A stretch of 64,000 bases of DNA from Candidatus Kapaibacterium sp. (GCA_046297095.1 JBKCNS010000051.1:9958-73957), one strand, 5' to 3'; counted from the first letter of the stretch, positions 1-64,000 are shown. Made by a program: numbers and translations. Notes: a model not told the origin generated them from the sequence alone.

Positions 1-65
1 CGCATGTGTATGGTGCGGTCGTTCACGCACTTGGCCGCATTCGAAAAAGTACGACCGGGAGATGA
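1..65 (+). CDS. rnpA: 3' end of upstream gene, probably ribonuclease P protein component (partial)
   Basis: Open frame from position 3 ([20 protein letters not shown]) whose TGA (63-65) overlaps the yidD ATG (ATGA). The identity rests only on conserved rnpA-yidD-yidC synteny. Confidence 0.5.
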
Positions 66-271
66 AAACACTTTTACTCATCATCCTGCGTTTTTACAAG
101 CGCTATATCTCGCCGATGCTGGGTCAGAACTGCAGGTTTTCTCCCACGTGTTCGGAGTATGCGATTGTTGCAATTGATAGATATGGTGCACTAAAAGGCA
201 CTGGCTTGGCACTCAAGCGTATTGGCCGCTGCCATCCGTTTCATCCCGGTGGCATCGACGAAGTTCCGTAG
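62..271 (+). CDS. yidD: Membrane protein insertion efficiency factor YidD
   Basis: 69 aa with [18 protein letters not shown] and [17 protein letters not shown] signature; immediately upstream of yidC. Confidence 0.95.
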
Positions 272-367
272 CTTGAATCTGGTCTTTGCAGTTGTCGTTG
301 CTGTTGTTTTTGAAGTTATTGTCGTCGTCATCACCTTCTTTACCACGTTAGAGTTTTACGGACCTTT

Positions 368-2173
368 ATGGACAGACAATCAATCATCGGTTTCGTTCTC
401 ATTGCCATCATTATCACGGTATGGATGGTGTATAATTCATCGCATACAATGCCTGTGCAGCCGGCGCCGGCAGCCGCCCGACAAGCTGCTCCGGGCGAGG
501 CCAAAGCTCCGCCAAGCACTGCATCATTGCAGAGCAGCACTCCCGCCGTGGTATCGGCACCCGAGAAACTGGTAAAAGTGGAAACGGATAAGTACACCGC
601 ATGGATAAGCTCTAAAGGCATGACTATTGCCCGTTTTGAGCTCAAGGGTTTTCAGTCTCATATCAATACTCCCGTTCAATTGATTAAGCAGGGCGAGCAT
701 GCATTGGGACTCACTTTTACGGGAAATCAAGGCAAGCCGGTAGACACACGTAAGCTGGACGCAACATTTATTGATCTTCCCTCTGAACCGATTGTGCTTA
801 CGGGCACTGCCGCCAAAACTTTGCGAAGCCGCATGGATATTGGTAACGGTGCGTCCATTGAGCGCACGCTAACCTTTACGGGCAATGTATACCATATCGA
901 CGCAGGCTTTACCCTGACGAACATGGATAATGCTATGCCGTCCACACAGCGCTGGTTCGATATAGCGTGGGAGCGGGGACTGCAATATCAGGAAGGCAAC
1001 AGTGTAGAAGAGTCCAACGGATCTATTGCTTATGCATCCATGAATGGTTCGCTGGAGGAACTCGATGCACCCAATTACAACGAGCCGGTGTCATCGCACC
1101 AGTCGGGCAAAGTGGACTTCATCGGAACCAAGACCAAGTATTTTTCCGTTGCTCTGCTGAACCCTAACTCGAAGGGCGAAGACACCTACTACCTTGATGG
1201 CGTGCGCTACGGTGCGCCGGACAATGGTGCAGTTGAGGAATATTCCTTCTCGCTTCGAGTACCGTACAGAGGCGGTGTACAAGCCTCGCAATACCGGTTG
1301 TACCTGGGCCCGCTGGACTACGACATAGTGAAAGAATATGGCATGGCTTCTACCGTGAACTTCGGTTGGAAGTGGTTGGTGCGTCCCATTGGCGAGTTCT
1401 TCATGCTTCCGGTGTTCACAACCATCTACAAGTTTTTGCCAAACTTCGGCGTTGCCATTATTGTGTTCTCGCTGTTGATGAAGCTTCTGTTGTATCCATT
1501 GTCCATCGGACAAATTCAATCTGCCCAGAAAATGAAAGTGCTGCAACCGGAGGTAGAGAAGTTGCGCAAGAAATTCGCAGACGATCCCACCGGTATGCAG
1601 CAAGCGCAAATGAAACTCTTTGGCGAGTATGGCATTAACCCCATGGGCGGATGTTTGCCCCTGCTGCTGCAGATGCCTATTCTTTATGCACTGTACTCGG
1701 TACTTACTTCGAACATTCACATGCGCCAGGCAATGTTTGTGCAAGGATGGATTCCGGATCTCTCCGTGCCCGATTATATCCTTACGCTACCGTTTTCTGT
1801 ACTTGGTGTTCATGCACTATCGGGAATGGCACTTATCATGGGCATCACCATGTTTGTACAACAGAAAATGACTGTGACGGATCCCAGCCAGAAAGCAATG
1901 GTGTACATGATGCCGGTGATGATGACCATGATGTTCTCCAATCTGCCTTCGGGATTAAATCTCTATTACCTCACATTCAACTTCCTTGGTATTGCCCAAC
2001 AAGTGTACATGACCAAATTCTCGAAGAGCAAGATTACCCTGGAGGATTTGAAACGCATGCCAAAGAAAGAGTCGTGGTTGCAAAAGCGATTACAAATGGC
2101 TCAAGAGCTGGCCGAAGCACAAGGCCGTATGCCGCAGCAGCAGAAACGCGCACCGAAGCGCTCAAAGAAATAA
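368..2173 (+). CDS. yidC: Membrane protein insertase YidC
   Basis: 601 aa. N-terminal TM (MDRQSIIGFVLI), periplasmic domain, NFGVAIIVFSLLMKLLLYPL, GGCLPLLLQMPILYALY and PSGLNLYY motifs. Confidence 0.97.
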   Translation: MDRQSIIGFVLIAIIITVWMVYNSSHTMPVQPAPAAARQAAPGEAKAPPSTASLQSSTPAVVSAPEKLVKVETDKYTAWISSKGMTIARFELKGFQSHINTPVQLIKQGEHALGLTFTGNQGKPVDTRKLDATFIDLPSEPIVLTGTAAKTLRSRMDIGNGASIERTLTFTGNVYHIDAGFTLTNMDNAMPSTQRWFDIAWERGLQYQEGNSVEESNGSIAYASMNGSLEELDAPNYNEPVSSHQSGKVDFIGTKTKYFSVALLNPNSKGEDTYYLDGVRYGAPDNGAVEEYSFSLRVPYRGGVQASQYRLYLGPLDYDIVKEYGMASTVNFGWKWLVRPIGEFFMLPVFTTIYKFLPNFGVAIIVFSLLMKLLLYPLSIGQIQSAQKMKVLQPEVEKLRKKFADDPTGMQQAQMKLFGEYGINPMGGCLPLLLQMPILYALYSVLTSNIHMRQAMFVQGWIPDLSVPDYILTLPFSVLGVHALSGMALIMGITMFVQQKMTVTDPSQKAMVYMMPVMMTMMFSNLPSGLNLYYLTFNFLGIAQQVYMTKFSKSKITLEDLKRMPKKESWLQKRLQMAQELAEAQGRMPQQQKRAPKRSKK

Positions 2174-2239
2174 ATCAGAATCGTATGTCGTTTGCATGAT
2201 GCGCAAACGTTGCACCCGGCACCAATGAATCTTTACACC

Positions 2240-2270
2240 AAGGCCTCCTAAATCTGGGAGGCCTTTGTTG
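2240..2270 (+). terminator. Intrinsic terminator after yidC
   Basis: Stem AAGGCCTCC / GGAGGCCTT with an 8-nt loop, followed by TGTTG. Confidence 0.7.
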
Positions 2271-2277
2271 TATATTG
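2271..2277 (+). promoter_or_regulatory. Bacteroidota-type -7 element, short variant TATATTG
   Basis: The same TAnnTT(T)G motif recurs upstream of at least 11 starts or leaders in the window. Confidence 0.5.
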
Positions 2278-2289
2278 CCGCGTACCACG

Positions 2290-3267
2290 ATGCTTTATCC
2301 TGCCATGGCTTCTTCGCGATTTCGGTATATCGAACTGCGCAAAAGCACTGCTTCTCAACTGGTGCTTTTCTTCGCCATTCTGGTAGCTACCTCGTTTATC
2401 TTGTTCCGCGGTGCGGTCATACCGGCTGCTAGTGCATTATTCCGCGATTCGTTCAAAGCCGACGTTTATACGCAAGGTGACAACCTCAATGCATGGACTC
2501 GTTGGAAAGTAGTAGTGGAGCCCGGACGAGCAACAGGCGGCAATACGTACGGTGAGGAGAACGAAACGAAGGTGTATTACTTCGATCCTGTGCTTGCTAC
2601 GCTACCCTTGGTATTCGGCGCGGGAGCATTCATTGCCGTTATTGCCTGCGCTGTAGTGGCACCGGGAATAGGACTCATTCGCCAAAAAATTGAACGAGAA
2701 ATTATCAATGCACTTCATCACTATGCGCGCATCGAGTATGCGGAGCATACCGACGAAGATCTACTGGAACTTTCCGAGACCATTGCCAAAGCCGATGTTC
2801 ATCGCCTTCATGAACTTGAAGATCATTGGCACACTACGGTAGCAGACCTGGAAACATTGCAGCGTGCCGTGCTGTGGCGCCGACGCTCGTTGTTCGGACG
2901 CCTTGTGCATCTTCCGGATGTGTTGTCGTTATATATGCAGCAGCACTTCACCATCCGGTACGAGAATTCCATGATGGGGTTGATCTACATAGGTGCTGCC
3001 GTATTGATCATTATCATCGGTTTGCGCGGCTTACAGTTTATTCCCAAAGATTCTCCCTCGCTGGTGCTCTTTGCCATTAGTCTGGAGTTTATTCTGCTTA
3101 TCGTGTATGCCTTCACGCTGATGTACACCAAAGCAGAGAACAAGACCGAATCGGCGGACATGGGTATGTCCGAGATGCACACCATGTTTGGTGCTTCGCC
3201 AACGGGATCATCCAGCCGGCAGGCAGAAAAACTCTTACGCATGTTTGTGTCCGGTCCGCGTTCATAG
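2290..3267 (+). CDS. Four-TM membrane protein with C-terminal GldL/PorL-like hairpin (hypothetical)
   Basis: ORF 2275-3267; ATG 2290 or 2305 is more likely than TTG 2275 given the TATATTG box at 2271. Two N-terminal hydrophobic segments, then YIGAAVLIIIIGLR...ISLEFILLIVYAF, which resembles the GldL TM1-TM2 consensus. Confidence 0.7.
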   Translation: MLYPAMASSRFRYIELRKSTASQLVLFFAILVATSFILFRGAVIPAASALFRDSFKADVYTQGDNLNAWTRWKVVVEPGRATGGNTYGEENETKVYYFDPVLATLPLVFGAGAFIAVIACAVVAPGIGLIRQKIEREIINALHHYARIEYAEHTDEDLLELSETIAKADVHRLHELEDHWHTTVADLETLQRAVLWRRRSLFGRLVHLPDVLSLYMQQHFTIRYENSMMGLIYIGAAVLIIIIGLRGLQFIPKDSPSLVLFAISLEFILLIVYAFTLMYTKAENKTESADMGMSEMHTMFGASPTGSSSRQAEKLLRMFVSGPRS

Positions 3268-3317
3268 GCAAAGACGAGGAAGCGCCATCGTTCATTCTCA
3301 CAATGGTATAGGCCAGT

Positions 3318-5366
3318 ATGCCACATCAATCACACACACTTATAGCTCGAGTATCCGAAGCGGATTTTCTACGGTCGGCAAAAGAGAGTGCGCGCGCCAC
3401 ACACGGCCGGGTACTGGTGGTAAAGGGCGAGAGTGGATTCGGGAAATCGCTTCTGATGCAAACGATATGCGATGAATTCTCTGCTGCCGGTCAAGTGAAT
3501 GCCATTGTGCTGGAATGCGAGGCTCCGATAGGCAAGCTTAGTGTGTCGTCGCTGCAAACCATGCAGCCCTTTGTGCGCGCACTTGAAGCGCTTGTAAACT
3601 TGAACAGTACGGCTGCAAAAAAGAGATTAGCGATGAACATCGGCTTGTCTGTGTTGGGACTCATACCGTTTGCAGGCGCCATCTTCGACATGACCAAAGA
3701 GGTAATGCGCGACCTTCGCGAATACCGCAGAGAGCAAGAAAAAGCAGGAGCTAAAAGCGCGATAGAAACCGTCATGAACGATCTGCTTCAATCGTTCATT
3801 GCTATTGCCGCCGAGAAGCCTTTTGTGCTGTTCTTGGATGAAGCCCATCGCATGGATGCAGAGTCGTTTCGCTTTTTGTCGTTTTTGCAAAGCTCGCCTA
3901 CCCCATTGCCCTTTAGTGTGGTGGTGGCAATACAGCAAGCGGAGGCTGAGAAGAACAATCCCGCATGCATGGCATGGCTGAATAGCAACAGCGCAGAGAG
4001 TTCCATTACCCTTGGCGCTTTTGATGCCGATGCAGTGCGCGCTTGCGTGCGCTCGTATTTCCCGGGCAAGACATCACTAGCCGGTTTGGACGATTGGCTG
4101 CTGCGTCGCACTGCCGGCGTGCCTATAGCCGTGTGCGAGTACCTGGAGTATTTCTCAGCCCACTCGCCATTCAAGGATGATGGCAACTTGGATATCGACG
4201 TACTGTCGTCACAGGCAATTCCGGCATCGCTGCAGGCTTTGCTCTCAAGAAATATCGATGGTCTCTCGGAGCACGACGCAAATCTTCTGGCTATGTGCAG
4301 TGCGGAGGGTCGGGAGTTCAGTGTGTTTGTGATTGCACGACTGATGAACACCGATGTGTTAAGCGCGCTTCGCGAGTTGAAGTCGTTGCAGTTTCGCACC
4401 GGGTTGATACGCAGCACCGGCCCGCAGCCCCGATACGGCATGAAGACTACCGTATACGAGTTTTCTCAAGCAGTACATCATGCGTTGTTCTATGCCAAGC
4501 TTGAACACGAGGAACGGGTTGAGCTGCACGATCGCATAGCACATATTCTCCGTGAGTGTTTTGATGCTTCTTCAGAGGAGCAATTGCAACAGCAGTTGGC
4601 GCCCTACATCGCGGCACATGCATTAGAGGCGGGCGATGAAGACACAGCCCGCGCAATGCTGATGATTACCGCGCAAGGCGCAGCAGACCTGGGCTACGCG
4701 GGAGTGATTGACGAAGTAACTTCCGTGATCCGGGATTTCCGCGAAGCGCAAAGCGAGCAGGTGCTACAGGCACTTTCTTCGCTTCGCGTGGATGCTGATA
4801 CAAGCGACACTGACAGCGCAACAGTGCTGCACGGCAGCGGCACACGCGAGCTCGATGCCGCGTGCTTTGCTGTGCGTGACAAAGCTTTGGATTTATTCCT
4901 TAGTGGAGATGCCGGTGCTGCTGCGGAAGTGTTACAGAGGTTTTGTGAACAGTGGGAAGGTTTGCTGAGCGTTCGAGACTTCGTGCTCTTGTACGCGATG
5001 CGCGCGCGATGCGAATCGGTAGCCGGCAGAACGGATCTTGCAGCAGACATGGTGAAGACAGCTCAAGAGATGCTACTCCGTGCACCCAATGCAGACTCTC
5101 AGTGCATACTGGACAATGTGGCAGGTACTGTGGCGTACGACCAGGGAAAATCTTCGGAAGGTTTGTACCATTTGCAGCAAGCTGCCCGTGCTGCAGCATC
5201 TGCCGGCGACGACTGCCGACTCCTAACGGTGACAAACATCGCGTTTGCGGTTCGGTCTGTAAATCAACGTCAGTACCGCATCTTCCACCGCATGGCGCAT
5301 CAGTTATGTAGTGCGTTGCATTATCATGAATTTCGCGCAGCTATATTGGAAGACGCCAAGAACTAA
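3318..5366 (+). CDS. STAND-class (AAA_16-like) ATPase with C-terminal helical/TPR-like region
   Basis: 682 aa. Walker A GESGFGKS, Walker B LFLDEAH, TAGVP (GxP), IPASLQALL, YEFSQAVHH and AAHALEAGD match MalT/LuxR/cyclase-type STAND modules. Confidence 0.8.
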   Translation: MPHQSHTLIARVSEADFLRSAKESARATHGRVLVVKGESGFGKSLLMQTICDEFSAAGQVNAIVLECEAPIGKLSVSSLQTMQPFVRALEALVNLNSTAAKKRLAMNIGLSVLGLIPFAGAIFDMTKEVMRDLREYRREQEKAGAKSAIETVMNDLLQSFIAIAAEKPFVLFLDEAHRMDAESFRFLSFLQSSPTPLPFSVVVAIQQAEAEKNNPACMAWLNSNSAESSITLGAFDADAVRACVRSYFPGKTSLAGLDDWLLRRTAGVPIAVCEYLEYFSAHSPFKDDGNLDIDVLSSQAIPASLQALLSRNIDGLSEHDANLLAMCSAEGREFSVFVIARLMNTDVLSALRELKSLQFRTGLIRSTGPQPRYGMKTTVYEFSQAVHHALFYAKLEHEERVELHDRIAHILRECFDASSEEQLQQQLAPYIAAHALEAGDEDTARAMLMITAQGAADLGYAGVIDEVTSVIRDFREAQSEQVLQALSSLRVDADTSDTDSATVLHGSGTRELDAACFAVRDKALDLFLSGDAGAAAEVLQRFCEQWEGLLSVRDFVLLYAMRARCESVAGRTDLAADMVKTAQEMLLRAPNADSQCILDNVAGTVAYDQGKSSEGLYHLQQAARAAASAGDDCRLLTVTNIAFAVRSVNQRQYRIFHRMAHQLCSALHYHEFRAAILEDAKN

Positions 5367-5417
5367 TGCACTCGTAATGAGAACGCAGTACCGTGAGTGG
5401 TCAAGCAGTGCAGTGTG

Positions 5418-6116
5418 TTAGTACGGTATGTGAATCTCTGCCCCGCCTACGGCGAATCGGCCGCGGCCAATACCGCCCTGCCTGTATACTTGAGTGATAC
5501 ACTGCATATCCAGCATCAGCACTATCTCTCGGCGATTCGTTGCCTTCCATGCCATGACACGTGCGAACGACTCCACCGGCGAAGAAGGTGGCTTTGCCGA
5601 TGATATCGGTATGCGGGTGTATTTATACGATGGCTTTTCGGCTGTTAGAATTGTGAAGACTGTTTCTCCCTTATGCAACCACTGCCAGCCTTCTCCGTGA
5701 ACCGGAAGTGAATCCAAACGTATTTGAATGCTACGCACATTCAGTTCACGAGCGTCAAAGGGATCTTTCACCAAAGGCGAAAACGATACATTCATACTGA
5801 GCTTAGGCACTGTACCGGTGGTATCTACCACAAACGAAGATGAGTCTGTAATGCCCAAGTACGGTGCGCGATTGCTGAACACCATAGGCATATACTCAGA
5901 GCCTACGTCGTCGAGTAGCACCATAGACGCCGATGTGGAGTCTTGAGACACAACAGCCGGTTTGGGATGTACGGGCTTTCCATCTACAGGTCCGGTAATA
6001 GGATCTTTGAAACAACCGATCATCACCAGAGCCGGTAGTAGCACTATTGCCCACAGTTTGCGCGTACTCGATAGCGCATTTGTAGTTGTATGTACCTTCA
6101 ATCTCAACTTCATCAT
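5418..6116 (-). CDS. Hypothetical lipoprotein
   Basis: 232 aa. Basic N-terminus, hydrophobic stretch and lipobox-like VMIG-C; third gene of the sigma/anti-sigma unit. Confidence 0.65.
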   Translation of the reverse strand: MMKLRLKVHTTTNALSSTRKLWAIVLLPALVMIGCFKDPITGPVDGKPVHPKPAVVSQDSTSASMVLLDDVGSEYMPMVFSNRAPYLGITDSSSFVVDTTGTVPKLSMNVSFSPLVKDPFDARELNVRSIQIRLDSLPVHGEGWQWLHKGETVFTILTAEKPSYKYTRIPISSAKPPSSPVESFARVMAWKATNRREIVLMLDMQCITQVYRQGGIGRGRFAVGGAEIHIPY

Positions 6117-6224
6117 TTCCGTTCAACGATTGCTCGTTGCCTCGTGTTAGTATTCGTCGTATATCTGCTTATCTCTAAATTCTCGCGTCTGCTGCTGCGG
6201 CCGCGATTACTGCCTAGTACTATT

Positions 6225-7445
6225 CTACAACTGATAACCAATGCCGTAAGTAATGCCCAGCTTTGGTGTGGTGTATGATGTTCCCTGTACATTATAGAAC
6301 AAGCCCGTGGTCTCGAAGCCGAACATCATGCGAAGGTTCGTGGTGGGCGCGTAGGTAGTGCCAAACAAACCTTTGCCCAAAAATCCGTAATTGGTGAAGC
6401 CGCCGTTGAACTGGAAGAAGGGCTGCCAGCCGCGTTCGCGCAGGGATGGAAATGGGTACAACTGCGCTTGAGCTGAGCCCCACAGCAGGTTCTGCGTGGA
6501 TTCATATCGCATCAAGTTACCGTCGGAGATTCCCCGGAACGACATCACAAAGGGCTCGCGGCCAATCTCGACACCGGCACCGAACCAATCGTTGAAGGTA
6601 TAGAAAACACTCAGTGCCAGATTATTCAAGCCGCCGTCGTTTGCTGCGGCTGCGGCAACATCAACCGTGGATGCAGCGCTTATTGATCGCAGCGACACGG
6701 AGAAGGTACGGGCAAAAGAGCGTGGTATGACATCATTGCCGTGAAGTTCACGTTCGCCATTCACCACTTCGGGTAATGGAGTTGATTCAGGTTCGTTTCG
6801 GCGAATAGTAATGGAAGCAGGGCGTGTTGGAGCAAGATTTGATTCCATCACTTCCGGGGCTACTGCAAGCGAGGGCTGCGATGCAACTGTTTGCTCTGCA
6901 GGCTTGGCAGGCTCGGCAGACGCCACCGGCACGCGCTCAATTACTTTCTGCGTTTTCACCACAACTATCGTGTCGTGAACAATTACTGTATTCGAAGCAT
7001 TCGATCTATTCGATGTGGTTGCCACAACTGCTGCATTCGATGCAACCGGAGCTGATATGGCTGCTGCGGTCTGCGCGCTTGCAGGCACCCTGCTCTGCGC
7101 GGTGCCCGGCGATACCGCATACCACGTCACGGCACCGCTCACCGCAGCTGCGGCCAGCGGAACCCAAACTTTCGACCACAATGCAGAGAGCCAACCTTCG
7201 CTGACAAGCAACGACGTAGACATTCCCAAAGCACCAAACACGGCGGCAGTTGATGCTATAGGAGGAACGATTGCCGCACGATCGCGCTTCACTGCGCGCT
7301 GCATGGCAAGCAGGTCCCGCATTTCCGAACGAAGCTCGGTGCTGGAATTCAGCTCTGCAAACAGCGTGGGTTCTAGGTTTGCGTCCAGCTCCCCTTCCAC
7401 GAACGAGTGCAATAGCTCTGATGATGTTATATCCGAATGTTCCAT
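6225..7445 (-). CDS. Anti-sigma factor with TM helix, low-complexity linker and C-terminal outer-membrane beta-barrel
   Basis: 406 aa. N-terminal ELLHSFVEGELD anti-sigma-like helix, TM KVWVPLAAAAVSGAVTWY, Ala/Thr/Pro-rich linker, alternating beta-strands ending LGITYGIGYQL; directly downstream of an ECF sigma. Confidence 0.75.
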   Translation of the reverse strand: MEHSDITSSELLHSFVEGELDANLEPTLFAELNSSTELRSEMRDLLAMQRAVKRDRAAIVPPIASTAAVFGALGMSTSLLVSEGWLSALWSKVWVPLAAAAVSGAVTWYAVSPGTAQSRVPASAQTAAAISAPVASNAAVVATTSNRSNASNTVIVHDTIVVVKTQKVIERVPVASAEPAKPAEQTVASQPSLAVAPEVMESNLAPTRPASITIRRNEPESTPLPEVVNGERELHGNDVIPRSFARTFSVSLRSISAASTVDVAAAAANDGGLNNLALSVFYTFNDWFGAGVEIGREPFVMSFRGISDGNLMRYESTQNLLWGSAQAQLYPFPSLRERGWQPFFQFNGGFTNYGFLGKGLFGTTYAPTTNLRMMFGFETTGLFYNVQGTSYTTPKLGITYGIGYQL

Positions 7446-7516
7446 TGTTCACCTGTACGGTGGTAATTCAAACTCAACATGTCCCGTTGTACGGGACGTC
7501 GTAACCGACTATGCAC

Positions 7517-8092
7517 CTAACTGTTCAGATCCTGGAGATACGGTGCAAGTAACTCCCGAATTTTTTGCTTGGCACGGAAGGAACGGATCTTTGCCGTTGC
7601 TTCCGTACAGCCCACAATCTCTCCTATCTCCGCGTACGACAACCCGTCGTATTCGCGAAGCACAAAAACATCTTTGTATTCAAATGATAATTGCTCAATT
7701 GCTTTATCGATGAGCGAAAGCAACTCTTGCTTTTCGCCATCGTTGGAGCCATGTGCGCCGTGAAAATCTTCCAACTCCACAAAGCGCTGGCTTCCGTAAT
7801 CGCGTTTGGCATTCAGGCACAGGTTTCGAGCAATGCGCAGGATGTACGCCGCCACATTTGTCATGTCGCGTTCTTGCTGCGCGCTTTTGTAAAAGCGAAT
7901 GAAGGTGTCTTGAAAAACATCCTGAGCCAGATCTACATCGTTCAGCACCTTTTTGCAATAAGCAAAAATGCGCGGCGATAAGCGCGCGTAGAGCTCCTTG
8001 AACGCTGCCTCGCTAAGACGGCGATCGGAATCTGCTCCAATACGAATAAAGGAGAAGAGCTCGATCTCGGAGTATGTTTCCATTCCGTTCAT
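7517..8092 (-). CDS. ECF RNA polymerase sigma factor
   Basis: AFKELYARL, DLAQDVFQDTFIRFY (region 2), YILRIARNLCLN and VFVLREYDGLSYAEIGEIVG...KIRSFRAK (region 4). Start is likely ATG 8092 or 8083; the open frame extends to 8170. Confidence 0.93.
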   Translation of the reverse strand: MNGMETYSEIELFSFIRIGADSDRRLSEAAFKELYARLSPRIFAYCKKVLNDVDLAQDVFQDTFIRFYKSAQQERDMTNVAAYILRIARNLCLNAKRDYGSQRFVELEDFHGAHGSNDGEKQELLSLIDKAIEQLSFEYKDVFVLREYDGLSYAEIGEIVGCTEATAKIRSFRAKQKIRELLAPYLQDLNS

Positions 8093-8518
8093 TTCGAAGC
8101 AAACTACAGGATTGTGCACAATCGACCGCACCGCCGGACGCTCCGCCAAAAGCCCGCTACCGGCCACCACTTCTTGCCACCAAGCGCTTAGTTCGAATAA
8201 CCCTCGCAGAGCCTCTTGGTAACAGATTTTCGAGTGGAGTTAAACTTATAGTGGATTTTCAGCGTCATTAGAGGTCGGGCTTGGTGTAATCAACAGATAT
8301 TCATTCGGCAGACACACGTGGTTGTACGGACTATTGTGATCCAATATTCATTACCGGTTCACCATTCCGAGGTTGTGCAATTGGCGCATTGGTTGAAGTT
8401 TGCGAGCCGGTATAGAACAGAATGAAATCGCGGCAGGCACTCGGTATACCGCCGTGAATACCGTACCCACTGTACCCAAAAACGATATCAAGATTTTTTC
8501 CATCTATAAGTCGTATTC

Positions 8519-11425
8519 ATGAACACTTTTCGACTCTTTTTCATTGCCGTCGTAGCAGCCGCTTTGCACCTGGTGCCCTCCGCACAGGCGCAAACAAAGC
8601 TGGAAATGCCGGACGGCGAGGCGGTGATCGCGGTAAATGTTATCACTACCTCGGCAACCCCCGCAGACTACGCGCGCTTATCGGCAACTCGTGGCCGTAT
8701 CTATGGCGCCAAATACAGCAACGGAATATGGACAAAGAACTCTCTGCTTTTTGAAGTTCCGTACAGCCGTCGTGTGGTAGATGCTGCCTTGAAGAGCGGC
8801 GAAAGCGGAAACTCCCGCAGCTACTCTGTGCTTCTTGACAACGGCGATGTAGTTGTTCTGAAATACGATGTCAGCACAAACACGGTAGACAAATCCGCTC
8901 AGTATATCAGCACGCCCTTCGTTCCTCAAGGCGGTGGGTTCAACCAGCAGACGTACAAAAAAGTACTGATGGGTAGCGCATTGAAAGTGTTCTTCGGAAC
9001 AGTTGTGTTTTCCAACCCGTTGGACGGATCCGGATACACGATGGACTCTGTAGGCCTTAATAGAGCGAGCGTTCAGGACATTGCCATGGATGTTCAGGGA
9101 GTTTTGTATGCAGCAACGAACCGCGGCATTTTTAAATGGAGCAGCGCAGATGCAAAGTGGATGCGCGTATCCGGCTTCGATTCCACTGCTACTGCTGCAT
9201 CGCTGTATGTGTGCCGAGACGGACGCATGCTTGCTACAGTAGCAAACCGCGGCGTGTATCTTTCTTCGAATAACGGCACAAGCTGGGCGCTCGACACAAC
9301 CGGCTCCGGCACAACAGCATTTGTACGCTTTACCGACGACGAAATGAATAACGTGTTCGCGGTATCAAATCCTTCGAACACAACATCCAATCTGTATCGC
9401 AAGAGTGGTACAAATCCGGGATGGACACGCATCGATTCTGTTTTGACATTGAATGTAGGCGGCGTTGTTCGTATCAACGACCTTGCGGCAGATGCCACTC
9501 TTGAACTGGGCACAACTGTTGGCGTGATGTCGTCTGCCAAAAAGGGCGACGACTGGTCGAACTCCACTATGGGTATTCAAGCCGAAGACCTGTATGGTTT
9601 GCAGTACTTCCCCAACGGTGTGAATGTAGTGAGTACAGCGCTTGGCGTGTATCGCTACTCTACAACATGGTCCAGAGTGTTTCCTGCCACCGGCTTCAAT
9701 GGCGCGCGCCCGCTGGTTCGCAGTGGTTCAACGCTGTCCTTCCAACTTGCAGGCACCGGCCAAGGTACTACCGCTCAACAAGGTCTTATCTATACCAGTA
9801 CGGACCAGGGTTCCACGTGGACTCTCGATACTACCGGACTCTCCGCAGTTCCCGGCAGCACCAGCAACCAGATACCCAGCATCTACGGCATGGACAACGC
9901 TGCAAAGAAATACATCGCTACCGGTTCGCCCATTGCGGTGTATTCTACTCCGTGGGCTATAGATACTGCTGAGTTTTATCAACCCACCGGCACGAGTGCA
10001 TCATCAATGATCTACACAGATCCCTCGAATTTCACCTACATAGCCGGAGCGGTTTATGGCGGCGGTGGCGGTGGCGGGTTTACTGTGCGTGACATTATAC
10101 TGAATCGTCGTGCCGCCGGTGCCACCACTTGGAGTGTAGATACGACAGGCCTGAACAAGCGCCCTGTGTATTCGATGGCGGCAACAGATAAGGCAACGTA
10201 TGCAGGCACTGGCATTGTCAGTGGAGTGTCCTACATCTACAAGCGTGGTGCAAACGGATGGGAAAGCATTCCCACACCGCCGTCGGCAATTTCCGACACG
10301 CGCGCTATGGCAATTGATTCCACAAAGTCGTTGTATGTAGCATACTCGGGCGTGCTTAGCACAAACTCACCGAACCGTGGCGTGTACGCTACAAGCGACG
10401 ATGGCGCCACATGGGATTATGCCGGCCTGGACAGCGTCCTTGTACGCGGCTTGGTGGCAACCGCCGATGGTGTGTTTGCATTCACCAATCGTGGTGGCTT
10501 TAAGCTTTCGCGTACAGCATTGCGTTCGGCCTCTATCCAGTTCAGCAAAAACATCATAGACTTCGGCATCGTGGATGTGGGCGGTCGTAAGGACACCGTA
10601 ATTACGGTGTCGAACTCCGGCAACGATACTCTTCGCGTAAGCAACCTCCGCACGAACTCGGCAAACTTTACTGCTTCACCCACGCAGTTCACCGTGGCAC
10701 CGGGCGGCACCGCTCAAGTAACATTGTCGTTCCGTCCTACCGGCGGCGGTAGCGTATCTACAACCATGCGCAGTACTGCAAACACAACTCCCGATACGGT
10801 ATTTATGAGGGGCGAGGGCAAGGCAGCCAATGTTGTAATTGTGCTCGAAAGCAGAAACATCGATCTTGGCATTGTGAATGTTGGCGATACTCGCGATTCC
10901 ATCGTATCAATAGCAAATGGCGGAACGGACACGCTTATCGTCAATGGCGTGAACGCATCAGTGCAATCGTTGTCTATCGTACCTTCGTCGTTCAAACTAG
11001 CGGGCGGCGACAGCACAAAGATTACCATTCGCTACGCACCTACAACCGTAGGAAGTACCATTGGTTATCTGCGCTTCAACTACAACGGGCCGTCGGACTC
11101 TATTCGTATTCTTGCACGTGCAGACATCGCCTCTGTGGACGATCCTACTCTCGTGAACACCTACGCTCTTCAGTTGCAGCCGCACCCTGCCACGGCATCG
11201 AATGCGCTGCTGAAGTTCCGCATGCCTGTGGACGAAATGATGCGACTTGTGCTCGTGAATTCTCTTGGAGAAGAGATGGGAGAAGTCTGGTCCGGTATGG
11301 TAAGCCAAGGCGATCATGTTATCGATTTGAGCTCGCATATTCAGAACTTATCTGCCGGAACCTACTTCCTGCGCATGACCACTGCGCACGGTACATCGGC
11401 GATGAAGTTTATGCTTGTCAGATAA
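8519..11425 (+). CDS. T9SS-secreted protein: beta-propeller (BNR-like) repeats, two Ig-like (choice-of-anchor D/ASH-like) domains and CTD
   Basis: 968 aa. Signal peptide, repeated SxDxGxTW/WxxDTTG motifs, two IDFG/IDLG...TV.N.G.DTL.V Ig repeats, C-terminal LQPHPA...LSAGTYFLRM...KFMLVR. Confidence 0.8.
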   Translation: MNTFRLFFIAVVAAALHLVPSAQAQTKLEMPDGEAVIAVNVITTSATPADYARLSATRGRIYGAKYSNGIWTKNSLLFEVPYSRRVVDAALKSGESGNSRSYSVLLDNGDVVVLKYDVSTNTVDKSAQYISTPFVPQGGGFNQQTYKKVLMGSALKVFFGTVVFSNPLDGSGYTMDSVGLNRASVQDIAMDVQGVLYAATNRGIFKWSSADAKWMRVSGFDSTATAASLYVCRDGRMLATVANRGVYLSSNNGTSWALDTTGSGTTAFVRFTDDEMNNVFAVSNPSNTTSNLYRKSGTNPGWTRIDSVLTLNVGGVVRINDLAADATLELGTTVGVMSSAKKGDDWSNSTMGIQAEDLYGLQYFPNGVNVVSTALGVYRYSTTWSRVFPATGFNGARPLVRSGSTLSFQLAGTGQGTTAQQGLIYTSTDQGSTWTLDTTGLSAVPGSTSNQIPSIYGMDNAAKKYIATGSPIAVYSTPWAIDTAEFYQPTGTSASSMIYTDPSNFTYIAGAVYGGGGGGGFTVRDIILNRRAAGATTWSVDTTGLNKRPVYSMAATDKATYAGTGIVSGVSYIYKRGANGWESIPTPPSAISDTRAMAIDSTKSLYVAYSGVLSTNSPNRGVYATSDDGATWDYAGLDSVLVRGLVATADGVFAFTNRGGFKLSRTALRSASIQFSKNIIDFGIVDVGGRKDTVITVSNSGNDTLRVSNLRTNSANFTASPTQFTVAPGGTAQVTLSFRPTGGGSVSTTMRSTANTTPDTVFMRGEGKAANVVIVLESRNIDLGIVNVGDTRDSIVSIANGGTDTLIVNGVNASVQSLSIVPSSFKLAGGDSTKITIRYAPTTVGSTIGYLRFNYNGPSDSIRILARADIASVDDPTLVNTYALQLQPHPATASNALLKFRMPVDEMMRLVLVNSLGEEMGEVWSGMVSQGDHVIDLSSHIQNLSAGTYFLRMTTAHGTSAMKFMLVR

Positions 11426-11470
11426 TAAGCACGGCGGGGTGTTCGAACACGGACATCCAACCAAAAAAGC

Positions 11471-11502
11471 AAAAGGTGTGCGAGAGTCGCACACCTTTTT
11501 TG
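11471..11502. terminator. Bidirectional intrinsic terminator between convergent genes
   Basis: AAAAGGTGTGCGA-GAG-TCGCACACCTTTT perfect stem with A and T tracts on either side. Confidence 0.8.
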
Positions 11503-11560
11503 TTTGTGATAGTCTGTAGTGATCTGCCTGCAATAAGCAGAAAGCATCATGCATTAGGCA

Positions 11561-12748
11561 TTATCCTGCATGCAAGGATTCAACACACTCGCGTAAGCGC
11601 GCTACACCGCGATGAATATCGGTGTCTGCGGCAGCAAACGAGATACGCAAGAACCCGGGAGCACCAAAGGCCTCGCCCGGAACAGTGGCGCAGAAGTGTT
11701 GCTCAAGTAAACGCTCGGCAAAAGCGTGTGCGGTGGGTACCTGCTCGGTAAGGATATCGCGAAGATCGATCCACAAATAAAAAGCACCGTCGGGCTGCAA
11801 GATGCGGATGCCCCCGATTGCATCCACAAGTCCACAAACCAATTCCCGACGGCGCCCAAATTCCACTCTCATACGTTCCACATCGCTGTCCGCGTGGAGC
11901 AGCGCTGCCAGCGCAGCGCGCTGAGCAATAGAGTTTACGTTCGATGTGTCCTGACTTTGAACCTTTGCGGCTTGAGCAAACAGCTCGGCCGGTGCGTTCA
12001 TAAATCCTACTCTCCAACCCGTCATTGCATATGCCTTGGAACAACCGTTCACAGTAACAACACGATGTGCTATGGAAGCAAAGGAACCCGGGCTTACATG
12101 GGGCACGATGTTGTAGTGAATCTTCTCGTAGATCTCGTCGCTGATGATAAAACAATCATGCGACTCAAGTACGCTGACCAGGCCTTGCCATTCCTCTGCG
12201 GTATACATCATACCGGTTGGATTGCACGGCGAGTTCAAAATGATGCATTTTGTCTTTGCTGTTAACGCATCACGTATCTGCTCCGGCTGAACTTTGAAAC
12301 GCGACTCCGGAGTTGTGTGCACCACTACCGCAGTGGCTCCCGCAATGGAGATCATGGCAGGATAGCTTACCCAATAGGGCGCAACAACAATTACCTCATC
12401 ACCCGGATTACACATCGCCGAAAGTGCATTCATGATGCTATGCTTGGCTCCGGTAGAGATAAGCACAGTGGAAGCATCTGCACCAATGATCCCGTTTTCA
12501 CGGCGGAACTTGGCTGCTACCGCTTCACGCAATTCAGGAATACCGTTCGAGTCGGTGTAATGACTGAAGTCGCTTTCAATAGCCTCGATTGCTGCATGCT
12601 TAGCGCAGGACGGCGTGGGAAAATCCGGCTCTCCCGTAGCCAACGAAACAACATCCTCCCCTCGTTGTTTCAATTTCTTCGCACGCGCAGCAATAGCCAG
12701 AGTCTGAGACTCTGTGGCAGCAATGATACGTCGTGAAAGACTCTGCAT
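11561..12748 (-). CDS. aspC: PLP-dependent class I aminotransferase (aspartate aminotransferase family)
   Basis: GEPDFPTP, LNSPCNPTG, IISDEIYE, NGCSKAYAMTGWRVG (PLP lysine) and PDGAFY. Start is taken as MQSLSRR (12748). Confidence 0.9.
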   Translation of the reverse strand: MQSLSRRIIAATESQTLAIAARAKKLKQRGEDVVSLATGEPDFPTPSCAKHAAIEAIESDFSHYTDSNGIPELREAVAAKFRRENGIIGADASTVLISTGAKHSIMNALSAMCNPGDEVIVVAPYWVSYPAMISIAGATAVVVHTTPESRFKVQPEQIRDALTAKTKCIILNSPCNPTGMMYTAEEWQGLVSVLESHDCFIISDEIYEKIHYNIVPHVSPGSFASIAHRVVTVNGCSKAYAMTGWRVGFMNAPAELFAQAAKVQSQDTSNVNSIAQRAALAALLHADSDVERMRVEFGRRRELVCGLVDAIGGIRILQPDGAFYLWIDLRDILTEQVPTAHAFAERLLEQHFCATVPGEAFGAPGFLRISFAAADTDIHRGVARLRECVESLHAG

Positions 12749-12859
12749 GATGAACGTTTTTATGATCGGTTGATCGTATGACTTCTGCAACTGCATTGCA
12801 AGCATGCAATGCTGCATGCTGTTGCGTTTACATCAATCATACATTTCGTTCGGAACAAT

Positions 12860-15019
12860 TTAGTGCGCAACGATGAACGTAGAGAAGAAGATTTTTTCCC
12901 CAACGCGAAGTCGTGCCGTGTACACGCCCGATGCCATCGATTGAACCGATAGCGGCATGGTATACGTTCCGGCGTCGGTAGTGCCCTGCACCGGTGCACT
13001 CACACATCTTCCCTGTTCATCCCAAATGTCCACGGCAACACGCGCGCTTTGATCTACCGTATAGCGCACACTCACAGTTTCGCTTCCCGTGGCAGGCTGC
13101 GGAAACACGGATATCGCAGGTGCATCACTTGTGCTTGCAGAGCTGTTGTTGTCCTGCACCGAAACAATAATGCTTCCTTGCGGCTTGATGCACAACAAGG
13201 TCTGATCTTCATCGATAATCATTGTGTCGGGAAGAAACGGTACGCGCACGGTAACCGTTTGCTCCAATGAATCATTGAGCAAAAGATAGTCGAAGGTATC
13301 ACTTGAGTATCGTGCATGGAATCGAAGCGGCACCGGCATTACAAACACCGGCGGAGCCGCACTCGTGGGACCGGATTTCTGATTGAAGCGCAGTACTACG
13401 TCTGCCTCGTCGCCAACACGCGTTACCGATTGTACGGTGGCCGTGTAGTAGGGATGGCCGGGGCTGTAAATCCACTGATCAAAAAATTGACGAAACGATA
13501 CCTTCGGATTCGGTACAAGCTCTTCCCACAACGCAACAAAGTCTTCAGTCTCTACAGACTGATATGCGAAACGTCGCATGTACTCTTTCATCACAGAAAA
13601 GTATGTGCTGTCTCCCACCAACGAACGCAGCATGGAATACACCCAACCGCCCTTCACATAGGTGGTGCCGTAATTGAAAAGATTGCTCAACTGCACACTA
13701 TAAATTCCCGGTTGCGCTGCGCCTTCATCATTACCGAAATACGATCTGTCACGGCGCTGAGCAAAGTCGGCGCGTGCAGCCTTTATTCCTCGCTCCTTCT
13801 CTATCCACAAAAACTCACCGTAGGTAGCGCCACCTTCGTTCAGCCATATATCGCTCCACGTGGCGCATGTAACCTTATCTCCGGTCCACTGGTGCATCAG
13901 CTCGTGTGCAACCACACCTTCCCAGCGATCTGTAAGAGCGCGGCGATTATACGTGGAGTTCGTTTGATGCTCCATTGCTCCGCTGAAGTACGGAAAGAGA
14001 ATAGTTTGAGCATAGGTATCGAAGGGATACTCTCCGTATAAACCGGAGAAACTCTCGAGCATGCGTACGGTGATCTCCTGCATCCAAACTAAATTCTCCG
14101 TAAAGCGCGCAGCATCCGTCACCCAAAGATATATGGGCGAGGAAACCACTTGCGTGCTGTCTGTAACACGTCGATACGGCTTGCCATCGTAACGTGCCCA
14201 CTTGGACGCGCACACCACCATCAGGTAGGTTGGGATAGGAGTTTTGTCTTTCCACTGATAGAGTTCACCATTGGGTACATTGTCGTATCGCACCAGGAGT
14301 CCATTAGAGCTAACGTTGTAACCAATCGGAACGATCACTGTAATCGATGAAATCGCTTTGTCATACGGGCGATCATTGCATGGCATCCACGCACGTGCAC
14401 CATTGGGCTGGCTCATTGTGTACGCAATATTGGCAAACACGGTATCCGGAGGAGTTCTGTTTCCAAAAGCACCGGCAGGAACAGCTACAAAACCATTATA
14501 GTCGCCGGGGTTCGACGTACTGACATTGGTATAATGAACTGCAAGTGTAAGCGTATCACCCACACCCCGCGTGCCAACGGCAATATCTACCGTGCCGTTT
14601 GTTTGCTTGTAGTCTTTTCCCGCAAGAACGCCGTTCACAAAGGCCGAGTCAATACGCAGATCGCGCACATCCAAGGTGATAGCCGTTGTATTCGCAGAGT
14701 CTATTCTCACTCGAATAGTATTAACTCCTGTATATGCACGCGATCCTGCTCCCGTCCGGGTAAGAGGCGTGCGCCAGTCCATGAGCAAATCGTACGTCAG
14801 CACATCATACGGACGGCGCACAATAGCAGATGGTCGCCGTGACTGCAGAGACGGCCACGCGCCACGAGCACGGGCTTGATGCTCATGCATGGCATGCTCA
14901 TCCGTTGGAGAGAGCTTTCCTTCGCCCTGCAAAAGAACATCGGGAATGGTTTGCGCTCCGGCATGCACAGCGCCAAGTATCAAAACAATCAGAAGAACAG
15001 CTTTCATGATCAATCGCAT
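12860..15019 (-). CDS. M1 family aminopeptidase with T9SS CTD
   Basis: 719 aa. Signal peptide, GAMEH, HELMHQW (HEXXH) with downstream WLNEG, YVKGGWV; CTD VFPQP...ASGVYTARL. Confidence 0.92.
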   Translation of the reverse strand: MRLIMKAVLLIVLILGAVHAGAQTIPDVLLQGEGKLSPTDEHAMHEHQARARGAWPSLQSRRPSAIVRRPYDVLTYDLLMDWRTPLTRTGAGSRAYTGVNTIRVRIDSANTTAITLDVRDLRIDSAFVNGVLAGKDYKQTNGTVDIAVGTRGVGDTLTLAVHYTNVSTSNPGDYNGFVAVPAGAFGNRTPPDTVFANIAYTMSQPNGARAWMPCNDRPYDKAISSITVIVPIGYNVSSNGLLVRYDNVPNGELYQWKDKTPIPTYLMVVCASKWARYDGKPYRRVTDSTQVVSSPIYLWVTDAARFTENLVWMQEITVRMLESFSGLYGEYPFDTYAQTILFPYFSGAMEHQTNSTYNRRALTDRWEGVVAHELMHQWTGDKVTCATWSDIWLNEGGATYGEFLWIEKERGIKAARADFAQRRDRSYFGNDEGAAQPGIYSVQLSNLFNYGTTYVKGGWVYSMLRSLVGDSTYFSVMKEYMRRFAYQSVETEDFVALWEELVPNPKVSFRQFFDQWIYSPGHPYYTATVQSVTRVGDEADVVLRFNQKSGPTSAAPPVFVMPVPLRFHARYSSDTFDYLLLNDSLEQTVTVRVPFLPDTMIIDEDQTLLCIKPQGSIIVSVQDNNSSASTSDAPAISVFPQPATGSETVSVRYTVDQSARVAVDIWDEQGRCVSAPVQGTTDAGTYTMPLSVQSMASGVYTARLRVGEKIFFSTFIVAH

Positions 15020-15107
15020 CTCAATCGCGTCTATTAGGTATCAAAAATATTTCTTGAAACATACCGATCAGCGCTTACAAACGCAGGCCGTACACACTGT
15101 ACAACAG

Positions 15108-15515
15108 CTATTCGGCAGCCGAAGCTTTCTTGTAAAACATAGCGCCTCGGATGGCAAAAATCAACGACAGTACACCTGTTTCCGTTTGCAGCAAATCTTC
15201 CAACGACGGCCTCATGCCTTGAGCATACACCTGAATGGAATGAATAGCTGCAGGCAGTTCAATGAGTACAGCAAGTGTGGTAACTGCAAGGGCAGCTTGA
15301 AGTGCCTTATGCTTGAGTTTGTCCGACACACTCATCACAGCAAATGCAAAGAGCACCAATCCGCATACCAGCGGATGCAGAAACACCCAGCTGTGCACGG
15401 TGGGTGCAATCTTTTCCATTAGAGGAAGATTCAGCGAAGCAACCTTTGTGGAAGAAAATCCGTAGCCGCCCAGGATAAGGAACACAAAGCTGAGAATCAT
15501 GGAGAATGCTGTCAT
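15108..15515 (-). CDS. Hypothetical membrane protein (about 4 TM)
   Basis: 135 aa, strongly hydrophobic; a TATATTTG box on the minus strand (15553-15560) lies upstream. Confidence 0.6.
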   Translation of the reverse strand: MTAFSMILSFVFLILGGYGFSSTKVASLNLPLMEKIAPTVHSWVFLHPLVCGLVLFAFAVMSVSDKLKHKALQAALAVTTLAVLIELPAAIHSIQVYAQGMRPSLEDLLQTETGVLSLIFAIRGAMFYKKASAAE

Positions 15516-15624
15516 AGGCGATCAATGGTGAGACGGGAAGCACGTTGCCGTTCAAATATAGTTATTGTAAATTTGACCTGCCGTTCACCCGGCACCCAAG
15601 GGTTTCACCATCTACTCTACCACC

Positions 15625-16119
15625 ATGAGATTTCTTTCTTTGCTTTTGGTCAGCACCCTCCTGCTGGGGTTTTCTTCGTGCACTAATACAACAGAGTATC
15701 AGGCAGATCAACTCACCGTCAGCGAGGTTTCGGGTCAGCCGGGATTCGCGTGGTTCTCTCAGGAAGTTGGTCGTTATACTCCCAATGCCGCCGATGTTGC
15801 CGCTATTCGCTCTGCCTATGCAGCCGCGCCGTTTACCACCTATATGTACGTAAACCAAGCTTGTACCTGCAGCGGCACGCTATTGCATTTTCCCAGATTA
15901 TACAGCACTCTTAAGGCTGCCGGAGTGCCGGATTCGTCGATGGTTGTGTTCAACATGCTGAATGCCGCAACACCGCATCCGTACGCAGACAAATACCCGG
16001 TTCGCGTTTTGCCTACATTCTATTTTGTTCGTGGCGCGTCCAACGATTTTCGGCGAGTTGAGCCCCCCACCGACACTCTTACACGCATCGACTCGTTAGT
16101 AGCTTTCACATTGAAGTAG
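15625..16119 (+). CDS. Thioredoxin-fold-like lipoprotein
   Basis: 164 aa. Lipobox FSS-C, QACTCSG, FPRLY and cis-Pro-like LPTFYF; TAAATTTG box at 15568. Confidence 0.6.
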   Translation: MRFLSLLLVSTLLLGFSSCTNTTEYQADQLTVSEVSGQPGFAWFSQEVGRYTPNAADVAAIRSAYAAAPFTTYMYVNQACTCSGTLLHFPRLYSTLKAAGVPDSSMVVFNMLNAATPHPYADKYPVRVLPTFYFVRGASNDFRRVEPPTDTLTRIDSLVAFTLK

Positions 16120-16150
16120 ATCATACCGTCGTTCATTCAACGAAACGTCT

Positions 16151-16558
16151 ATGGCATACTGGCTTATAAAATCCGATCCCGAGGAATACTCGTTTCACGA
16201 TCTGCGTAAGGACAAAAAGACATCGTGGACCGGTGTGAGGAATTTCGCTGCGCGTAATAATCTTCGCGCCATGAGCAAGGGCGACGAGCTGCTTGTGTAT
16301 CACAGCAATTCAGACAAAGCCGTTGTGGGTACCTGCACGGTAGCAAAGACCGCCTACCCCGATCCCACTGCCACGGACGGAGATTGGTCTGCTATAGATA
16401 TCCGTGCGGGAGAGCTGCTTGCCAAGCCGGTAACGCTTGCAGATATGAAGAAAACTCCTGCTTTGGCGAACATCGGACTCATTACCATTGGCCGGCTATC
16501 CGTGATGCCCCTCACGGACAATGAATATGCTACCATCATGGCTATGGCAAAAAAATAA
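16151..16558 (+). CDS. EVE domain protein
   Basis: MAYWLIKSDP, WTGVRNFAARNNLRAM..GD..LVYHS, YPDPT, PVTLADMK and RLSVMP. Confidence 0.93.
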   Translation: MAYWLIKSDPEEYSFHDLRKDKKTSWTGVRNFAARNNLRAMSKGDELLVYHSNSDKAVVGTCTVAKTAYPDPTATDGDWSAIDIRAGELLAKPVTLADMKKTPALANIGLITIGRLSVMPLTDNEYATIMAMAKK

Positions 16559-16608
16559 GCCCACCCTGAAAACAAGGCGGGCTTACAAACAAAGTACGCG
16601 AGCGCTTT

Positions 16609-16977
16609 CTAAAGCGCGTTACGCATCACCATATACACAAGCACTACGACGAGCGCTGTCATCTCCACACCGCGCGGCAGCTGTACCGGAGCCGGTGAAG
16701 TACCATGCCACCAAGCGTATACAGTTCGCCAGCAAACCAAGAGAACCAAAGGCAGAACCACAAAACTGAGCACATTAAAATGCAATGCTTGCTCTATGTG
16801 CCCGTGCAGGAGTTCGTGAGCAGCGCGAGTCATGCCGCAGCCTGCACATTGTAGACCGGTAATGGTATGCACAGGGCACAGCCATAGCGTATGCGCCGAC
16901 GGATCCACTGTATACAGCAATGCCGTCAGTGCGCACAATGCGCCACCAACGAGTATTGATCGGTTGCGAAGAGTCAT
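16609..16977 (-). CDS. DUF2752 domain membrane protein
   Basis: CPVHTITGLQCAGCGMTRAAHELLHG motif; start overlaps the upstream stop (TAATG). Confidence 0.85.
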   Translation of the reverse strand: MTLRNRSILVGGALCALTALLYTVDPSAHTLWLCPVHTITGLQCAGCGMTRAAHELLHGHIEQALHFNVLSFVVLPLVLLVCWRTVYAWWHGTSPAPVQLPRGVEMTALVVVLVYMVMRNAL

Positions 16978-17402
16978 TATCCCTGAGGCGCTTGCTGCTC
17001 TGCGTATTGCTCGGGCGCCGGATAGCGCTCGTACCAGCTGTTGATCTCCGATTGCTCAATGCAATGAGCAACAATGCTCAGGCCGGTAATGGAGAGAATA
17101 ACAAACAGAAGCGGATAATTTGTTTCCACTTCAAAACCGTTTCTGCGCTGCACTTCGTTCAAACTACGAGCCACGATATACTCTGTATAAATAAAGTATA
17201 TGCCACAGGTAACAATTCCAATGCCCAACCATTTCCAAAACGAGAATTGATAGCGGCCAAGCCATGCGTTGTAAATTTCGAAGCGGCGGTTCTGCCATAT
17301 AAAACCGTAAATGCCGCAGGTAATAATGGAGAGTATGATGGCCCGCACTATGCCCGTCACGGCTAGCTCTTTGGGATAAGGAAAGGAATACGGATTGCTC
17401 AT
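16977..17402 (-). CDS. DUF4234 domain membrane protein
   Basis: Duplicated ILSIITCGIYGFIW / LGIVTCGIYFIY, and SIVAHCIEQSEIN. Confidence 0.8.
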   Translation of the reverse strand: MSNPYSFPYPKELAVTGIVRAIILSIITCGIYGFIWQNRRFEIYNAWLGRYQFSFWKWLGIGIVTCGIYFIYTEYIVARSLNEVQRRNGFEVETNYPLLFVILSITGLSIVAHCIEQSEINSWYERYPAPEQYAEQQAPQG

Positions 17403-17691
17403 GAAGAACTCCTGGAGATGTGGAAGAATGGTTGACGGCTTACTCGACGTTTCGATAGGTAAAGTTGCAGACGCAGAATTAATGCGACGTAGAAGTAGGT
17501 ACGCTGCAGTGTCGTAGCTGCAGTAAAATAATCATACTGTTAAAATATCACCAAGCTGAGCTCTTTCTTCGCAAAACAATTGACATCGTTTTCACTCTCA
17601 TAATTACTCAATTGCGGGCACAATATTGGCAATTAGTTATTATCGACCACGGAATTTTCACCCCCCCCCCATCCATTCCCTACCCCCACTG

Positions 17692-19947
17692 CTACCTTGC
17701 CACAAGCACACACACCTTTTTACCGTTTTCTTTAATCATGCGCTGCTCGCGCACGCGGCCCGAACCCATAATGCGCACTGCCACATTGCGAGCATGCAGA
17801 ATTGTTACTGCGCGCCGCACGCTCAGGCCGCGCACATCGGGAATATCAGCGGTTTGTGGAGTCTGCGAAGAGTGCGGCATTGGTTGCTGCGAGGTTAGAG
17901 CTCCTGCATTCTGCCGAGTGCTTTGCCCACCCGAAGGCGCAGTCGCTGTTTGCGTGGAAGTAGTGCCTTGCTGAGCGGATGTAGTACCCTGCTGCAAGGA
18001 TGTAGCTGCGGGTGCTGTTGCGCAGCGAATGCTCACGGCACTGCCGGGTGCCACACGCGTTCCGGGCGCGGGCCACTGCTGCTGCACTACGCCGCTTTCG
18101 CTCTCTGCATTTGCCCGCAGAAACTTGCTACGCAGTAATTCTTTGGCATCGTGTACCACCATGCCGCGAACGTCGGGTATGATACTGCTATCCACGGCAC
18201 CCGAGGGAATCTGCACGCGGGAGAGTGCGGGATAATCCTCGTGCACCGACGGCGTGGAGAGAATGCGTTGCACTATGGATCTGAAAATTGGCGCAGCCGT
18301 ACGCCCGCCATAAATATCCGTTTTGGGTTTATCAAGCATTACCAGTACCACCAGCTCCGCGCTGTCGGCCGGAAAGTATCCTATAAACGACGCGGTATAT
18401 GCTTGCTTGCTGTACTTGCCTTCTACAAGCTGCTGAGCTGTGCCTGTTTTGCCTGCGATGCGTAATCCCGGTACGCGCGCTTCCACACCCGTGCCGCGGT
18501 CCACTACCGAACAGAACAGGTCGGACAATTGCGCTGAGGTTTGCGCGGACACCACCTGGCGAATGCGCTGCGGCTGATACTCGGCTACGCGCTGCTGATT
18601 GTCGTCCAATATTCCCCGAACGATATAGGGCTTCATCATAACGCCTTTGTTTGCCACCGTGGCATACGCTCCTGCAAGCTGCAACGCTGTGGCTGCCATC
18701 TGGTACCCAAAACCCATGAAGAGCTTTGTGGAATAGTCGTACTCCGCCGGTGTTTTAAGAATGCCGCGCGCCTCGCCCGCCATTTCAAAACCAATGGGAA
18801 TGCCAAAGCCAAAATCTCGTGTCACCTTGTAGAAGTCACGGTCTTTCATACTGCGCGCAATGTTGCCAAACACAATATTGCTGGATTTCTCCAACGCCTG
18901 GCGAAGTGTACATACGCCAAGCGGCTCGTGGTCGCGCACTACGGTGCCGTCTTTTAATTGCAGTACACCATTCAATCCATTCACCGTGGCTGCAGCATTT
19001 ATTACACCGTACTCCAGAGCGGCGGCGGCGGTGATAAGCTTGAAGGTTGATCCCGGCTCGTACATATCCGTGATGCCGCGCAAGCGCATGGCGTCGGGCG
19101 ATGATTGATGCACGGCATTGGGATTGAACGATGGCGCTGATGCCATTGCGAGAATCTCTCCTGTGCGCGGCGAAATGGCAATAGCAATACCGCCCTCCGC
19201 ACCGGCTTTGATTAACCCGTTTTGTAATTCTTCTTCCACTATTGCCTGTAGCTCGGCATCGATCGTCAGCTCCAGAGAGTATCCGTTTCTGGCGGGCTTC
19301 GAGGAAGCACCTACAATTTGCCGCAAGTGGTTCTTGGCATCGCGTTGCATCACCTCGAAACCCGCTTCACCCCGAAGCAAAGAATCGTAGGCAAGTTCCA
19401 GCCCCACCAAGCCCCTATTGTCCACATCGGTGCAGCCCACAAGCTGAGCTGCCAAACTACCCAGCACATAATTCCGCTTGGGCTCGGTGAGCCGTATAAA
19501 GCCAACATCGTTGAGTGTATCAAGGGCTGCTGTTTGGGGCGATACCGTTAGGCCTCTGGCAAGCCACACGAAGTTTCGTTTAGAGCCGGCACGAATTTTT
19601 GCCATCAATGAATCGGCCGAACTGCCGCTCGCCGTCGCAAGCAACGCGCAAATGCGCGCGGGGTTCTGCACCATCTTGGGATCTACTGCATACGACACAC
19701 TCTGCACGGACGAAGCAATGGTGCGCCCTTCGCGGTCGAGTATCATACCGCGCCATGGCCGCAAACTGACAGTTACATCGTATTGCTTTCGGGCGCGTTC
19801 CCGGTACTCCGAAGAATTCAACACCTGCACCACGAACAAGCGCACGGCCACTGCCGCCAATCCTGCAAGCAAGAGCAAAGCAAAAAAACGCAAACGCCAA
19901 GGTGTTCGCGACGATGCAGACTTCTGTTCGTTTCCTTCGTGTGTCAT
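17692..19947 (-). CDS. ftsI: Class B penicillin-binding protein (FtsI/PBP3) with PASTA domains
   Basis: 751 aa. N-terminal TM, RGMILDREG, YEPGSTFK (SxxK), SSN, KTGT; C-terminal PDVRGM..DAK..L and PDVRGLSVRRA PASTA repeats. Confidence 0.93.
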   Translation of the reverse strand: MTHEGNEQKSASSRTPWRLRFFALLLLAGLAAVAVRLFVVQVLNSSEYRERARKQYDVTVSLRPWRGMILDREGRTIASSVQSVSYAVDPKMVQNPARICALLATASGSSADSLMAKIRAGSKRNFVWLARGLTVSPQTAALDTLNDVGFIRLTEPKRNYVLGSLAAQLVGCTDVDNRGLVGLELAYDSLLRGEAGFEVMQRDAKNHLRQIVGASSKPARNGYSLELTIDAELQAIVEEELQNGLIKAGAEGGIAIAISPRTGEILAMASAPSFNPNAVHQSSPDAMRLRGITDMYEPGSTFKLITAAAALEYGVINAAATVNGLNGVLQLKDGTVVRDHEPLGVCTLRQALEKSSNIVFGNIARSMKDRDFYKVTRDFGFGIPIGFEMAGEARGILKTPAEYDYSTKLFMGFGYQMAATALQLAGAYATVANKGVMMKPYIVRGILDDNQQRVAEYQPQRIRQVVSAQTSAQLSDLFCSVVDRGTGVEARVPGLRIAGKTGTAQQLVEGKYSKQAYTASFIGYFPADSAELVVLVMLDKPKTDIYGGRTAAPIFRSIVQRILSTPSVHEDYPALSRVQIPSGAVDSSIIPDVRGMVVHDAKELLRSKFLRANAESESGVVQQQWPAPGTRVAPGSAVSIRCATAPAATSLQQGTTSAQQGTTSTQTATAPSGGQSTRQNAGALTSQQPMPHSSQTPQTADIPDVRGLSVRRAVTILHARNVAVRIMGSGRVREQRMIKENGKKVCVLVAR

Positions 19948-20049
19948 TCCTCTAGTGGGGCTTTGTTCCGGGCTGCCGGTTGTTGGTTAATCGTTGGTGA
20001 TTGATGCTCGCCGCATGCTCGCGCCGCATGCCTTCGGTAGACTCTCTAT

Positions 20050-20364
20050 TCAGGGCATTAAATCTTCAACTTCTTTGGATTCCTCGATGGGGAAGTACTC
20101 CACCATCATGGGGGCATTGGTGGGTTGCTCCAATTGCAAATGCTCCCGCGCCACTTTGGTGATTCGCTCGGACGACTCAAGCCGCAACACCTCGTTGCGC
20201 AGGGCGTTGTTCACCGACACCAAAGAGTCTCTGGTGTATTCCATGGAGCGTACTTCTGCCAGCAGCCCGTTAACCTTCACCACGTTGTACACGGAGAACA
20301 GCGTGATGCCGGCTACAAGCACGATAAGCAAGAAGGTATATCCCGGCGTGAGAAACTTTTCCAT
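20050..20364 (-). CDS. ftsL: Cell division protein FtsL-like
   Basis: 104 aa. Single TM then heptad coiled coil ending LESSERITKVAREHLQL; directly upstream of ftsI. Confidence 0.8.
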   Translation of the reverse strand: MEKFLTPGYTFLLIVLVAGITLFSVYNVVKVNGLLAEVRSMEYTRDSLVSVNNALRNEVLRLESSERITKVAREHLQLEQPTNAPMMVEYFPIEESKEVEDLMP

Positions 20365-20402
20365 AAAGAAAACTGATTGTATCGTTTATCGTGGATGGGC
20401 CG

Positions 20403-21563
20403 CTACAACGCTGCATTCCATGCGGTCAGGTTCTGCTCGCTAAACATACGTGCATACACTTCGTGGCCATTGTGAGCGAATTGCTCAAAGTATCCGGTGT
20501 ACCATTGGGCAAGATGCACTCCAGCACCTCGAGTAGCGCATACATCCGCAAACTGCTCAATACCACCGGTGCGTATCACATGAAAATTCTCTGCACCACA
20601 AGCTGTTACATGATTCTGCGCTACCGTGCAGGCCTGTATTGATGCGCCTTTCACCACTTTGCCGCTCAAGCCGCCGCCAAAGGTACCGGTAAAGCGCCGG
20701 TAGGCGGCAAGGTCGCGGCTGTCTATCTGTGCTTCGTGTGTAGCATATGCGGTAGAAGTATTGCCAATATTGATACCGGCAAAACCCAGATCGAGCAGTA
20801 CATCAATCAGCGCCGGCAGCAAGTTGGTTTGAATGTCGTTCGACACTTTGATAATCACGGGAACGGGCCGCTCGCTTCCCCGCCCACTGCGCCGTACAAC
20901 CGTATCGCTCACATACTCCAGCCGCTCCAGCAAATCTTTGTCCAACTCGTCCGGCCTTGGCTGATGCGCATGCGAGGGGACATTCGGACAGCTTTCGTTC
21001 AGCTCCAAAAAATCCACACCCGCGCTGATATACATGTGCATGCCTTCGGCCAGCGAACCAAGAGCGTCCAATCCTTTAAGCTCGGGATCGGCGCTGACAC
21101 TTGCTCCCAGCGGGCAGCCGCTCACTTTTTCTATGCCGGACAACCGCTTGGCCACCACTGCATGACCGCGGTTCGGCAAGCCCATCCAATTCGATGCAGC
21201 GCCGCTGTGCGGATATGGCGTAAAGGGATGATCAATACCCTTGCGCGTATTGCCCATTCGTGGTCGCGATGTGGTTGTGCCCGCCAAATATGCACCCGCT
21301 CCCTGCAGCGCACACACTTCGTACCCTTCGCCATTTTTGAAAATGCCGGCGGCATTAAAGAGCGGCACTCTAAAGCGCAACCCCCACAGCTCGACGCCAT
21401 ACTCGTCCGGAATGAAAGGCATAGCCGGCCGCTCGCGAACAAAGCGGCGCAGAAAAATCTCCCGCCCGCGCGAGTACACGCGTGTGGCCATGTGGCCCGG
21501 AAGCCGCGTCATTACAGGCCGCAGAGCGCGATCGGTTTTAGCTATGGTTTCTACTATGCTCAA
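20403..21563 (-). CDS. pyrD: Dihydroorotate dehydrogenase
   Basis: NAAGIFKNG, GTTT, NWMGLPNRG, ELNESCPNV, IKVSND, GNT, GGLSG and TGGI FMN-barrel motifs. Confidence 0.85.
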   Translation of the reverse strand: MSIVETIAKTDRALRPVMTRLPGHMATRVYSRGREIFLRRFVRERPAMPFIPDEYGVELWGLRFRVPLFNAAGIFKNGEGYEVCALQGAGAYLAGTTTSRPRMGNTRKGIDHPFTPYPHSGAASNWMGLPNRGHAVVAKRLSGIEKVSGCPLGASVSADPELKGLDALGSLAEGMHMYISAGVDFLELNESCPNVPSHAHQPRPDELDKDLLERLEYVSDTVVRRSGRGSERPVPVIIKVSNDIQTNLLPALIDVLLDLGFAGINIGNTSTAYATHEAQIDSRDLAAYRRFTGTFGGGLSGKVVKGASIQACTVAQNHVTACGAENFHVIRTGGIEQFADVCATRGAGVHLAQWYTGYFEQFAHNGHEVYARMFSEQNLTAWNAAL

Positions 21564-21742
21564 TGTTTGATTCTCGGTTTACGATGCTAAAATGATGTAC
21601 CTGAAATGCAGGCTACTCGTTGCGTGCACTTGTGAATGGCACCACCGGTTTGTGCCGGTTGCATGTTCGTCAATCACACATGTGCTCTGCAAAAATACGG
21701 CCGGCAAGGCCCATGAGTCCCACAGCTTGGTCAGGCGGGTGA

Positions 21743-21850
21743 TCATTCATCTTCCTAATCTTTTTATCATTCTTCTTCTTAATCTTCTTCCTAATCTTCT
21801 TATCAATCCTCTTATCAATCTTCTTATCAATCCTCTTCCTCTTCCTCCAC
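21743..21850 (-). repeat. Degenerate 12-bp tandem repeat at the 3' end of the ArnT-like gene
   Basis: Minus strand reads GAGGATTGATAA GAAGATTGATAA GAGGATTGATAA GAAGATTAG..., about 7-8 units. Confidence 0.85.
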
Positions 21851-23581
21851 GGAAAATGCTATGCGCGAATACACTACGTAGCGCTGTGTTTCTTTGCGCA
21901 TACGAGCGCGTTGCAGATTGAGCGAAGCGTGGCTATTGGCACCGCGAACAAACACGATGGGTTCATCTCTGCGCTCTGCTTGCGCGAGCGCAGAAGCATT
22001 GGCAGAGCTGTCGCTAGTAAGGCGCAGAACAGTGCATCCATAGGCGGGCCGCCAGGGCTGAGAATGCGTCCAGCCGGCCCAACCCTGCGTGTACCACGAT
22101 AGCTGTGGCACCAATGTATCGCCGGAAGCACCGCCGCCCGTATCGGCAGAACCATCAGGCGGTAACACCACAGTGAACAATCGCTGCTGCGACTGCTCCA
22201 GCCAGGCACCAACTTCTTTAGCGCCATCGCGCTCGCGGCGCGTGCTTGTGGTATTCAGCCACGCGCAGTGCAGCACGAGTATCACCGGCAGTACCATGCG
22301 CGTGCTTCGCATCATGGCGTTGTTCATTGATACTGCCGCGCCCGGCGAAATCAAACGCAGTATACCGGCCGAGAGAAACAACGCGATTATCGGCAGCATC
22401 ACCGGTGGGTATGCAGAGCTTGAGGAAGCGAGCCCCAAACCCGCGCCGTTAGCGGCGTTCAGGTCCGACACCTGCACAAGTCCAAGCAGGCGAAACACCA
22501 CCAGGAATACCATGAAAAGAAAGGCCGCGCTCAACACGCGCGACCGTACATACATTCGGAACACGTTGTAGCGATTGCTCACAGTAAGAATCACCAACGG
22601 CGGCAGAGCAAACACCACGCGGGTGGAGTCGCTAATAGGCAGAGCAAACAATGCCAGCGCGCCCATAGCCCACACGTGCAGTAGTTTATCGGATTCTTTG
22701 TAGGGTTGGAGGTCCTCGTCGGCACGCTTGGGACGCACATACATGATCACCGCAAGTAATGCCACCACAGCAAGCGGCTGCGAGATAAGCAGGTCGGTCA
22801 CAGACGTTGCTATTGCCTGCAGAGTAAAGGCATGCGCTGTATCCATCACCACGGAAGACGCGAGCATAGCGCGAAGCGCAAGCGAGCCCTGAACAATAAT
22901 CATATGTACGTACCAGCACAGTGCAATGGCAATGCCCACAAGGCCGCCCACTACTACCTGTGCAGACTCACGCCGGTGCGTGTAGAGCAGCAGCAACGTT
23001 GCCGCCGCGCCAATAACCACATCGAGAAGTAACGCGCAGCACACCGCCACTGCATATACGGCGCTCCAGGTGTAGCGCTCACGCATGTCGTAGGCATGCA
23101 CCGCACGTAGCACTGCCAGCACCGATAGCATAAAGAACACAACTGCAGGCACATCCGGCTGAGCGCTACGCGCAAAATGATTCCACATCAAGCTGCCCGC
23201 AAGCAGCACCGGAGCCGGCATGGCAGAAGATTCGCCAACAAAAAAAGCAGTGATATAGTACACCAGCACCAATGCTGCTACCCCACTGAGCACACTCCAC
23301 AAGCGTAGCATAAAAGGTTTGTTCCAGCCCGCGGTGCGCACGAACACAGACTCCGCCCATGCAAGCAGGGGCGCTTGCGTTGCGTTTGTCACGCCGCCGG
23401 GAGTGAAGGTAGACTGATCCGTCCACGCCTGTTTCTCGGCTGTTGCCTTGGCCCGGAACGCAACAATTGCTTCAGTGTGCGAAAGCTCCTTTGCGCCCAA
23501 TCCCAGGAACAGCAGCAGGCCGCAGGTAATAATGACAAGTATGATATTCTGACGTTGCACGTCCTCGTTTTCCGCGTACAT
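21827..23581 (-). CDS. ArnT/GT39-like polytopic membrane glycosyltransferase
   Basis: About 585 aa. LGLGAKELSHTEA (D/E acceptor motif), APLLAW, LRLWSVLSG, ARSAQPDVP and many TM segments. Confidence 0.75.
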   Translation of the reverse strand: MYAENEDVQRQNIILVIITCGLLLFLGLGAKELSHTEAIVAFRAKATAEKQAWTDQSTFTPGGVTNATQAPLLAWAESVFVRTAGWNKPFMLRLWSVLSGVAALVLVYYITAFFVGESSAMPAPVLLAGSLMWNHFARSAQPDVPAVVFFMLSVLAVLRAVHAYDMRERYTWSAVYAVAVCCALLLDVVIGAAATLLLLYTHRRESAQVVVGGLVGIAIALCWYVHMIIVQGSLALRAMLASSVVMDTAHAFTLQAIATSVTDLLISQPLAVVALLAVIMYVRPKRADEDLQPYKESDKLLHVWAMGALALFALPISDSTRVVFALPPLVILTVSNRYNVFRMYVRSRVLSAAFLFMVFLVVFRLLGLVQVSDLNAANGAGLGLASSSSAYPPVMLPIIALFLSAGILRLISPGAAVSMNNAMMRSTRMVLPVILVLHCAWLNTTSTRRERDGAKEVGAWLEQSQQRLFTVVLPPDGSADTGGGASGDTLVPQLSWYTQGWAGWTHSQPWRPAYGCTVLRLTSDSSANASALAQAERRDEPIVFVRGANSHASLNLQRARMRKETQRYVVYSRIAFSVEEEEED

Positions 23582-23616
23582 AGGCACCTTGCGCTTGCTT
23601 GTGTAATTTGGCGCAA

Positions 23617-23638
23617 ACTACAACCGAAGGTGCGTGAT
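23617..23638 (+). repeat. 22-bp direct repeat, left copy (ACTACAACCGAAGGTGCGTGAT)
   Basis: Identical to 27957-27978. Confidence 0.95.
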
Positions 23639-23780
23639 ACGGCGATCGCACAAAGGAATAACGAGTAACGAACGCCGGAGTTGTGCCTGAGTTGCGGCGA
23701 TGTTGTGGCGGTGTTGTGCAGGGACAGTATGCATGCTGTTCTCGTGCCATGAGCACTCCCGCTGAGGCGGCAGGCTTATG

Positions 23781-25718
23781 CTAGTACTCTCCTCCAATAG
23801 TACGAGCGTTGAGAGGCCCACGGAATACCGGCAAACGGGATGGTTTAGTGCCTAAGCCTGCGGTGTCTGTGAGTGCATTGATGAATGCAATCAAGTCGGA
23901 TCTGTCTTGACGCGAAAGCTCCAGACTGTCGAATGGAAGAGTCTGGTTCGGAACTGCCCAACCTATGCCCCTGCCTCCGCCACGTGCATAAAAATCGATA
24001 ACCTGTTCGAGTGAACCGTATGCTCCATTGTGAAAGTACGGTGCAGTAAGAGCACTGTTTCGCACAGTAGGGGTTTTGAATGAGTGACGATAGATATGAG
24101 AGTTCTCTCGACGTATACCGCCTGCTCGCCCGATGTCACTATCGGGCTTAGCATTTATAGTATCTACTGCGGCCGGAACTCCTAAAATTTCCGACTCACT
24201 TTCAACGAATCCGGGAGGAACATAGCCGGAGAATGTAGGGGCAAAGTGACAAGTGCCACACGCTGCTCTTCCCATAAAAAGATTCATTCCACTTCTCTCG
24301 CTTGTGGTAAGTGATACGGACTCACCACGCAGGTAGCGATCTACTCTGGAATTGAAGGAACGAAGAGTGGAGATATAAGCGCCAATTGCCAACCCTACGT
24401 TCGAGGCATCAATGACCGATTCGCCCCTACTGCCAAAAGCTGTTTCGAACATGGTCACATATTCGGGTGAGGTGCGCAAGCGATTCACCATTTCCAAAAG
24501 AGAAAATCCGAACTCGTCTTCATGAGTAACAACATGGGCTACAACATCATTTATTCTCTGAGCCCGAAGATCGTAGAAGAATCTTCGAGCAAACACGCTG
24601 TTGATGAGAGTAGGTGCATTTCTCTGAATTGACTTGCGGCCGCCAAGTGCCATGCTGGTAACCCGCGAGTCCGTGAAAGCAGCGTCCGGCCGATGGCACG
24701 ATGCGCATGAACGCTGATTATTCACGGAAAGTATCGGATCGAAAAACAGCGTTCTTCCCAGGTGAACAAGTGCGGGAGAATAGAGTTTGGGCGATAATCC
24801 GGCAGTTGCCGTGGCTATGAAAACGTCGTCCGAAAACATACTAGTTGCCCGAGGATTGAGCACTATTTGGCCTATCCCAGCTTCGTCGGCAAACTCAACG
24901 TAGAGTATATGCTGTATATGTACGATGGATGAGTACAGCGGATCTAAACAACCGCGAATCAGTTCCGCTCTGTCCAAGGAATCGAAGGCAAGTTTCATCC
25001 GTGACTGAGCATCTTCAATTCTGATTATTACGGAATCGATAACGGATGCGTCATTGCGTGACTCGCACCACGGACGGTAAGTAACGATGAGTGCACGAAA
25101 GGTGTTGAGAAAGGGAATATTGTCTTCAAGACTCTGCTCCGAAGCAGGGCGGTCGAAACCTGTGATACCTAAACTTGTCATTCGTAAAATCCCCGAGCGC
25201 ATACTCTCGAACATCATTCTATCAGTCCACGGAGCATTCCGTGCCAAGCTCATAGCCTGATGCATCGAGTTTGCGAATCTCCCGGAAAGATCCTGCAACA
25301 ATCGTGCGGATTCCGTATCAAGTGTGGTTTGCGCATATACTACTTCGTCCAATACTTGAAGGCCTTCGGGCTCAAGAACATCGATGAATGTAGACTTAGG
25401 ATCGAGCTTCGGAAGAGGAGCACCATTCAGGTACGAAGTAACCATACCTGGATCCAGATACTCCACAAGAAACTCACATGCTTTATACTCTCGGCGTGCC
25501 ATTTCCAGCGCTTCGCGAATCTTTTTTGTACTGTCTCCGGGGCGGGCGCTATTGCATGTTGCCAGAAACATGTCGGCGGCTTGCTCTGCACTCCGCGTAG
25601 CAGTTTGAATAATCTTTCGCTGATCGCTGCGGCGATCGTCGTGTACATCACTCACAAACGCAGTACAAAGTGCAGCTAAGGTTAGTATCAGCGTTGAACC
25701 GAGAATGAATTTGCTCAT
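23781..25718 (-). CDS. Di-haem cytochrome c peroxidase/MauG-family protein with N-terminal helical extension
   Basis: 645 aa. LGRTLFFDPILS, CASCH, RNAPTL, FYDLRA, CGTCH, FKTPTVRN and PYFHNG. Confidence 0.92.
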   Translation of the reverse strand: MSKFILGSTLILTLAALCTAFVSDVHDDRRSDQRKIIQTATRSAEQAADMFLATCNSARPGDSTKKIREALEMARREYKACEFLVEYLDPGMVTSYLNGAPLPKLDPKSTFIDVLEPEGLQVLDEVVYAQTTLDTESARLLQDLSGRFANSMHQAMSLARNAPWTDRMMFESMRSGILRMTSLGITGFDRPASEQSLEDNIPFLNTFRALIVTYRPWCESRNDASVIDSVIIRIEDAQSRMKLAFDSLDRAELIRGCLDPLYSSIVHIQHILYVEFADEAGIGQIVLNPRATSMFSDDVFIATATAGLSPKLYSPALVHLGRTLFFDPILSVNNQRSCASCHRPDAAFTDSRVTSMALGGRKSIQRNAPTLINSVFARRFFYDLRAQRINDVVAHVVTHEDEFGFSLLEMVNRLRTSPEYVTMFETAFGSRGESVIDASNVGLAIGAYISTLRSFNSRVDRYLRGESVSLTTSERSGMNLFMGRAACGTCHFAPTFSGYVPPGFVESESEILGVPAAVDTINAKPDSDIGRAGGIRRENSHIYRHSFKTPTVRNSALTAPYFHNGAYGSLEQVIDFYARGGGRGIGWAVPNQTLPFDSLELSRQDRSDLIAFINALTDTAGLGTKPSRLPVFRGPLNARTIGGEY

Positions 25719-25760
25719 TACCTATGCGGGGAATAGTAGAAAATGCCGGTTGGGTAATAC

Positions 25761-25796
25761 AAAAACAGGACCGAGGCCATAAGCGCATCGGTCCTG
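25761..25796 (-). terminator. Intrinsic terminator between phoX and the peroxidase gene
   Basis: Stem CAGGACCGA / TCGGTCCTG followed by TTTTT on the minus strand. Confidence 0.65.
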
Positions 25797-25816
25797 CATA
25801 CCGGTAAAAGCCGAGA

Positions 25817-27661
25817 TTATCTCATCACTACTACTTGTTGTGTTGTACCATCTGCAAATCGAACGTAATAAACGCCTGCAGCAACGTCGGATATGTCCAG
25901 GGACGAAGCTTGACGAACCACGCGAACTCTGTCACCGGTTGCATTATACAAGGCGGCATCCGACGGCGTTGAAAAGTTCAATTGCGTGGATGTGGGGTTC
26001 GGGTACACGGTTACAGCGACAGCGTTTCGCTCATCACTGTCTTTGTCTATAGAGTTAACCAGCTGCTTCAATCCCGACACAGCAAAGGTCAGTGAGTTTT
26101 TCGCCGCTGCATCACTGATCGTTGCATTATCAGGATGCTGCGAATTGATCAACACGGTATTGCCATCATCAAGCGAAGCAAATCCGGTAATCTCCGAGCC
26201 GTACGGCGAGATAGCCAAGCGATAGAGATTGTCGATTGTGGGTGCTTTGGTCATGTCTAACAGCCATGCTTCGCAGTTTGTGCCACGCATACCGGTGTTC
26301 GGCATTCTGCCAAAGCTTGTGCCATTAAGATCCTCTTCGATAACCATGAATGTTTTACCATTCACATAGAGAAATCCAAGACCATCCGGATTGGAAAGAT
26401 GTTTCTCAGGATACTTGCCGGGCACGGCCTGTGCGTCGGTGATGTACGGTCCGCCTTCGATAAATGAACGCACGGAGTTGTCGGTTAAATCAAGCACAAG
26501 AACACGACCATAATAATCAGTGTATGCGGTACTATCGAGCGCCACACCTTGCTCTTTTGCTCTGTCGTAAGCGTGCTGCGGAAGAGTCCATCCGTCTGCA
26601 ACGGCAGATTTGTAGCCGCTACCGGGGCGGTCCACGCCGGTTTCGGTGATGTAAATCTTGCCATCTGTTTTGTTGAATGCACCCCACTCAAGACGTGTAA
26701 ATCCGGTGATGCCTTGTGTTTTAGCCCAGTTGTGAGGAGCTACAAGTATGTCCCAGTTTTTTGCAGGATCATTCGGCACCTCTACCCACGAACCTGTAAA
26801 GCTTCCTTTGTTTTGCTTGTAGAAGTATGTTTTTCCTTTGGTGTAATCACCCGCAACATCTGCAACAAACTTGGTAAGAATGGAACGGCCTGCTGCGCCA
26901 TCTTCAAACAGAAAAATTGTTTTGCCATCGGGATGCACAACACCACCTTCAAAGCCTTGACGGCCCCAGTTATAGTACTTGCGAACAGCCTTGGCAGACT
27001 TCGGATCGATCTCGACCATCCAGTTAAGATTCTCGAAGCGCTTAATCACTTTGCCATCCAAACCCGGAAATCCGGAAGCAACTTTCGAACCGATCACAAA
27101 GTCACTTGTGTCGCGAAAACCCTTGCCATCCGAGTTTATCATCTTGTTGTTTGTTTGGTACCACTCCTCGGCAGTCCACACACGGCCAAATCCGGACATA
27201 CCGCCGCAATTCATACCCGTTTCGCCAACAGTGTTTTTGAAGTCTACATTGAAAAACTTGCCCTTGCGGCCATCGGCCAATGTTTGCTCAAGAACCTCAA
27301 GAGATCCGTCGGCTTTTTTACCGAGCTTGAACATGGTCATCCCACCACCGTCGCCAATTTTGTCGTTGGCTTCAATCATTTCGTGATTAACAATGAAGTA
27401 ACCCATCGATGATCCGGACTCGTCGGCAGCATAACCTATATAGTCATGCCACTGTTTGGCCAGTGTACGTCCTGTGCCTGTCTCCACGGAGTCAACTCCA
27501 CCAACGAAAATGTTCTGATACTTCAAAGGAGACGGTGGAACAACCACTCTACCTTGCAGATACGGTATCATAGTTACCGGCTCGATCTTCACAGGAAAAT
27601 CCTGCGCGCTTACACTACTCGTTGCCATTACAGCAGCGGCAAACAGACCCAAAACCTTCAT
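25817..27661 (-). CDS. phoX: PhoX-family (DUF839) alkaline phosphatase with T9SS CTD
   Basis: 614 aa. Signal peptide, VNHE, NCGGM, WTAEE, GWMVEIDP-like (NWMVEIDP), WGRQGFEG, RLEWG, NPDGL, EED, GSEITG, SQHP; CTD VYPNPT...AAGVYYVR. Confidence 0.85.
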   Translation of the reverse strand: MKVLGLFAAAVMATSSVSAQDFPVKIEPVTMIPYLQGRVVVPPSPLKYQNIFVGGVDSVETGTGRTLAKQWHDYIGYAADESGSSMGYFIVNHEMIEANDKIGDGGGMTMFKLGKKADGSLEVLEQTLADGRKGKFFNVDFKNTVGETGMNCGGMSGFGRVWTAEEWYQTNNKMINSDGKGFRDTSDFVIGSKVASGFPGLDGKVIKRFENLNWMVEIDPKSAKAVRKYYNWGRQGFEGGVVHPDGKTIFLFEDGAAGRSILTKFVADVAGDYTKGKTYFYKQNKGSFTGSWVEVPNDPAKNWDILVAPHNWAKTQGITGFTRLEWGAFNKTDGKIYITETGVDRPGSGYKSAVADGWTLPQHAYDRAKEQGVALDSTAYTDYYGRVLVLDLTDNSVRSFIEGGPYITDAQAVPGKYPEKHLSNPDGLGFLYVNGKTFMVIEEDLNGTSFGRMPNTGMRGTNCEAWLLDMTKAPTIDNLYRLAISPYGSEITGFASLDDGNTVLINSQHPDNATISDAAAKNSLTFAVSGLKQLVNSIDKDSDERNAVAVTVYPNPTSTQLNFSTPSDAALYNATGDRVRVVRQASSLDISDVAAGVYYVRFADGTTQQVVVMR

Positions 27662-27727
27662 TTGTCACTCCCTGAAATTGATTGAAAAAAATTCCGATTG
27701 CTACGGGAGGCAAACTCCGGCTTGCAC

Positions 27728-27754
27728 GTAACCTCAGGGTAAACTCTTCGTTAC
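27728..27754 (-). promoter_or_regulatory. Candidate Pho-box-like site (three pentamers at 11-bp period)
   Basis: Minus strand GTAAC-N6-TTTAC-N6-GTTAC, 67-93 bp upstream of the phoX start. Confidence 0.35.
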
Positions 27755-27956
27755 CAAATCCGGGCATAGTATTACCTATTGAAAAAACCACCATCGGATC
27801 TTTTTTTAAACGTGCTAGGCGCACCGGATTGTGTGCACGTGATTCACTCGTCCCTGTAGGTAACATCGACGGTGCGGAATGCTGCAGTGTAGAAACAGCA
27901 GATGCGTCTGGATCAAACAGGGCTTTCCTCCCTGCAGCGTTCGTATTTTGTTTTGT

Positions 27957-27978
27957 ACTACAACCGAAGGTGCGTGAT
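27957..27978 (+). repeat. 22-bp direct repeat, right copy, running into the plsY start codon
   Basis: Identical to 23617-23638; its last two bases are the AT of ATG 27977. Confidence 0.95.
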
Positions 27979-28618
27979 GAACATTGATATTCTCCCCGTC
28001 GTGGCTGCGTTGGCTGCCTACCTTGTGGGCTGCTTTCCCAGCTCCTATCTCTTTGTACGCCTTGCGTCCGGAAAAAATGTTCTGCACGAGGGCACCGGCA
28101 ACATGGGCGGCATGAATAGCTACGAAGTAACCGGCAAGCGCAGGGTGGGAATTGCTGTTGCCCTGTTTGATGCGGCAAAGGGCGCGCTGGTATGCTGGGG
28201 TGCGCATGCTCTGGGAGCAACGCCTACAGTGGTTGCCTACTCTGCCGTTGCAGTGGTATTGGGCCACTGTTACAATGTGTTTTTTAGGTTTCGCGGTGGG
28301 CGCGGCATTGCCACAGCCGCAGGCGTTGGTGCGGTCATCAATCCCTTGCCCTTGCTGCTGTGGGCCTTGATGTACCTGACGGGGTACTATGTGATTCGGC
28401 GGGATATCCATGTGGGGAGCATCACCGGAATACTCGGACTGCTTGTGCTTACCTACACCACGCCCACCACACTGCTGAGCTTAACGATGCTAATGACACC
28501 CTTTGATGTGGGCTTGCTCAAAGGTGTGATCTACATGATGTGTATGATTATGTTCTTGCGCCACATCGAACCAATGCGCGCACTGTTCGAGCGCATGCAA
28601 AACGACATCTCTGAGTAG
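27977..28618 (+). CDS. plsY: Glycerol-3-phosphate acyltransferase PlsY
   Basis: AYLVGCFPSSY, GTGNMGGMNSY, FDAAKG, GHCYNVFFRFRGGRGIATAAG and RHIE. Confidence 0.93.
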   Translation: MNIDILPVVAALAAYLVGCFPSSYLFVRLASGKNVLHEGTGNMGGMNSYEVTGKRRVGIAVALFDAAKGALVCWGAHALGATPTVVAYSAVAVVLGHCYNVFFRFRGGRGIATAAGVGAVINPLPLLLWALMYLTGYYVIRRDIHVGSITGILGLLVLTYTTPTTLLSLTMLMTPFDVGLLKGVIYMMCMIMFLRHIEPMRALFERMQNDISE

Positions 28619-28676
28619 TGACAAAGCTGTTCGCCTTTCCGTATCACATCCTGTTTCACCTCCATAGCTGTCCATC

Positions 28677-30074
28677 ATGACTCCGCTGTCGACGCTTCGC
28701 TCTATCAACCCGGCCACGAACTCTTTGCTTGCGGAAGTGGACGTGATGACCGAATGGGAGATTGAGCACTCTCTTACTGCGGTTCATCGCAGTTATGCGG
28801 GCTGGAAACAGGTGCCATTGGACGAACGCTGCGAGCGGGTGTCGGCGCTTGCCGCGTTGCTGCGCCGGTATGCGGAAGAAACATCGCTCATGATGTGCAA
28901 CGAGATGGGCAAACCCATTGTGCAAGCTCGAGCAGAGATAGAAAAATGTGCTGCTGCATGCGCATTCTATGCCCGGGAAGCCGCATCAATGCTGGCGCCG
29001 GAGGATTTGCTTGCTAATTCCCACGGCGCAACCCCGGCGGACTTCCGCAGCGTGCGTATGGAATACGAAGCTCTGGGCGTGGTGCTCGCTATCATGCCAT
29101 GGAACTTTCCCTATTGGCAAGCTATTCGCGCAGTGGTCCCGGCAATTCTTGCGGGCAACACCGTACTGCTGAAGCCGGCTCCTGAAGTTCCTTTGAGCGC
29201 GGAGATGCTGCAACGATTGTTCGACGCCGCCGGCTTAGGCAATGGCATTGTGTGCACACTACGCGCCACCAACGAGCAAACGCAGCAATGCATTGCGGAC
29301 AAACGCGTGGCTGCCGTTACATTCACGGGCAGTACGCGCGGGGGTAAAGAAGTGGCAGCGCAGGCCGGAAGATTTTTGAAGAAAACCGTGCTGGAACTTG
29401 GCGGAAGCGACGCCGTGTGCGTGTGCGACGACGCCGACATTTCTCTTGCGGCAAGCATCGCTATGCGGTCCCGGCTTGTGAACAGCGGTCAGAGCTGCAT
29501 AGCCGCTAAGCGCTGCGTGGTGATGCGTGAAGTAGCAGATCAGTTCGAGCAGGCAGTAAGCCGCGAAGTGCTCCGCGCTGTAACGGGCGATCCCAAAGAT
29601 GAAGCCACTACCGTGGGTCCTCTTGCTCGACGTGATCTTTGCGATACACTTCACGAGCAAGTTCAGCAAAGCATCAGCCAAGGCGCGCGGGTACTGGTGG
29701 ATGGCGGCCCCACCGGCGCCGGTTGTTTTTTTGCCCCCATGGTTGTTTCTGATATAAAGCCCGGCATGCCGATGTATGAAGAAGAAGTTTTTGGTCCGGC
29801 GCTGGCAATTATCATCGTGGACAGCGAGGAAGAAATGATTCGTGTAGCCAACGACACTCGCTATGGTTTGGGTGCAACGGTGGTGAGCACCAACGAGCAG
29901 CGCGCACATCGCATTGCCGGTGCCTTGCAGGCAGGCGTGGTATTTATCAACGATATGGTGCGCTCGGACGTGCGCTTTCCTTTTGGAGGTTGTAAAGAGT
30001 CCGGTTGGGGACGCGAACTGGGCGCACATGGCATTCGCGAGTTCACGAATATCAAGATTGTGGCGGCGGCGTAA
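28677..30074 (+). CDS. NAD-dependent succinate-semialdehyde dehydrogenase (aldehyde dehydrogenase family)
   Basis: EMGKP, IMPWNFPYWQ, GNTVLLKPA, FTGS, LELGGSD, NSGQSCIAAKR, EEVFGP and FGGCKESGWGRELG. Confidence 0.92.
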   Translation: MTPLSTLRSINPATNSLLAEVDVMTEWEIEHSLTAVHRSYAGWKQVPLDERCERVSALAALLRRYAEETSLMMCNEMGKPIVQARAEIEKCAAACAFYAREAASMLAPEDLLANSHGATPADFRSVRMEYEALGVVLAIMPWNFPYWQAIRAVVPAILAGNTVLLKPAPEVPLSAEMLQRLFDAAGLGNGIVCTLRATNEQTQQCIADKRVAAVTFTGSTRGGKEVAAQAGRFLKKTVLELGGSDAVCVCDDADISLAASIAMRSRLVNSGQSCIAAKRCVVMREVADQFEQAVSREVLRAVTGDPKDEATTVGPLARRDLCDTLHEQVQQSISQGARVLVDGGPTGAGCFFAPMVVSDIKPGMPMYEEEVFGPALAIIIVDSEEEMIRVANDTRYGLGATVVSTNEQRAHRIAGALQAGVVFINDMVRSDVRFPFGGCKESGWGRELGAHGIREFTNIKIVAAA

Positions 30075-30270
30075 CAGCTTTTTGGCCCTCTATAGCCGCA
30101 AAACAAGCGGTTCCGGCGGTGCTCGTTTTTTTTCTGTTCAAGCAGCGAACAGGCAGCGGGAAATTTCGGATCTTGCTCGTACTCCAGGGCGCATTATCAC
30201 ATGTAGCTAGCACTGCTAGCCCCGGCGATTCTTCCGCGCCGGCGCTCGCCATGGATATCGTTCGTTTATC

Positions 30271-30312
30271 TCTTCAGAGATTCATCTTCAGAAATTCATC
30301 TTCAGAAATTCA
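30271..30312 (+). repeat. 14-bp tandem repeat x3 upstream of dnaX
   Basis: TCTTCAGAGATTCA TCTTCAGAAATTCA TCTTCAGAAATTCA. Confidence 0.9.
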
Positions 30313-30322
30313 AGCATCGATT

Positions 30323-32227
30323 ATGTCAGCAAGCACTCAAGAATCTATGGACTCCATGCAGACGGCACCTGCATATACGGTTACGGCGCGCAAGTATCGC
30401 CCGCAGCTGTTTGGCGATGTGGTGGGTCAGGAGCATATCTCTACAACGCTCACCAACGCTATTACGCAGCATCGCGTGCATCATGCGTATTTGTTTTGCG
30501 GACCGCGGGGCGTTGGTAAAACCACCACCGCAAGGATTTTCGCTCGCGCATTGAATTGCTCGAATCCTATTGGCGGCGTGGAGCCGTGCAACGAGTGTTC
30601 ATCCTGCTTGGATATTCTTAATGGCAGGTCTCTGGATGTGATAGAAATAGACGGTGCTTCGAATAATTCTGTGGACGACATCCGCAAACTGCGCGAGAAC
30701 GCCAAGTACCCGCCGGTGCACGGCAAGTACAAGATGTACATCATCGACGAGGTGCACATGCTCTCCACTTCGGCCTTCAATGCCCTGTTGAAGACACTGG
30801 AGGAGCCGCCCCCGCACTTGCTGTTCATGTTTGCCACAACCGAATCGCACAAGGTTCCTGCTACTATCGTAAGCCGCTGCCAGCGTTTTGATTTTCGGCG
30901 CATGCAAATTGAGTCCATCGTACATCACCTGGCGTCTATTGCGGCAAAGGAACACGTGGTGATTGATGAAGAGTCTCTTATGGCTATTGCAAAAAAGGGC
31001 GACGGCTCCATGCGAGACTCGCAGAGCATTTTTGATCAAGTGCGCGCCTTTTGCGGAGACACTATTGCTTTCAGCGAAGTGGCCAACGCGCTGCATTTAT
31101 TGGACGAAGAGTTTTTCTTTGCTATCAGCGATGCCATGCTGGAAAAAAACACTGCCATCATGTTCGGACTGGTGGATCAGGTGGTGAGCAAAGGCTACGA
31201 CATTCACGAGTGCTTGAGCGGAATGCAGATGCACTTCCGGAATATTCTGAGTGTGGTATCTACCGGATCCACACATCTGATTGAGTCGTCGTCGGCAATA
31301 CTTGAGCGCTATACCGCATCGGCCGCGCGCTTCCGCCAGGCAGAGGTGCTGCGCATCATGAGCATGATTTCCAGAACGGAACAACAGCTAAAGCTCTCAG
31401 CGCAGCCGCGAGCACTCTTCGAAGTTCTCTTGGTGAGTTTGGCATCGCTGGATGATATCGTAGAGATCTCCGAGCTGGTGCGCGAGATTCGCGAAGCAAA
31501 GAAAGGCGGCACTAAAGTGAATATGTTGAGTTCCGCCGTTCATGCCACCACGCCGGTACCACCGCCCGAGGTCATTGCTAAAAGAGCAGCCGCTGCGGAA
31601 GCACGCACCATGCTTGCAACGGCAGCTGTGCAGACCCGGCCCATTGCTGCAACGCGTGTGGCAACGCGGCCTGCAGCGACAGCAACTACCTCCGTACGCA
31701 ATACAGCGCCTGCTACCGACTCTGCTACCGGCTCTACTACCGACTCTGCTACCGGCACGGTGAGCGCGTCTGTTTTAGAGAATCGTTGGGATGAGTTTGT
31801 GAGCTCATTGCCGCCATCGTTGGCCGGAGTGAAAATGGCGTTAAAGACAGGTCAGTATAGCATGGTGGAATTCTCCGACGCCGACATACATGTAGTGGTG
31901 CGCTCGGAAGAGTTTATGTATAAAGACATTTCCGCTTCCAAGGCAGCATTAGGAACCCGGCTGGAGAAATTCTATGGCTCTCACGTTCGTGTGCGTGTGT
32001 CGTACGCCGGTGCCGAGAACATTGATACTGCCGCGTCTGCAGGCGATGCAACTGTGAGTGCCGATACCACAGCAGCAGTAGGGACCATGCAGGGGAATTC
32101 AGCTCATGGTGCTGCTCAGAGCACTGCCAAAGGCACCGCTCAGGGCACGCCTTCAGAGAAATCTACCGTTGAGCGCATTCTGGTAGAGGCCTTCGGTGCA
32201 AAGAAGATTCCGCTTCCCGGAACCTAA
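30323..32227 (+). CDS. dnaX: DNA polymerase III subunit gamma/tau
   Basis: ARKYRPQLF, GPRGVGKTT, CNECSSC zinc site, EIDGASNN, IIDEVHMLS and SRCQRFDF. Start is ATG 30323 or a nearby downstream ATG; the ORF track start at 30005 overlaps the upstream gene. Confidence 0.96.
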   Translation: MSASTQESMDSMQTAPAYTVTARKYRPQLFGDVVGQEHISTTLTNAITQHRVHHAYLFCGPRGVGKTTTARIFARALNCSNPIGGVEPCNECSSCLDILNGRSLDVIEIDGASNNSVDDIRKLRENAKYPPVHGKYKMYIIDEVHMLSTSAFNALLKTLEEPPPHLLFMFATTESHKVPATIVSRCQRFDFRRMQIESIVHHLASIAAKEHVVIDEESLMAIAKKGDGSMRDSQSIFDQVRAFCGDTIAFSEVANALHLLDEEFFFAISDAMLEKNTAIMFGLVDQVVSKGYDIHECLSGMQMHFRNILSVVSTGSTHLIESSSAILERYTASAARFRQAEVLRIMSMISRTEQQLKLSAQPRALFEVLLVSLASLDDIVEISELVREIREAKKGGTKVNMLSSAVHATTPVPPPEVIAKRAAAAEARTMLATAAVQTRPIAATRVATRPAATATTSVRNTAPATDSATGSTTDSATGTVSASVLENRWDEFVSSLPPSLAGVKMALKTGQYSMVEFSDADIHVVVRSEEFMYKDISASKAALGTRLEKFYGSHVRVRVSYAGAENIDTAASAGDATVSADTTAAVGTMQGNSAHGAAQSTAKGTAQGTPSEKSTVERILVEAFGAKKIPLPGT

Positions 32228-32279
32228 GAATGCTGCCTGAGTATGTGCAGGTGTTTGCAGGTAGTTGCAAACAATCAGC

Positions 32280-33350
32280 TCACCCTTCGGTGCACGATCG
32301 CATATACTCGTGCACGCAGGCGCGCAAGCCTTCCTCGAAGGGTATGGCTGCCTTCCAACCCAGTTTGGCAGCGCGGGAAACCGACAGGCATTTAGACGGC
32401 ACACCATCGGGCTTTGAGCGGTCGTACGCAAGGCTTCCGGCGAAGCCCACCATATCGGCAATGCGCTGAGCTACATCGCGCAGCGTTAGGTCCATACCGG
32501 TACCGATGTTCACCAGTTCTCCGGCATATCCGGCCGAAACATTATTCATAAAGTGCAGTGCCGCTGCAGCCACATCGTCTGCATGAAGAAACTCGCGCCG
32601 CACCAGGCCACTACCCCATAGCACTACTGCATCGGCGGTGATACCCCGCTCGGCCAATAATGCAACGGCTTCGTTATCGGTAAAGCGTTGCGACTTCAGC
32701 ACACCAAAGCCTACGTCTCGCTGTGCAAGGTCTCGCTGTATAGACGCAAAGTCCCGCTTCGCAAGCAGTGCTGCGAGCGTGAACTTGCGTATCAGTGCCG
32801 GCAATGCGTGTGATGTTTCCAAATTGTAGTTGTCGTTCGGGCCATACAGATTGGTGGGCATCAACGACAAATAATCGGTGCCGTATTGCTCGTTGTAATA
32901 CTGACACATTTTCACACCGGCAATCTTTGCAATGGCATAGGGTTCGTTTGTGTGCTCCAGCCGGCCCGTAAGGAGCATGTCTTCCGTCATAGGCTGAGCG
33001 GCGCGGCGCGGATAAATGCACGACGATCCTAGGTTCACCAGCTTACGCACACCCGAACGCCGTGCAGCTTCAATCACATTCGTGGTGATCATGATATTCT
33101 GATACATGAACTCACCGCGATAGGTGGCATTGGCATAAATACCCCCAACTTTCGCAGCAGCAAGAAACACGTACTCCGGCTTCTCCCGCTCAAAGAACTC
33201 TGTGACATCGGCTTGGTTCAGAAGGTCCAGCCGGGCATGCGGTACGCACAGCGTATTGGCGTAACCCTTGGCATGAAGCAGGCGGGTAATGGCACTGCCC
33301 ACCAAACCACTGTGGCCGGCAATGTATATGCGGGAATCGGCGTTCATCAT
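32280..33350 (-). CDS. fcl: GDP-L-fucose synthase
   Basis: IYIAGHSGLVGSA, AAAKVGGIYAN, LGSSCIYP, YAIAK, PTNLYGPNDN and WGSG..RREFLH. Confidence 0.95.
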   Translation of the reverse strand: MMNADSRIYIAGHSGLVGSAITRLLHAKGYANTLCVPHARLDLLNQADVTEFFEREKPEYVFLAAAKVGGIYANATYRGEFMYQNIMITTNVIEAARRSGVRKLVNLGSSCIYPRRAAQPMTEDMLLTGRLEHTNEPYAIAKIAGVKMCQYYNEQYGTDYLSLMPTNLYGPNDNYNLETSHALPALIRKFTLAALLAKRDFASIQRDLAQRDVGFGVLKSQRFTDNEAVALLAERGITADAVVLWGSGLVRREFLHADDVAAAALHFMNNVSAGYAGELVNIGTGMDLTLRDVAQRIADMVGFAGSLAYDRSKPDGVPSKCLSVSRAAKLGWKAAIPFEEGLRACVHEYMRSCTEG

Positions 33351-33578
33351 GATTCAAGGATAGGAAAAAAATCAACACGTTCTGAGGTACCTGAGCCAAT
33401 TAGCCGATGTGAGAGTACGGCATCGGGCCCGCCGGCATCGGTTCATGCTCACGCGGGGTTTTTGTAAGTTGCACCAACAAGGATTGTGAAAGGCAGGCAT
33501 TGGACATAAGCCGCAGCGGCATTTGCAAAGAACAGCAGTATTGTACCTAAACATCGGTACCTTCCGCGGGAACACGTC

Positions 33579-35861
33579 ATGGTAGTGACAAGTCAGGATA
33601 TACTTCGCGAATGCACCGCAGCGCTGGAAACTCTGCGGGAGGACTCATCCGTTGCCGATCTTCGGGCGCACGTTCTGGCGTTGCTTGCGTTATCCAAGTC
33701 GCATTTGCTTCCGCCGCATCAGCAGTCTCTTACTGCACTGGGAAGCAATCTTAATACCGCGCTCAGCTCTCTGGAGCGCATGGATCCTTTGCTTCGAAAC
33801 ATCAGCACGTTAATCTCGTTCGAGAACCTTCCGGATGGAAGGCCCATAGAGCCAACACTTCTCAAGGCGGCCATTGCAGCGGTATCATCCGTACGCACCG
33901 ACGATGCCTTGCTTATCTCTCGTGCTGCCGAGGCCTTCTGCTTTCAGCATGCCACCATTGAAGAATCGTTTTTTCTGAATCCGCTCTTACTGCGCCTGAT
34001 ACCCTTGCATGGAAGTGCATCGGTGCTGGACATGCAATGCGGCTCGGGGCTGCGAGCTGTGCAGGCACAGCGGCGCGTATTCGAGAGCAGTTCAGGAACA
34101 TCGCTTGCACGTGCATTGCGCTGCTCACTGGAAGAAGACGACAGAGATGCCGAGTGCAGAGCTCGTCTGCTGGCGTATTTGTGTGGCCTTACGGCTACGA
34201 TGTCGCCATCGGGAACAGCTCTGGCTCCAAGCATGAATTCGCAGCGTGAGTTCGATCGCATGTTTGTGGAAACTCGAGACCGCGTGCCCGATATCGCAGG
34301 CGTACTGCGGCGAATGGGCGAGCATACCATTTGCGCGCTTATACTTTCGGACATCGCAGCCGGATGCATGACAAAGAAAGATTTGTCGTTGCTTCTGGAC
34401 CGCGATGTGCTTGATTGCGTTGTTACTCTGCGCAGCGGCGTGCGCGCGCCATGGCACGTGATGATACTTCGCGGACGCAAGCCGGTGGAGCGTAGGCATC
34501 GCGTGTTGTTCTACGATCATATCGATCCCTTCGACGGCCCGGGTATCGATGCCTTGAGTGCAGAGACCATTGCCGAGGCCTGTGAACGATTCAGCTCTGC
34601 AGGGCGCCATTGCCGCGTGTTGCATCGCAACGATGTGGTGGCACTCGGCGATCATACCGACATCGTGCACGATGTGCATATAGGCACAACACCCGAACCC
34701 TCGGCCGTGCTTGGTTCAGCTGAATTCCATGAGCTCGACGACCGCATGCGCATGCGGGGATTTGATGTGCACTCGCTGTTTCGATTCAATGCCCGCGATG
34801 CCGTGTACGAGCCGCTGATAGCAGACCGGCGCTTGCTTCGCATTGCCGTGGCTTCCGCTCCGGCACTGAAGAACGCAGAGGTACGCACGCACTACTCCTT
34901 TGCCGTGTGGTGGAGCATGACGGCCCCGCTGCTTGGCATTGCCGACGCGGGCATTAGTGAATTGCACGACACCTTCGAGCGAGATATCAGCAAAGAAGGC
35001 GTGCTTATGCCACGTCAAGCACGGGCAATTTTCCGCGAGTGGTGGTGGGAGATCGATGATGATCGCACGGTATTGTCGCTGTACGGAGCGTCGGTAGTAG
35101 CTCACACATGGATGGATGCCTTACTTGCCCAAGCCGAGCGCAAGGGAACGAACTTCTGGTTTGAGTTGGATGTATCAAGCAGAACACTGCTGGAGTTTTT
35201 GTGCCCGGACTTAGTGCGTAAACTGGTGCGGCACGACGAGCAGGCCGAGTCTTTACTGCGCAGTATTGATGAGCTTGCAGAACAAGCGCCGCGAAATCTT
35301 GCCGAGCTTATGGTGCGCCGCCGCGAAGAATATGTAACGGCAAACATTCCCCGCTCGCGCATGTTCGAGACCGCAGCTATGGAGCGTATGGCAGAACTGA
35401 AGGCCGTGGTACATAGTATCAAGGCACGCATGAACAGCCTGCATGCCCAAGCAAAGGAGCATCGCACGGACGAACATCGCACCACGCAGTTCGACGACAC
35501 TACTTCCCTGCAAGACAGTGTTGGTGCGCTTCTTACGCAAATCGTGCCTGCGCAAAGCGAAATGAAACTGCTGGAGAAATCCTTGGCGCCGGTGGTGAAT
35601 CTGCAACGCAAGCGCGACCGCGAGCTTATGGCGTTGCAGGAGTTCAGCAGTCAGTTGCTTCCGGACTTACGCATGGTACGGAGCACCTTCTCGCCGCGTA
35701 ATGCGCGCTCGCTTGTACAGTTGCAATTCCGAGATGCGTTGTCCAGACGCCTTGAGGCAGCCATTGTGGCAAACCGCGATGCAATCATCTACGACTTAGA
35801 ACAAGTGTGGCATCGCTTCGATGAGGCCGCTGCTTTATCGGCAGTGGAAGTAGCCGAGTAG
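33579..35861 (+). CDS. Degenerate type I restriction-modification M-subunit (HsdM)-like protein
   Basis: 760 aa. HsdM_N-like start, motif I VLDMQCGSG, FDRMFVETRD in place of FD....NPPF, DVLDCVVTL...ILRGRKP..RRHRVLFYD, and C-terminal AVWW / FREWW helices of long-form HsdM. Confidence 0.7.
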   Translation: MVVTSQDILRECTAALETLREDSSVADLRAHVLALLALSKSHLLPPHQQSLTALGSNLNTALSSLERMDPLLRNISTLISFENLPDGRPIEPTLLKAAIAAVSSVRTDDALLISRAAEAFCFQHATIEESFFLNPLLLRLIPLHGSASVLDMQCGSGLRAVQAQRRVFESSSGTSLARALRCSLEEDDRDAECRARLLAYLCGLTATMSPSGTALAPSMNSQREFDRMFVETRDRVPDIAGVLRRMGEHTICALILSDIAAGCMTKKDLSLLLDRDVLDCVVTLRSGVRAPWHVMILRGRKPVERRHRVLFYDHIDPFDGPGIDALSAETIAEACERFSSAGRHCRVLHRNDVVALGDHTDIVHDVHIGTTPEPSAVLGSAEFHELDDRMRMRGFDVHSLFRFNARDAVYEPLIADRRLLRIAVASAPALKNAEVRTHYSFAVWWSMTAPLLGIADAGISELHDTFERDISKEGVLMPRQARAIFREWWWEIDDDRTVLSLYGASVVAHTWMDALLAQAERKGTNFWFELDVSSRTLLEFLCPDLVRKLVRHDEQAESLLRSIDELAEQAPRNLAELMVRRREEYVTANIPRSRMFETAAMERMAELKAVVHSIKARMNSLHAQAKEHRTDEHRTTQFDDTTSLQDSVGALLTQIVPAQSEMKLLEKSLAPVVNLQRKRDRELMALQEFSSQLLPDLRMVRSTFSPRNARSLVQLQFRDALSRRLEAAIVANRDAIIYDLEQVWHRFDEAAALSAVEVAE

Positions 35862-35904
35862 TATAGACCCCGATTAGAGACCACTCCGGTAAATCGAGCC
35901 TGCG

Positions 35905-36462
35905 TCAATCTTCGCCGCGCACTAAGGCTTCCGCGCGCTGCAGCGTAGCACCAAGATCGTCGTTCACAATCACCTCGTCGAACTCGTGGCGAAACGACAT
36001 CTCCATTTCCGCGCGCTCCAAACGAACGCGAAGCTGATCTTCGCTTTCGGTGCTGCGCGAACGCAACCGAGATTCCAGAATAGTAAGGTCTGGCGGTGCA
36101 ATGAACACCAGCAGTGTATCCTCCGGGAAGGCACGGCGCAGAGACAGCGCGCCTTTCACATCAACATCAAAAAGTATAGTCTCGCCCGCATCAATTGCCC
36201 GTTGTACTTCTGAACGCAATGTGCCATAAAGATTACCGAAGATCTCCTCGTACTCGATCATGTCTCCCGAACCCACACGATCCACAAACTCCTGACGTGT
36301 CAGAAAAAAATAATCGCGACCGTGTTCTTCGTTCGGGCGCTTGGTGCGTGTGGTGGCCGAAATACTGAAACGCCAATCGGGATGAACCGAAAGCAAATGC
36401 CGCGCTACCGTGGTTTTACCGGCGCCGCTGGGTGCAGAAAGTACAATGAGATTTTTTCGCAC
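35905..36462 (-). CDS. gmk: Guanylate kinase
   Basis: SAPSGAGKTT, FSISATTR.KRPNEEHGRDYFF, YGT and DVDVKGA. Confidence 0.97.
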   Translation of the reverse strand: MRKNLIVLSAPSGAGKTTVARHLLSVHPDWRFSISATTRTKRPNEEHGRDYFFLTRQEFVDRVGSGDMIEYEEIFGNLYGTLRSEVQRAIDAGETILFDVDVKGALSLRRAFPEDTLLVFIAPPDLTILESRLRSRSTESEDQLRVRLERAEMEMSFRHEFDEVIVNDDLGATLQRAEALVRGED

Positions 36463-36607
36463 GCGAAGTCCTCTTGGCAGGAATAACAGTAGTACCTCAA
36501 TCCTGCTTGCGCAGGAATGGAGTGGTTGATGATTTGTTTACAATACGTTGGTGCTAGTGTCGATGCTTGCACGTACCCGGCGCTGTCGGCGTTGATGCCG
36601 GCACACA

Positions 36608-37480
36608 CTACTCGATGTTTTGCACTTGCTCGCGAATACGCTCCAGCTCGTCTTTCACGGCCACAACCATGCGGGCAATGGTAGCGTCGTTGGCTTTGGA
36701 ACCAATGGTATTGATCTCGCGATTCATTTCCTGCAGCATGAAGTTCATTTGACGGCCGTTGCCTTCGCCGGTTCTCATGGCATCGTTCATAAACTTCATG
36801 TGGCTGCGCAGGCGCACACATTCTTCGGAGATATCCAGCTTGTCTGCAAGCAATACAATCTCCAGCTGCAAGCGCTGCTCATCAATTTCATCAGACTCGA
36901 ACAACTGTGCTACTCGGGCACGCAAGCGCTCGCGCTCTTCGGGAATTCTCTTCATTCCCATTTCCTCTACCTTGTCCAGAGTTTCTTCGATGGTCTTCAA
37001 GCGCTCGCGCATGTCGCGGAGAATTTCTTTGCCTTCGTTTTTCTGCATGGTATCCAGCGAGGCCAACGCCGATTGAATTGCTTTGGCAGCAATCTTCCAT
37101 TGCATTTCTGTTTCTTTTTCGTCGTCGTCTTCCTGGCTCATCACATCGGGAATGCCAAGCAGATCGGCCATAGAAACCGGTGTGGAGATATTCAGCTTCG
37201 AGCGCAAACTTTCCAGTGAGCGATAATACGCTTCGGCCTTCTGCGCATTTACCACAGAGTGTGTTTTGGATTCGGACTCCACCTTCAAGAACAGCGATAC
37301 CGAACCGCGCTCCAGCGATTTCTTCACCATATCACGAAGCTCGGCTTCCTTGTGCTGTAGATGCTTCGGCATCTTGCAGGAGAGCTCTAAATAGCGTCCG
37401 TTCACGCTGCGAATTTCTACGTTGACACTTACACCGTGTTCGTTGATCTGGGCTTTGCTAAACCCGGTCATGCTTTTCAT
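36608..37480 (-). CDS. yicC: YicC/YloC family endoribonuclease
   Basis: MKSMTGF, EIRSVNGRYLE, DISEECVRL, FMLQEMNREINTIGSK and REQVQNIE; TATCTTTG box at 37572-37579 on the minus strand. Confidence 0.95.
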   Translation of the reverse strand: MKSMTGFSKAQINEHGVSVNVEIRSVNGRYLELSCKMPKHLQHKEAELRDMVKKSLERGSVSLFLKVESESKTHSVVNAQKAEAYYRSLESLRSKLNISTPVSMADLLGIPDVMSQEDDDEKETEMQWKIAAKAIQSALASLDTMQKNEGKEILRDMRERLKTIEETLDKVEEMGMKRIPEERERLRARVAQLFESDEIDEQRLQLEIVLLADKLDISEECVRLRSHMKFMNDAMRTGEGNGRQMNFMLQEMNREINTIGSKANDATIARMVVAVKDELERIREQVQNIE

Positions 37481-37701
37481 ATTCTCTTCTCTGTATGGTA
37501 GCTCTGAATGATAGCCCCGGATGATAACTCCGGATGAAAGACTATGCCGCCGCAACTGCGGCGCGCGTTTGCAAAGATACAAAGCGCATCCCTAGTGGCT
37601 TTGGCGGGCTTTGGATTTAGCCTGCGTAGCCCGCCGGGTACGCCATGCTGCGAACAGGCACGGCGTGTATATTTTGCGTCGCTTCAATAACCGGGGATTT
37701 T

Positions 37702-40700
37702 ATGACACTCAGAGTAACGCGAGTTCTTCTTGCCATAATCGTAGGTATAGCTGCCGCAGGCATAGCTTCAGCGCAGTTCATTGCGCCACTCTCCATGCCG
37801 CCGGAATCGGCCGACATGCCCTCGTGGGCGCGGTTTATGTATAGTCAACCGGTGAATATTTCAGCGCTGGACAGCGCCTACGATGCCTACATAGCTACTC
37901 ACCCGGGGGAGAAGAATAATTACACCAAGTATTACCGGCGCATGCGGCGTTTAACGGCTCCGTTTGTGAGCGCCGACGGCATGCTGCGTTCTCTTACTCC
38001 GCAGGACGTACTTCGCTCCGAAGGCGAATCGGCAACCGGTTATGCAAATGGAAATGGGAATGGAAATAGAAATGGAAGCGTAAACACGAACGCAAACGCG
38101 AATGCAAGCAACGACAAATCCGCAAACAAGATTCAATCCCCCGCAGCTACGGTGAAGTGGACGCCCATCGGCCCCATGGAAACGTATTTTACTTCGAACG
38201 GCACATCCACACCTGCGCTGTGCCCATGGCAAGTAAACATCTATGGTTTCGACATTGCTCCATCCAATCCCAACATTCTGTACGCCGTATCGGAAACGGG
38301 TGGATTTTTTAAGTCCACCAACAAGGGTGTGCAATGGACACAGCTGGAGCCGGGTGTATACTCTTCATCCGAAGCTATTGCCATTCATCCCTCCAATCCG
38401 GATGTAGTGTATGTGGGAATTTCCGGCGGCTTGATAAAAACAACCAATGGCGGTAGCACCTGGACATCGGTGTGGAAGGTGAGCAACTTGTGGATCTACG
38501 ACATTGAAGTAATGAGCAATCAGCCCTCGGTGCTCCTTGCTGCCACCAATCAAGGATTCTACCGCAGCACCGATGCAGGCGGCTCGTGGACTCGCTCCAT
38601 GGACCGTTCTTGCTGTGATCTGGAAACACATCCCCTAAACAAAAGCATTGTGTACACTCTGCGTGCAAACAGCGCGGGCACACGCACGGAGATGTGGAAA
38701 TCCACCGACGGCGGCCTGAACTTTACGCAACGCTCCGGCGGCTGGCTAACAAGTAGCGATTCTAAAGGTGCCGGCCGCATGACAGTTACACCGGCCGATC
38801 CTGAACGTGTATACGCGGTACTACTCGGCGATTCCTCGCGGCCGTATATACTTCGCAGCGATAACGCCGGCGAGTCGTGGCGCGTGAGTGCGCGTGGAAA
38901 GTCCGACAGCTTGGCAATGACCAATGGTCAGGGATATTATGATCTTGGCATCGCTGCTTCGCATCGCGATGCCAATGTTCTGCTTGTGGGTACCACCACC
39001 TGTTATCGCTCCAACGACGGCGGCAATACTTTCCCCGTCACCATAGGCGGCTACAGCGGCGTGCACGCTATCCATCCGGACATTCAAGAGATTAAATGCT
39101 TGGGCGACGATTGTTACATCGCCACCGATGGCGGTATGAATTACTCCACGGATATGTTCGGAGCGAACTATGCGGCGCGAACCATTGGGCTGAATGGCGC
39201 GGACTTCTGGGGCTTCGATGCCGGATGGAACGAAGACGTTCTAGTGGGCGGACGTTATCACAACGGCAACACCGCTTGGCATGAAAACTATGGAACGAAG
39301 TTTCTGCGCATGGGCGGTGGCGAAGCAGCCACGGGCTATGTGCATCCCATGCGAAATCGCGATGTGTATTTCTCGGACATCGGCGCATATACTATTCCCA
39401 CGGCCTCGAATCAACCCGTGCAATCACGGCCCGTGGGCATGTTCCCCAACGAGAGTTATTATGCCATGGAATACAGCGCTATGAAGTGGCACCCCGTGTA
39501 CACGAGTGAAGTGTGGATGGGCAACAAGAACAACATCATGCGCAGTGCAAACAACGGCGCATCGTACAGCAGTGTGTTTACTTCACCGGACACCGGTGCC
39601 GTGATTCAACACATAGAGATTTGCCGCTCTAACCCCGATGTGATGTATGTATCGCAGCGTTCAAACGTGCTGTACGACGGCAAGATTTGGAAGTCCACAA
39701 ATGCCGGCGCAGACTGGACCACATGCGCCGAACTGCCCGGCACCACTCGCTCCGAGCGCCGTGTGATGAAGATCGCCGCAAGCAGTAAGTCGTCCTCCAC
39801 ACTGTTCGTGGCATTATTGAACGGTTCAAAAACAAACAAGGTATTCAAGACCGCCAATGGCGGCGCAACGTGGATCAACCTGACTACAGACCTCATTGGC
39901 AATCAGGGTATCACCGACATCGTTGTGCAATACGGTACAGACGATGGCGTGTACATAGCCTGTTACAACGGAAAGGTGTACTACCGCAATGCGTCGATGA
40001 CCGAGTGGGCATTGCATGGCGAGGGTTTGCCGTACGCGCTTTTTACTCGCGCGCTCAAGCCCTTTTACCGAGACAACAAATTGCGAACGGGATCATCGAT
40101 GGGTGTGTGGGAAGCACCATTGTACGAGCATTCCAAACCCGAGGCGCAACCCTGCGTGGACAAGCGCACATCGGCATGTGTGCGAGACACTTTTTACTTT
40201 GATGATTACTCCGTGCTGGAGCTTGCCAATGCGCGCCGGCGCTGGAGTTTCCCGGGAGCAACTTTTGTGAGCGACTCCACAGCGCGGAACCCTCGGGTGT
40301 TGTACAGCACCCCCGGCGTGTATTCCGCAACACTCACCGTTACTAACGACTACGGCACAAGCACTAAGACGCTGCAGAATGTTATTAACATCACCAAAAG
40401 TGAGTGCGACGTAGAGGGCATTGCCGGCAGCGCGCTGGATTTAAGCGCAACGAACGATGCAGCCGCAATTCCCGCCCTCCCGCAGCTGCAGACGGGGCGG
40501 GGCTTCACCGCAAGCTGTTGGGTGAAGCTTGATACCATTCAAGCATCATTCTCGCAGATACTTTCTAACTGGAACAGTCCCGTAGGATTCTCGCTGGGAT
40601 TTTCCTTCCAGGGATACCGCGCCAACACCAACCTTACCTTCTATTGGAAGAACGTTCCTTATCAACTTACTTCACCGTTCAATCTGCCGGTGGATGAGTG

Positions 40701-41847
40701 GACACACGTGGCCATCAGCGTAGACAGCAGTCAGGTAACACTGTACAGAAATGGTACGCCGTGGGTGTATAAAAATGCCAACGCGAACTTCTATGCACCG
40801 AATCTCTCCACTACTGCTTGGGAGATCGGTGGCGGCTTGCCCGGGCAGGGCGGCAACTTCCGTGGAATGATAGACGAGCTGCAGATTTTTGATCGCGCGT
40901 TGGACAGCACACAGATACGCGAGCGCATGAATCTTATCAGCAATCCGCCGGGATATGTAGACACCACAAAGGCGCCGGTTCCGGTGGCCTATTATCAATT
41001 CAACGAGCCAACGTTCACGCGCTTTTACAACAGAACCGGCGCGCTGCATGCAGAGAACAGCGGCGGCAAACGAGCGCCGTCTACCTGCCCTGTGGGAGCC
41101 GGCGTGAGCAACAGTATCCTGCAAAAAGAGGGCGTGTGGTCTGCCGATGCAGGCATGACTATATCCCACTCCGGCGCTGCTGAACGCACCATTGTGGTAA
41201 CCCGTATTGATGCCGCACCTAATGTGCTGCCAGCTAATACATCGAGCGTATCGCCGCATTACTGGGTGGTGCGCAGTTATGGCACAGCTACGGCATTTGC
41301 TACAGACTCCATGCAGCTTCGCGGCACCGGCAGTATTTCTGCCGCAGATGCCGCCAATCCGGGCACGCTGCGTCTGTATGCCCGCGGCACACAGGAGTAT
41401 CGCAACACCTGGGTAGAGCGGTCAAGCGCGCGCAGTGCAGACACCGTGCGGAGCACAGTGAGCTTTGCCGGCGATACGAATTTTACCGCGCAGTTCATTT
41501 TAGGAAGTGTGGGTTCATCGCCGCTTGATGTTGAGGATGAAGATGAGGACAACGAGGGCAATGATAACGAGAGAGGCAACTACTCCGGCAGGGCGGGCAT
41601 CGAACGTATCAGTGTTCTGCCCACTCCAAGTGCGGAGCTGGTGTGTGTTCGTATCACCGAGCCGGCCACGGGGCTGCTTCAGGTGCTGGATCTAACGGGC
41701 CGCGTGTTGCTGCAAGCCACGGCCACGCAAAGCGAAACACGCATAGATACTTCGTCGCTGCCCTCGGGTTTATACATGGTAACCGTGCCTACTTCACGTG
41801 GCTTGCAAAGCGCTCCACTACTGGTCTCGCGGTCGGAACGGAGATAG
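37702..41847 (+). CDS. Large T9SS-secreted protein: VPS10/BNR propellers, PKD, LamG and CTD
   Basis: About 1381 aa. Signal peptide, many KSTxGGxxW repeats, HPDIQ, WSFPGA...YSTPGVYSATLTVTN (PKD), FTASCWVK...WTHVA...IDELQIF (LamG), CTD LPSGLYMV. Confidence 0.85.
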   Translation: MTLRVTRVLLAIIVGIAAAGIASAQFIAPLSMPPESADMPSWARFMYSQPVNISALDSAYDAYIATHPGEKNNYTKYYRRMRRLTAPFVSADGMLRSLTPQDVLRSEGESATGYANGNGNGNRNGSVNTNANANASNDKSANKIQSPAATVKWTPIGPMETYFTSNGTSTPALCPWQVNIYGFDIAPSNPNILYAVSETGGFFKSTNKGVQWTQLEPGVYSSSEAIAIHPSNPDVVYVGISGGLIKTTNGGSTWTSVWKVSNLWIYDIEVMSNQPSVLLAATNQGFYRSTDAGGSWTRSMDRSCCDLETHPLNKSIVYTLRANSAGTRTEMWKSTDGGLNFTQRSGGWLTSSDSKGAGRMTVTPADPERVYAVLLGDSSRPYILRSDNAGESWRVSARGKSDSLAMTNGQGYYDLGIAASHRDANVLLVGTTTCYRSNDGGNTFPVTIGGYSGVHAIHPDIQEIKCLGDDCYIATDGGMNYSTDMFGANYAARTIGLNGADFWGFDAGWNEDVLVGGRYHNGNTAWHENYGTKFLRMGGGEAATGYVHPMRNRDVYFSDIGAYTIPTASNQPVQSRPVGMFPNESYYAMEYSAMKWHPVYTSEVWMGNKNNIMRSANNGASYSSVFTSPDTGAVIQHIEICRSNPDVMYVSQRSNVLYDGKIWKSTNAGADWTTCAELPGTTRSERRVMKIAASSKSSSTLFVALLNGSKTNKVFKTANGGATWINLTTDLIGNQGITDIVVQYGTDDGVYIACYNGKVYYRNASMTEWALHGEGLPYALFTRALKPFYRDNKLRTGSSMGVWEAPLYEHSKPEAQPCVDKRTSACVRDTFYFDDYSVLELANARRRWSFPGATFVSDSTARNPRVLYSTPGVYSATLTVTNDYGTSTKTLQNVINITKSECDVEGIAGSALDLSATNDAAAIPALPQLQTGRGFTASCWVKLDTIQASFSQILSNWNSPVGFSLGFSFQGYRANTNLTFYWKNVPYQLTSPFNLPVDEWTHVAISVDSSQVTLYRNGTPWVYKNANANFYAPNLSTTAWEIGGGLPGQGGNFRGMIDELQIFDRALDSTQIRERMNLISNPPGYVDTTKAPVPVAYYQFNEPTFTRFYNRTGALHAENSGGKRAPSTCPVGAGVSNSILQKEGVWSADAGMTISHSGAAERTIVVTRIDAAPNVLPANTSSVSPHYWVVRSYGTATAFATDSMQLRGTGSISAADAANPGTLRLYARGTQEYRNTWVERSSARSADTVRSTVSFAGDTNFTAQFILGSVGSSPLDVEDEDEDNEGNDNERGNYSGRAGIERISVLPTPSAELVCVRITEPATGLLQVLDLTGRVLLQATATQSETRIDTSSLPSGLYMVTVPTSRGLQSAPLLVSRSERR

Positions 41848-41923
41848 ATCGGAGATAGAACGGCTACGGAACAGAGACAGAAAAGTGACGAGAGTATCAA
41901 GTGGTCGCGGCAATTGTCGCTCG

Positions 41924-42787
41924 CTACAGCAAACCGCGCTCGCTAAAGCTGGTGTATGTTTCACCGGCGATAATTACGTGATCGAGAATTTTGATGTTCA
42001 CGATCTTTCCTGCTTCGCATAGCTGATGAGTAATAGCGCGATCTTCCCGCGACGGCTCGGTATTTCCGGAGGGATGATTGTGCAAGAGAATCAGGCTTGC
42101 TGCAGTGTCGGTGATGGCCGTGCGAAACACTTCGCGCGGATGCACAAGACTGGAGTTCAGCGATCCTTCGCTCACGATGCTTTCTCTGTACACTTGATTG
42201 GCGCTGTTCAGCAGCAGCACTCTGAACGACTCGCGCATCGCACCACGCAGTAGCGGGATGTAATACGAGGCAACGTCCTCGGGTGTGCGAATCACCTGGC
42301 GGGCGGTAAAGGGGGCCACGCGGAGGCGGCGACTGCACTCCAGGGCAGCAATCAGGCGCACTGCTTTCATGCCGGCAATGCCGTGAATGGATGTAAGCTC
42401 ACTGATATCGCGAGAGAGTAGCCCGGGAAGGTCGCCGAATTTTTCAAGAAGGTTGCGCGCCACATCCAGGGCAGACCGGCCGCGCGTTCCACTGCCAACG
42501 AGTATTGCCACGATCTCGGCATCAGAGAGCGTGTGAGCGCCATGCAAGCGCAGGCGCTGACTGGGAATCTCGTCGTTACGCCAATCGCGAATAGTAGTTC
42601 CGGGTGTTCGCTCCGTTGCGCTCTTTGCTGCGCTGCGGCGCGGCCTGCGCAACGCAGCGTAGTGTACCGTTACACGAGCTTCACGTTCTGCCTGCTCTTC
42701 GGAACCTCGTTCGTTTACTTCACTCTGTGTGGAATTGGTTGCGGGCGCAAGGTCGTGAATATTCTCATCTGCATACATGCACAACAC
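41924..42787 (-). CDS. radC: RadC family JAB-domain protein
   Basis: LSDAEIVAILVGSG, HhH segment, VHPREVF and HNHPSGNTEPSRED...LDHVII. The start is uncertain. Confidence 0.93.
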   Translation of the reverse strand: MLCMYADENIHDLAPATNSTQSEVNERGSEEQAEREARVTVHYAALRRPRRSAAKSATERTPGTTIRDWRNDEIPSQRLRLHGAHTLSDAEIVAILVGSGTRGRSALDVARNLLEKFGDLPGLLSRDISELTSIHGIAGMKAVRLIAALECSRRLRVAPFTARQVIRTPEDVASYYIPLLRGAMRESFRVLLLNSANQVYRESIVSEGSLNSSLVHPREVFRTAITDTAASLILLHNHPSGNTEPSREDRAITHQLCEAGKIVNIKILDHVIIAGETYTSFSERGLL

Positions 42788-42983
42788 TCATCATGGTGAT
42801 ACAAAGCTTCCGGCTTCGCGCGCTACAAGAGCGCGTGAAAGCAATGGCGGGCAGGCGATGAGCGAGTAGCGGTGGCGGGAGAGCGATAGCCGAGTAGCGC
42901 TGCGGCAAACATCGCTGATACAGGAGTGATACAACAGAGAAAATCTTTGCATCACGTAAATCGTTTTTCGCCAAACTGGACCT

Positions 42984-43021
42984 AAAAAAAAACAGCGACG
43001 CAAATCTCTTCGCGCCGCTGT
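42984..43021 (-). terminator. Intrinsic terminator after yfiT
   Basis: Minus strand ACAGCGGCGCG...TGCGTCGCTG followed by T9. Confidence 0.75.
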
Positions 43022-43053
43022 AGGACATTTTTCTTGCGAGTTTTTACTTCGCC

Positions 43054-43581
43054 TTAGGCAGGGTTCGAAAGCGCAAGTTTGATGTGCTCTATGTGATGCT
43101 TGCCGTGCCATGCATACATAGCGAGTGTTACATGCAGAGACAACACACGTTGACTCACGGGATGCACAAAGCCGCGATTCCATTGCTCACCGGAGAGCGA
43201 TTGAAACAACACCGACCACCGCGCGTGCACGCCATCCAGAATGTTCAAAGAATCGGCGATACTCGTTGACGCATCGGGAAGAGTTGCAAATGCTCCCTCC
43301 GGCACCACCATCACCACAGGATTCTCTTCGCTAAGCGCAAGTTTACAGCGCAGAAATGCATTCATATGCATATCAGCCAAGTGATGCACGATTGTTTGAA
43401 TACTCCAGCCGTCGGGGCGGTAGCTCTGTACCAATTGCTCGGGCGAGAGCTTCGATACCAAGGCCCGCAGGCTCATTGGTGCGTGGCGAATACTCTCCAT
43501 CCATTCCGCCGCTGCGGCTTCGCTAAACTCTGTAGGGCGAGCAAATTTTCCTATAGGGTATTGTAAGTGTTCCATAGTCAA
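43054..43581 (-). CDS. yfiT: YfiT/DinB-family putative bacillithiol transferase
   Basis: LQYPIG, YRPDGWS...VHHLAD.H, KLALSE and YAWHGKHH. Confidence 0.88.
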   Translation of the reverse strand: MTMEHLQYPIGKFARPTEFSEAAAAEWMESIRHAPMSLRALVSKLSPEQLVQSYRPDGWSIQTIVHHLADMHMNAFLRCKLALSEENPVVMVVPEGAFATLPDASTSIADSLNILDGVHARWSVLFQSLSGEQWNRGFVHPVSQRVLSLHVTLAMYAWHGKHHIEHIKLALSNPA

Positions 43582-43656
43582 TAATAAAGATTACACAACG
43601 CAAGTGACATGAAGATACACAGCGCTTACTCCACCACCTTGATTATGAACCAACGT

Positions 43657-45744
43657 TTAGGGAAGTACATGTATGGTTGCTGCCGTCACTGTACCGCCAA
43701 TCTTCATGCGAAGCACATACACTCCGCCTGCCACTCGCTGCTGCGCGTTGTTGCGAAGATCCCATAGTAATGTGTGATCGGTGGATGCAGGTGTGCTCAT
43801 CGATCGAACAAGTTCGCCGCTCATGGTGTAGATATCATACTGAGCTTCAGCGGGTGCTTGCACAGCCGTGCGAATGGTCATGGCGCGCTGAGCCGGATTG
43901 GGCGAGCACATAAGCAGGGGCTGGTCTGTAGAGTGAATGTCCGACACCGCAATTGCTTTTTCGGTGGCAGGGCTGATATCATAGAACGTACCGGAAGCGG
44001 ATGACACCAAGCCCACGGTGCGTACAGCGTAGCGCACGGTAGCGTCCACCAAGCGCTCGTCGGTGTACGAGGTCTCGGGCCACACGGCATCACCATTCAA
44101 GACTTGCCATGCACCTGTTCCCTCTTGACGATAGATATAATATCCCGCTATGCCGCCGCCCGAAGGCGCAGACCATGTAAGCTTCACGCCTTTCTTTGGT
44201 GTAGCCACTTGCTCTGCTTGCAATGCGGTTACCGGCGGCACCGTGCCGTAATTCATGCGCAGCGTGGGATCGCCCATAAGAGCGATGTGCACACCATGAG
44301 GATACACGCCATCGATATACGTGCCGGTGTTGTTGATGGTATTCAAATACGAGTCGCCAACTGTTTCGCCCAGACCCATGGTGTGGAAATACCAGAACGG
44401 GCGTCCGGCCCAGCAATTGGTAAGAGCACCGGGATCTACCGCGAGCGGCGCGCGAAGCAGGTTATTGGCTTTATCCCAATCACCGAAGTAGGAACCAAAC
44501 AGCATGGTGAAAATGGTTTGGAGTTTTTGTTTGGCAAATCCTGCGGAGTTACCTACACCACCACAACTTTGAAAATCGCTTCCGCCACCACCGCAACCGT
44601 ACGACCATAGATATGATGCGGTGTCCAGGGTGGTCAGGTAGTCGGTTTCTTTGATGTTGGCTGCGCCCAACAACGGTGCATAGTTCATCCATGCAGAGCG
44701 TGCAAAGGCCTCGCCGTACGAACCGAAATTATCGTCGATCAAGCCTCGAGACACTACTTTGATTCCGCCGCTCCTATACTGCAGATTACGATTGATGTAT
44801 TTGCGCAGCAGAGAAATTTCCGATTGCAAGGAATCCACTTTCTTCACCGTGCCGGCCAGTGTGCTGTCCTTGTAGAACAACCCCATGTTGTACAAGTCTA
44901 CTCGGCCTAAGCGCAGATCGGTGGTGCTTGGTATAAACAGATTGTCGTAACGGCCGTCGCCGGGAAGGTTCTTTGTGTCCGGATATGCGCCCACGGTGTT
45001 TGTGGCTTCGTCCAGCCACAGTACTTCATCGGCCAAGCACGAGTAATAGGAATCGGCTGCCCATGCGCCGCTATGTTCAGGATGCGCATCGGGCCCCACC
45101 TGATTTCTTCCCTGATACACCATACCCGAATACGGCACAGCCACACGACCCACGATGAACACCGTACCGGGCTCGCCCTGGCAGGTCTCGTACCAATCGC
45201 GAATGATTTGCTTGGTTGCCTTCACGGCGGTGGGATTAAACTTTGGCGCACGCGCTGCACTCAGCACCGTCACCATCCACCCTTCGGAAGTCATTGCGTT
45301 TTGCAAGCGGGCAATCTCCGGCGAAAGGGCCGTGTACATCACCGAGTCTGCAAGGATCAGGCAATGCCCGCGCACGGGCGCTACAGGAACTCTCAAGCCG
45401 GCCGAGGCATAGCCATAGGCATAGATTGAATCTTTAATTACCGTTTTCTCTACCGCGTATTCATAGAACACACCCGGCTCCGCCTCGGAGTCGATCCACT
45501 CTGTAGCCGTTCCCGGCAGCGTAGTCATGGGATTGAACGACGACCACGTGCGCTCCTTGCGGCCAATCACATACTCAACGGCTTTGGAATCTGCCGGCCA
45601 GCGCAAGGTGATCGTGGGCGAGGTGCCATCTTGCACAACGGTCTCTAAAAGAACCGAAACCGATTTGGGCGACTGCGCCATCAGGGCTTGCGGAGCAGCG
45701 CTCATGGCAAGCACCATTGCGGCAACGAGTAGAATTTTATTCAT
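43657..45744 (-). CDS. T9SS-secreted protein with FN3-like domains flanking a peptidase C25 (gingipain)-like core
   Basis: 695 aa. Signal peptide, ITLRWP...EYAV, VGRVAVPYSG...ADSYY...LRLGRVD, HIALMGDPTLR, LTWSAP..GYYIYR and CTD CSPNPA...GGVYVLRM. Confidence 0.7.
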   Translation of the reverse strand: MNKILLVAAMVLAMSAAPQALMAQSPKSVSVLLETVVQDGTSPTITLRWPADSKAVEYVIGRKERTWSSFNPMTTLPGTATEWIDSEAEPGVFYEYAVEKTVIKDSIYAYGYASAGLRVPVAPVRGHCLILADSVMYTALSPEIARLQNAMTSEGWMVTVLSAARAPKFNPTAVKATKQIIRDWYETCQGEPGTVFIVGRVAVPYSGMVYQGRNQVGPDAHPEHSGAWAADSYYSCLADEVLWLDEATNTVGAYPDTKNLPGDGRYDNLFIPSTTDLRLGRVDLYNMGLFYKDSTLAGTVKKVDSLQSEISLLRKYINRNLQYRSGGIKVVSRGLIDDNFGSYGEAFARSAWMNYAPLLGAANIKETDYLTTLDTASYLWSYGCGGGGSDFQSCGGVGNSAGFAKQKLQTIFTMLFGSYFGDWDKANNLLRAPLAVDPGALTNCWAGRPFWYFHTMGLGETVGDSYLNTINNTGTYIDGVYPHGVHIALMGDPTLRMNYGTVPPVTALQAEQVATPKKGVKLTWSAPSGGGIAGYYIYRQEGTGAWQVLNGDAVWPETSYTDERLVDATVRYAVRTVGLVSSASGTFYDISPATEKAIAVSDIHSTDQPLLMCSPNPAQRAMTIRTAVQAPAEAQYDIYTMSGELVRSMSTPASTDHTLLWDLRNNAQQRVAGGVYVLRMKIGGTVTAATIHVLP

Positions 45745-45796
45745 AGCTCTATCTGAAATAAGTGGATCAAGATTTCATTTGCAACAGACCATCGCT

Positions 45797-48700
45797 CTAC
45801 GGAATACTCGCGCCTACCCGTACCTCCCATTGCTTTTGCTGACGGGAGATAGTAGAGCCCGGGTTTGTGGCTCGCATAAACTGTGTTACCCAGTTGGCGC
45901 CGATGAATTCACCTAATGCCCAATCCAGTGTAACGGTGGGATCGGCTACCGTGCCGCCAAGAGTAACATTTGCTCCGTACAATCCGGCAGTGATTTGAAT
46001 TCGCGCTTGCGAGAAATCAGTTCCGCCACCGGAAAAATCGACATTCACATTCTTTATCACGCCGCCCTGCAATACTCTGTTGAGCAATACTCCCAGCGTT
46101 GAAGCGCCCAGCTTCGTGCCCACTGCGCCCGTGGCAGAACTTGCCGAGCCGCTTAGCTCCACTTGCGTGTAGCCGAACAAGGTAAGCAGTACAGCGTTCG
46201 TAGTGATCTCGGTTTCGCCTACATCACCGGGATGATCGTTTCCGTCGATCTCGTAGTCCATCTTGAGAATGGGCTTCTTCTTTGTTCCCGTGATATTCAA
46301 ATACACTTTGTAGAACGACTTTCTATCGTTCACGATTCGCTCGTTGCTGAGCATTGCGCGCAAGTCCAGCTGCGGATTATCAATGGGGCCATTGATATTC
46401 ATTTTACCGGAAGCGCGGAATGTTTCGTAGAATTTATACGTGGAGGAATTGTCCACAATAAGATCCGAGCGAAGAGAAGTTGAATCGCTGCCATAGCGAA
46501 TAAAGCGCATGGCATCTTTGGGATTGTCCTGGCGCACCACGGCAAGCAACTGATCGTTGAAACCGAAGTCCATTTGCACAGACATATTCCCGGCAATCTT
46601 TACATCCACCTCTGTACGAAGTATATCGGTAAAACTCTTGCCCAGCTTAACCGAACCTGATTGCGGCGCGGGCTCTTCGGCAGGCAGATCGCCTATGGCA
46701 CTATCGCTTCGCGCAATCTTTCGCAGAGGTTCGGTCCAAACGTATTTGTTGCCGCTACGCTGATACTCGAACGTGGATGCGCGCGTGGTTTTGTTGATTG
46801 TTGGCGGAAACTTCACGTCGGCATCTTCAATCATAATAAACCCATTGAGCAGGGGCTGCTCGGGTGTTCCGTGAAAGTGCAGTTGGCGAAGTGTTTTGTT
46901 TGCGTCGTTGTCTTGCGTGGAGATAAGTGTGCGGCCGTACATGAAGTCGCTGGTGGCAGCAGTGGCCTCGCTCATCACTTGGAATTTATCGTTGCGGGTA
47001 ATCTCGGCAAAGATGTCCAGCTCACGAATGCTGAATCCCCGAATGCGCATGGATCCCAGCACCAGGGCCTTGCCACCACGCAGGTCGGATTCTTCGTTGT
47101 AAATACGAAGTGAGTCCATACGCACTGTTGTATTAAGCAGACTGAGCTTTCCCTGACTGCGATAGCGCATGTTTGTGGCCGGCACGGTAAAGGTAGCGTG
47201 GTCATACTCCACCGAGCCAGTGTAGTCCACGGCATCCGGCGTGGTGCCGCCTATGTGCAGTGAAGCGCGGCCATGCCCATCAAGATTTGCAATGCCCGGC
47301 ACAAAAGGTGAAACCGCTGCCAGCGACATATCATTGGCAAGAATGGTGATATCCACATTCTCGTTGTCGCGAAGCGAAGCCGCTACCGGCTGCACCGACA
47401 AATCCATTGGGAGTGCCGCGATGTTTATAGACATTATGGTGGTTGTATCGGCGGCGCTCTTGCGCACATTCGAATGAGCGGTAACATTCACGCCATCGTA
47501 TCCGCCACGAATCTCTTGCACGCCAATAGCAACGTTGTTGTACCGCAGAGCAGAGAGCATGCCACCTACGGAAAATTTCGGGCAAGCATAGGCACCATCA
47601 ATCATCACGCCCAGTGAATCTATGCGTCCCTTCAGCATTTGCAATGCGTCCACGGCATAAAGCTCGGGTATGCGCTGAATGGTAGCAATATCCACGCGGC
47701 GCATATACACGTGCAGGGAATCAAAACGAGTAGAGTTCACGCGACCATTCACCGTGATTCTGTCCGGCGATTGAAGCAGCTGCAGATCCAGATTGTCTAT
47801 ATCCACTCCGCGGGGACGCATGCTGATTGTGGCCGGATGCAACGATGCAAACGACAACGACTTTGTCCACCCTGCGTACAGAGTATCCAGCTGCATGATG
47901 AATGCTCGCGGCACAGCGCGCACGGAACCCGCTGCCACAAACGGAATGTGATTCTCGATGCGAGTTCCTACCACAAATCGTGCATCGTTACCGCTGATCT
48001 CGATGTCGGCACTGGGACGCACAAAGCGCAATCGGTTGACGCGAAACACCGAGTCGCAGCGGAAAGCAATACGCGCAACATCTATGGTGGGGTTCGTGGT
48101 CATGTTCAACGTGCGCAAATGCAGAGACACATTGATCGGCTGGCTGAACACTTCGTCTTTGTCGATGTCCATGTTCAAGCGCTTTACGTTCGCGGTGTCT
48201 ACATCGAAGGTATACATTGCCGGCGTGCCTGCTAAACGGCCGTGAATGTCGCCGCTGGCGTCCAGCCTGATGCCTTTGATAAACGGCGCTAACACTGCCG
48301 TGCCTTTTACATTCATTGCAAAACGGCAATCGAGCGTATCGTCCGGAAGTGTGTACGGCTGTATGCGCGGCGCCGATGCTGTATCGCTCTGCACGGTGCG
48401 GTATTGTGTGCGCACATACGAGTCCATGATACCCAGATGAGTAAGAAACACGAACCATGCCGTGGGAAGACGGAAGCGGCCGTCCACTTGTGCGCGCAGA
48501 AAGTCGGACTGTATGCTCACCGTGCGGTGCCGCGCGTCGGTGCGTTCTATTTGTGCTTGAATGTCGAAGGGAAACAGTGCTCCGTCCGACAGAAGAAACT
48601 CGGATACATCGGCGTTGAATTTTCCGAACAAACTATCGGGATGAAAACCCGTGAATGACGTTTGCGCAGACACACTGAGCGAGACCGGCATTTGCTTGTC

Positions 48701-50398
48701 GTGAAGCAGATCGGAAAGCGGAAGATGACGAGTATTCAGAATGATGTTCGCCACCGGCAGCGTTGCATCGCGGAAATCTATCTCCGCATGAGCTTGCAAA
48801 CCCTTGCTTAGACCATCGAAGGCAAAGGCCACACTGTCTGCGGCACTTAGGGGGAAAGCCACATCCAGCGTGTCAACTACCACTGTGCTGTTGCTCACCG
48901 ACGCGCGGCAATTCGCGCTCAGCAGGTCGTGCCCTCCGAACGACGACTCCTGCAAATCAGCTTCCACGCGGGCTGCGGCATCGTTCATCGTAAGGCCCGA
49001 GCCCTGCACATGAATGGCTCCATTCAGCTTGCTTCCCGTGGCATAATCGTTGGTGAATGCGTAGGTGTCGAACTGCGTTACGCGCACGTCTGCATTGTAG
49101 CGCAGCTGCTTTGCAAACTTCAACGCAATAACTCCCTTCACACCGCCAAACTCTCCGCTGATATCAATGCTCGTACCAAGGGAATCCTTCGTGCCGTAAA
49201 TGTGCGACGGCCCGAACACAATGCGATCGGCAACGGTGGTTTTTGGCAGTGATAATGTGGGCAGTACGGTTGCGATATCCGAATACACTGCACGCGACGG
49301 TATTAGATCTACCGTGTAGGCAAAGGGCCTGCTGTTGGCAACGTTCTCCAGCACCAGCGAACCATGCAAATCGGTTTGTCGTGTTTGAAGATTCTCAACA
49401 TCGAATCGCAGCTTGGTAAGATTGCCGGTGATGCGTGTGCTTAGGTTGAATTGATCGCGTAACGAAAATGTCTCGGGCATAAACAGGTTTATATCTCCGG
49501 CCCACAAGCCGGAGTTGCTGATCGTAAGGCGCAACGGCGCGGTCTCGATGCCCGGATTTGCATCGTACACATGAATATCATCCACCGAGCCGTAGAGCGT
49601 CAGCGATGATTGGGGAGTGCGAACGTGCATGTGCAGAATATTCACCGAGTTTGAGTCTAAGGCAACAGAACCATGCATGGAACTCACCTGCAGGCCGCAT
49701 ACTTTTTCCCGCGCACTCAATTCGTCGATACTCAGGGCAAAGGCATTAGCGGCAAGGTTGCCGGATGCGCTCATGCGAAGGTTCAGTGAATCGAAAAAGG
49801 CGTGTGTGGCGTTGAAGCGATCTGTGCGTGAGAGATTGTGGACGGAATCCCACACGGTAACACGAGCAGAGTTTAGGACAAATGCACGAACAGCTATATC
49901 CCAACTAAAAGGACTGCTTGTGGTGTCGGCTTTTGGCTTGAATACATGAGCTACATTCCAGGTGCTGTCTGCACGGGAGCGAAGCACTCGTATGTTCGGC
50001 CGGTCCAGTATGATGCTGCGCACCACGATATGCCGGATAAGCAGCGGCTCCAGTTCGTAGGCAACACGTAACGAACGAGCGGAAAGCACGGTGTCTCCGC
50101 GCGTGGTAAGCGAAACGGAATCGAGCTCAATTCCCCGGAACAAATTGAAACGGACGGCACCGAAACTCAAACGAGCTTCCAGTTGATCGGAAAGTATAGT
50201 GGTAAGCTGCCCCGCAGCCCAGCGGTGAAACCACTCGGTTTGCACCACGATATAGCCACTCACACCCAGCACAAACATCAGCGAGAAAACGCCAATGATG
50301 CCCCACATGATCCAACGAAAAAGCAAACGAAGGAAGGTGGCCGGCGCGCGAAGACTCCGGGCTGCCGGACCGAGGAATTCGTATTTGCCAATGTTCAT
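45797..50398 (-). CDS. tamB: Translocation/assembly module TamB (AsmA-like, DUF490)
   Basis: 1533 aa. N-terminal TM, long beta-taco repeats, C-terminal GKMNINGPIDNPQLDLRA, and a final strand WEVRVGASIP. Confidence 0.82.
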   Translation of the reverse strand: MNIGKYEFLGPAARSLRAPATFLRLLFRWIMWGIIGVFSLMFVLGVSGYIVVQTEWFHRWAAGQLTTILSDQLEARLSFGAVRFNLFRGIELDSVSLTTRGDTVLSARSLRVAYELEPLLIRHIVVRSIILDRPNIRVLRSRADSTWNVAHVFKPKADTTSSPFSWDIAVRAFVLNSARVTVWDSVHNLSRTDRFNATHAFFDSLNLRMSASGNLAANAFALSIDELSAREKVCGLQVSSMHGSVALDSNSVNILHMHVRTPQSSLTLYGSVDDIHVYDANPGIETAPLRLTISNSGLWAGDINLFMPETFSLRDQFNLSTRITGNLTKLRFDVENLQTRQTDLHGSLVLENVANSRPFAYTVDLIPSRAVYSDIATVLPTLSLPKTTVADRIVFGPSHIYGTKDSLGTSIDISGEFGGVKGVIALKFAKQLRYNADVRVTQFDTYAFTNDYATGSKLNGAIHVQGSGLTMNDAAARVEADLQESSFGGHDLLSANCRASVSNSTVVVDTLDVAFPLSAADSVAFAFDGLSKGLQAHAEIDFRDATLPVANIILNTRHLPLSDLLHDKQMPVSLSVSAQTSFTGFHPDSLFGKFNADVSEFLLSDGALFPFDIQAQIERTDARHRTVSIQSDFLRAQVDGRFRLPTAWFVFLTHLGIMDSYVRTQYRTVQSDTASAPRIQPYTLPDDTLDCRFAMNVKGTAVLAPFIKGIRLDASGDIHGRLAGTPAMYTFDVDTANVKRLNMDIDKDEVFSQPINVSLHLRTLNMTTNPTIDVARIAFRCDSVFRVNRLRFVRPSADIEISGNDARFVVGTRIENHIPFVAAGSVRAVPRAFIMQLDTLYAGWTKSLSFASLHPATISMRPRGVDIDNLDLQLLQSPDRITVNGRVNSTRFDSLHVYMRRVDIATIQRIPELYAVDALQMLKGRIDSLGVMIDGAYACPKFSVGGMLSALRYNNVAIGVQEIRGGYDGVNVTAHSNVRKSAADTTTIMSINIAALPMDLSVQPVAASLRDNENVDITILANDMSLAAVSPFVPGIANLDGHGRASLHIGGTTPDAVDYTGSVEYDHATFTVPATNMRYRSQGKLSLLNTTVRMDSLRIYNEESDLRGGKALVLGSMRIRGFSIRELDIFAEITRNDKFQVMSEATAATSDFMYGRTLISTQDNDANKTLRQLHFHGTPEQPLLNGFIMIEDADVKFPPTINKTTRASTFEYQRSGNKYVWTEPLRKIARSDSAIGDLPAEEPAPQSGSVKLGKSFTDILRTEVDVKIAGNMSVQMDFGFNDQLLAVVRQDNPKDAMRFIRYGSDSTSLRSDLIVDNSSTYKFYETFRASGKMNINGPIDNPQLDLRAMLSNERIVNDRKSFYKVYLNITGTKKKPILKMDYEIDGNDHPGDVGETEITTNAVLLTLFGYTQVELSGSASSATGAVGTKLGASTLGVLLNRVLQGGVIKNVNVDFSGGGTDFSQARIQITAGLYGANVTLGGTVADPTVTLDWALGEFIGANWVTQFMRATNPGSTISRQQKQWEVRVGASIP

Positions 50399-50640
50399 GA
50401 TCTACCTTCCGATGAACCAATATCACGCGCAATGCGGAGCTGCGGCGCTTGCGGGCAGTGATTTCGCGGGCAATATACACACCGCGCACGGGGCAATCGA
50501 GGCCGGGTTGTGTGGTGAAAGGATACTAAAGCACTGCCAATCACTCACACGCGGCAGCAAAGAGAGTATTGTAGAGAGGGAGTGGACGAAGGAGAAGGTG
50601 GAGAAGAGTACGCAGAAGATAGTGCAGACTACCTTCAGCA

Positions 50641-51468
50641 CTACTCCATATACCAGAGTTTACGAGGCTTGCGGCTTGACGCGGGTTTCTTGAAGACCGT
50701 ATCACGAATGATAATGGTATCGCGCTGCACTACTACCTGCTGTGCGGGTGCGGGCTTGAGCTTAGCTTCAAGCGAACCGGGAGCATCGTATTGCACTGCT
50801 TTGCCATCCGTGCTTGGCACCGCGCTCTTGTGCATAGAGCGATAGGTTAAAAATCCTGCCACGGCAAGAAGCACACAGCATATCACGGCAATGGCAAATA
50901 GCGGTACCAGGCGCGAGATTGTTCGCTGTTGAGTTTGCAGTAGTTCCCGCTGGCGCAACGAGAGAGCATCTTCCGCCGGAACAAATTGGCGTGCGCGAAG
51001 CTCATGCAAAGCAGGCAATGCATACACGCGCTCGGCAGATACGGAAAGCCCCAAGAGCTCACTGGGTGTTTGCAGCAGGGCATCGATTTCCAGCGCAGCG
51101 TTGTCGCTTTCGTTTGCAGCAGCCGAATACACCACGCCGGCCACAGCCGAGGCTCGCACATGGCGCTTGGGATCGGTGATAATCGTTACAAGTTTGCGGG
51201 CGTGAAGATCGCGCATCAGCGTGAAAAACTCGAGCACCTCTTGATGAGCGTTCGGCTTGATCCCGAACAGCAACCACGACGATCGGTTATTCCACTGCGG
51301 AATAAACATGTGGTAGCGCCCCGGAGCGGAGCCTATTACCTCTTGCCAATTCTGCATCTCGGCTTCACGTGTTTCCGTAGCACAACTGAGCACATATTCC
51401 ACCATGGTCAGCGAGCCGCGCTCGGTGAGCAAGGTAATAAGTTGCCGTTGTCGTTGCGAAAAAGACAT
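50641..51468 (-). CDS. Hypothetical protein with C-terminal TM anchor
   Basis: About 275 aa from MSFSQRQ; TM LVPLFAIAVICCVLLAVAGFLTY; no convincing family match. Confidence 0.65.
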   Translation of the reverse strand: MSFSQRQRQLITLLTERGSLTMVEYVLSCATETREAEMQNWQEVIGSAPGRYHMFIPQWNNRSSWLLFGIKPNAHQEVLEFFTLMRDLHARKLVTIITDPKRHVRASAVAGVVYSAAANESDNAALEIDALLQTPSELLGLSVSAERVYALPALHELRARQFVPAEDALSLRQRELLQTQQRTISRLVPLFAIAVICCVLLAVAGFLTYRSMHKSAVPSTDGKAVQYDAPGSLEAKLKPAPAQQVVVQRDTIIIRDTVFKKPASSRKPRKLWYME

Positions 51469-51524
51469 GAGTGACCGGGGGCGAAAAATGCCGTGCAATA
51501 CTAAAGGTGTACCGAAACAGACGA

Positions 51525-51809
51525 TCAGAATTCTATGTTGGTTCTAAGCGCAATCTCTTCCAAGATTGTACTTACCTGTAAACATCGGGCCAAATCTCCC
51601 GAATAGACGATCGACTGTCCGCTCAAATGCACTTCCATGGTGTGGCGCTCTGCCCTATCCCGCGAACACTTTGTGGCTTTCATTATCTGCTCAATAACCT
51701 CGTCGAACGTATGCCATTCGTCGTTAAACAGAATACACTTAGCCGATAGTGTGTCGGTTGTTAGGTCCTCAACCGCCAGTTCCGGCGTTTCTACGGTGTC
51801 ACTGCTCAT
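51525..51809 (-). CDS. clpS: ATP-dependent Clp protease adaptor ClpS
   Basis: ILFNDEWHTFDEVIEQI, AERHTMEVHLSG.SIVYSG; start MSSDTVE. Confidence 0.9.
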   Translation of the reverse strand: MSSDTVETPELAVEDLTTDTLSAKCILFNDEWHTFDEVIEQIMKATKCSRDRAERHTMEVHLSGQSIVYSGDLARCLQVSTILEEIALRTNIEF

Positions 51810-51948
51810 ACCAAGGCTTTGAACCAAATACCACTGTGTGGAAAAACTTGCGACGAAAATAGGAAATGTCTGTAGTTTTGCCTCCCATTCAAGGGCAATC
51901 AATTAGTTTTTCTTTTCTCTTTGAACGATTTTTCGAAGGAGTACCGGT

Positions 51949-52629
51949 ATGACAGATAAAGAGTTTCTCGACAAGCTCGATGCCATTATCAACGAGCGTC
52001 ACATGCTTCAGCATCCCTTCTATCAGATGTGGAATCACGGAACGCTGACCAAGGACATGCTCCGCGAATACGCGCAAGAGTATTATCATCAGGTGTTTCA
52101 CTTCCCCACGTATGTGAGTGCCACGCACGCTGCATGCGCCGACGATATGGAAGCGCGCCAGATGCTTCTGGAAAACCTCATGGAAGAAGAGCATGGAGCT
52201 TCGAACCACCCGGCTTTGTGGCGTCGCTTCGGCGGTTCGCTTGGCCTAAGCGAAGAGGAAATGCAGAATCGTGAGTATCTGCCGCACACCAAGGAGTCGG
52301 TTCGTATTCTCAAAACGCTCTCTCGCAACGAGAATCCCGCTGTGGGCCTTGCTGCGCTGTATGCGTACGAGTCTCAGATTCCCGAAGTTTCAACCACGAA
52401 GATTGAAGGCCTGAAGAAGAATTACAACATGGACAGCGAAGATGCTTTGGTATTCTTTGAAGTTCACGAGCATGCCGACGAGATTCACCGCCAGGTAACT
52501 CGCGACGCTCTTGTTCGCATCTGCCGCACGGAAGAGCAGCAAATCCTTGCACTGGATGCGGCTCGCGAAGGTGCCGATGCTATCAATCTGCTGCTCGATG
52601 GTGTGTACGAGAAATGGTGCTCGAACTAA
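51949..52629 (+). CDS. CADD-family (TenA/PqqC-like) haem-oxygenase-like dimetal protein
   Basis: HMLQHPFY, YAQEYY, ENLMEE, NHPALW, ALYAYESQIP, KIEGL and FEVHEHADEIH. Confidence 0.9.
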   Translation: MTDKEFLDKLDAIINERHMLQHPFYQMWNHGTLTKDMLREYAQEYYHQVFHFPTYVSATHAACADDMEARQMLLENLMEEEHGASNHPALWRRFGGSLGLSEEEMQNREYLPHTKESVRILKTLSRNENPAVGLAALYAYESQIPEVSTTKIEGLKKNYNMDSEDALVFFEVHEHADEIHRQVTRDALVRICRTEEQQILALDAAREGADAINLLLDGVYEKWCSN

Positions 52630-52656
52630 GCTTGAACTAAGCTCGAAAAAAGCTCG
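52621..52656 (+). repeat. 11-bp tandem repeat x3 starting in the CADD stop region
   Basis: TCGAACTAAGC TTGAACTAAGC TCGAAAAAAGC TCG. Confidence 0.85.
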
Positions 52657-52684
52657 CACTAGATTCCTGCAATGAGACGTTTTT

Positions 52685-52720
52685 AACGCCGTCCAACTTC
52701 GTTGGTGCGGCGTTTTTTTT
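52685..52720 (+). terminator. Intrinsic terminator after the CADD gene
   Basis: AACGCCG..CCAAC-TTC-GTTGG..CGGCGTT followed by a T tract. Confidence 0.8.
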
Positions 52721-53283
52721 TGTCCGCGTTTTTTTTGCTTCCCTTCCTCTCCGCATACTCCTTCCCCGAGTTACCACATCCCATTAGCTGAACATGTTTT
52801 GGTGGAAAAAACCCGGCCGGGCGCGAATGTCCAATCGCAAAAACCTTAATACGGACATATCAATCAGCATAGATTTTTCTCGAAAAAACTGACTTTAAAG
52901 CTATTCCGTAGCTGTTTTTTTGAAAAATAAGGCCAATTCGCATACTCAAAATTCATTCTTCGGGTACGTATTTCCGGGGCGTTAAGATCAATGAATGCAG
53001 AATGAAAAGTAACATCTTCGTGTTATAGCGCAGGGGCGTTCATCCCTGTGAACGAAATGCGGGATCAGTCTACCTCTAGGGTTTCACGGCAGAAGGTACC
53101 CACATGTTTTCATCTTTACCCGGGCAGGAGCAGAGCGTTCCAATCGGCCCGGTGTATCTGCTGTAAGGCAACACCTGAAAGCAACACCTGCGGCAGCAGC
53201 ACTGCTACCGTTGGTACACAACCGTGAACTGTTACCTAGAGAATCGAGCACGTCGCCATGCCCGCTGTTTCTTCACATAATCT

Positions 53284-53811
53284 ATGGATGGACGTATGAG
53301 TACACCACCTGCCTGGCACGCTACCATGACTGCCGTTGCCGGACAATTGTACCGCTCCTTCGGATACACATCGGCTCAAGACCGTGCCGATGCATTGCAA
53401 AATGCCCTCCTGCGATTGCTGTCGCTCCAGCGAACGTCGGGACTGATAATGAACGATGATGACATGCGTAAATGGCTGCATTGTGTGGCCACGCGAATGC
53501 TTGTGGATTCACATCGAGGGCGGCGGTATCTGCAGAACTTTGCGGACTCCGCCGACACCGACGACGACATTCCTCTTGGCGTTCGGGAACACGCAACCAC
53601 CGCTCCCGCAGCGGAATCCGATATAGGCATGGATATTGGCTCGGCCTTGTACCGCTTATCGCCTTCGCTGCGGTTTCCCTTTGAACTTCATTCGCAAGGT
53701 TTTAACTGCGAGGAAATTGCCGGCGTGCTGAATATCTCCAGAGATGCCGCGCACAAGCGTGTTCAGCGCGCCCGCCGGGAGATGCGCCGCTATCTTCGGG
53801 ATTACCTTTAG
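53284..53811 (+). CDS. Divergent ECF sigma factor
   Basis: RADALQNALLRL, KWLHCVATRMLVDSHR and LSPSLR..FEL..QGFNCEEIAGVLNIS..AAHKRVQRAR. Confidence 0.82.
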   Translation: MDGRMSTPPAWHATMTAVAGQLYRSFGYTSAQDRADALQNALLRLLSLQRTSGLIMNDDDMRKWLHCVATRMLVDSHRGRRYLQNFADSADTDDDIPLGVREHATTAPAAESDIGMDIGSALYRLSPSLRFPFELHSQGFNCEEIAGVLNISRDAAHKRVQRARREMRRYLRDYL

Positions 53812-53872
53812 TGTTACAGCAAACGCTACAGCACACGAATACGAATAATAAACTCAAGAGGCAGCACGATGC

Positions 53873-55405
53873 TTACAGCACTCCGATGCCTGCCTCTTTC
53901 CGCTCCTTCATCACACGTACTATTGTTTGCCACACCTGATCAAAGGGCAAAAGCTCCACCACTTCCGGCTCCCGGTGGTCGGTGATTAGGCGGCGCGTGC
54001 GCAGTTCTGCGGCAAGCCGCGCGGACTGCCGTTGTGTTTTCGCGGCATCGAAATCGCATTGCGTCATGATGTGCAGCAGCCGTACAAACACATCCAGCCT
54101 GGCACTTATATGCCTCAGTTTTTTTCGGCGAAGTGTTTGCAGCGATTCATCGCGCAGTTCAATGGCAGCATAATCGCACCTCATAAAGGCATCGAGTATG
54201 TGCGCCACGGCGATACAGGCATTGAGTGTGCTGTATTTGCCCTCATGCGCTCTGCGTGTGACCGGAGGCGAGTGCCCGTGCTCTGCATGCACATCGGGAT
54301 CGTGGCCGTTCATGATGGCCGCGAATTGCACATACACACGTAGCATTTGGCATACATCCCGGTAGTAATCGTCGCCGCTATACATTGATGTTCCGACATA
54401 TTGCTGCATCTCACGCAGATATTCCGCAGCGGCGTCGTGCTTTACCTGCCCCAGGTTCATTATCACAACACGCATGCGATACTCCATCCACACATCGGTA
54501 CCGGCGCGAAGCATGTCTTCGCATTCCCATTGCAGTCGGTCCGCGCGTTCGGGTTGGCACCTCCAGTGCCAAACGAGCATGGCATCGATAGTGATACGCG
54601 CCATGCACAGTCCGGACTTCAAAAACGGATACTCCTTGAAGTACTCATGCATTTCTGAATACACGCAAAGAACATCATCAAAATCACGGCAGGCCACCGC
54701 GAGCTTTCGCCGCGCCTCGTACCACAGCAGGTGCAGGGTGTGCACAGGATACATGGCCCGTAGCTTACCTATTTCTTGCACAGCTTTTTCAAGCTCCGGT
54801 TGTATATCCTTGCGTACACCTTGCCACACCGAATAGCAAAGGTGCGCGCTGCTAAGGTCCAGGGCTTCCTGCTCTGCAGCCAGTACTTGTATCCAATACC
54901 GCGCGTCGCCCGGCTCTGCGGGATAAGGCATTGCTTGGCCGCGCGAATGCTGCACGCCGGCCAGCGCTCTGAGTGCCGCTACTACTTCGGCGCTCAGCAT
55001 GAATCGCTTCGCTAATCGAAGCAATCGCAGCGCCACCGTTTCCGCAGCTTCGTCCTCGCCAACAGACCTAAGCACATGGATCACATGAAGGTACTGCAGT
55101 GCGTTTGCGCGGGCGTTATCGTAGGGAAAATCAGTGGCTTCGCCGGAAGTGCCACCGGCAATTATTCTGCAAAGGTCGTCGAATAAACGAGTCTTTATGC
55201 TCCGGTAGGTAGTGGCGGGAATTTGGTGGCGATCAGGATAGAGCAGTCTTCGTGCATCATCGTCGCTGATGATTGCGCCATTGCGCAGCGCGGAAAACAG
55301 CTCCTGAACTTTTGTTGTTCCGGTGCCGTGATCCGACTGCTGCGCCGCGGAACTCGGCTGAATTAATTGTACTGCCACGTCAGCCAGTGTTCGAAGAGTG
55401 CGCAT
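53873..55405 (-). CDS. Hypothetical all-helical (TPR-like) protein, 510 aa
   Basis: Long intact ORF with amphipathic helices, N-terminal SDDDARRLLY...YRSIKTRL and C-terminal ELLPFDQVW; no signal peptide or TM. Confidence 0.7.
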   Translation of the reverse strand: MRTLRTLADVAVQLIQPSSAAQQSDHGTGTTKVQELFSALRNGAIISDDDARRLLYPDRHQIPATTYRSIKTRLFDDLCRIIAGGTSGEATDFPYDNARANALQYLHVIHVLRSVGEDEAAETVALRLLRLAKRFMLSAEVVAALRALAGVQHSRGQAMPYPAEPGDARYWIQVLAAEQEALDLSSAHLCYSVWQGVRKDIQPELEKAVQEIGKLRAMYPVHTLHLLWYEARRKLAVACRDFDDVLCVYSEMHEYFKEYPFLKSGLCMARITIDAMLVWHWRCQPERADRLQWECEDMLRAGTDVWMEYRMRVVIMNLGQVKHDAAAEYLREMQQYVGTSMYSGDDYYRDVCQMLRVYVQFAAIMNGHDPDVHAEHGHSPPVTRRAHEGKYSTLNACIAVAHILDAFMRCDYAAIELRDESLQTLRRKKLRHISARLDVFVRLLHIMTQCDFDAAKTQRQSARLAAELRTRRLITDHREPEVVELLPFDQVWQTIVRVMKERKEAGIGVL

Positions 55406-55585
55406 ACTCTCTCCTTTCTTTCGGTAGTATTATTCTGCGAATAACATACAAAGAAGAGATTTAATTCACTTTGCGGATTAGCGACCTTTTTAAGGCCTCA
55501 GGAAAAGGGCACCCGGACTTATTAACTATCGCTCTGATGCACAAATAGCGGATGGCAGACGGTATAAGCACATCGACGATTACTC

Positions 55586-56344
55586 TTACTCTATGTCTTT
55601 AATAAACTCGATGGCTTCTTGCTGGCGCTTCTGATCACCGGGCTCCAGGGGTTTCAATGTTGATATTCTGCGAGCCACAGCTAATGCTTCCTGTTCACGG
55701 TCTCCTTCGGCTAAGCAGCGCGCATATTCCAGCTCGAACATGATAAAATCTTTGCGCAGCTCTCTGGCTTTGCTGAGGTACTGCAAAGCTTCGTCGTAAT
55801 TACCCCAACCCAAACCCAATGGCAAGCGAACAAATTTCGGCTTGCGCTGAACGTTTAAATGTGTGCGACCCAAAATGTAGTAGGCAGCAGCCAGACGCTG
55901 GGGTGTATCATTGTGTAATTGAATGGCCTTTGTGGCGTCATCGCGTACTTGAGTAACCACCGCGCCCACACTGAATATCCCCTTGGTCAAAGCAATTTTT
56001 CCGTTGGCCGCTGCGCGATACACATAAGCACCCATGCACGAAGAGTTTTTTTGCAAAGCTTTATTAGCAGCATCAACTGCTTGGTTGTACATCGTAATGC
56101 GCTTGTTCTCGTCCTGCTCTTGATCGCTAAGCAGTACCAGCACTCTGGACAAACGATATAATGCCTGACAGGAAGAAGGGTCTTCCTGCAAAGCTTTATC
56201 AATAGTTTGTTTCGCGCCGCGCACATCAAGTGCCTCTATCTGAGAGTCAAACTGACTGCATAGGGTGTTTACATCTGCATATACGGTACCTGCGGTGAGG
56301 AACAACGCAAGTAAAGCGGCGCGAACAGCAACGGAGAGTTTCAT
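55586..56344 (-). CDS. Exported TPR protein (RMDN-like)
   Basis: 252 aa. Signal peptide, ALYRLSRVLVLL, YRAAANGKIAL, AYYILGRTH and LGLGWGN. Confidence 0.7.
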   Translation of the reverse strand: MKLSVAVRAALLALFLTAGTVYADVNTLCSQFDSQIEALDVRGAKQTIDKALQEDPSSCQALYRLSRVLVLLSDQEQDENKRITMYNQAVDAANKALQKNSSCMGAYVYRAAANGKIALTKGIFSVGAVVTQVRDDATKAIQLHNDTPQRLAAAYYILGRTHLNVQRKPKFVRLPLGLGWGNYDEALQYLSKARELRKDFIMFELEYARCLAEGDREQEALAVARRISTLKPLEPGDQKRQQEAIEFIKDIE

Positions 56345-56506
56345 GGTTATAGGAGTAAAGTGTGATGTGCGAATATATCAGCAAATGCGTTTGAGAGAAT
56401 GCGTACACTGTGCCGCGAAAATGCGCGAAAATGCACAGTGAACTGCGTTGCAAAAAACTATCTTGCGCCGTCTTGCTTTGTGAGCCTAACACATCAGGGG
56501 AGAAGA

Positions 56507-57871
56507 ATGTCACATCGTCTGCGCAGCTTCGACATCACCATGTTGGTGATATCCTTAGTGATTGGTATAGGGATATTCCGCACGCCGCAAATTGTGGCTC
56601 AGCAAGCCGGTACACTGCCGCTGTTTGCGCTGGCGTGGGTGCTGGGCGCATTCTGTAGTATGTGCGGCGCGCTCACCTTTGCCCGTATAGGAACAATGCA
56701 TCCGGTGGCCGGGGGTTTTTACTCCATATTCAGCACGAGCTATCATCCGGGTTTGGCATTCGCGATGAATTGGTCGTTGGTGGTAACTAACGCCGCGAGC
56801 ATGGCCGGTGTGGCACTAATAGGAGCAGAGTATTTAGCGCCGGTAGTTGTGCAGGGCCCGGTGCGCGACATTCACCTTCATGGTATAGTGTGTACCATTG
56901 TGCTGGCGTTGTACATGTTCAACGTGCGTGGCTTGCGCTGGGGAGCAGGAACTCAGAACGCGCTCAGTCTTTTAAAGATTGTCATGATTCTTGGGCTCAG
57001 CTCCTTGATGTTTTTCGTGATAGGAAGCGAGTCGGTGCCGCAAGCAATTCACGAATCAGTACAACAGAGTGCCGGCGGTGCATCGCTCCATGATCAGGCG
57101 CCGTGGTACTCCGCGCTTGGCACCGCCCTGATCTCGGTATTCTTCACCTATGGCGGCTATCAAAGCACCATTAATATCGGTTCGGATATCGACACGCCGC
57201 AGCGCACTTTTCCTCGTGGAATTATCACCGCAATGATCATCGTGCTGCTGCTGTATGGCTTTGCCAATCTTGCATATGTGTATGTGTTGGGATTCGAGGT
57301 CGTGAAGTCCTCACCGTTGGTGGCGGCGCAGCTTGCGTCGGCGGTATTTGGCGAGAATGGCATGCGTGTAACAGGAATTGTCATTGCGGTGTCGGTGTTG
57401 GGGTTCCTGAACTCCGGCCTGATGTGCCTTCCGCAAACAATGACAGCCATGGCCGAAGACGGCATGCTGCCCTCGTACTTCTCGCGATCCATTCACGGCG
57501 AAGCAGTGAACGCCCGCACCCTTACCGTGTTTACCGTGCTCATGCTGGTGTTGTATTTCGGGCTGGGAACGTTTCAGCGGCTCATGAACTACGTGATGTT
57601 TACCGACTCCATGGCGCTTGCGCTTGGGGCCGGCTGCGTGTATGTGTTATCTGCTAAAAGTAAAGGCACCAAAAATATTCCCGCACCTTCTCTTCTATCT
57701 TGGATTAGTCATTATGTGGTACCGGCTGTGTTCATTGGAATAATGCTGATTGTTACCCTGAACGTCACTATTTCCGAGCCCGGCAACGCCATAGCCGGCA
57801 CTGTGGTGTTTATGCTTGGAGCGCTTGTGTTTATGCTTCGTCGATTTTTAGTTAAAGGTAAAAAGGTATAA
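56507..57871 (+). CDS. APC family amino acid permease
   Basis: LVIGIGIFRTP, ALTFARIG..HP.AGGFY, FFTYGGY and about 12 TM. Confidence 0.9.
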   Translation: MSHRLRSFDITMLVISLVIGIGIFRTPQIVAQQAGTLPLFALAWVLGAFCSMCGALTFARIGTMHPVAGGFYSIFSTSYHPGLAFAMNWSLVVTNAASMAGVALIGAEYLAPVVVQGPVRDIHLHGIVCTIVLALYMFNVRGLRWGAGTQNALSLLKIVMILGLSSLMFFVIGSESVPQAIHESVQQSAGGASLHDQAPWYSALGTALISVFFTYGGYQSTINIGSDIDTPQRTFPRGIITAMIIVLLLYGFANLAYVYVLGFEVVKSSPLVAAQLASAVFGENGMRVTGIVIAVSVLGFLNSGLMCLPQTMTAMAEDGMLPSYFSRSIHGEAVNARTLTVFTVLMLVLYFGLGTFQRLMNYVMFTDSMALALGAGCVYVLSAKSKGTKNIPAPSLLSWISHYVVPAVFIGIMLIVTLNVTISEPGNAIAGTVVFMLGALVFMLRRFLVKGKKV

Positions 57872-58032
57872 TTATTATCTCCATTATATTTTCGTTAGAA
57901 TAGTTTCAAGCCAACCTTTAGTGCTATTTTATTCCTGCAGTGGCGCGGGGTTTTTTATTCGATAGAAAACTCCTAATCTCTACCACCGCCACTACACTTT
58001 TTGCAGACGTACTTGTTTGCCGCTATTGGTTT

Positions 58033-58296
58033 ATGCGTTTATCACCGAAGATACATGTTCGTGTTTGCACTAATGTCTCGTGCGTGCTTCGCGGCGGAGA
58101 TGATGTGTTCGACAGTCTTTGCCGGCATGTGAAGTGCGACGACCCCGCAGGTGCGATATCGCGTGGCGTGGTAGTAGAACGCACCACCTGCTTGGGCCAC
58201 TGCACCCATGCCCCCGTGGTAGCGGTAAACGACGACCTTTACGAAGATGTAAACGTGGACGACCTTCCCGACTTATACAAAGAGATCGGCATCTGA
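58033..58296 (+). CDS. Stand-alone thioredoxin-like [2Fe-2S] ferredoxin (NuoE C-terminal-like)
   Basis: VCTNVSCVLRGG...TCLGHCTHAPVVAVND, with four Cys ligands. The open frame extends upstream to GTG 57940. Confidence 0.8.
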   Translation: MRLSPKIHVRVCTNVSCVLRGGDDVFDSLCRHVKCDDPAGAISRGVVVERTTCLGHCTHAPVVAVNDDLYEDVNVDDLPDLYKEIGI

Positions 58297-58491
58297 TCTA
58301 TTCTCCTTCCGTCCTGCTGTTGTGATCTCGTGATGTTGTGAAGTAGTAGTCGCTTCTGAGTGATCCTGATTCACTCCGAGTCATCCTGATGTGTCCGTGG
58401 TGTCCCCGGCCCGCCCGCTGCGTCGTTCTGTTTCGCTCTCTGCCCCATAGGTGCGATATTTGCGCTCGCTTCACTACTGCCTACTGCGTGT

Positions 58492-61400
58492 ATGTTCAAT
58501 CCCCTGCCGGAAAAAATCTCCTATCCTGAGCTCGAGGAAAACATCCTGGACTTCTGGGAAACCAGCGGTGTGTTTCAGCAATCGCTTGAACAGCGCGAGC
58601 GAGAGAATGCGCCATGGTTCAATTTCTACGAGGGACCTCCCACTGCCAATGGTGCACCCGGCATTCACCATGTGATGGCGCGTACCCTGAAGGATTTGGT
58701 GTGCCGGTACAAAACCATGCGCGGCTACTACGTGCGGCGCCAAGCCGGTTGGGATACACACGGTTTGCCTGTAGAGATTGCCGTGAGCAAGCAGTTGAAC
58801 CTGGTTACCAGAGACGACATCGCCGCGTACGGTATAGACCGCTACAACAAAGCCTGCCGCGACTTAGTAAATCATCATATCACCATGCAAGGTGGCTGGC
58901 GAACGCTTACCCGCCGCATGGGCTATTGGGTGGACATGGACAGCGCGTACATCACCTGCACCAACGAGTATATCGAATCGGTGTGGTGGGCGTTGAAACA
59001 GTACTTTGATAAAGGGCTTATCTACAAGGGATTCAAGGTGGTGCCGCAATCGCCCACTATCGAGACGCCGTTGTCGTCGCACGAGTTGTCGTTGGGGTAT
59101 AAGGAGGTGCGCGATCCCAACGTGTATCTGCGTTTGCGTATCACGGAATCGCCGCGAACCGAGCTCAATGGCGCATCGATACTGGTATGGACCACGACAC
59201 CCTGGACTTTGTTTGCCAATGTGGCGCTGGCTGTGGGAGAGAACATCGAATACGCCCATGTTCGTGTAACCACACAGCACGATGGCAACGAGCAGATCAA
59301 TCATTATGTACTTGCCACATCGCGGTTGAGCATTCTGGATGGAACCGTAGAAGTGCTTAGCACCTTTAGCGGCAAGGAGATACTAGGCTCTCGCTACGAG
59401 GCAATTTTCCCTGATGTGGAGTTGGATCTTCACGCACACCCCAATGCCTTGAGCATTGTGCATGGCGATTTTGTATCCACGGAAGACGGCAGCGGCGTGG
59501 TGCACTTAGCACCTGCATTCGGAACGGATGATTTTGACGCGCACAAGAAGTACAACCTGCCCATGCCGGTACATGTTACTCCCAACGGTCACTTCAAAGA
59601 GATAATCAAAGACTTTGCCGGACGTGCCATCAAGACCTTCACCTATGCCGATGGCAGTGTGGAAGAAGGATCGGACAAGGACATCATTATTGCTCTGAAA
59701 AAAGCGGGAAAAATTTTGAAGTCGTCCATGGACTACCTTCACAATTACCCTCACTGCTGGCGCACCGGAAACCCCGTGATGTACTACGCGCGCGACTCCT
59801 GGTTTATCAGCTCGCCCAAGTATCGCGAGCGCATGATCGAACTCAACAAGACCATTACCTGGCAGCCCGAGGAAATCGGCAGCGGTCGCTTTGGCAACTG
59901 GCTGGATGATGTTAAGGATTGGTCGCTTTCTCGCGACAGATTTTGGGGTACACCGCTTCCCATTTGGGTAAGCGAAGACGGCAGTGATGCTTTTGCCGTG
60001 GGATCTATAGAGGAACTCATGGAGGGCTTCTACCTTACTCCCGGCGGTGCACGCGTACCCGTGGCAGTTTCCGATGCAGAGCTCGATCTTCATCGTCCCT
60101 TCGTGGATAACATTGTGTTCGAGCGCAACGGCAAAACATACAAGCGCGTGAGCGAGGTAATCGATGTGTGGTTCGACAGCGGCTCGATGCCCTTTGCGCA
60201 ATTCCATTACCCCTTCGAGAACAAGGAACTTTTCGAAAAGTCGTTCCCTGCAGATTTTATCGCCGAAGGTATAGACCAAACTCGCGGATGGTTCTACACG
60301 CTGCACAATATCGGCACCGCGGTGTTCGATAAACCCGCGTATCGTTCGGTGGTGGTGAACGAATTGGTGCTGGACAAAGACGGCAAGAAAATGAGCAAGA
60401 GCCTGGGGAACACGGTAGATCCCTTTGCTATGATGAACACCTACGGCGCCGATGCGCTACGCTGGTACTTCATGGTAAGCAATCCGCCGTGGAAGCCCAC
60501 GCGATTCGCAGAGAAGGATATTGCCGATACCGTGATTGCCGATTTCTTCCGCTCGCTCACCAATACCTACGCATTCTTTGCACTGTATGCTAATGTGGAT
60601 GGATTCACCGGCACCGAGCCCATGGTGCCCGTTGATGAGCGCCCGGAGATCGATCGCTGGATATTGAGTGCATTACACTCACTTCGAATTTCGTACTGCA
60701 CCTACATGGATGCGTACGATATCACGCGTGCAGCCCGCGCCGTGCAAGACTTTGTTCGCAACGATGTATCCAACTGGTATGTTCGTCGCAACAGACGTCG
60801 CTTCTGGAAGGGCGAGAACGACGCCGACAAAACCGCAGCGTATCAAACACTTCGCACGGTGCTCATGGATGTTAGCGAGCTCATCGCTCCCATCGCGCCG
60901 TTCTTGGCGGAAGAGTTATATCAACGCTTGGCAGTGGACGGAGATATATCCTCCGTGCATTTGCGCACCTTGCACCCGGGCGATGGCGCCGCCGTAGACG
61001 CCGACCTGGAACGCCGCATGGCTGCAGCGCAGCGCATTGTGTTCCTTGCTCGATCGCTTCGCGAAAAATCAAAAATCAAAACACGGCAACCATTGCAGCG
61101 CATTCTTGTGCCGGTGATGACTCCCCAGCAGCGCCGAGACATCCAAGCTGTGGAGAGTTTGATTTGCGAGGAGATCAACGTAAAGGGCATCGAGTATGTT
61201 ACCGACGATGTCGGTATCGTGCGGCGCAGTGCCAAAGCTAATTTTAAGTCGATGGGTAAAAAGGCCGGCAAGAACATGAAGGCCATTGCCGATATCATTC
61301 GCACCTTTACGAACGATCACGTACGCATTCTTCAACGCGGCGAGTTTGTTCCTGTAACGGTAGAAAACGAAACGTACTCGATTACCCTGGAGGATGTAGA

Positions 61401-61743
61401 AATTCTCTCCGAGGATATCGAGGGATGGCTGGTGGCAAGCGAGGGCGACACTACCGTTGCTCTGGATACCGAGCTTACTCCCGCTTTGGTGGCAGAGGGC
61501 CATGCTCGCGAGTTTGTTAATCGCGTGCAGAACCTTCGCAAGAAGGCGGGCCTGGAGGTTACCGATCGCGTGGTGATTCGATATAGCACCGGCAGTGATG
61601 TTCTTCGCAGTGCTTTGCAAAGTACCTCGGAGTATATCTGCACGGAAACACTGGCCACTGCGCTGGAGCACCATGAACTCACAGACGGCGAGGCCACAGA
61701 CATCAACGAATTGGATGTGGTGATTCAGGTTGAAAAGGCATAA
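58492..61743 (+). CDS. ileS: Isoleucine--tRNA ligase, type 2
   Basis: 1083 aa. FYEGPPTANG.PGIHH, GWDTHGLPVE, WTTTPWTL, SRDRFWGTPLP, EGIDQTRGWF and KMSKS. Confidence 0.97.
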   Translation: MFNPLPEKISYPELEENILDFWETSGVFQQSLEQRERENAPWFNFYEGPPTANGAPGIHHVMARTLKDLVCRYKTMRGYYVRRQAGWDTHGLPVEIAVSKQLNLVTRDDIAAYGIDRYNKACRDLVNHHITMQGGWRTLTRRMGYWVDMDSAYITCTNEYIESVWWALKQYFDKGLIYKGFKVVPQSPTIETPLSSHELSLGYKEVRDPNVYLRLRITESPRTELNGASILVWTTTPWTLFANVALAVGENIEYAHVRVTTQHDGNEQINHYVLATSRLSILDGTVEVLSTFSGKEILGSRYEAIFPDVELDLHAHPNALSIVHGDFVSTEDGSGVVHLAPAFGTDDFDAHKKYNLPMPVHVTPNGHFKEIIKDFAGRAIKTFTYADGSVEEGSDKDIIIALKKAGKILKSSMDYLHNYPHCWRTGNPVMYYARDSWFISSPKYRERMIELNKTITWQPEEIGSGRFGNWLDDVKDWSLSRDRFWGTPLPIWVSEDGSDAFAVGSIEELMEGFYLTPGGARVPVAVSDAELDLHRPFVDNIVFERNGKTYKRVSEVIDVWFDSGSMPFAQFHYPFENKELFEKSFPADFIAEGIDQTRGWFYTLHNIGTAVFDKPAYRSVVVNELVLDKDGKKMSKSLGNTVDPFAMMNTYGADALRWYFMVSNPPWKPTRFAEKDIADTVIADFFRSLTNTYAFFALYANVDGFTGTEPMVPVDERPEIDRWILSALHSLRISYCTYMDAYDITRAARAVQDFVRNDVSNWYVRRNRRRFWKGENDADKTAAYQTLRTVLMDVSELIAPIAPFLAEELYQRLAVDGDISSVHLRTLHPGDGAAVDADLERRMAAAQRIVFLARSLREKSKIKTRQPLQRILVPVMTPQQRRDIQAVESLICEEINVKGIEYVTDDVGIVRRSAKANFKSMGKKAGKNMKAIADIIRTFTNDHVRILQRGEFVPVTVENETYSITLEDVEILSEDIEGWLVASEGDTTVALDTELTPALVAEGHAREFVNRVQNLRKKAGLEVTDRVVIRYSTGSDVLRSALQSTSEYICTETLATALEHHELTDGEATDINELDVVIQVEKA

Positions 61744-61760
61744 CGTCCGTGGTGACAGCA

Positions 61761-61826
61761 AGCTTGGAGCAGATAGCTTGAGCAGATAGCTTGAGCAGAT
61801 AGCTTGAGCAGATGGCTTAAGCAGCA
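61761..61826 (+). repeat. 13-bp tandem repeat (AGCTTGAGCAGAT), about 5 units
   Basis: Three perfect and two degenerate copies between ileS and the M16 peptidase gene. Confidence 0.92.
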
Positions 61827-61850
61827 AGTGAATAAGCCGAGCGCATACAT

Positions 61851-63164
61851 ATGCCTTCATACATTTTCAGGAACCTTATGACTTCAGGTCTGCGCGCAGC
61901 GCAGCTAGTGCCCACCGGTGTTTCGGGAACGGAGAAATCCATTCTTCCTAATGGCGTGCGCGTTATCACCGAGCATGTTCCCGGCGCGCACTCGTTTGCG
62001 CTGGGCATTTGGGTGAATGTGGGTACGCGCGATGAAGACCCAACCACGGCCGGCATAGCGCATATGATCGAGCACTTGGTGTTTCGGCGCAGCAGCACAC
62101 GCAGTTCGCGCCAGATTGCATCGGCGTTCGAGGCGCGCGGCGCCTATGTAAATGCCTTTACGAGCAAAGAGCAAACGTGCTACTATGTGCGTGCGTTGGA
62201 TGCGCATTTTCATTCCTGCCTTGAAGTACTGAGCGATATCGTGATGAACCCGGTGTTTCACATTCGCGATGTTGAGAAAGAGCGCAGCGTGATTCTGGAG
62301 GAGCTCAAGAGCTACGACGACGAACCCGAGGAGTTGATTCTGGATATTGCCGAGCAGCATTTGTTTGGCGATCACCCCATGGGGCTGCCTATTGCCGGGC
62401 ATGCGCATACCGTGCAGGCAATTCGCGTGAAGCATCTGCGCGAGTTTCACAGTGCGTGGTATCATCCCGGAAACATCACAGTGGCTGTGGCCGGAGGCAT
62501 GGAGCATAGCGATATAGTCCGCGCCGTGAGCGAGGTAATGAAGCACCATACGGCTAAGCGGGGCTCGCGCTACCGAGTGCCGAATGCACGCACGTTGCCC
62601 CGAGCTCGCCGAGCGTCGGTTCATTCCATGGAACGTCCTTTTCAGCAAACGCACTTGTGCTTTGTGCGGCGCACCACAGGTGTTCGCCATCCGCAGCGCT
62701 GGGCGCTTACATTGCTGAACACCATTCTTGGCGATGGCATGAGCTCGCGCTTGCATCAACGCATTCGCGATAAACTTGGCGGTGCCTATTCGGTGAATTC
62801 AACCCTGCAGCTGCTTACCGATTGCGGTGTGATGGCAGTGTATGCCGGCGTGGAGCGCTCTTCGGCAGCACGCATCGAACAGGCATTAAAAAAAGAATTG
62901 AATAGTCTTGCCGCCGGCGTGAGTGCCACCGAGCTTCGACGGGCCAAGGAACAAGTAAAGTCCGGAATGATTATGTCGTTGGAAAGCATGTCTGCCCGCA
63001 TGAACTCGCTGGCCAAAGCCGAGTTGGAAGAAGGTGTATTCGAAGAAGTTCGCCACACTCTGGAAGCTATAGACTCCGTGACTATGGCAGATATGAAATC
63101 CACTGCCGAAGCTCTTGGTGCTGCCACCGCATGGACGCAGGTTCGTATCGTGGGTTCAGAGTAA
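61851..63164 (+). CDS. M16 family (insulinase-like) zinc peptidase
   Basis: LPNGVRVITE, VGTRDE, AHMIEH (HXXEH), NAFTSKEQTCYY and ILGDGMSSRL. Confidence 0.93.
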   Translation: MPSYIFRNLMTSGLRAAQLVPTGVSGTEKSILPNGVRVITEHVPGAHSFALGIWVNVGTRDEDPTTAGIAHMIEHLVFRRSSTRSSRQIASAFEARGAYVNAFTSKEQTCYYVRALDAHFHSCLEVLSDIVMNPVFHIRDVEKERSVILEELKSYDDEPEELILDIAEQHLFGDHPMGLPIAGHAHTVQAIRVKHLREFHSAWYHPGNITVAVAGGMEHSDIVRAVSEVMKHHTAKRGSRYRVPNARTLPRARRASVHSMERPFQQTHLCFVRRTTGVRHPQRWALTLLNTILGDGMSSRLHQRIRDKLGGAYSVNSTLQLLTDCGVMAVYAGVERSSAARIEQALKKELNSLAAGVSATELRRAKEQVKSGMIMSLESMSARMNSLAKAELEEGVFEEVRHTLEAIDSVTMADMKSTAEALGAATAWTQVRIVGSE

Positions 63165-63223
63165 GCGATGAGTGATGAGAAGATTCAATCCATTCAACAA
63201 ACTCAATCCATTCTATCCATTCA

Positions 63224-64000
63224 ATGAGTACTGCGCCTTGCATCGTGTATATGGGTACTGCGGACTTCGGTGTTCCCGCATTGTCTGCGTTGCATCACAC
63301 CTTTGGCGTGAAGGCAGTGGTTACTATTCCCGATGTACCTGTTGGCCGCGGCCGCAGTGTGAAGCCGTCGCCCATTAAAACGGCTGCGCTGAATCTTGGT
63401 ATCGAAACTATACTGCAGCCCGCTTCTCTGCGCGATCCGGAGTTTGTGGAAGAACTTCGGCAACTGCAGCCGGATATTATCTGCGTGATTGCCTTTCGTA
63501 TTCTGCCGCGCGTCGTGTATTCGCTTGCCAAGCGCGGCGCCTTTAACGTGCATGGCAGCTTGCTTCCTAAGTACCGCGGTGCGGCTCCCATTCATCACGC
63601 AATAATGAACGGCGATGATGTGAGCGGCGTGACGTCGTTTTTACTTAACGATGTAGTGGACACAGGTACAATGCTGTGCCGAGCGGAGCAAGCCATTCCG
63701 GATGGAACCACAACGGGCGAACTCTATGCAGCGCTGATGCCTCATGCTGCCAATGTGGCTGTGCAAACCGTGCACCTGCTTCTGCAGGATGAGATAACAC
63801 CCCAAGTACAGGATGAGTCTCTGGCTTCCGCAGCGCCTAAAGTGTGGCGCGAGAAAAGCAGTATCGATTGGCAACAACCCGCACGCCGTGTGCGGCAATT
63901 TATCTTGGGATTATCGCCTTTGCCGTGTGCATGGACCATGATGAACGGCGATCGTGTGAAGATCTACAGGGCATCTGTTGCCGGCGGCATCGCTATGCCC
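63224..64000 (+). CDS. fmt: Methionyl-tRNA formyltransferase (runs off the window)
   Basis: MSTAPCIVYMGTADFGVPAL, VVTIPD.PVGRG, LQPASLRDP, AFRILP, NVHGSLLPKYRGAAPIH and DTG. Confidence 0.95.
   Translation, partial: MSTAPCIVYMGTADFGVPALSALHHTFGVKAVVTIPDVPVGRGRSVKPSPIKTAALNLGIETILQPASLRDPEFVEELRQLQPDIICVIAFRILPRVVYSLAKRGAFNVHGSLLPKYRGAAPIHHAIMNGDDVSGVTSFLLNDVVDTGTMLCRAEQAIPDGTTTGELYAALMPHAANVAVQTVHLLLQDEITPQVQDESLASAAPKVWREKSSIDWQQPARRVRQFILGLSPLPCAWTMMNGDRVKIYRASVAGGIAMP

Follow-up and report, generated by a model that had tools for sequence, protein, structure and literature searches.

The window analysed here is a stretch of 64,000 nucleotides from a freshwater Kapaibacterium (Candidatus Kapaibacterium sp.), and all coordinates refer to this 64-kb sequence. 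An exact search located the 22-mer ACTACAACCGAAGGTGCGTGAT at 23617-23638 and 27957-27978, with a start-to-start distance of 4340 bp. As the sequence-only reading had described, the two copies enclose exactly two large genes, here called the module, which code for a PhoX-like protein and a di-haem enzyme. The idea that the 22-mer might be a common motif was not borne out within the window, which contains these two copies and no further one, even when up to three mismatches are tolerated. The region consists of the following features:

21827-23587, minus strand: ArnT-like (PMT_2 family) membrane glycosyltransferase (Pfam PF13231, E 2.9e-08), divergent from plsY
23604-23620, no strand assigned: predicted overlapping divergent promoter boxes, read from sequence
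23617-23638, plus strand: left 22-mer copy, putative ancestral plsY leader beside the old promoter, followed by ACGGCG and the module
23639-23780, no strand assigned: spacer that separates the left copy from the di-haem stop codon; it starts with ACGGCGA, a junction common to the relatives L002 and L009 (relic) in the alignment
23781-25718, minus strand: di-haem bCCP/MauG/MbnH-like enzyme of 645 amino acids (PF03150, E 6e-44), on the ArnT side of the interior
25719-25816, minus strand: intergenic; a hairpin resembling a terminator (AGGACCGA...TCGGTCCT, then TTTTTG) lies 3' of the PhoX-like gene, read from sequence
25817-27661, minus strand: PhoX-family (DUF839) beta-propeller protein of 614 amino acids (PF05787), on the plsY side of the interior
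27662-27956, no strand assigned: intergenic region between the PhoX-like gene and plsY, containing a TATTTTG box
27957-27978, plus strand: right 22-mer copy, putative working plsY leader, the last two bases of which are the AT of the ATG
27977-28618, plus strand: plsY, glycerol-3-phosphate acyltransferase (PF02660, E 3.6e-30), ATG at 27977-27979

The PhoX-like protein matches PF05787 over residues 145 to 511 with 61.6 bits (cut-off 24) and has a Sec signal peptide as well as a C-terminal type 9 secretion system (T9SS) sorting domain, which is recognized by PF18962 and TIGR04183 at residues 552 to 609. Its match thus lies above the Pfam gathering threshold, as expected of a relative of Pseudomonas fluorescens PhoX (PDB 3zwu/4amf); however, the similarity to the solved PhoX is weak (E 0.003) and the protein is predicted to be exported by the T9SS; its activity is putative. 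The di-haem enzyme has a signal or lipoprotein-like N-terminus and two CXXCH motifs at residues 338 and 487, and its best solved structure is 6e1c (E 1e-33). It shares the two motifs and a strong CCP_MauG match with bacterial di-haem peroxidases, MauG and MbnH, but differs from these enzymes in an additional N-terminal region of around 316 amino acids, for which no family match was found; here, too, the activity is putative. The equivalog models for MbnH and MauG (TIGR04039 and TIGR03791) match below their cut-offs. The hairpin between both genes was not listed by a consensus scan. The module is transcribed in situ: metatranscriptome contigs cover positions 25832-27564 of the PhoX-like gene with no differences, whereas none were found for the flanking genes. 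Both genes are also paired in other genomic contexts, which suggests that they form a conserved functional pair.

Judging from its conservation, the 22-mer belongs to plsY as its 5' leader and is kept in front of this gene in relatives that never had the insert. A predicted plus-strand box, TAATTTG at 23604-23610, was assigned to plsY and a predicted minus-strand box, TAGTTTG at 23620-23614, to the ArnT-like gene, both by reading the sequence. The block GCGCAAACTAC at these boxes is kept in the sister-lineage genome L001 and in the more distant L009, L022 and L003, and GCGCAAACTACRAC is conserved in the same genomes and in L023. The spacing, a box followed by 6 nt, 20 nt and the ATG, is identical in all five of them, including L003, whose PlsY is only 59% identical. 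Boxes of the form TA(n)nTTTG were observed five times in the 80 nt upstream of the ORFs of the window, compared to about 0.7 expected. The leader would begin roughly at the transcription start, 6 nt past a putative -7 box of the Bacteroidota type, and end with the AT of the ATG. The ArnT-like gene adjoins plsY in all relatives examined, and both genes probably share a divergent promoter region of about 50 bp. On the other side of the module, a second box, TATTTTG at 27944-27950, lies 6 nt ahead of the right copy, and its spacing matches that of the left side. A search against Rfam gave no match to RNA families, and a scan with sigma-70 promoter and terminator consensus sequences remained at chance level. 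The view that plsY is an unusual integration target has to be revised, as the repeat corresponds to the plsY leader in a shared divergent promoter region and not to coding sequence. An RNA-mediated origin, which was considered because the repeat begins at the predicted transcription start, was dropped since nothing supported it.

An empty counterpart of the locus exists in a sister lineage with about 96% identity to the window. In its metagenome-assembled genome (MAG) L001, whose PlsY is 98% identical, position 23616 is joined to 27957 and 4340 bp are skipped; L001 is colinear with the window to 23638 and then from 27957, and carries a single 22-mer, ACTACAACCGAAGGTGCGTCAT. The empty form was confirmed in contigs of four independent metagenome runs, in all of which the joint skips exactly 4340 bp, with 19 nt that fit either side. 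In L001 and the four runs, the shorter allele consists of both flanks joined by a single repeat, without any gained or missing bases, and these four runs contain no copy of the module elsewhere at 90% identity or more. The predicted empty site with a single 22-mer was thereby found, and the ArnT-like gene and plsY indeed form a compact divergent pair in this allele of a close relative. The 12 runs of the window's lineage are occupied without exception, and the four of the sister lineage are all empty; the empty joint is absent from the contigs of the 12 occupied runs, in which rare variants are dropped, and the raw-read run X21 contains no reads of this organism. A metagenome scan for the 22-mer yielded one contig (L008), which represents the left junction of the occupied form. 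Since the window and its relatives are metagenome assemblies, a repeat arising by chance or as an assembly artefact was considered, but this explanation is refuted: none of 100 shuffles produced a match, more than ten runs reproduce both occupied junctions, and four runs reproduce the empty form.

Flanking direct repeats and a single-copy empty site are also features of attL/attR-bounded elements. It was therefore considered that the 22-mer is an att-like core and the module an excisable cassette, which repeatedly targets the plsY leader with the help of a recombinase encoded elsewhere. The precise empty site would fit this explanation, and so would the fact that the module adjoins a leader copy in three lineages with the same first bases past the leader (ACGGCGA in the window, CCGGCGA in L002 and ACGGCGG in L009). 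In L009, the di-haem gene and a leader relic are inverted at another place, inside the ArnT-like gene, and the 3' half of the relic (AGC..CCTGT) resembles the leader of L009 itself. However, the relic carries promoter sequence beyond the 22-mer, so that the moved piece is not bounded by it, and the junction, which is missing from the MAGs L022 and L023 (98% identical), may be chimeric or restricted to this strain. Pfam and NCBIfam searches of every large ORF from 20403 to 32227 revealed no recombinase, integrase or transposase domain, in agreement with the earlier statement that neither an integrase nor a transposase lies inside. Terminal inverted repeats, which together with a transposase would characterize a transposon or insertion sequence, are absent from the module ends, and no dyad symmetry or inverted arms were seen by inspection in the 22-mer and its flanks. 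Xer/dif-like and attC-like sites were ruled out because this symmetry is absent; by inspection, neither end has a RYYYAAC/GTTRRRY core pair or an attC-like palindrome, and the module differs from an integron cassette in having two genes and its own intergenic promoter region. Moreover, L002 lacks a right-hand site, and in another context (L016) only the coding regions resemble the module, while the cassette ends are not conserved. A site-specific element that is excisable in trans, as initially proposed, is thus very improbable, whereas homology-driven recombination at the repeat, the second route named there, fits the data.

The module is not confined to the window's lineage. In L002, the PlsY of which is 73% identical, and in L010-L014, the genes for DHODH, the ArnT-like protein, the di-haem enzyme, the PhoX-like protein and PlsY have the same order and orientation, and genomes of the Ca. 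Kapaibacterium EUL_269 type have the same two genes at this site. No boundary repeats were found in L002, including the right-hand 22-mer copy. The PhoX-like proteins of the window and of L002 are sisters in the tree (support 100/97). The half of the intergenic region 27662-27956 nearer to the PhoX-like gene aligns with L002, and the region's final 41 nt, which end at the right copy, appear in the alignment as an insertion with respect to L002. Between the window and L002, dS is saturated for module and flanks alike, so dating by dS had to be abandoned; the third-position identity is 0.35-0.41 in the module and 0.38-0.43 in the flanks. The interior is AT-richer than its surroundings, as the first reading had suspected: the GC content of the two genes is 0.490 in comparison to 0.541 and 0.551 in the flanks, and their GC3 values of 0.46 and 0.50 are the lowest and third lowest of the 35 ORFs of the window (mean 0.576, sd 0.043). 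This dip recurs in L002 (0.567 versus 0.60-0.61), which argues against a recent origin, and the GC3 of the module tracks that of the host in both lineages, with a deficit of around 0.13 in the window versus around 0.07 in L002. The same genes at the same site in EUL_269-type genomes, the saturated dS, the shared left junction and the same relative GC dip speak against a recent foreign insertion.

The repeat itself is perfect in the window, as had been described, but this does not hold for the lineage as a whole. Position 23636 of the left copy is a G in all occupied strains seen. The corresponding position 27976 of the right copy is a G in the window and in the runs X3, X6, X8, X13 and X14, but a C in contigs of the runs X5, X10, X12 and X16, which belong to the window's own lineage and have copies identical at 21 of 22 positions. 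A C at this variable leader position is also present in L001 and in the outgroups L009 and L003; the alignment thus indicates that the perfect repeat is derived and that the ancestral state in the window's lineage was 21/22. Among occupied strains, diversity amounts to about 0.4% in the module and to 1.7-2.2% in the 300 bp on either side, and this low module diversity is also compatible with a sweep or with a more recent arrival of the module. In both flanks, the occupied X10 and X16 have many alleles in common with the sister lineage; the lineages recombine, and the direction of the indel can therefore not be cleanly rooted from flank SNPs.

These observations have to be weighed against a gain, in which an empty, L001-like site in the window's lineage re-acquired the module from an occupied relative or a conspecific. 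In one route, homology in the ArnT-like gene and the leader would anchor the integration, and an illegitimate joint would form directly ahead of the leader of the recipient; in the other, a circular copy would enter by one crossover in the leader. Both routes would duplicate the recipient's own 22-mer. A gain would explain why the copies are identical at 21 to 22 of 22 positions in a leader part that varies among lineages, why the left copy, together with the promoter upstream of it, is no less intact than the working one of L001, and why the repeat is sharp at both edges. The lower diversity of the module, the GC3 deficit exceeding that of L002 and the 41-nt insertion before plsY point in the same direction, and homology-facilitated illegitimate recombination has already been described (PMC3240628). 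However, no donor lineage is known; PhoX in the cluster of the window's lineage differs by two residues at most, and its next relatives have 86-89% identity; mixed populations were not seen among the 12 occupied and four empty runs; the explanation requires an illegitimate joint precisely at the leader start; and the module GC3 tracks the host GC3 in both lineages. Taken together, a gain is possible but rather doubtful.

The explanation that is considered probable, by a modest degree and as a whole, is that the module is an old, vertically inherited resident of this site in the Kapaibacterium clade, lying between two copies of the plsY leader, and that the 4340-bp difference from the sister lineage arose by recombination or allelic replacement. 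According to this explanation, a two-gene module encoding a T9SS-secreted PhoX-family protein and a MauG/CCP-like di-haem enzyme lies between the leader copies, of which the left one would remain with the old promoter and the upstream region of the ArnT-like gene, and the right one would serve plsY behind a new box from the module side. Recombination between the leader copies, or allelic replacement through the flanking genes, would then produce the indel, and loss in the sister lineage would restore the ancestral promoter-leader-ATG architecture exactly. The empty-type arrangement at the ArnT/plsY site is also seen in L024 and L004. Of the two directions, a loss by the sister lineage is more likely; the tree leaves the branching order of the window with L001, L009 and L002 open, and the parsimony case for loss is therefore not strong. 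The 3' half of the leader differs by lineage (GTGCGT in the window, CCCTGT in L009 and ATCCTA in L003) and is the same in both copies of the window, so that an ancient duplication needs later homogenisation, for which gene conversion or refreshment from empty alleles is proposed as the mechanism that may keep the copies alike. Since L002 lacks the right-hand copy, the duplication and the original insertion may not be of the same age. It is improbable that a leader-targeted cassette, moved by a recombinase in trans or otherwise, repeatedly leaves and re-enters the plsY leader across Kapaibacterium lineages, with each entry duplicating the host leader or with short-patch conversion confined to the transcribed leader keeping the copies alike. 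The locus is thus a case of ordinary repeat-bounded gene gain or loss and not a new mobile element.

Comparable systems are known. As in deletion between short repeats or curing by import of an empty allele, two direct repeats bound a variable segment, and the shorter allele keeps one copy and restores the ancestral arrangement without any element-encoded machinery; that transformation may remove insertions has been proposed in the literature (PMC4795794). In contrast to these cases, the repeated sequence is itself a functional unit, being the 5' leader of a gene for lipid synthesis within a divergent promoter, and each copy plausibly serves a different neighbour gene. Homology-facilitated illegitimate recombination, which inserts foreign or accessory DNA without a recombinase during natural transformation, likewise has one junction at the end of a homology, here the leader, and another without homology. 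It is described for the integration of small linear DNA, and target duplications are not mentioned in the abstract (PMC3240628); here, the segment comprises 4.3 kb and 22 bp are duplicated. Integrase islands resemble the locus in their end repeats, single-copy empty site and lower interior GC, but the module has neither an integrase nor a dyad-symmetric core, its target is a promoter-leader region and not a tRNA or gene end, and a relative has the same genes at the same site without a second repeat.

The locus provides a clean natural example of an accessory nutrient-scavenging module inside the shared promoter of two housekeeping genes, the precise loss or regain of which is possible because both of its sides carry the downstream gene's leader. 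A perfect flanking repeat, an empty site and a GC dip are on their own no sign of a recent insertion or a mobile element, as this locus shows, where a distant relative has these genes at the same position and the repeat is a host gene's own leader. As the widespread lineage carries the PhoX-like gene and its closest sister does not, phosphorus acquisition in freshwater may differ between them.

The 22-mer ACTACAACCGAAGGTGCGTGAT occurs at 23617-23638 and at 27957-27978, and a search of the whole 64-kb window revealed no further copy when up to three mismatches were allowed; in a shuffle control, 0 of 100 shuffles contained a match to it. The identity of the two copies does not extend beyond the 22-mer on either side, and the last bases of the right copy are the AT of the plsY ATG. 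As claimed in the sequence-only reading, both copies are exact and enclose two genes. These genes are encoded on the minus strand.

Genes of the module and its two neighbours
21827-23587, minus strand: ArnT-like PMT_2 glycosyltransferase, left neighbour of the module
23781-25718, minus strand: di-haem CCP/MauG-family protein, 645 aa, two CXXCH motifs
25817-27661, minus strand: PhoX-family protein, 614 aa, signal peptide, T9SS C-terminal sorting domain
27977-28618, plus strand: plsY, right neighbour of the module

The impression of an AT-richer interior was borne out by a GC content of 0.490, compared to 0.541 and 0.551 in the flanks, and the GC3 values of the two module genes are the lowest and third-lowest among the 35 ORFs of the window. 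A domain search of the interval likewise returned no recombinase or transposase domain, in line with the earlier statement that no integrase or transposase lies inside.

A PlsY query against the genome collection returned seven loci, and the window's sequence was found in many freshwater and lake metagenomes. Other sequences in its 90% PlsY cluster bear the name Candidatus Kapaibacterium. The MAG L001, a member of a sister lineage whose PlsY is 98% identical to that of the window, is colinear with the window (95.7% identity up to 23638 and 96.8% from 27957 on), and the two matches share exactly one 22-mer, the L001 copy of which reads ...GTCAT. The empty junction was seen again in contigs of four independent sequencing runs, which join 23616 to 27957 and thereby skip 4340 bp, and no copy of the module was detected at ≥90% identity in these four runs. 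The empty allele with a single 22-mer, which had been predicted from the repeat, is therefore real. The occupied form was found in 12 other runs and one JGI contig, in none of which the empty joint was seen.

Relatives in which plsY directly neighbours the ArnT-like gene all have the same intergenic layout: a TA(n)TTT-type box is followed by GCGCAA, a 20-nt leader starting with ACTACRAC and the ATG.

Intergenic sequences between the ArnT-like gene and plsY
L001 (sister lineage): TAATTTGGCGCAAACTACAACCGAAGGTGCGTCATG
L009, L022 and L023 (relatives with an empty-type site): TATTTT(A/G)GCGCAAACTACGACCGGAGCCCTGTCATG
L003 (PlsY only 59% identical): TATATTTCGCGCAAACTACAACGGAAGATCCTACATG

L004 and L024 are also of the empty type and have more diverged leaders. 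This common layout shows that the 22-mer is plsY's own 5' leader. The opposite strand of CAAACTA reads TAGTTTG and is located 26 nt ahead of the start of the ArnT-like gene. This arrangement suggests two divergent promoters that overlap; the enrichment of such boxes upstream of the window ORFs is modest only.

Other Kapabacteria and Ignavibacteria also have adjacent PhoX-like and di-haem genes. These lie in at least two further genomic contexts, where the likeness is confined to the coding regions and the ends differ. The pair is therefore a functional unit and not a defined mobile unit. The earlier proposal of a site-specific cassette, possibly excisable in trans, has little support given these differing ends and an interval free of recombinase domains. 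In the window (23781-27661) and in the pair loci L016, L017 and L019-L021, the gene after the PhoX-like (DUF839) gene encodes a MauG/MbnH-like di-haem protein with an extra N-terminal region of ~316 aa; L018, a pair locus cut inside the downstream gene, was set apart from these.

Evidence on the age of the module comes from the distant relative Ca. Kapaibacterium EUL_269 (L002; PlsY 73% identical) and five Logan contigs of the same species (L010-L014), which carry the genes for DHODH, the ArnT-like protein, the di-haem protein, the PhoX-like protein and PlsY in the order and orientation of the window. In these six sequences, no flanking repeat was found around the module, and the plsY leader is unrelated and located behind a perfect TAACTTTG box. 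Beside the ArnT-like gene, a decayed promoter and leader have been kept (GTGCAATCTACGACC...GGTGAGAC), and the bases after the decayed leader, CCGGCGAAC, match those after the left copy of the window, ACGGCGATC. In the gene tree, the PhoX proteins of the window and L002 are sisters (support 100/97). Between the two, dS has reached saturation, and the module and the flanking genes have the same third-position identity. The GC dip is also present in L002 (0.567 in the module versus 0.60-0.61), and the GC3 of the module has moved along with that of the host in both lineages. Together, the shared arrangement, the left-side relic, the gene tree, the equal divergence and the GC dip argue that the module was already resident at this site before the lineages of the window and L002 split.

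L009 (PlsY 77% identical) has an empty-type site and represents a third lineage with the same leader-to-module junction. At the start of its contig lies the di-haem gene's 3' end, and then come a promoter and leader relic and ACGGCG; in inverted orientation, this segment is fused to the ArnT-like gene at codon ~437, with GTACCAT as a 7-nt microhomology (L009 1-700 versus L022 1-160). The ArnT-like gene is intact at this position in L022 and L023, two MAGs 98% identical to L009, which points to a strain-specific rearrangement or an assembly chimera. Because the relic holds promoter sequence beyond the 22-mer, the latter does not mark the limit of the L009 piece. No resolution was obtained for the branching order of the window, L002 and L009 lineages.

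Within the occupied lineage, base 20 of the left copy is always G, and base 20 of the right copy is G in the window and in runs X3, X6, X8, X13 and X14 and C in runs X5, X10, X12 and X16. The leaders of L001, L009 and L003 also have a C at this position; thus, the older repeat form is a 21/22 match, and the perfect repeat is a later change in some strains, caused by mutation or by conversion from the left copy. Between lineages, the leader differs in its 3' half, which is the same in both copies of the window, so that an ancient duplication would need later homogenisation. This could be achieved by gene conversion between the leader copies, or recombination with empty alleles, reaching as far as the homology does, could refresh both copies. 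The left copy and promoter of the window are intact to the same degree as the working ones of L001. Alternatively, the present arrangement may have been re-formed recently, instead of being an ancient duplication kept alike. The missing right copy in L002, the lower diversity of occupied strains inside the module (~0.4% versus 1.7-2.2% in the adjacent 300 bp) and the GC3 deficit, which is larger for the window module than for that of L002, lean this way without deciding the matter. On both sides of the module, X10, X16 and similar occupied strains have numerous alleles of the sister lineage, which indicates that the occupied and sister lineages recombine; flank SNPs are therefore unable to root the indel.

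The surrounding DNA also differs from relatives elsewhere. The sister lineage differs a second time at 32230-33566, where the window contains a GDP-fucose-synthase-like NAD-dependent epimerase/dehydratase gene (32280-33350, minus strand) between dnaX and an HsdM-like gene. L001 has ~300 bp of unrelated intergenic sequence at this site, the gene is likewise absent from L002 and L009, and no flanking repeat was seen at 32230-33566. Identity to L001 is as low as 77% in 13631-16118 and 85% in 33566-38077, compared to 96-97% for the DNA between these two segments, which suggests that alleles were replaced by those of more distant relatives and that the locus is a mosaic. At 21747-21842, 12-nt units of the TCTTCTTCCTAA type follow one another (reported as six overlapping 36-nt copies at 12-nt spacing), directly beyond the ArnT-like gene and with a slight overlap with its 3' end. 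Three tandem 14-nt units (TCTTCAGARATTCA) lie at 30271-30312 within the ORF called dnaX, and DnaX is only 91.5% identical to its L001 counterpart, compared to 97-98% for neighbouring proteins.

With regard to function, the PhoX-like protein scores above the Pfam threshold and weakly resembles solved PhoX. Among known enzymes, the di-haem protein comes nearest to the MbnH/MauG-like and bCCP types, and no family match was found for its extra N-terminal region of ~316 aa. Phosphate scavenging is a plausible role for the module. MauG-family enzymes modify partner proteins, and the PhoX-like protein might, speculatively, be a maturation target of the di-haem enzyme. Metatranscriptome contigs of one study (X45-X48) cover the PhoX-like gene at 25832-27564 with zero differences and part of the di-haem gene (24790-25420), which shows in situ transcription of the module. 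No contigs on the ArnT-like gene, plsY or neighbouring housekeeping genes were found in these four metatranscriptomes.

The best interpretation is a two-gene module that has long resided in a divergent promoter region between two copies of the plsY leader and is lost or regained via recombination at or around this leader. The presence or absence of the module is ordinary genome variation, documented unusually cleanly.
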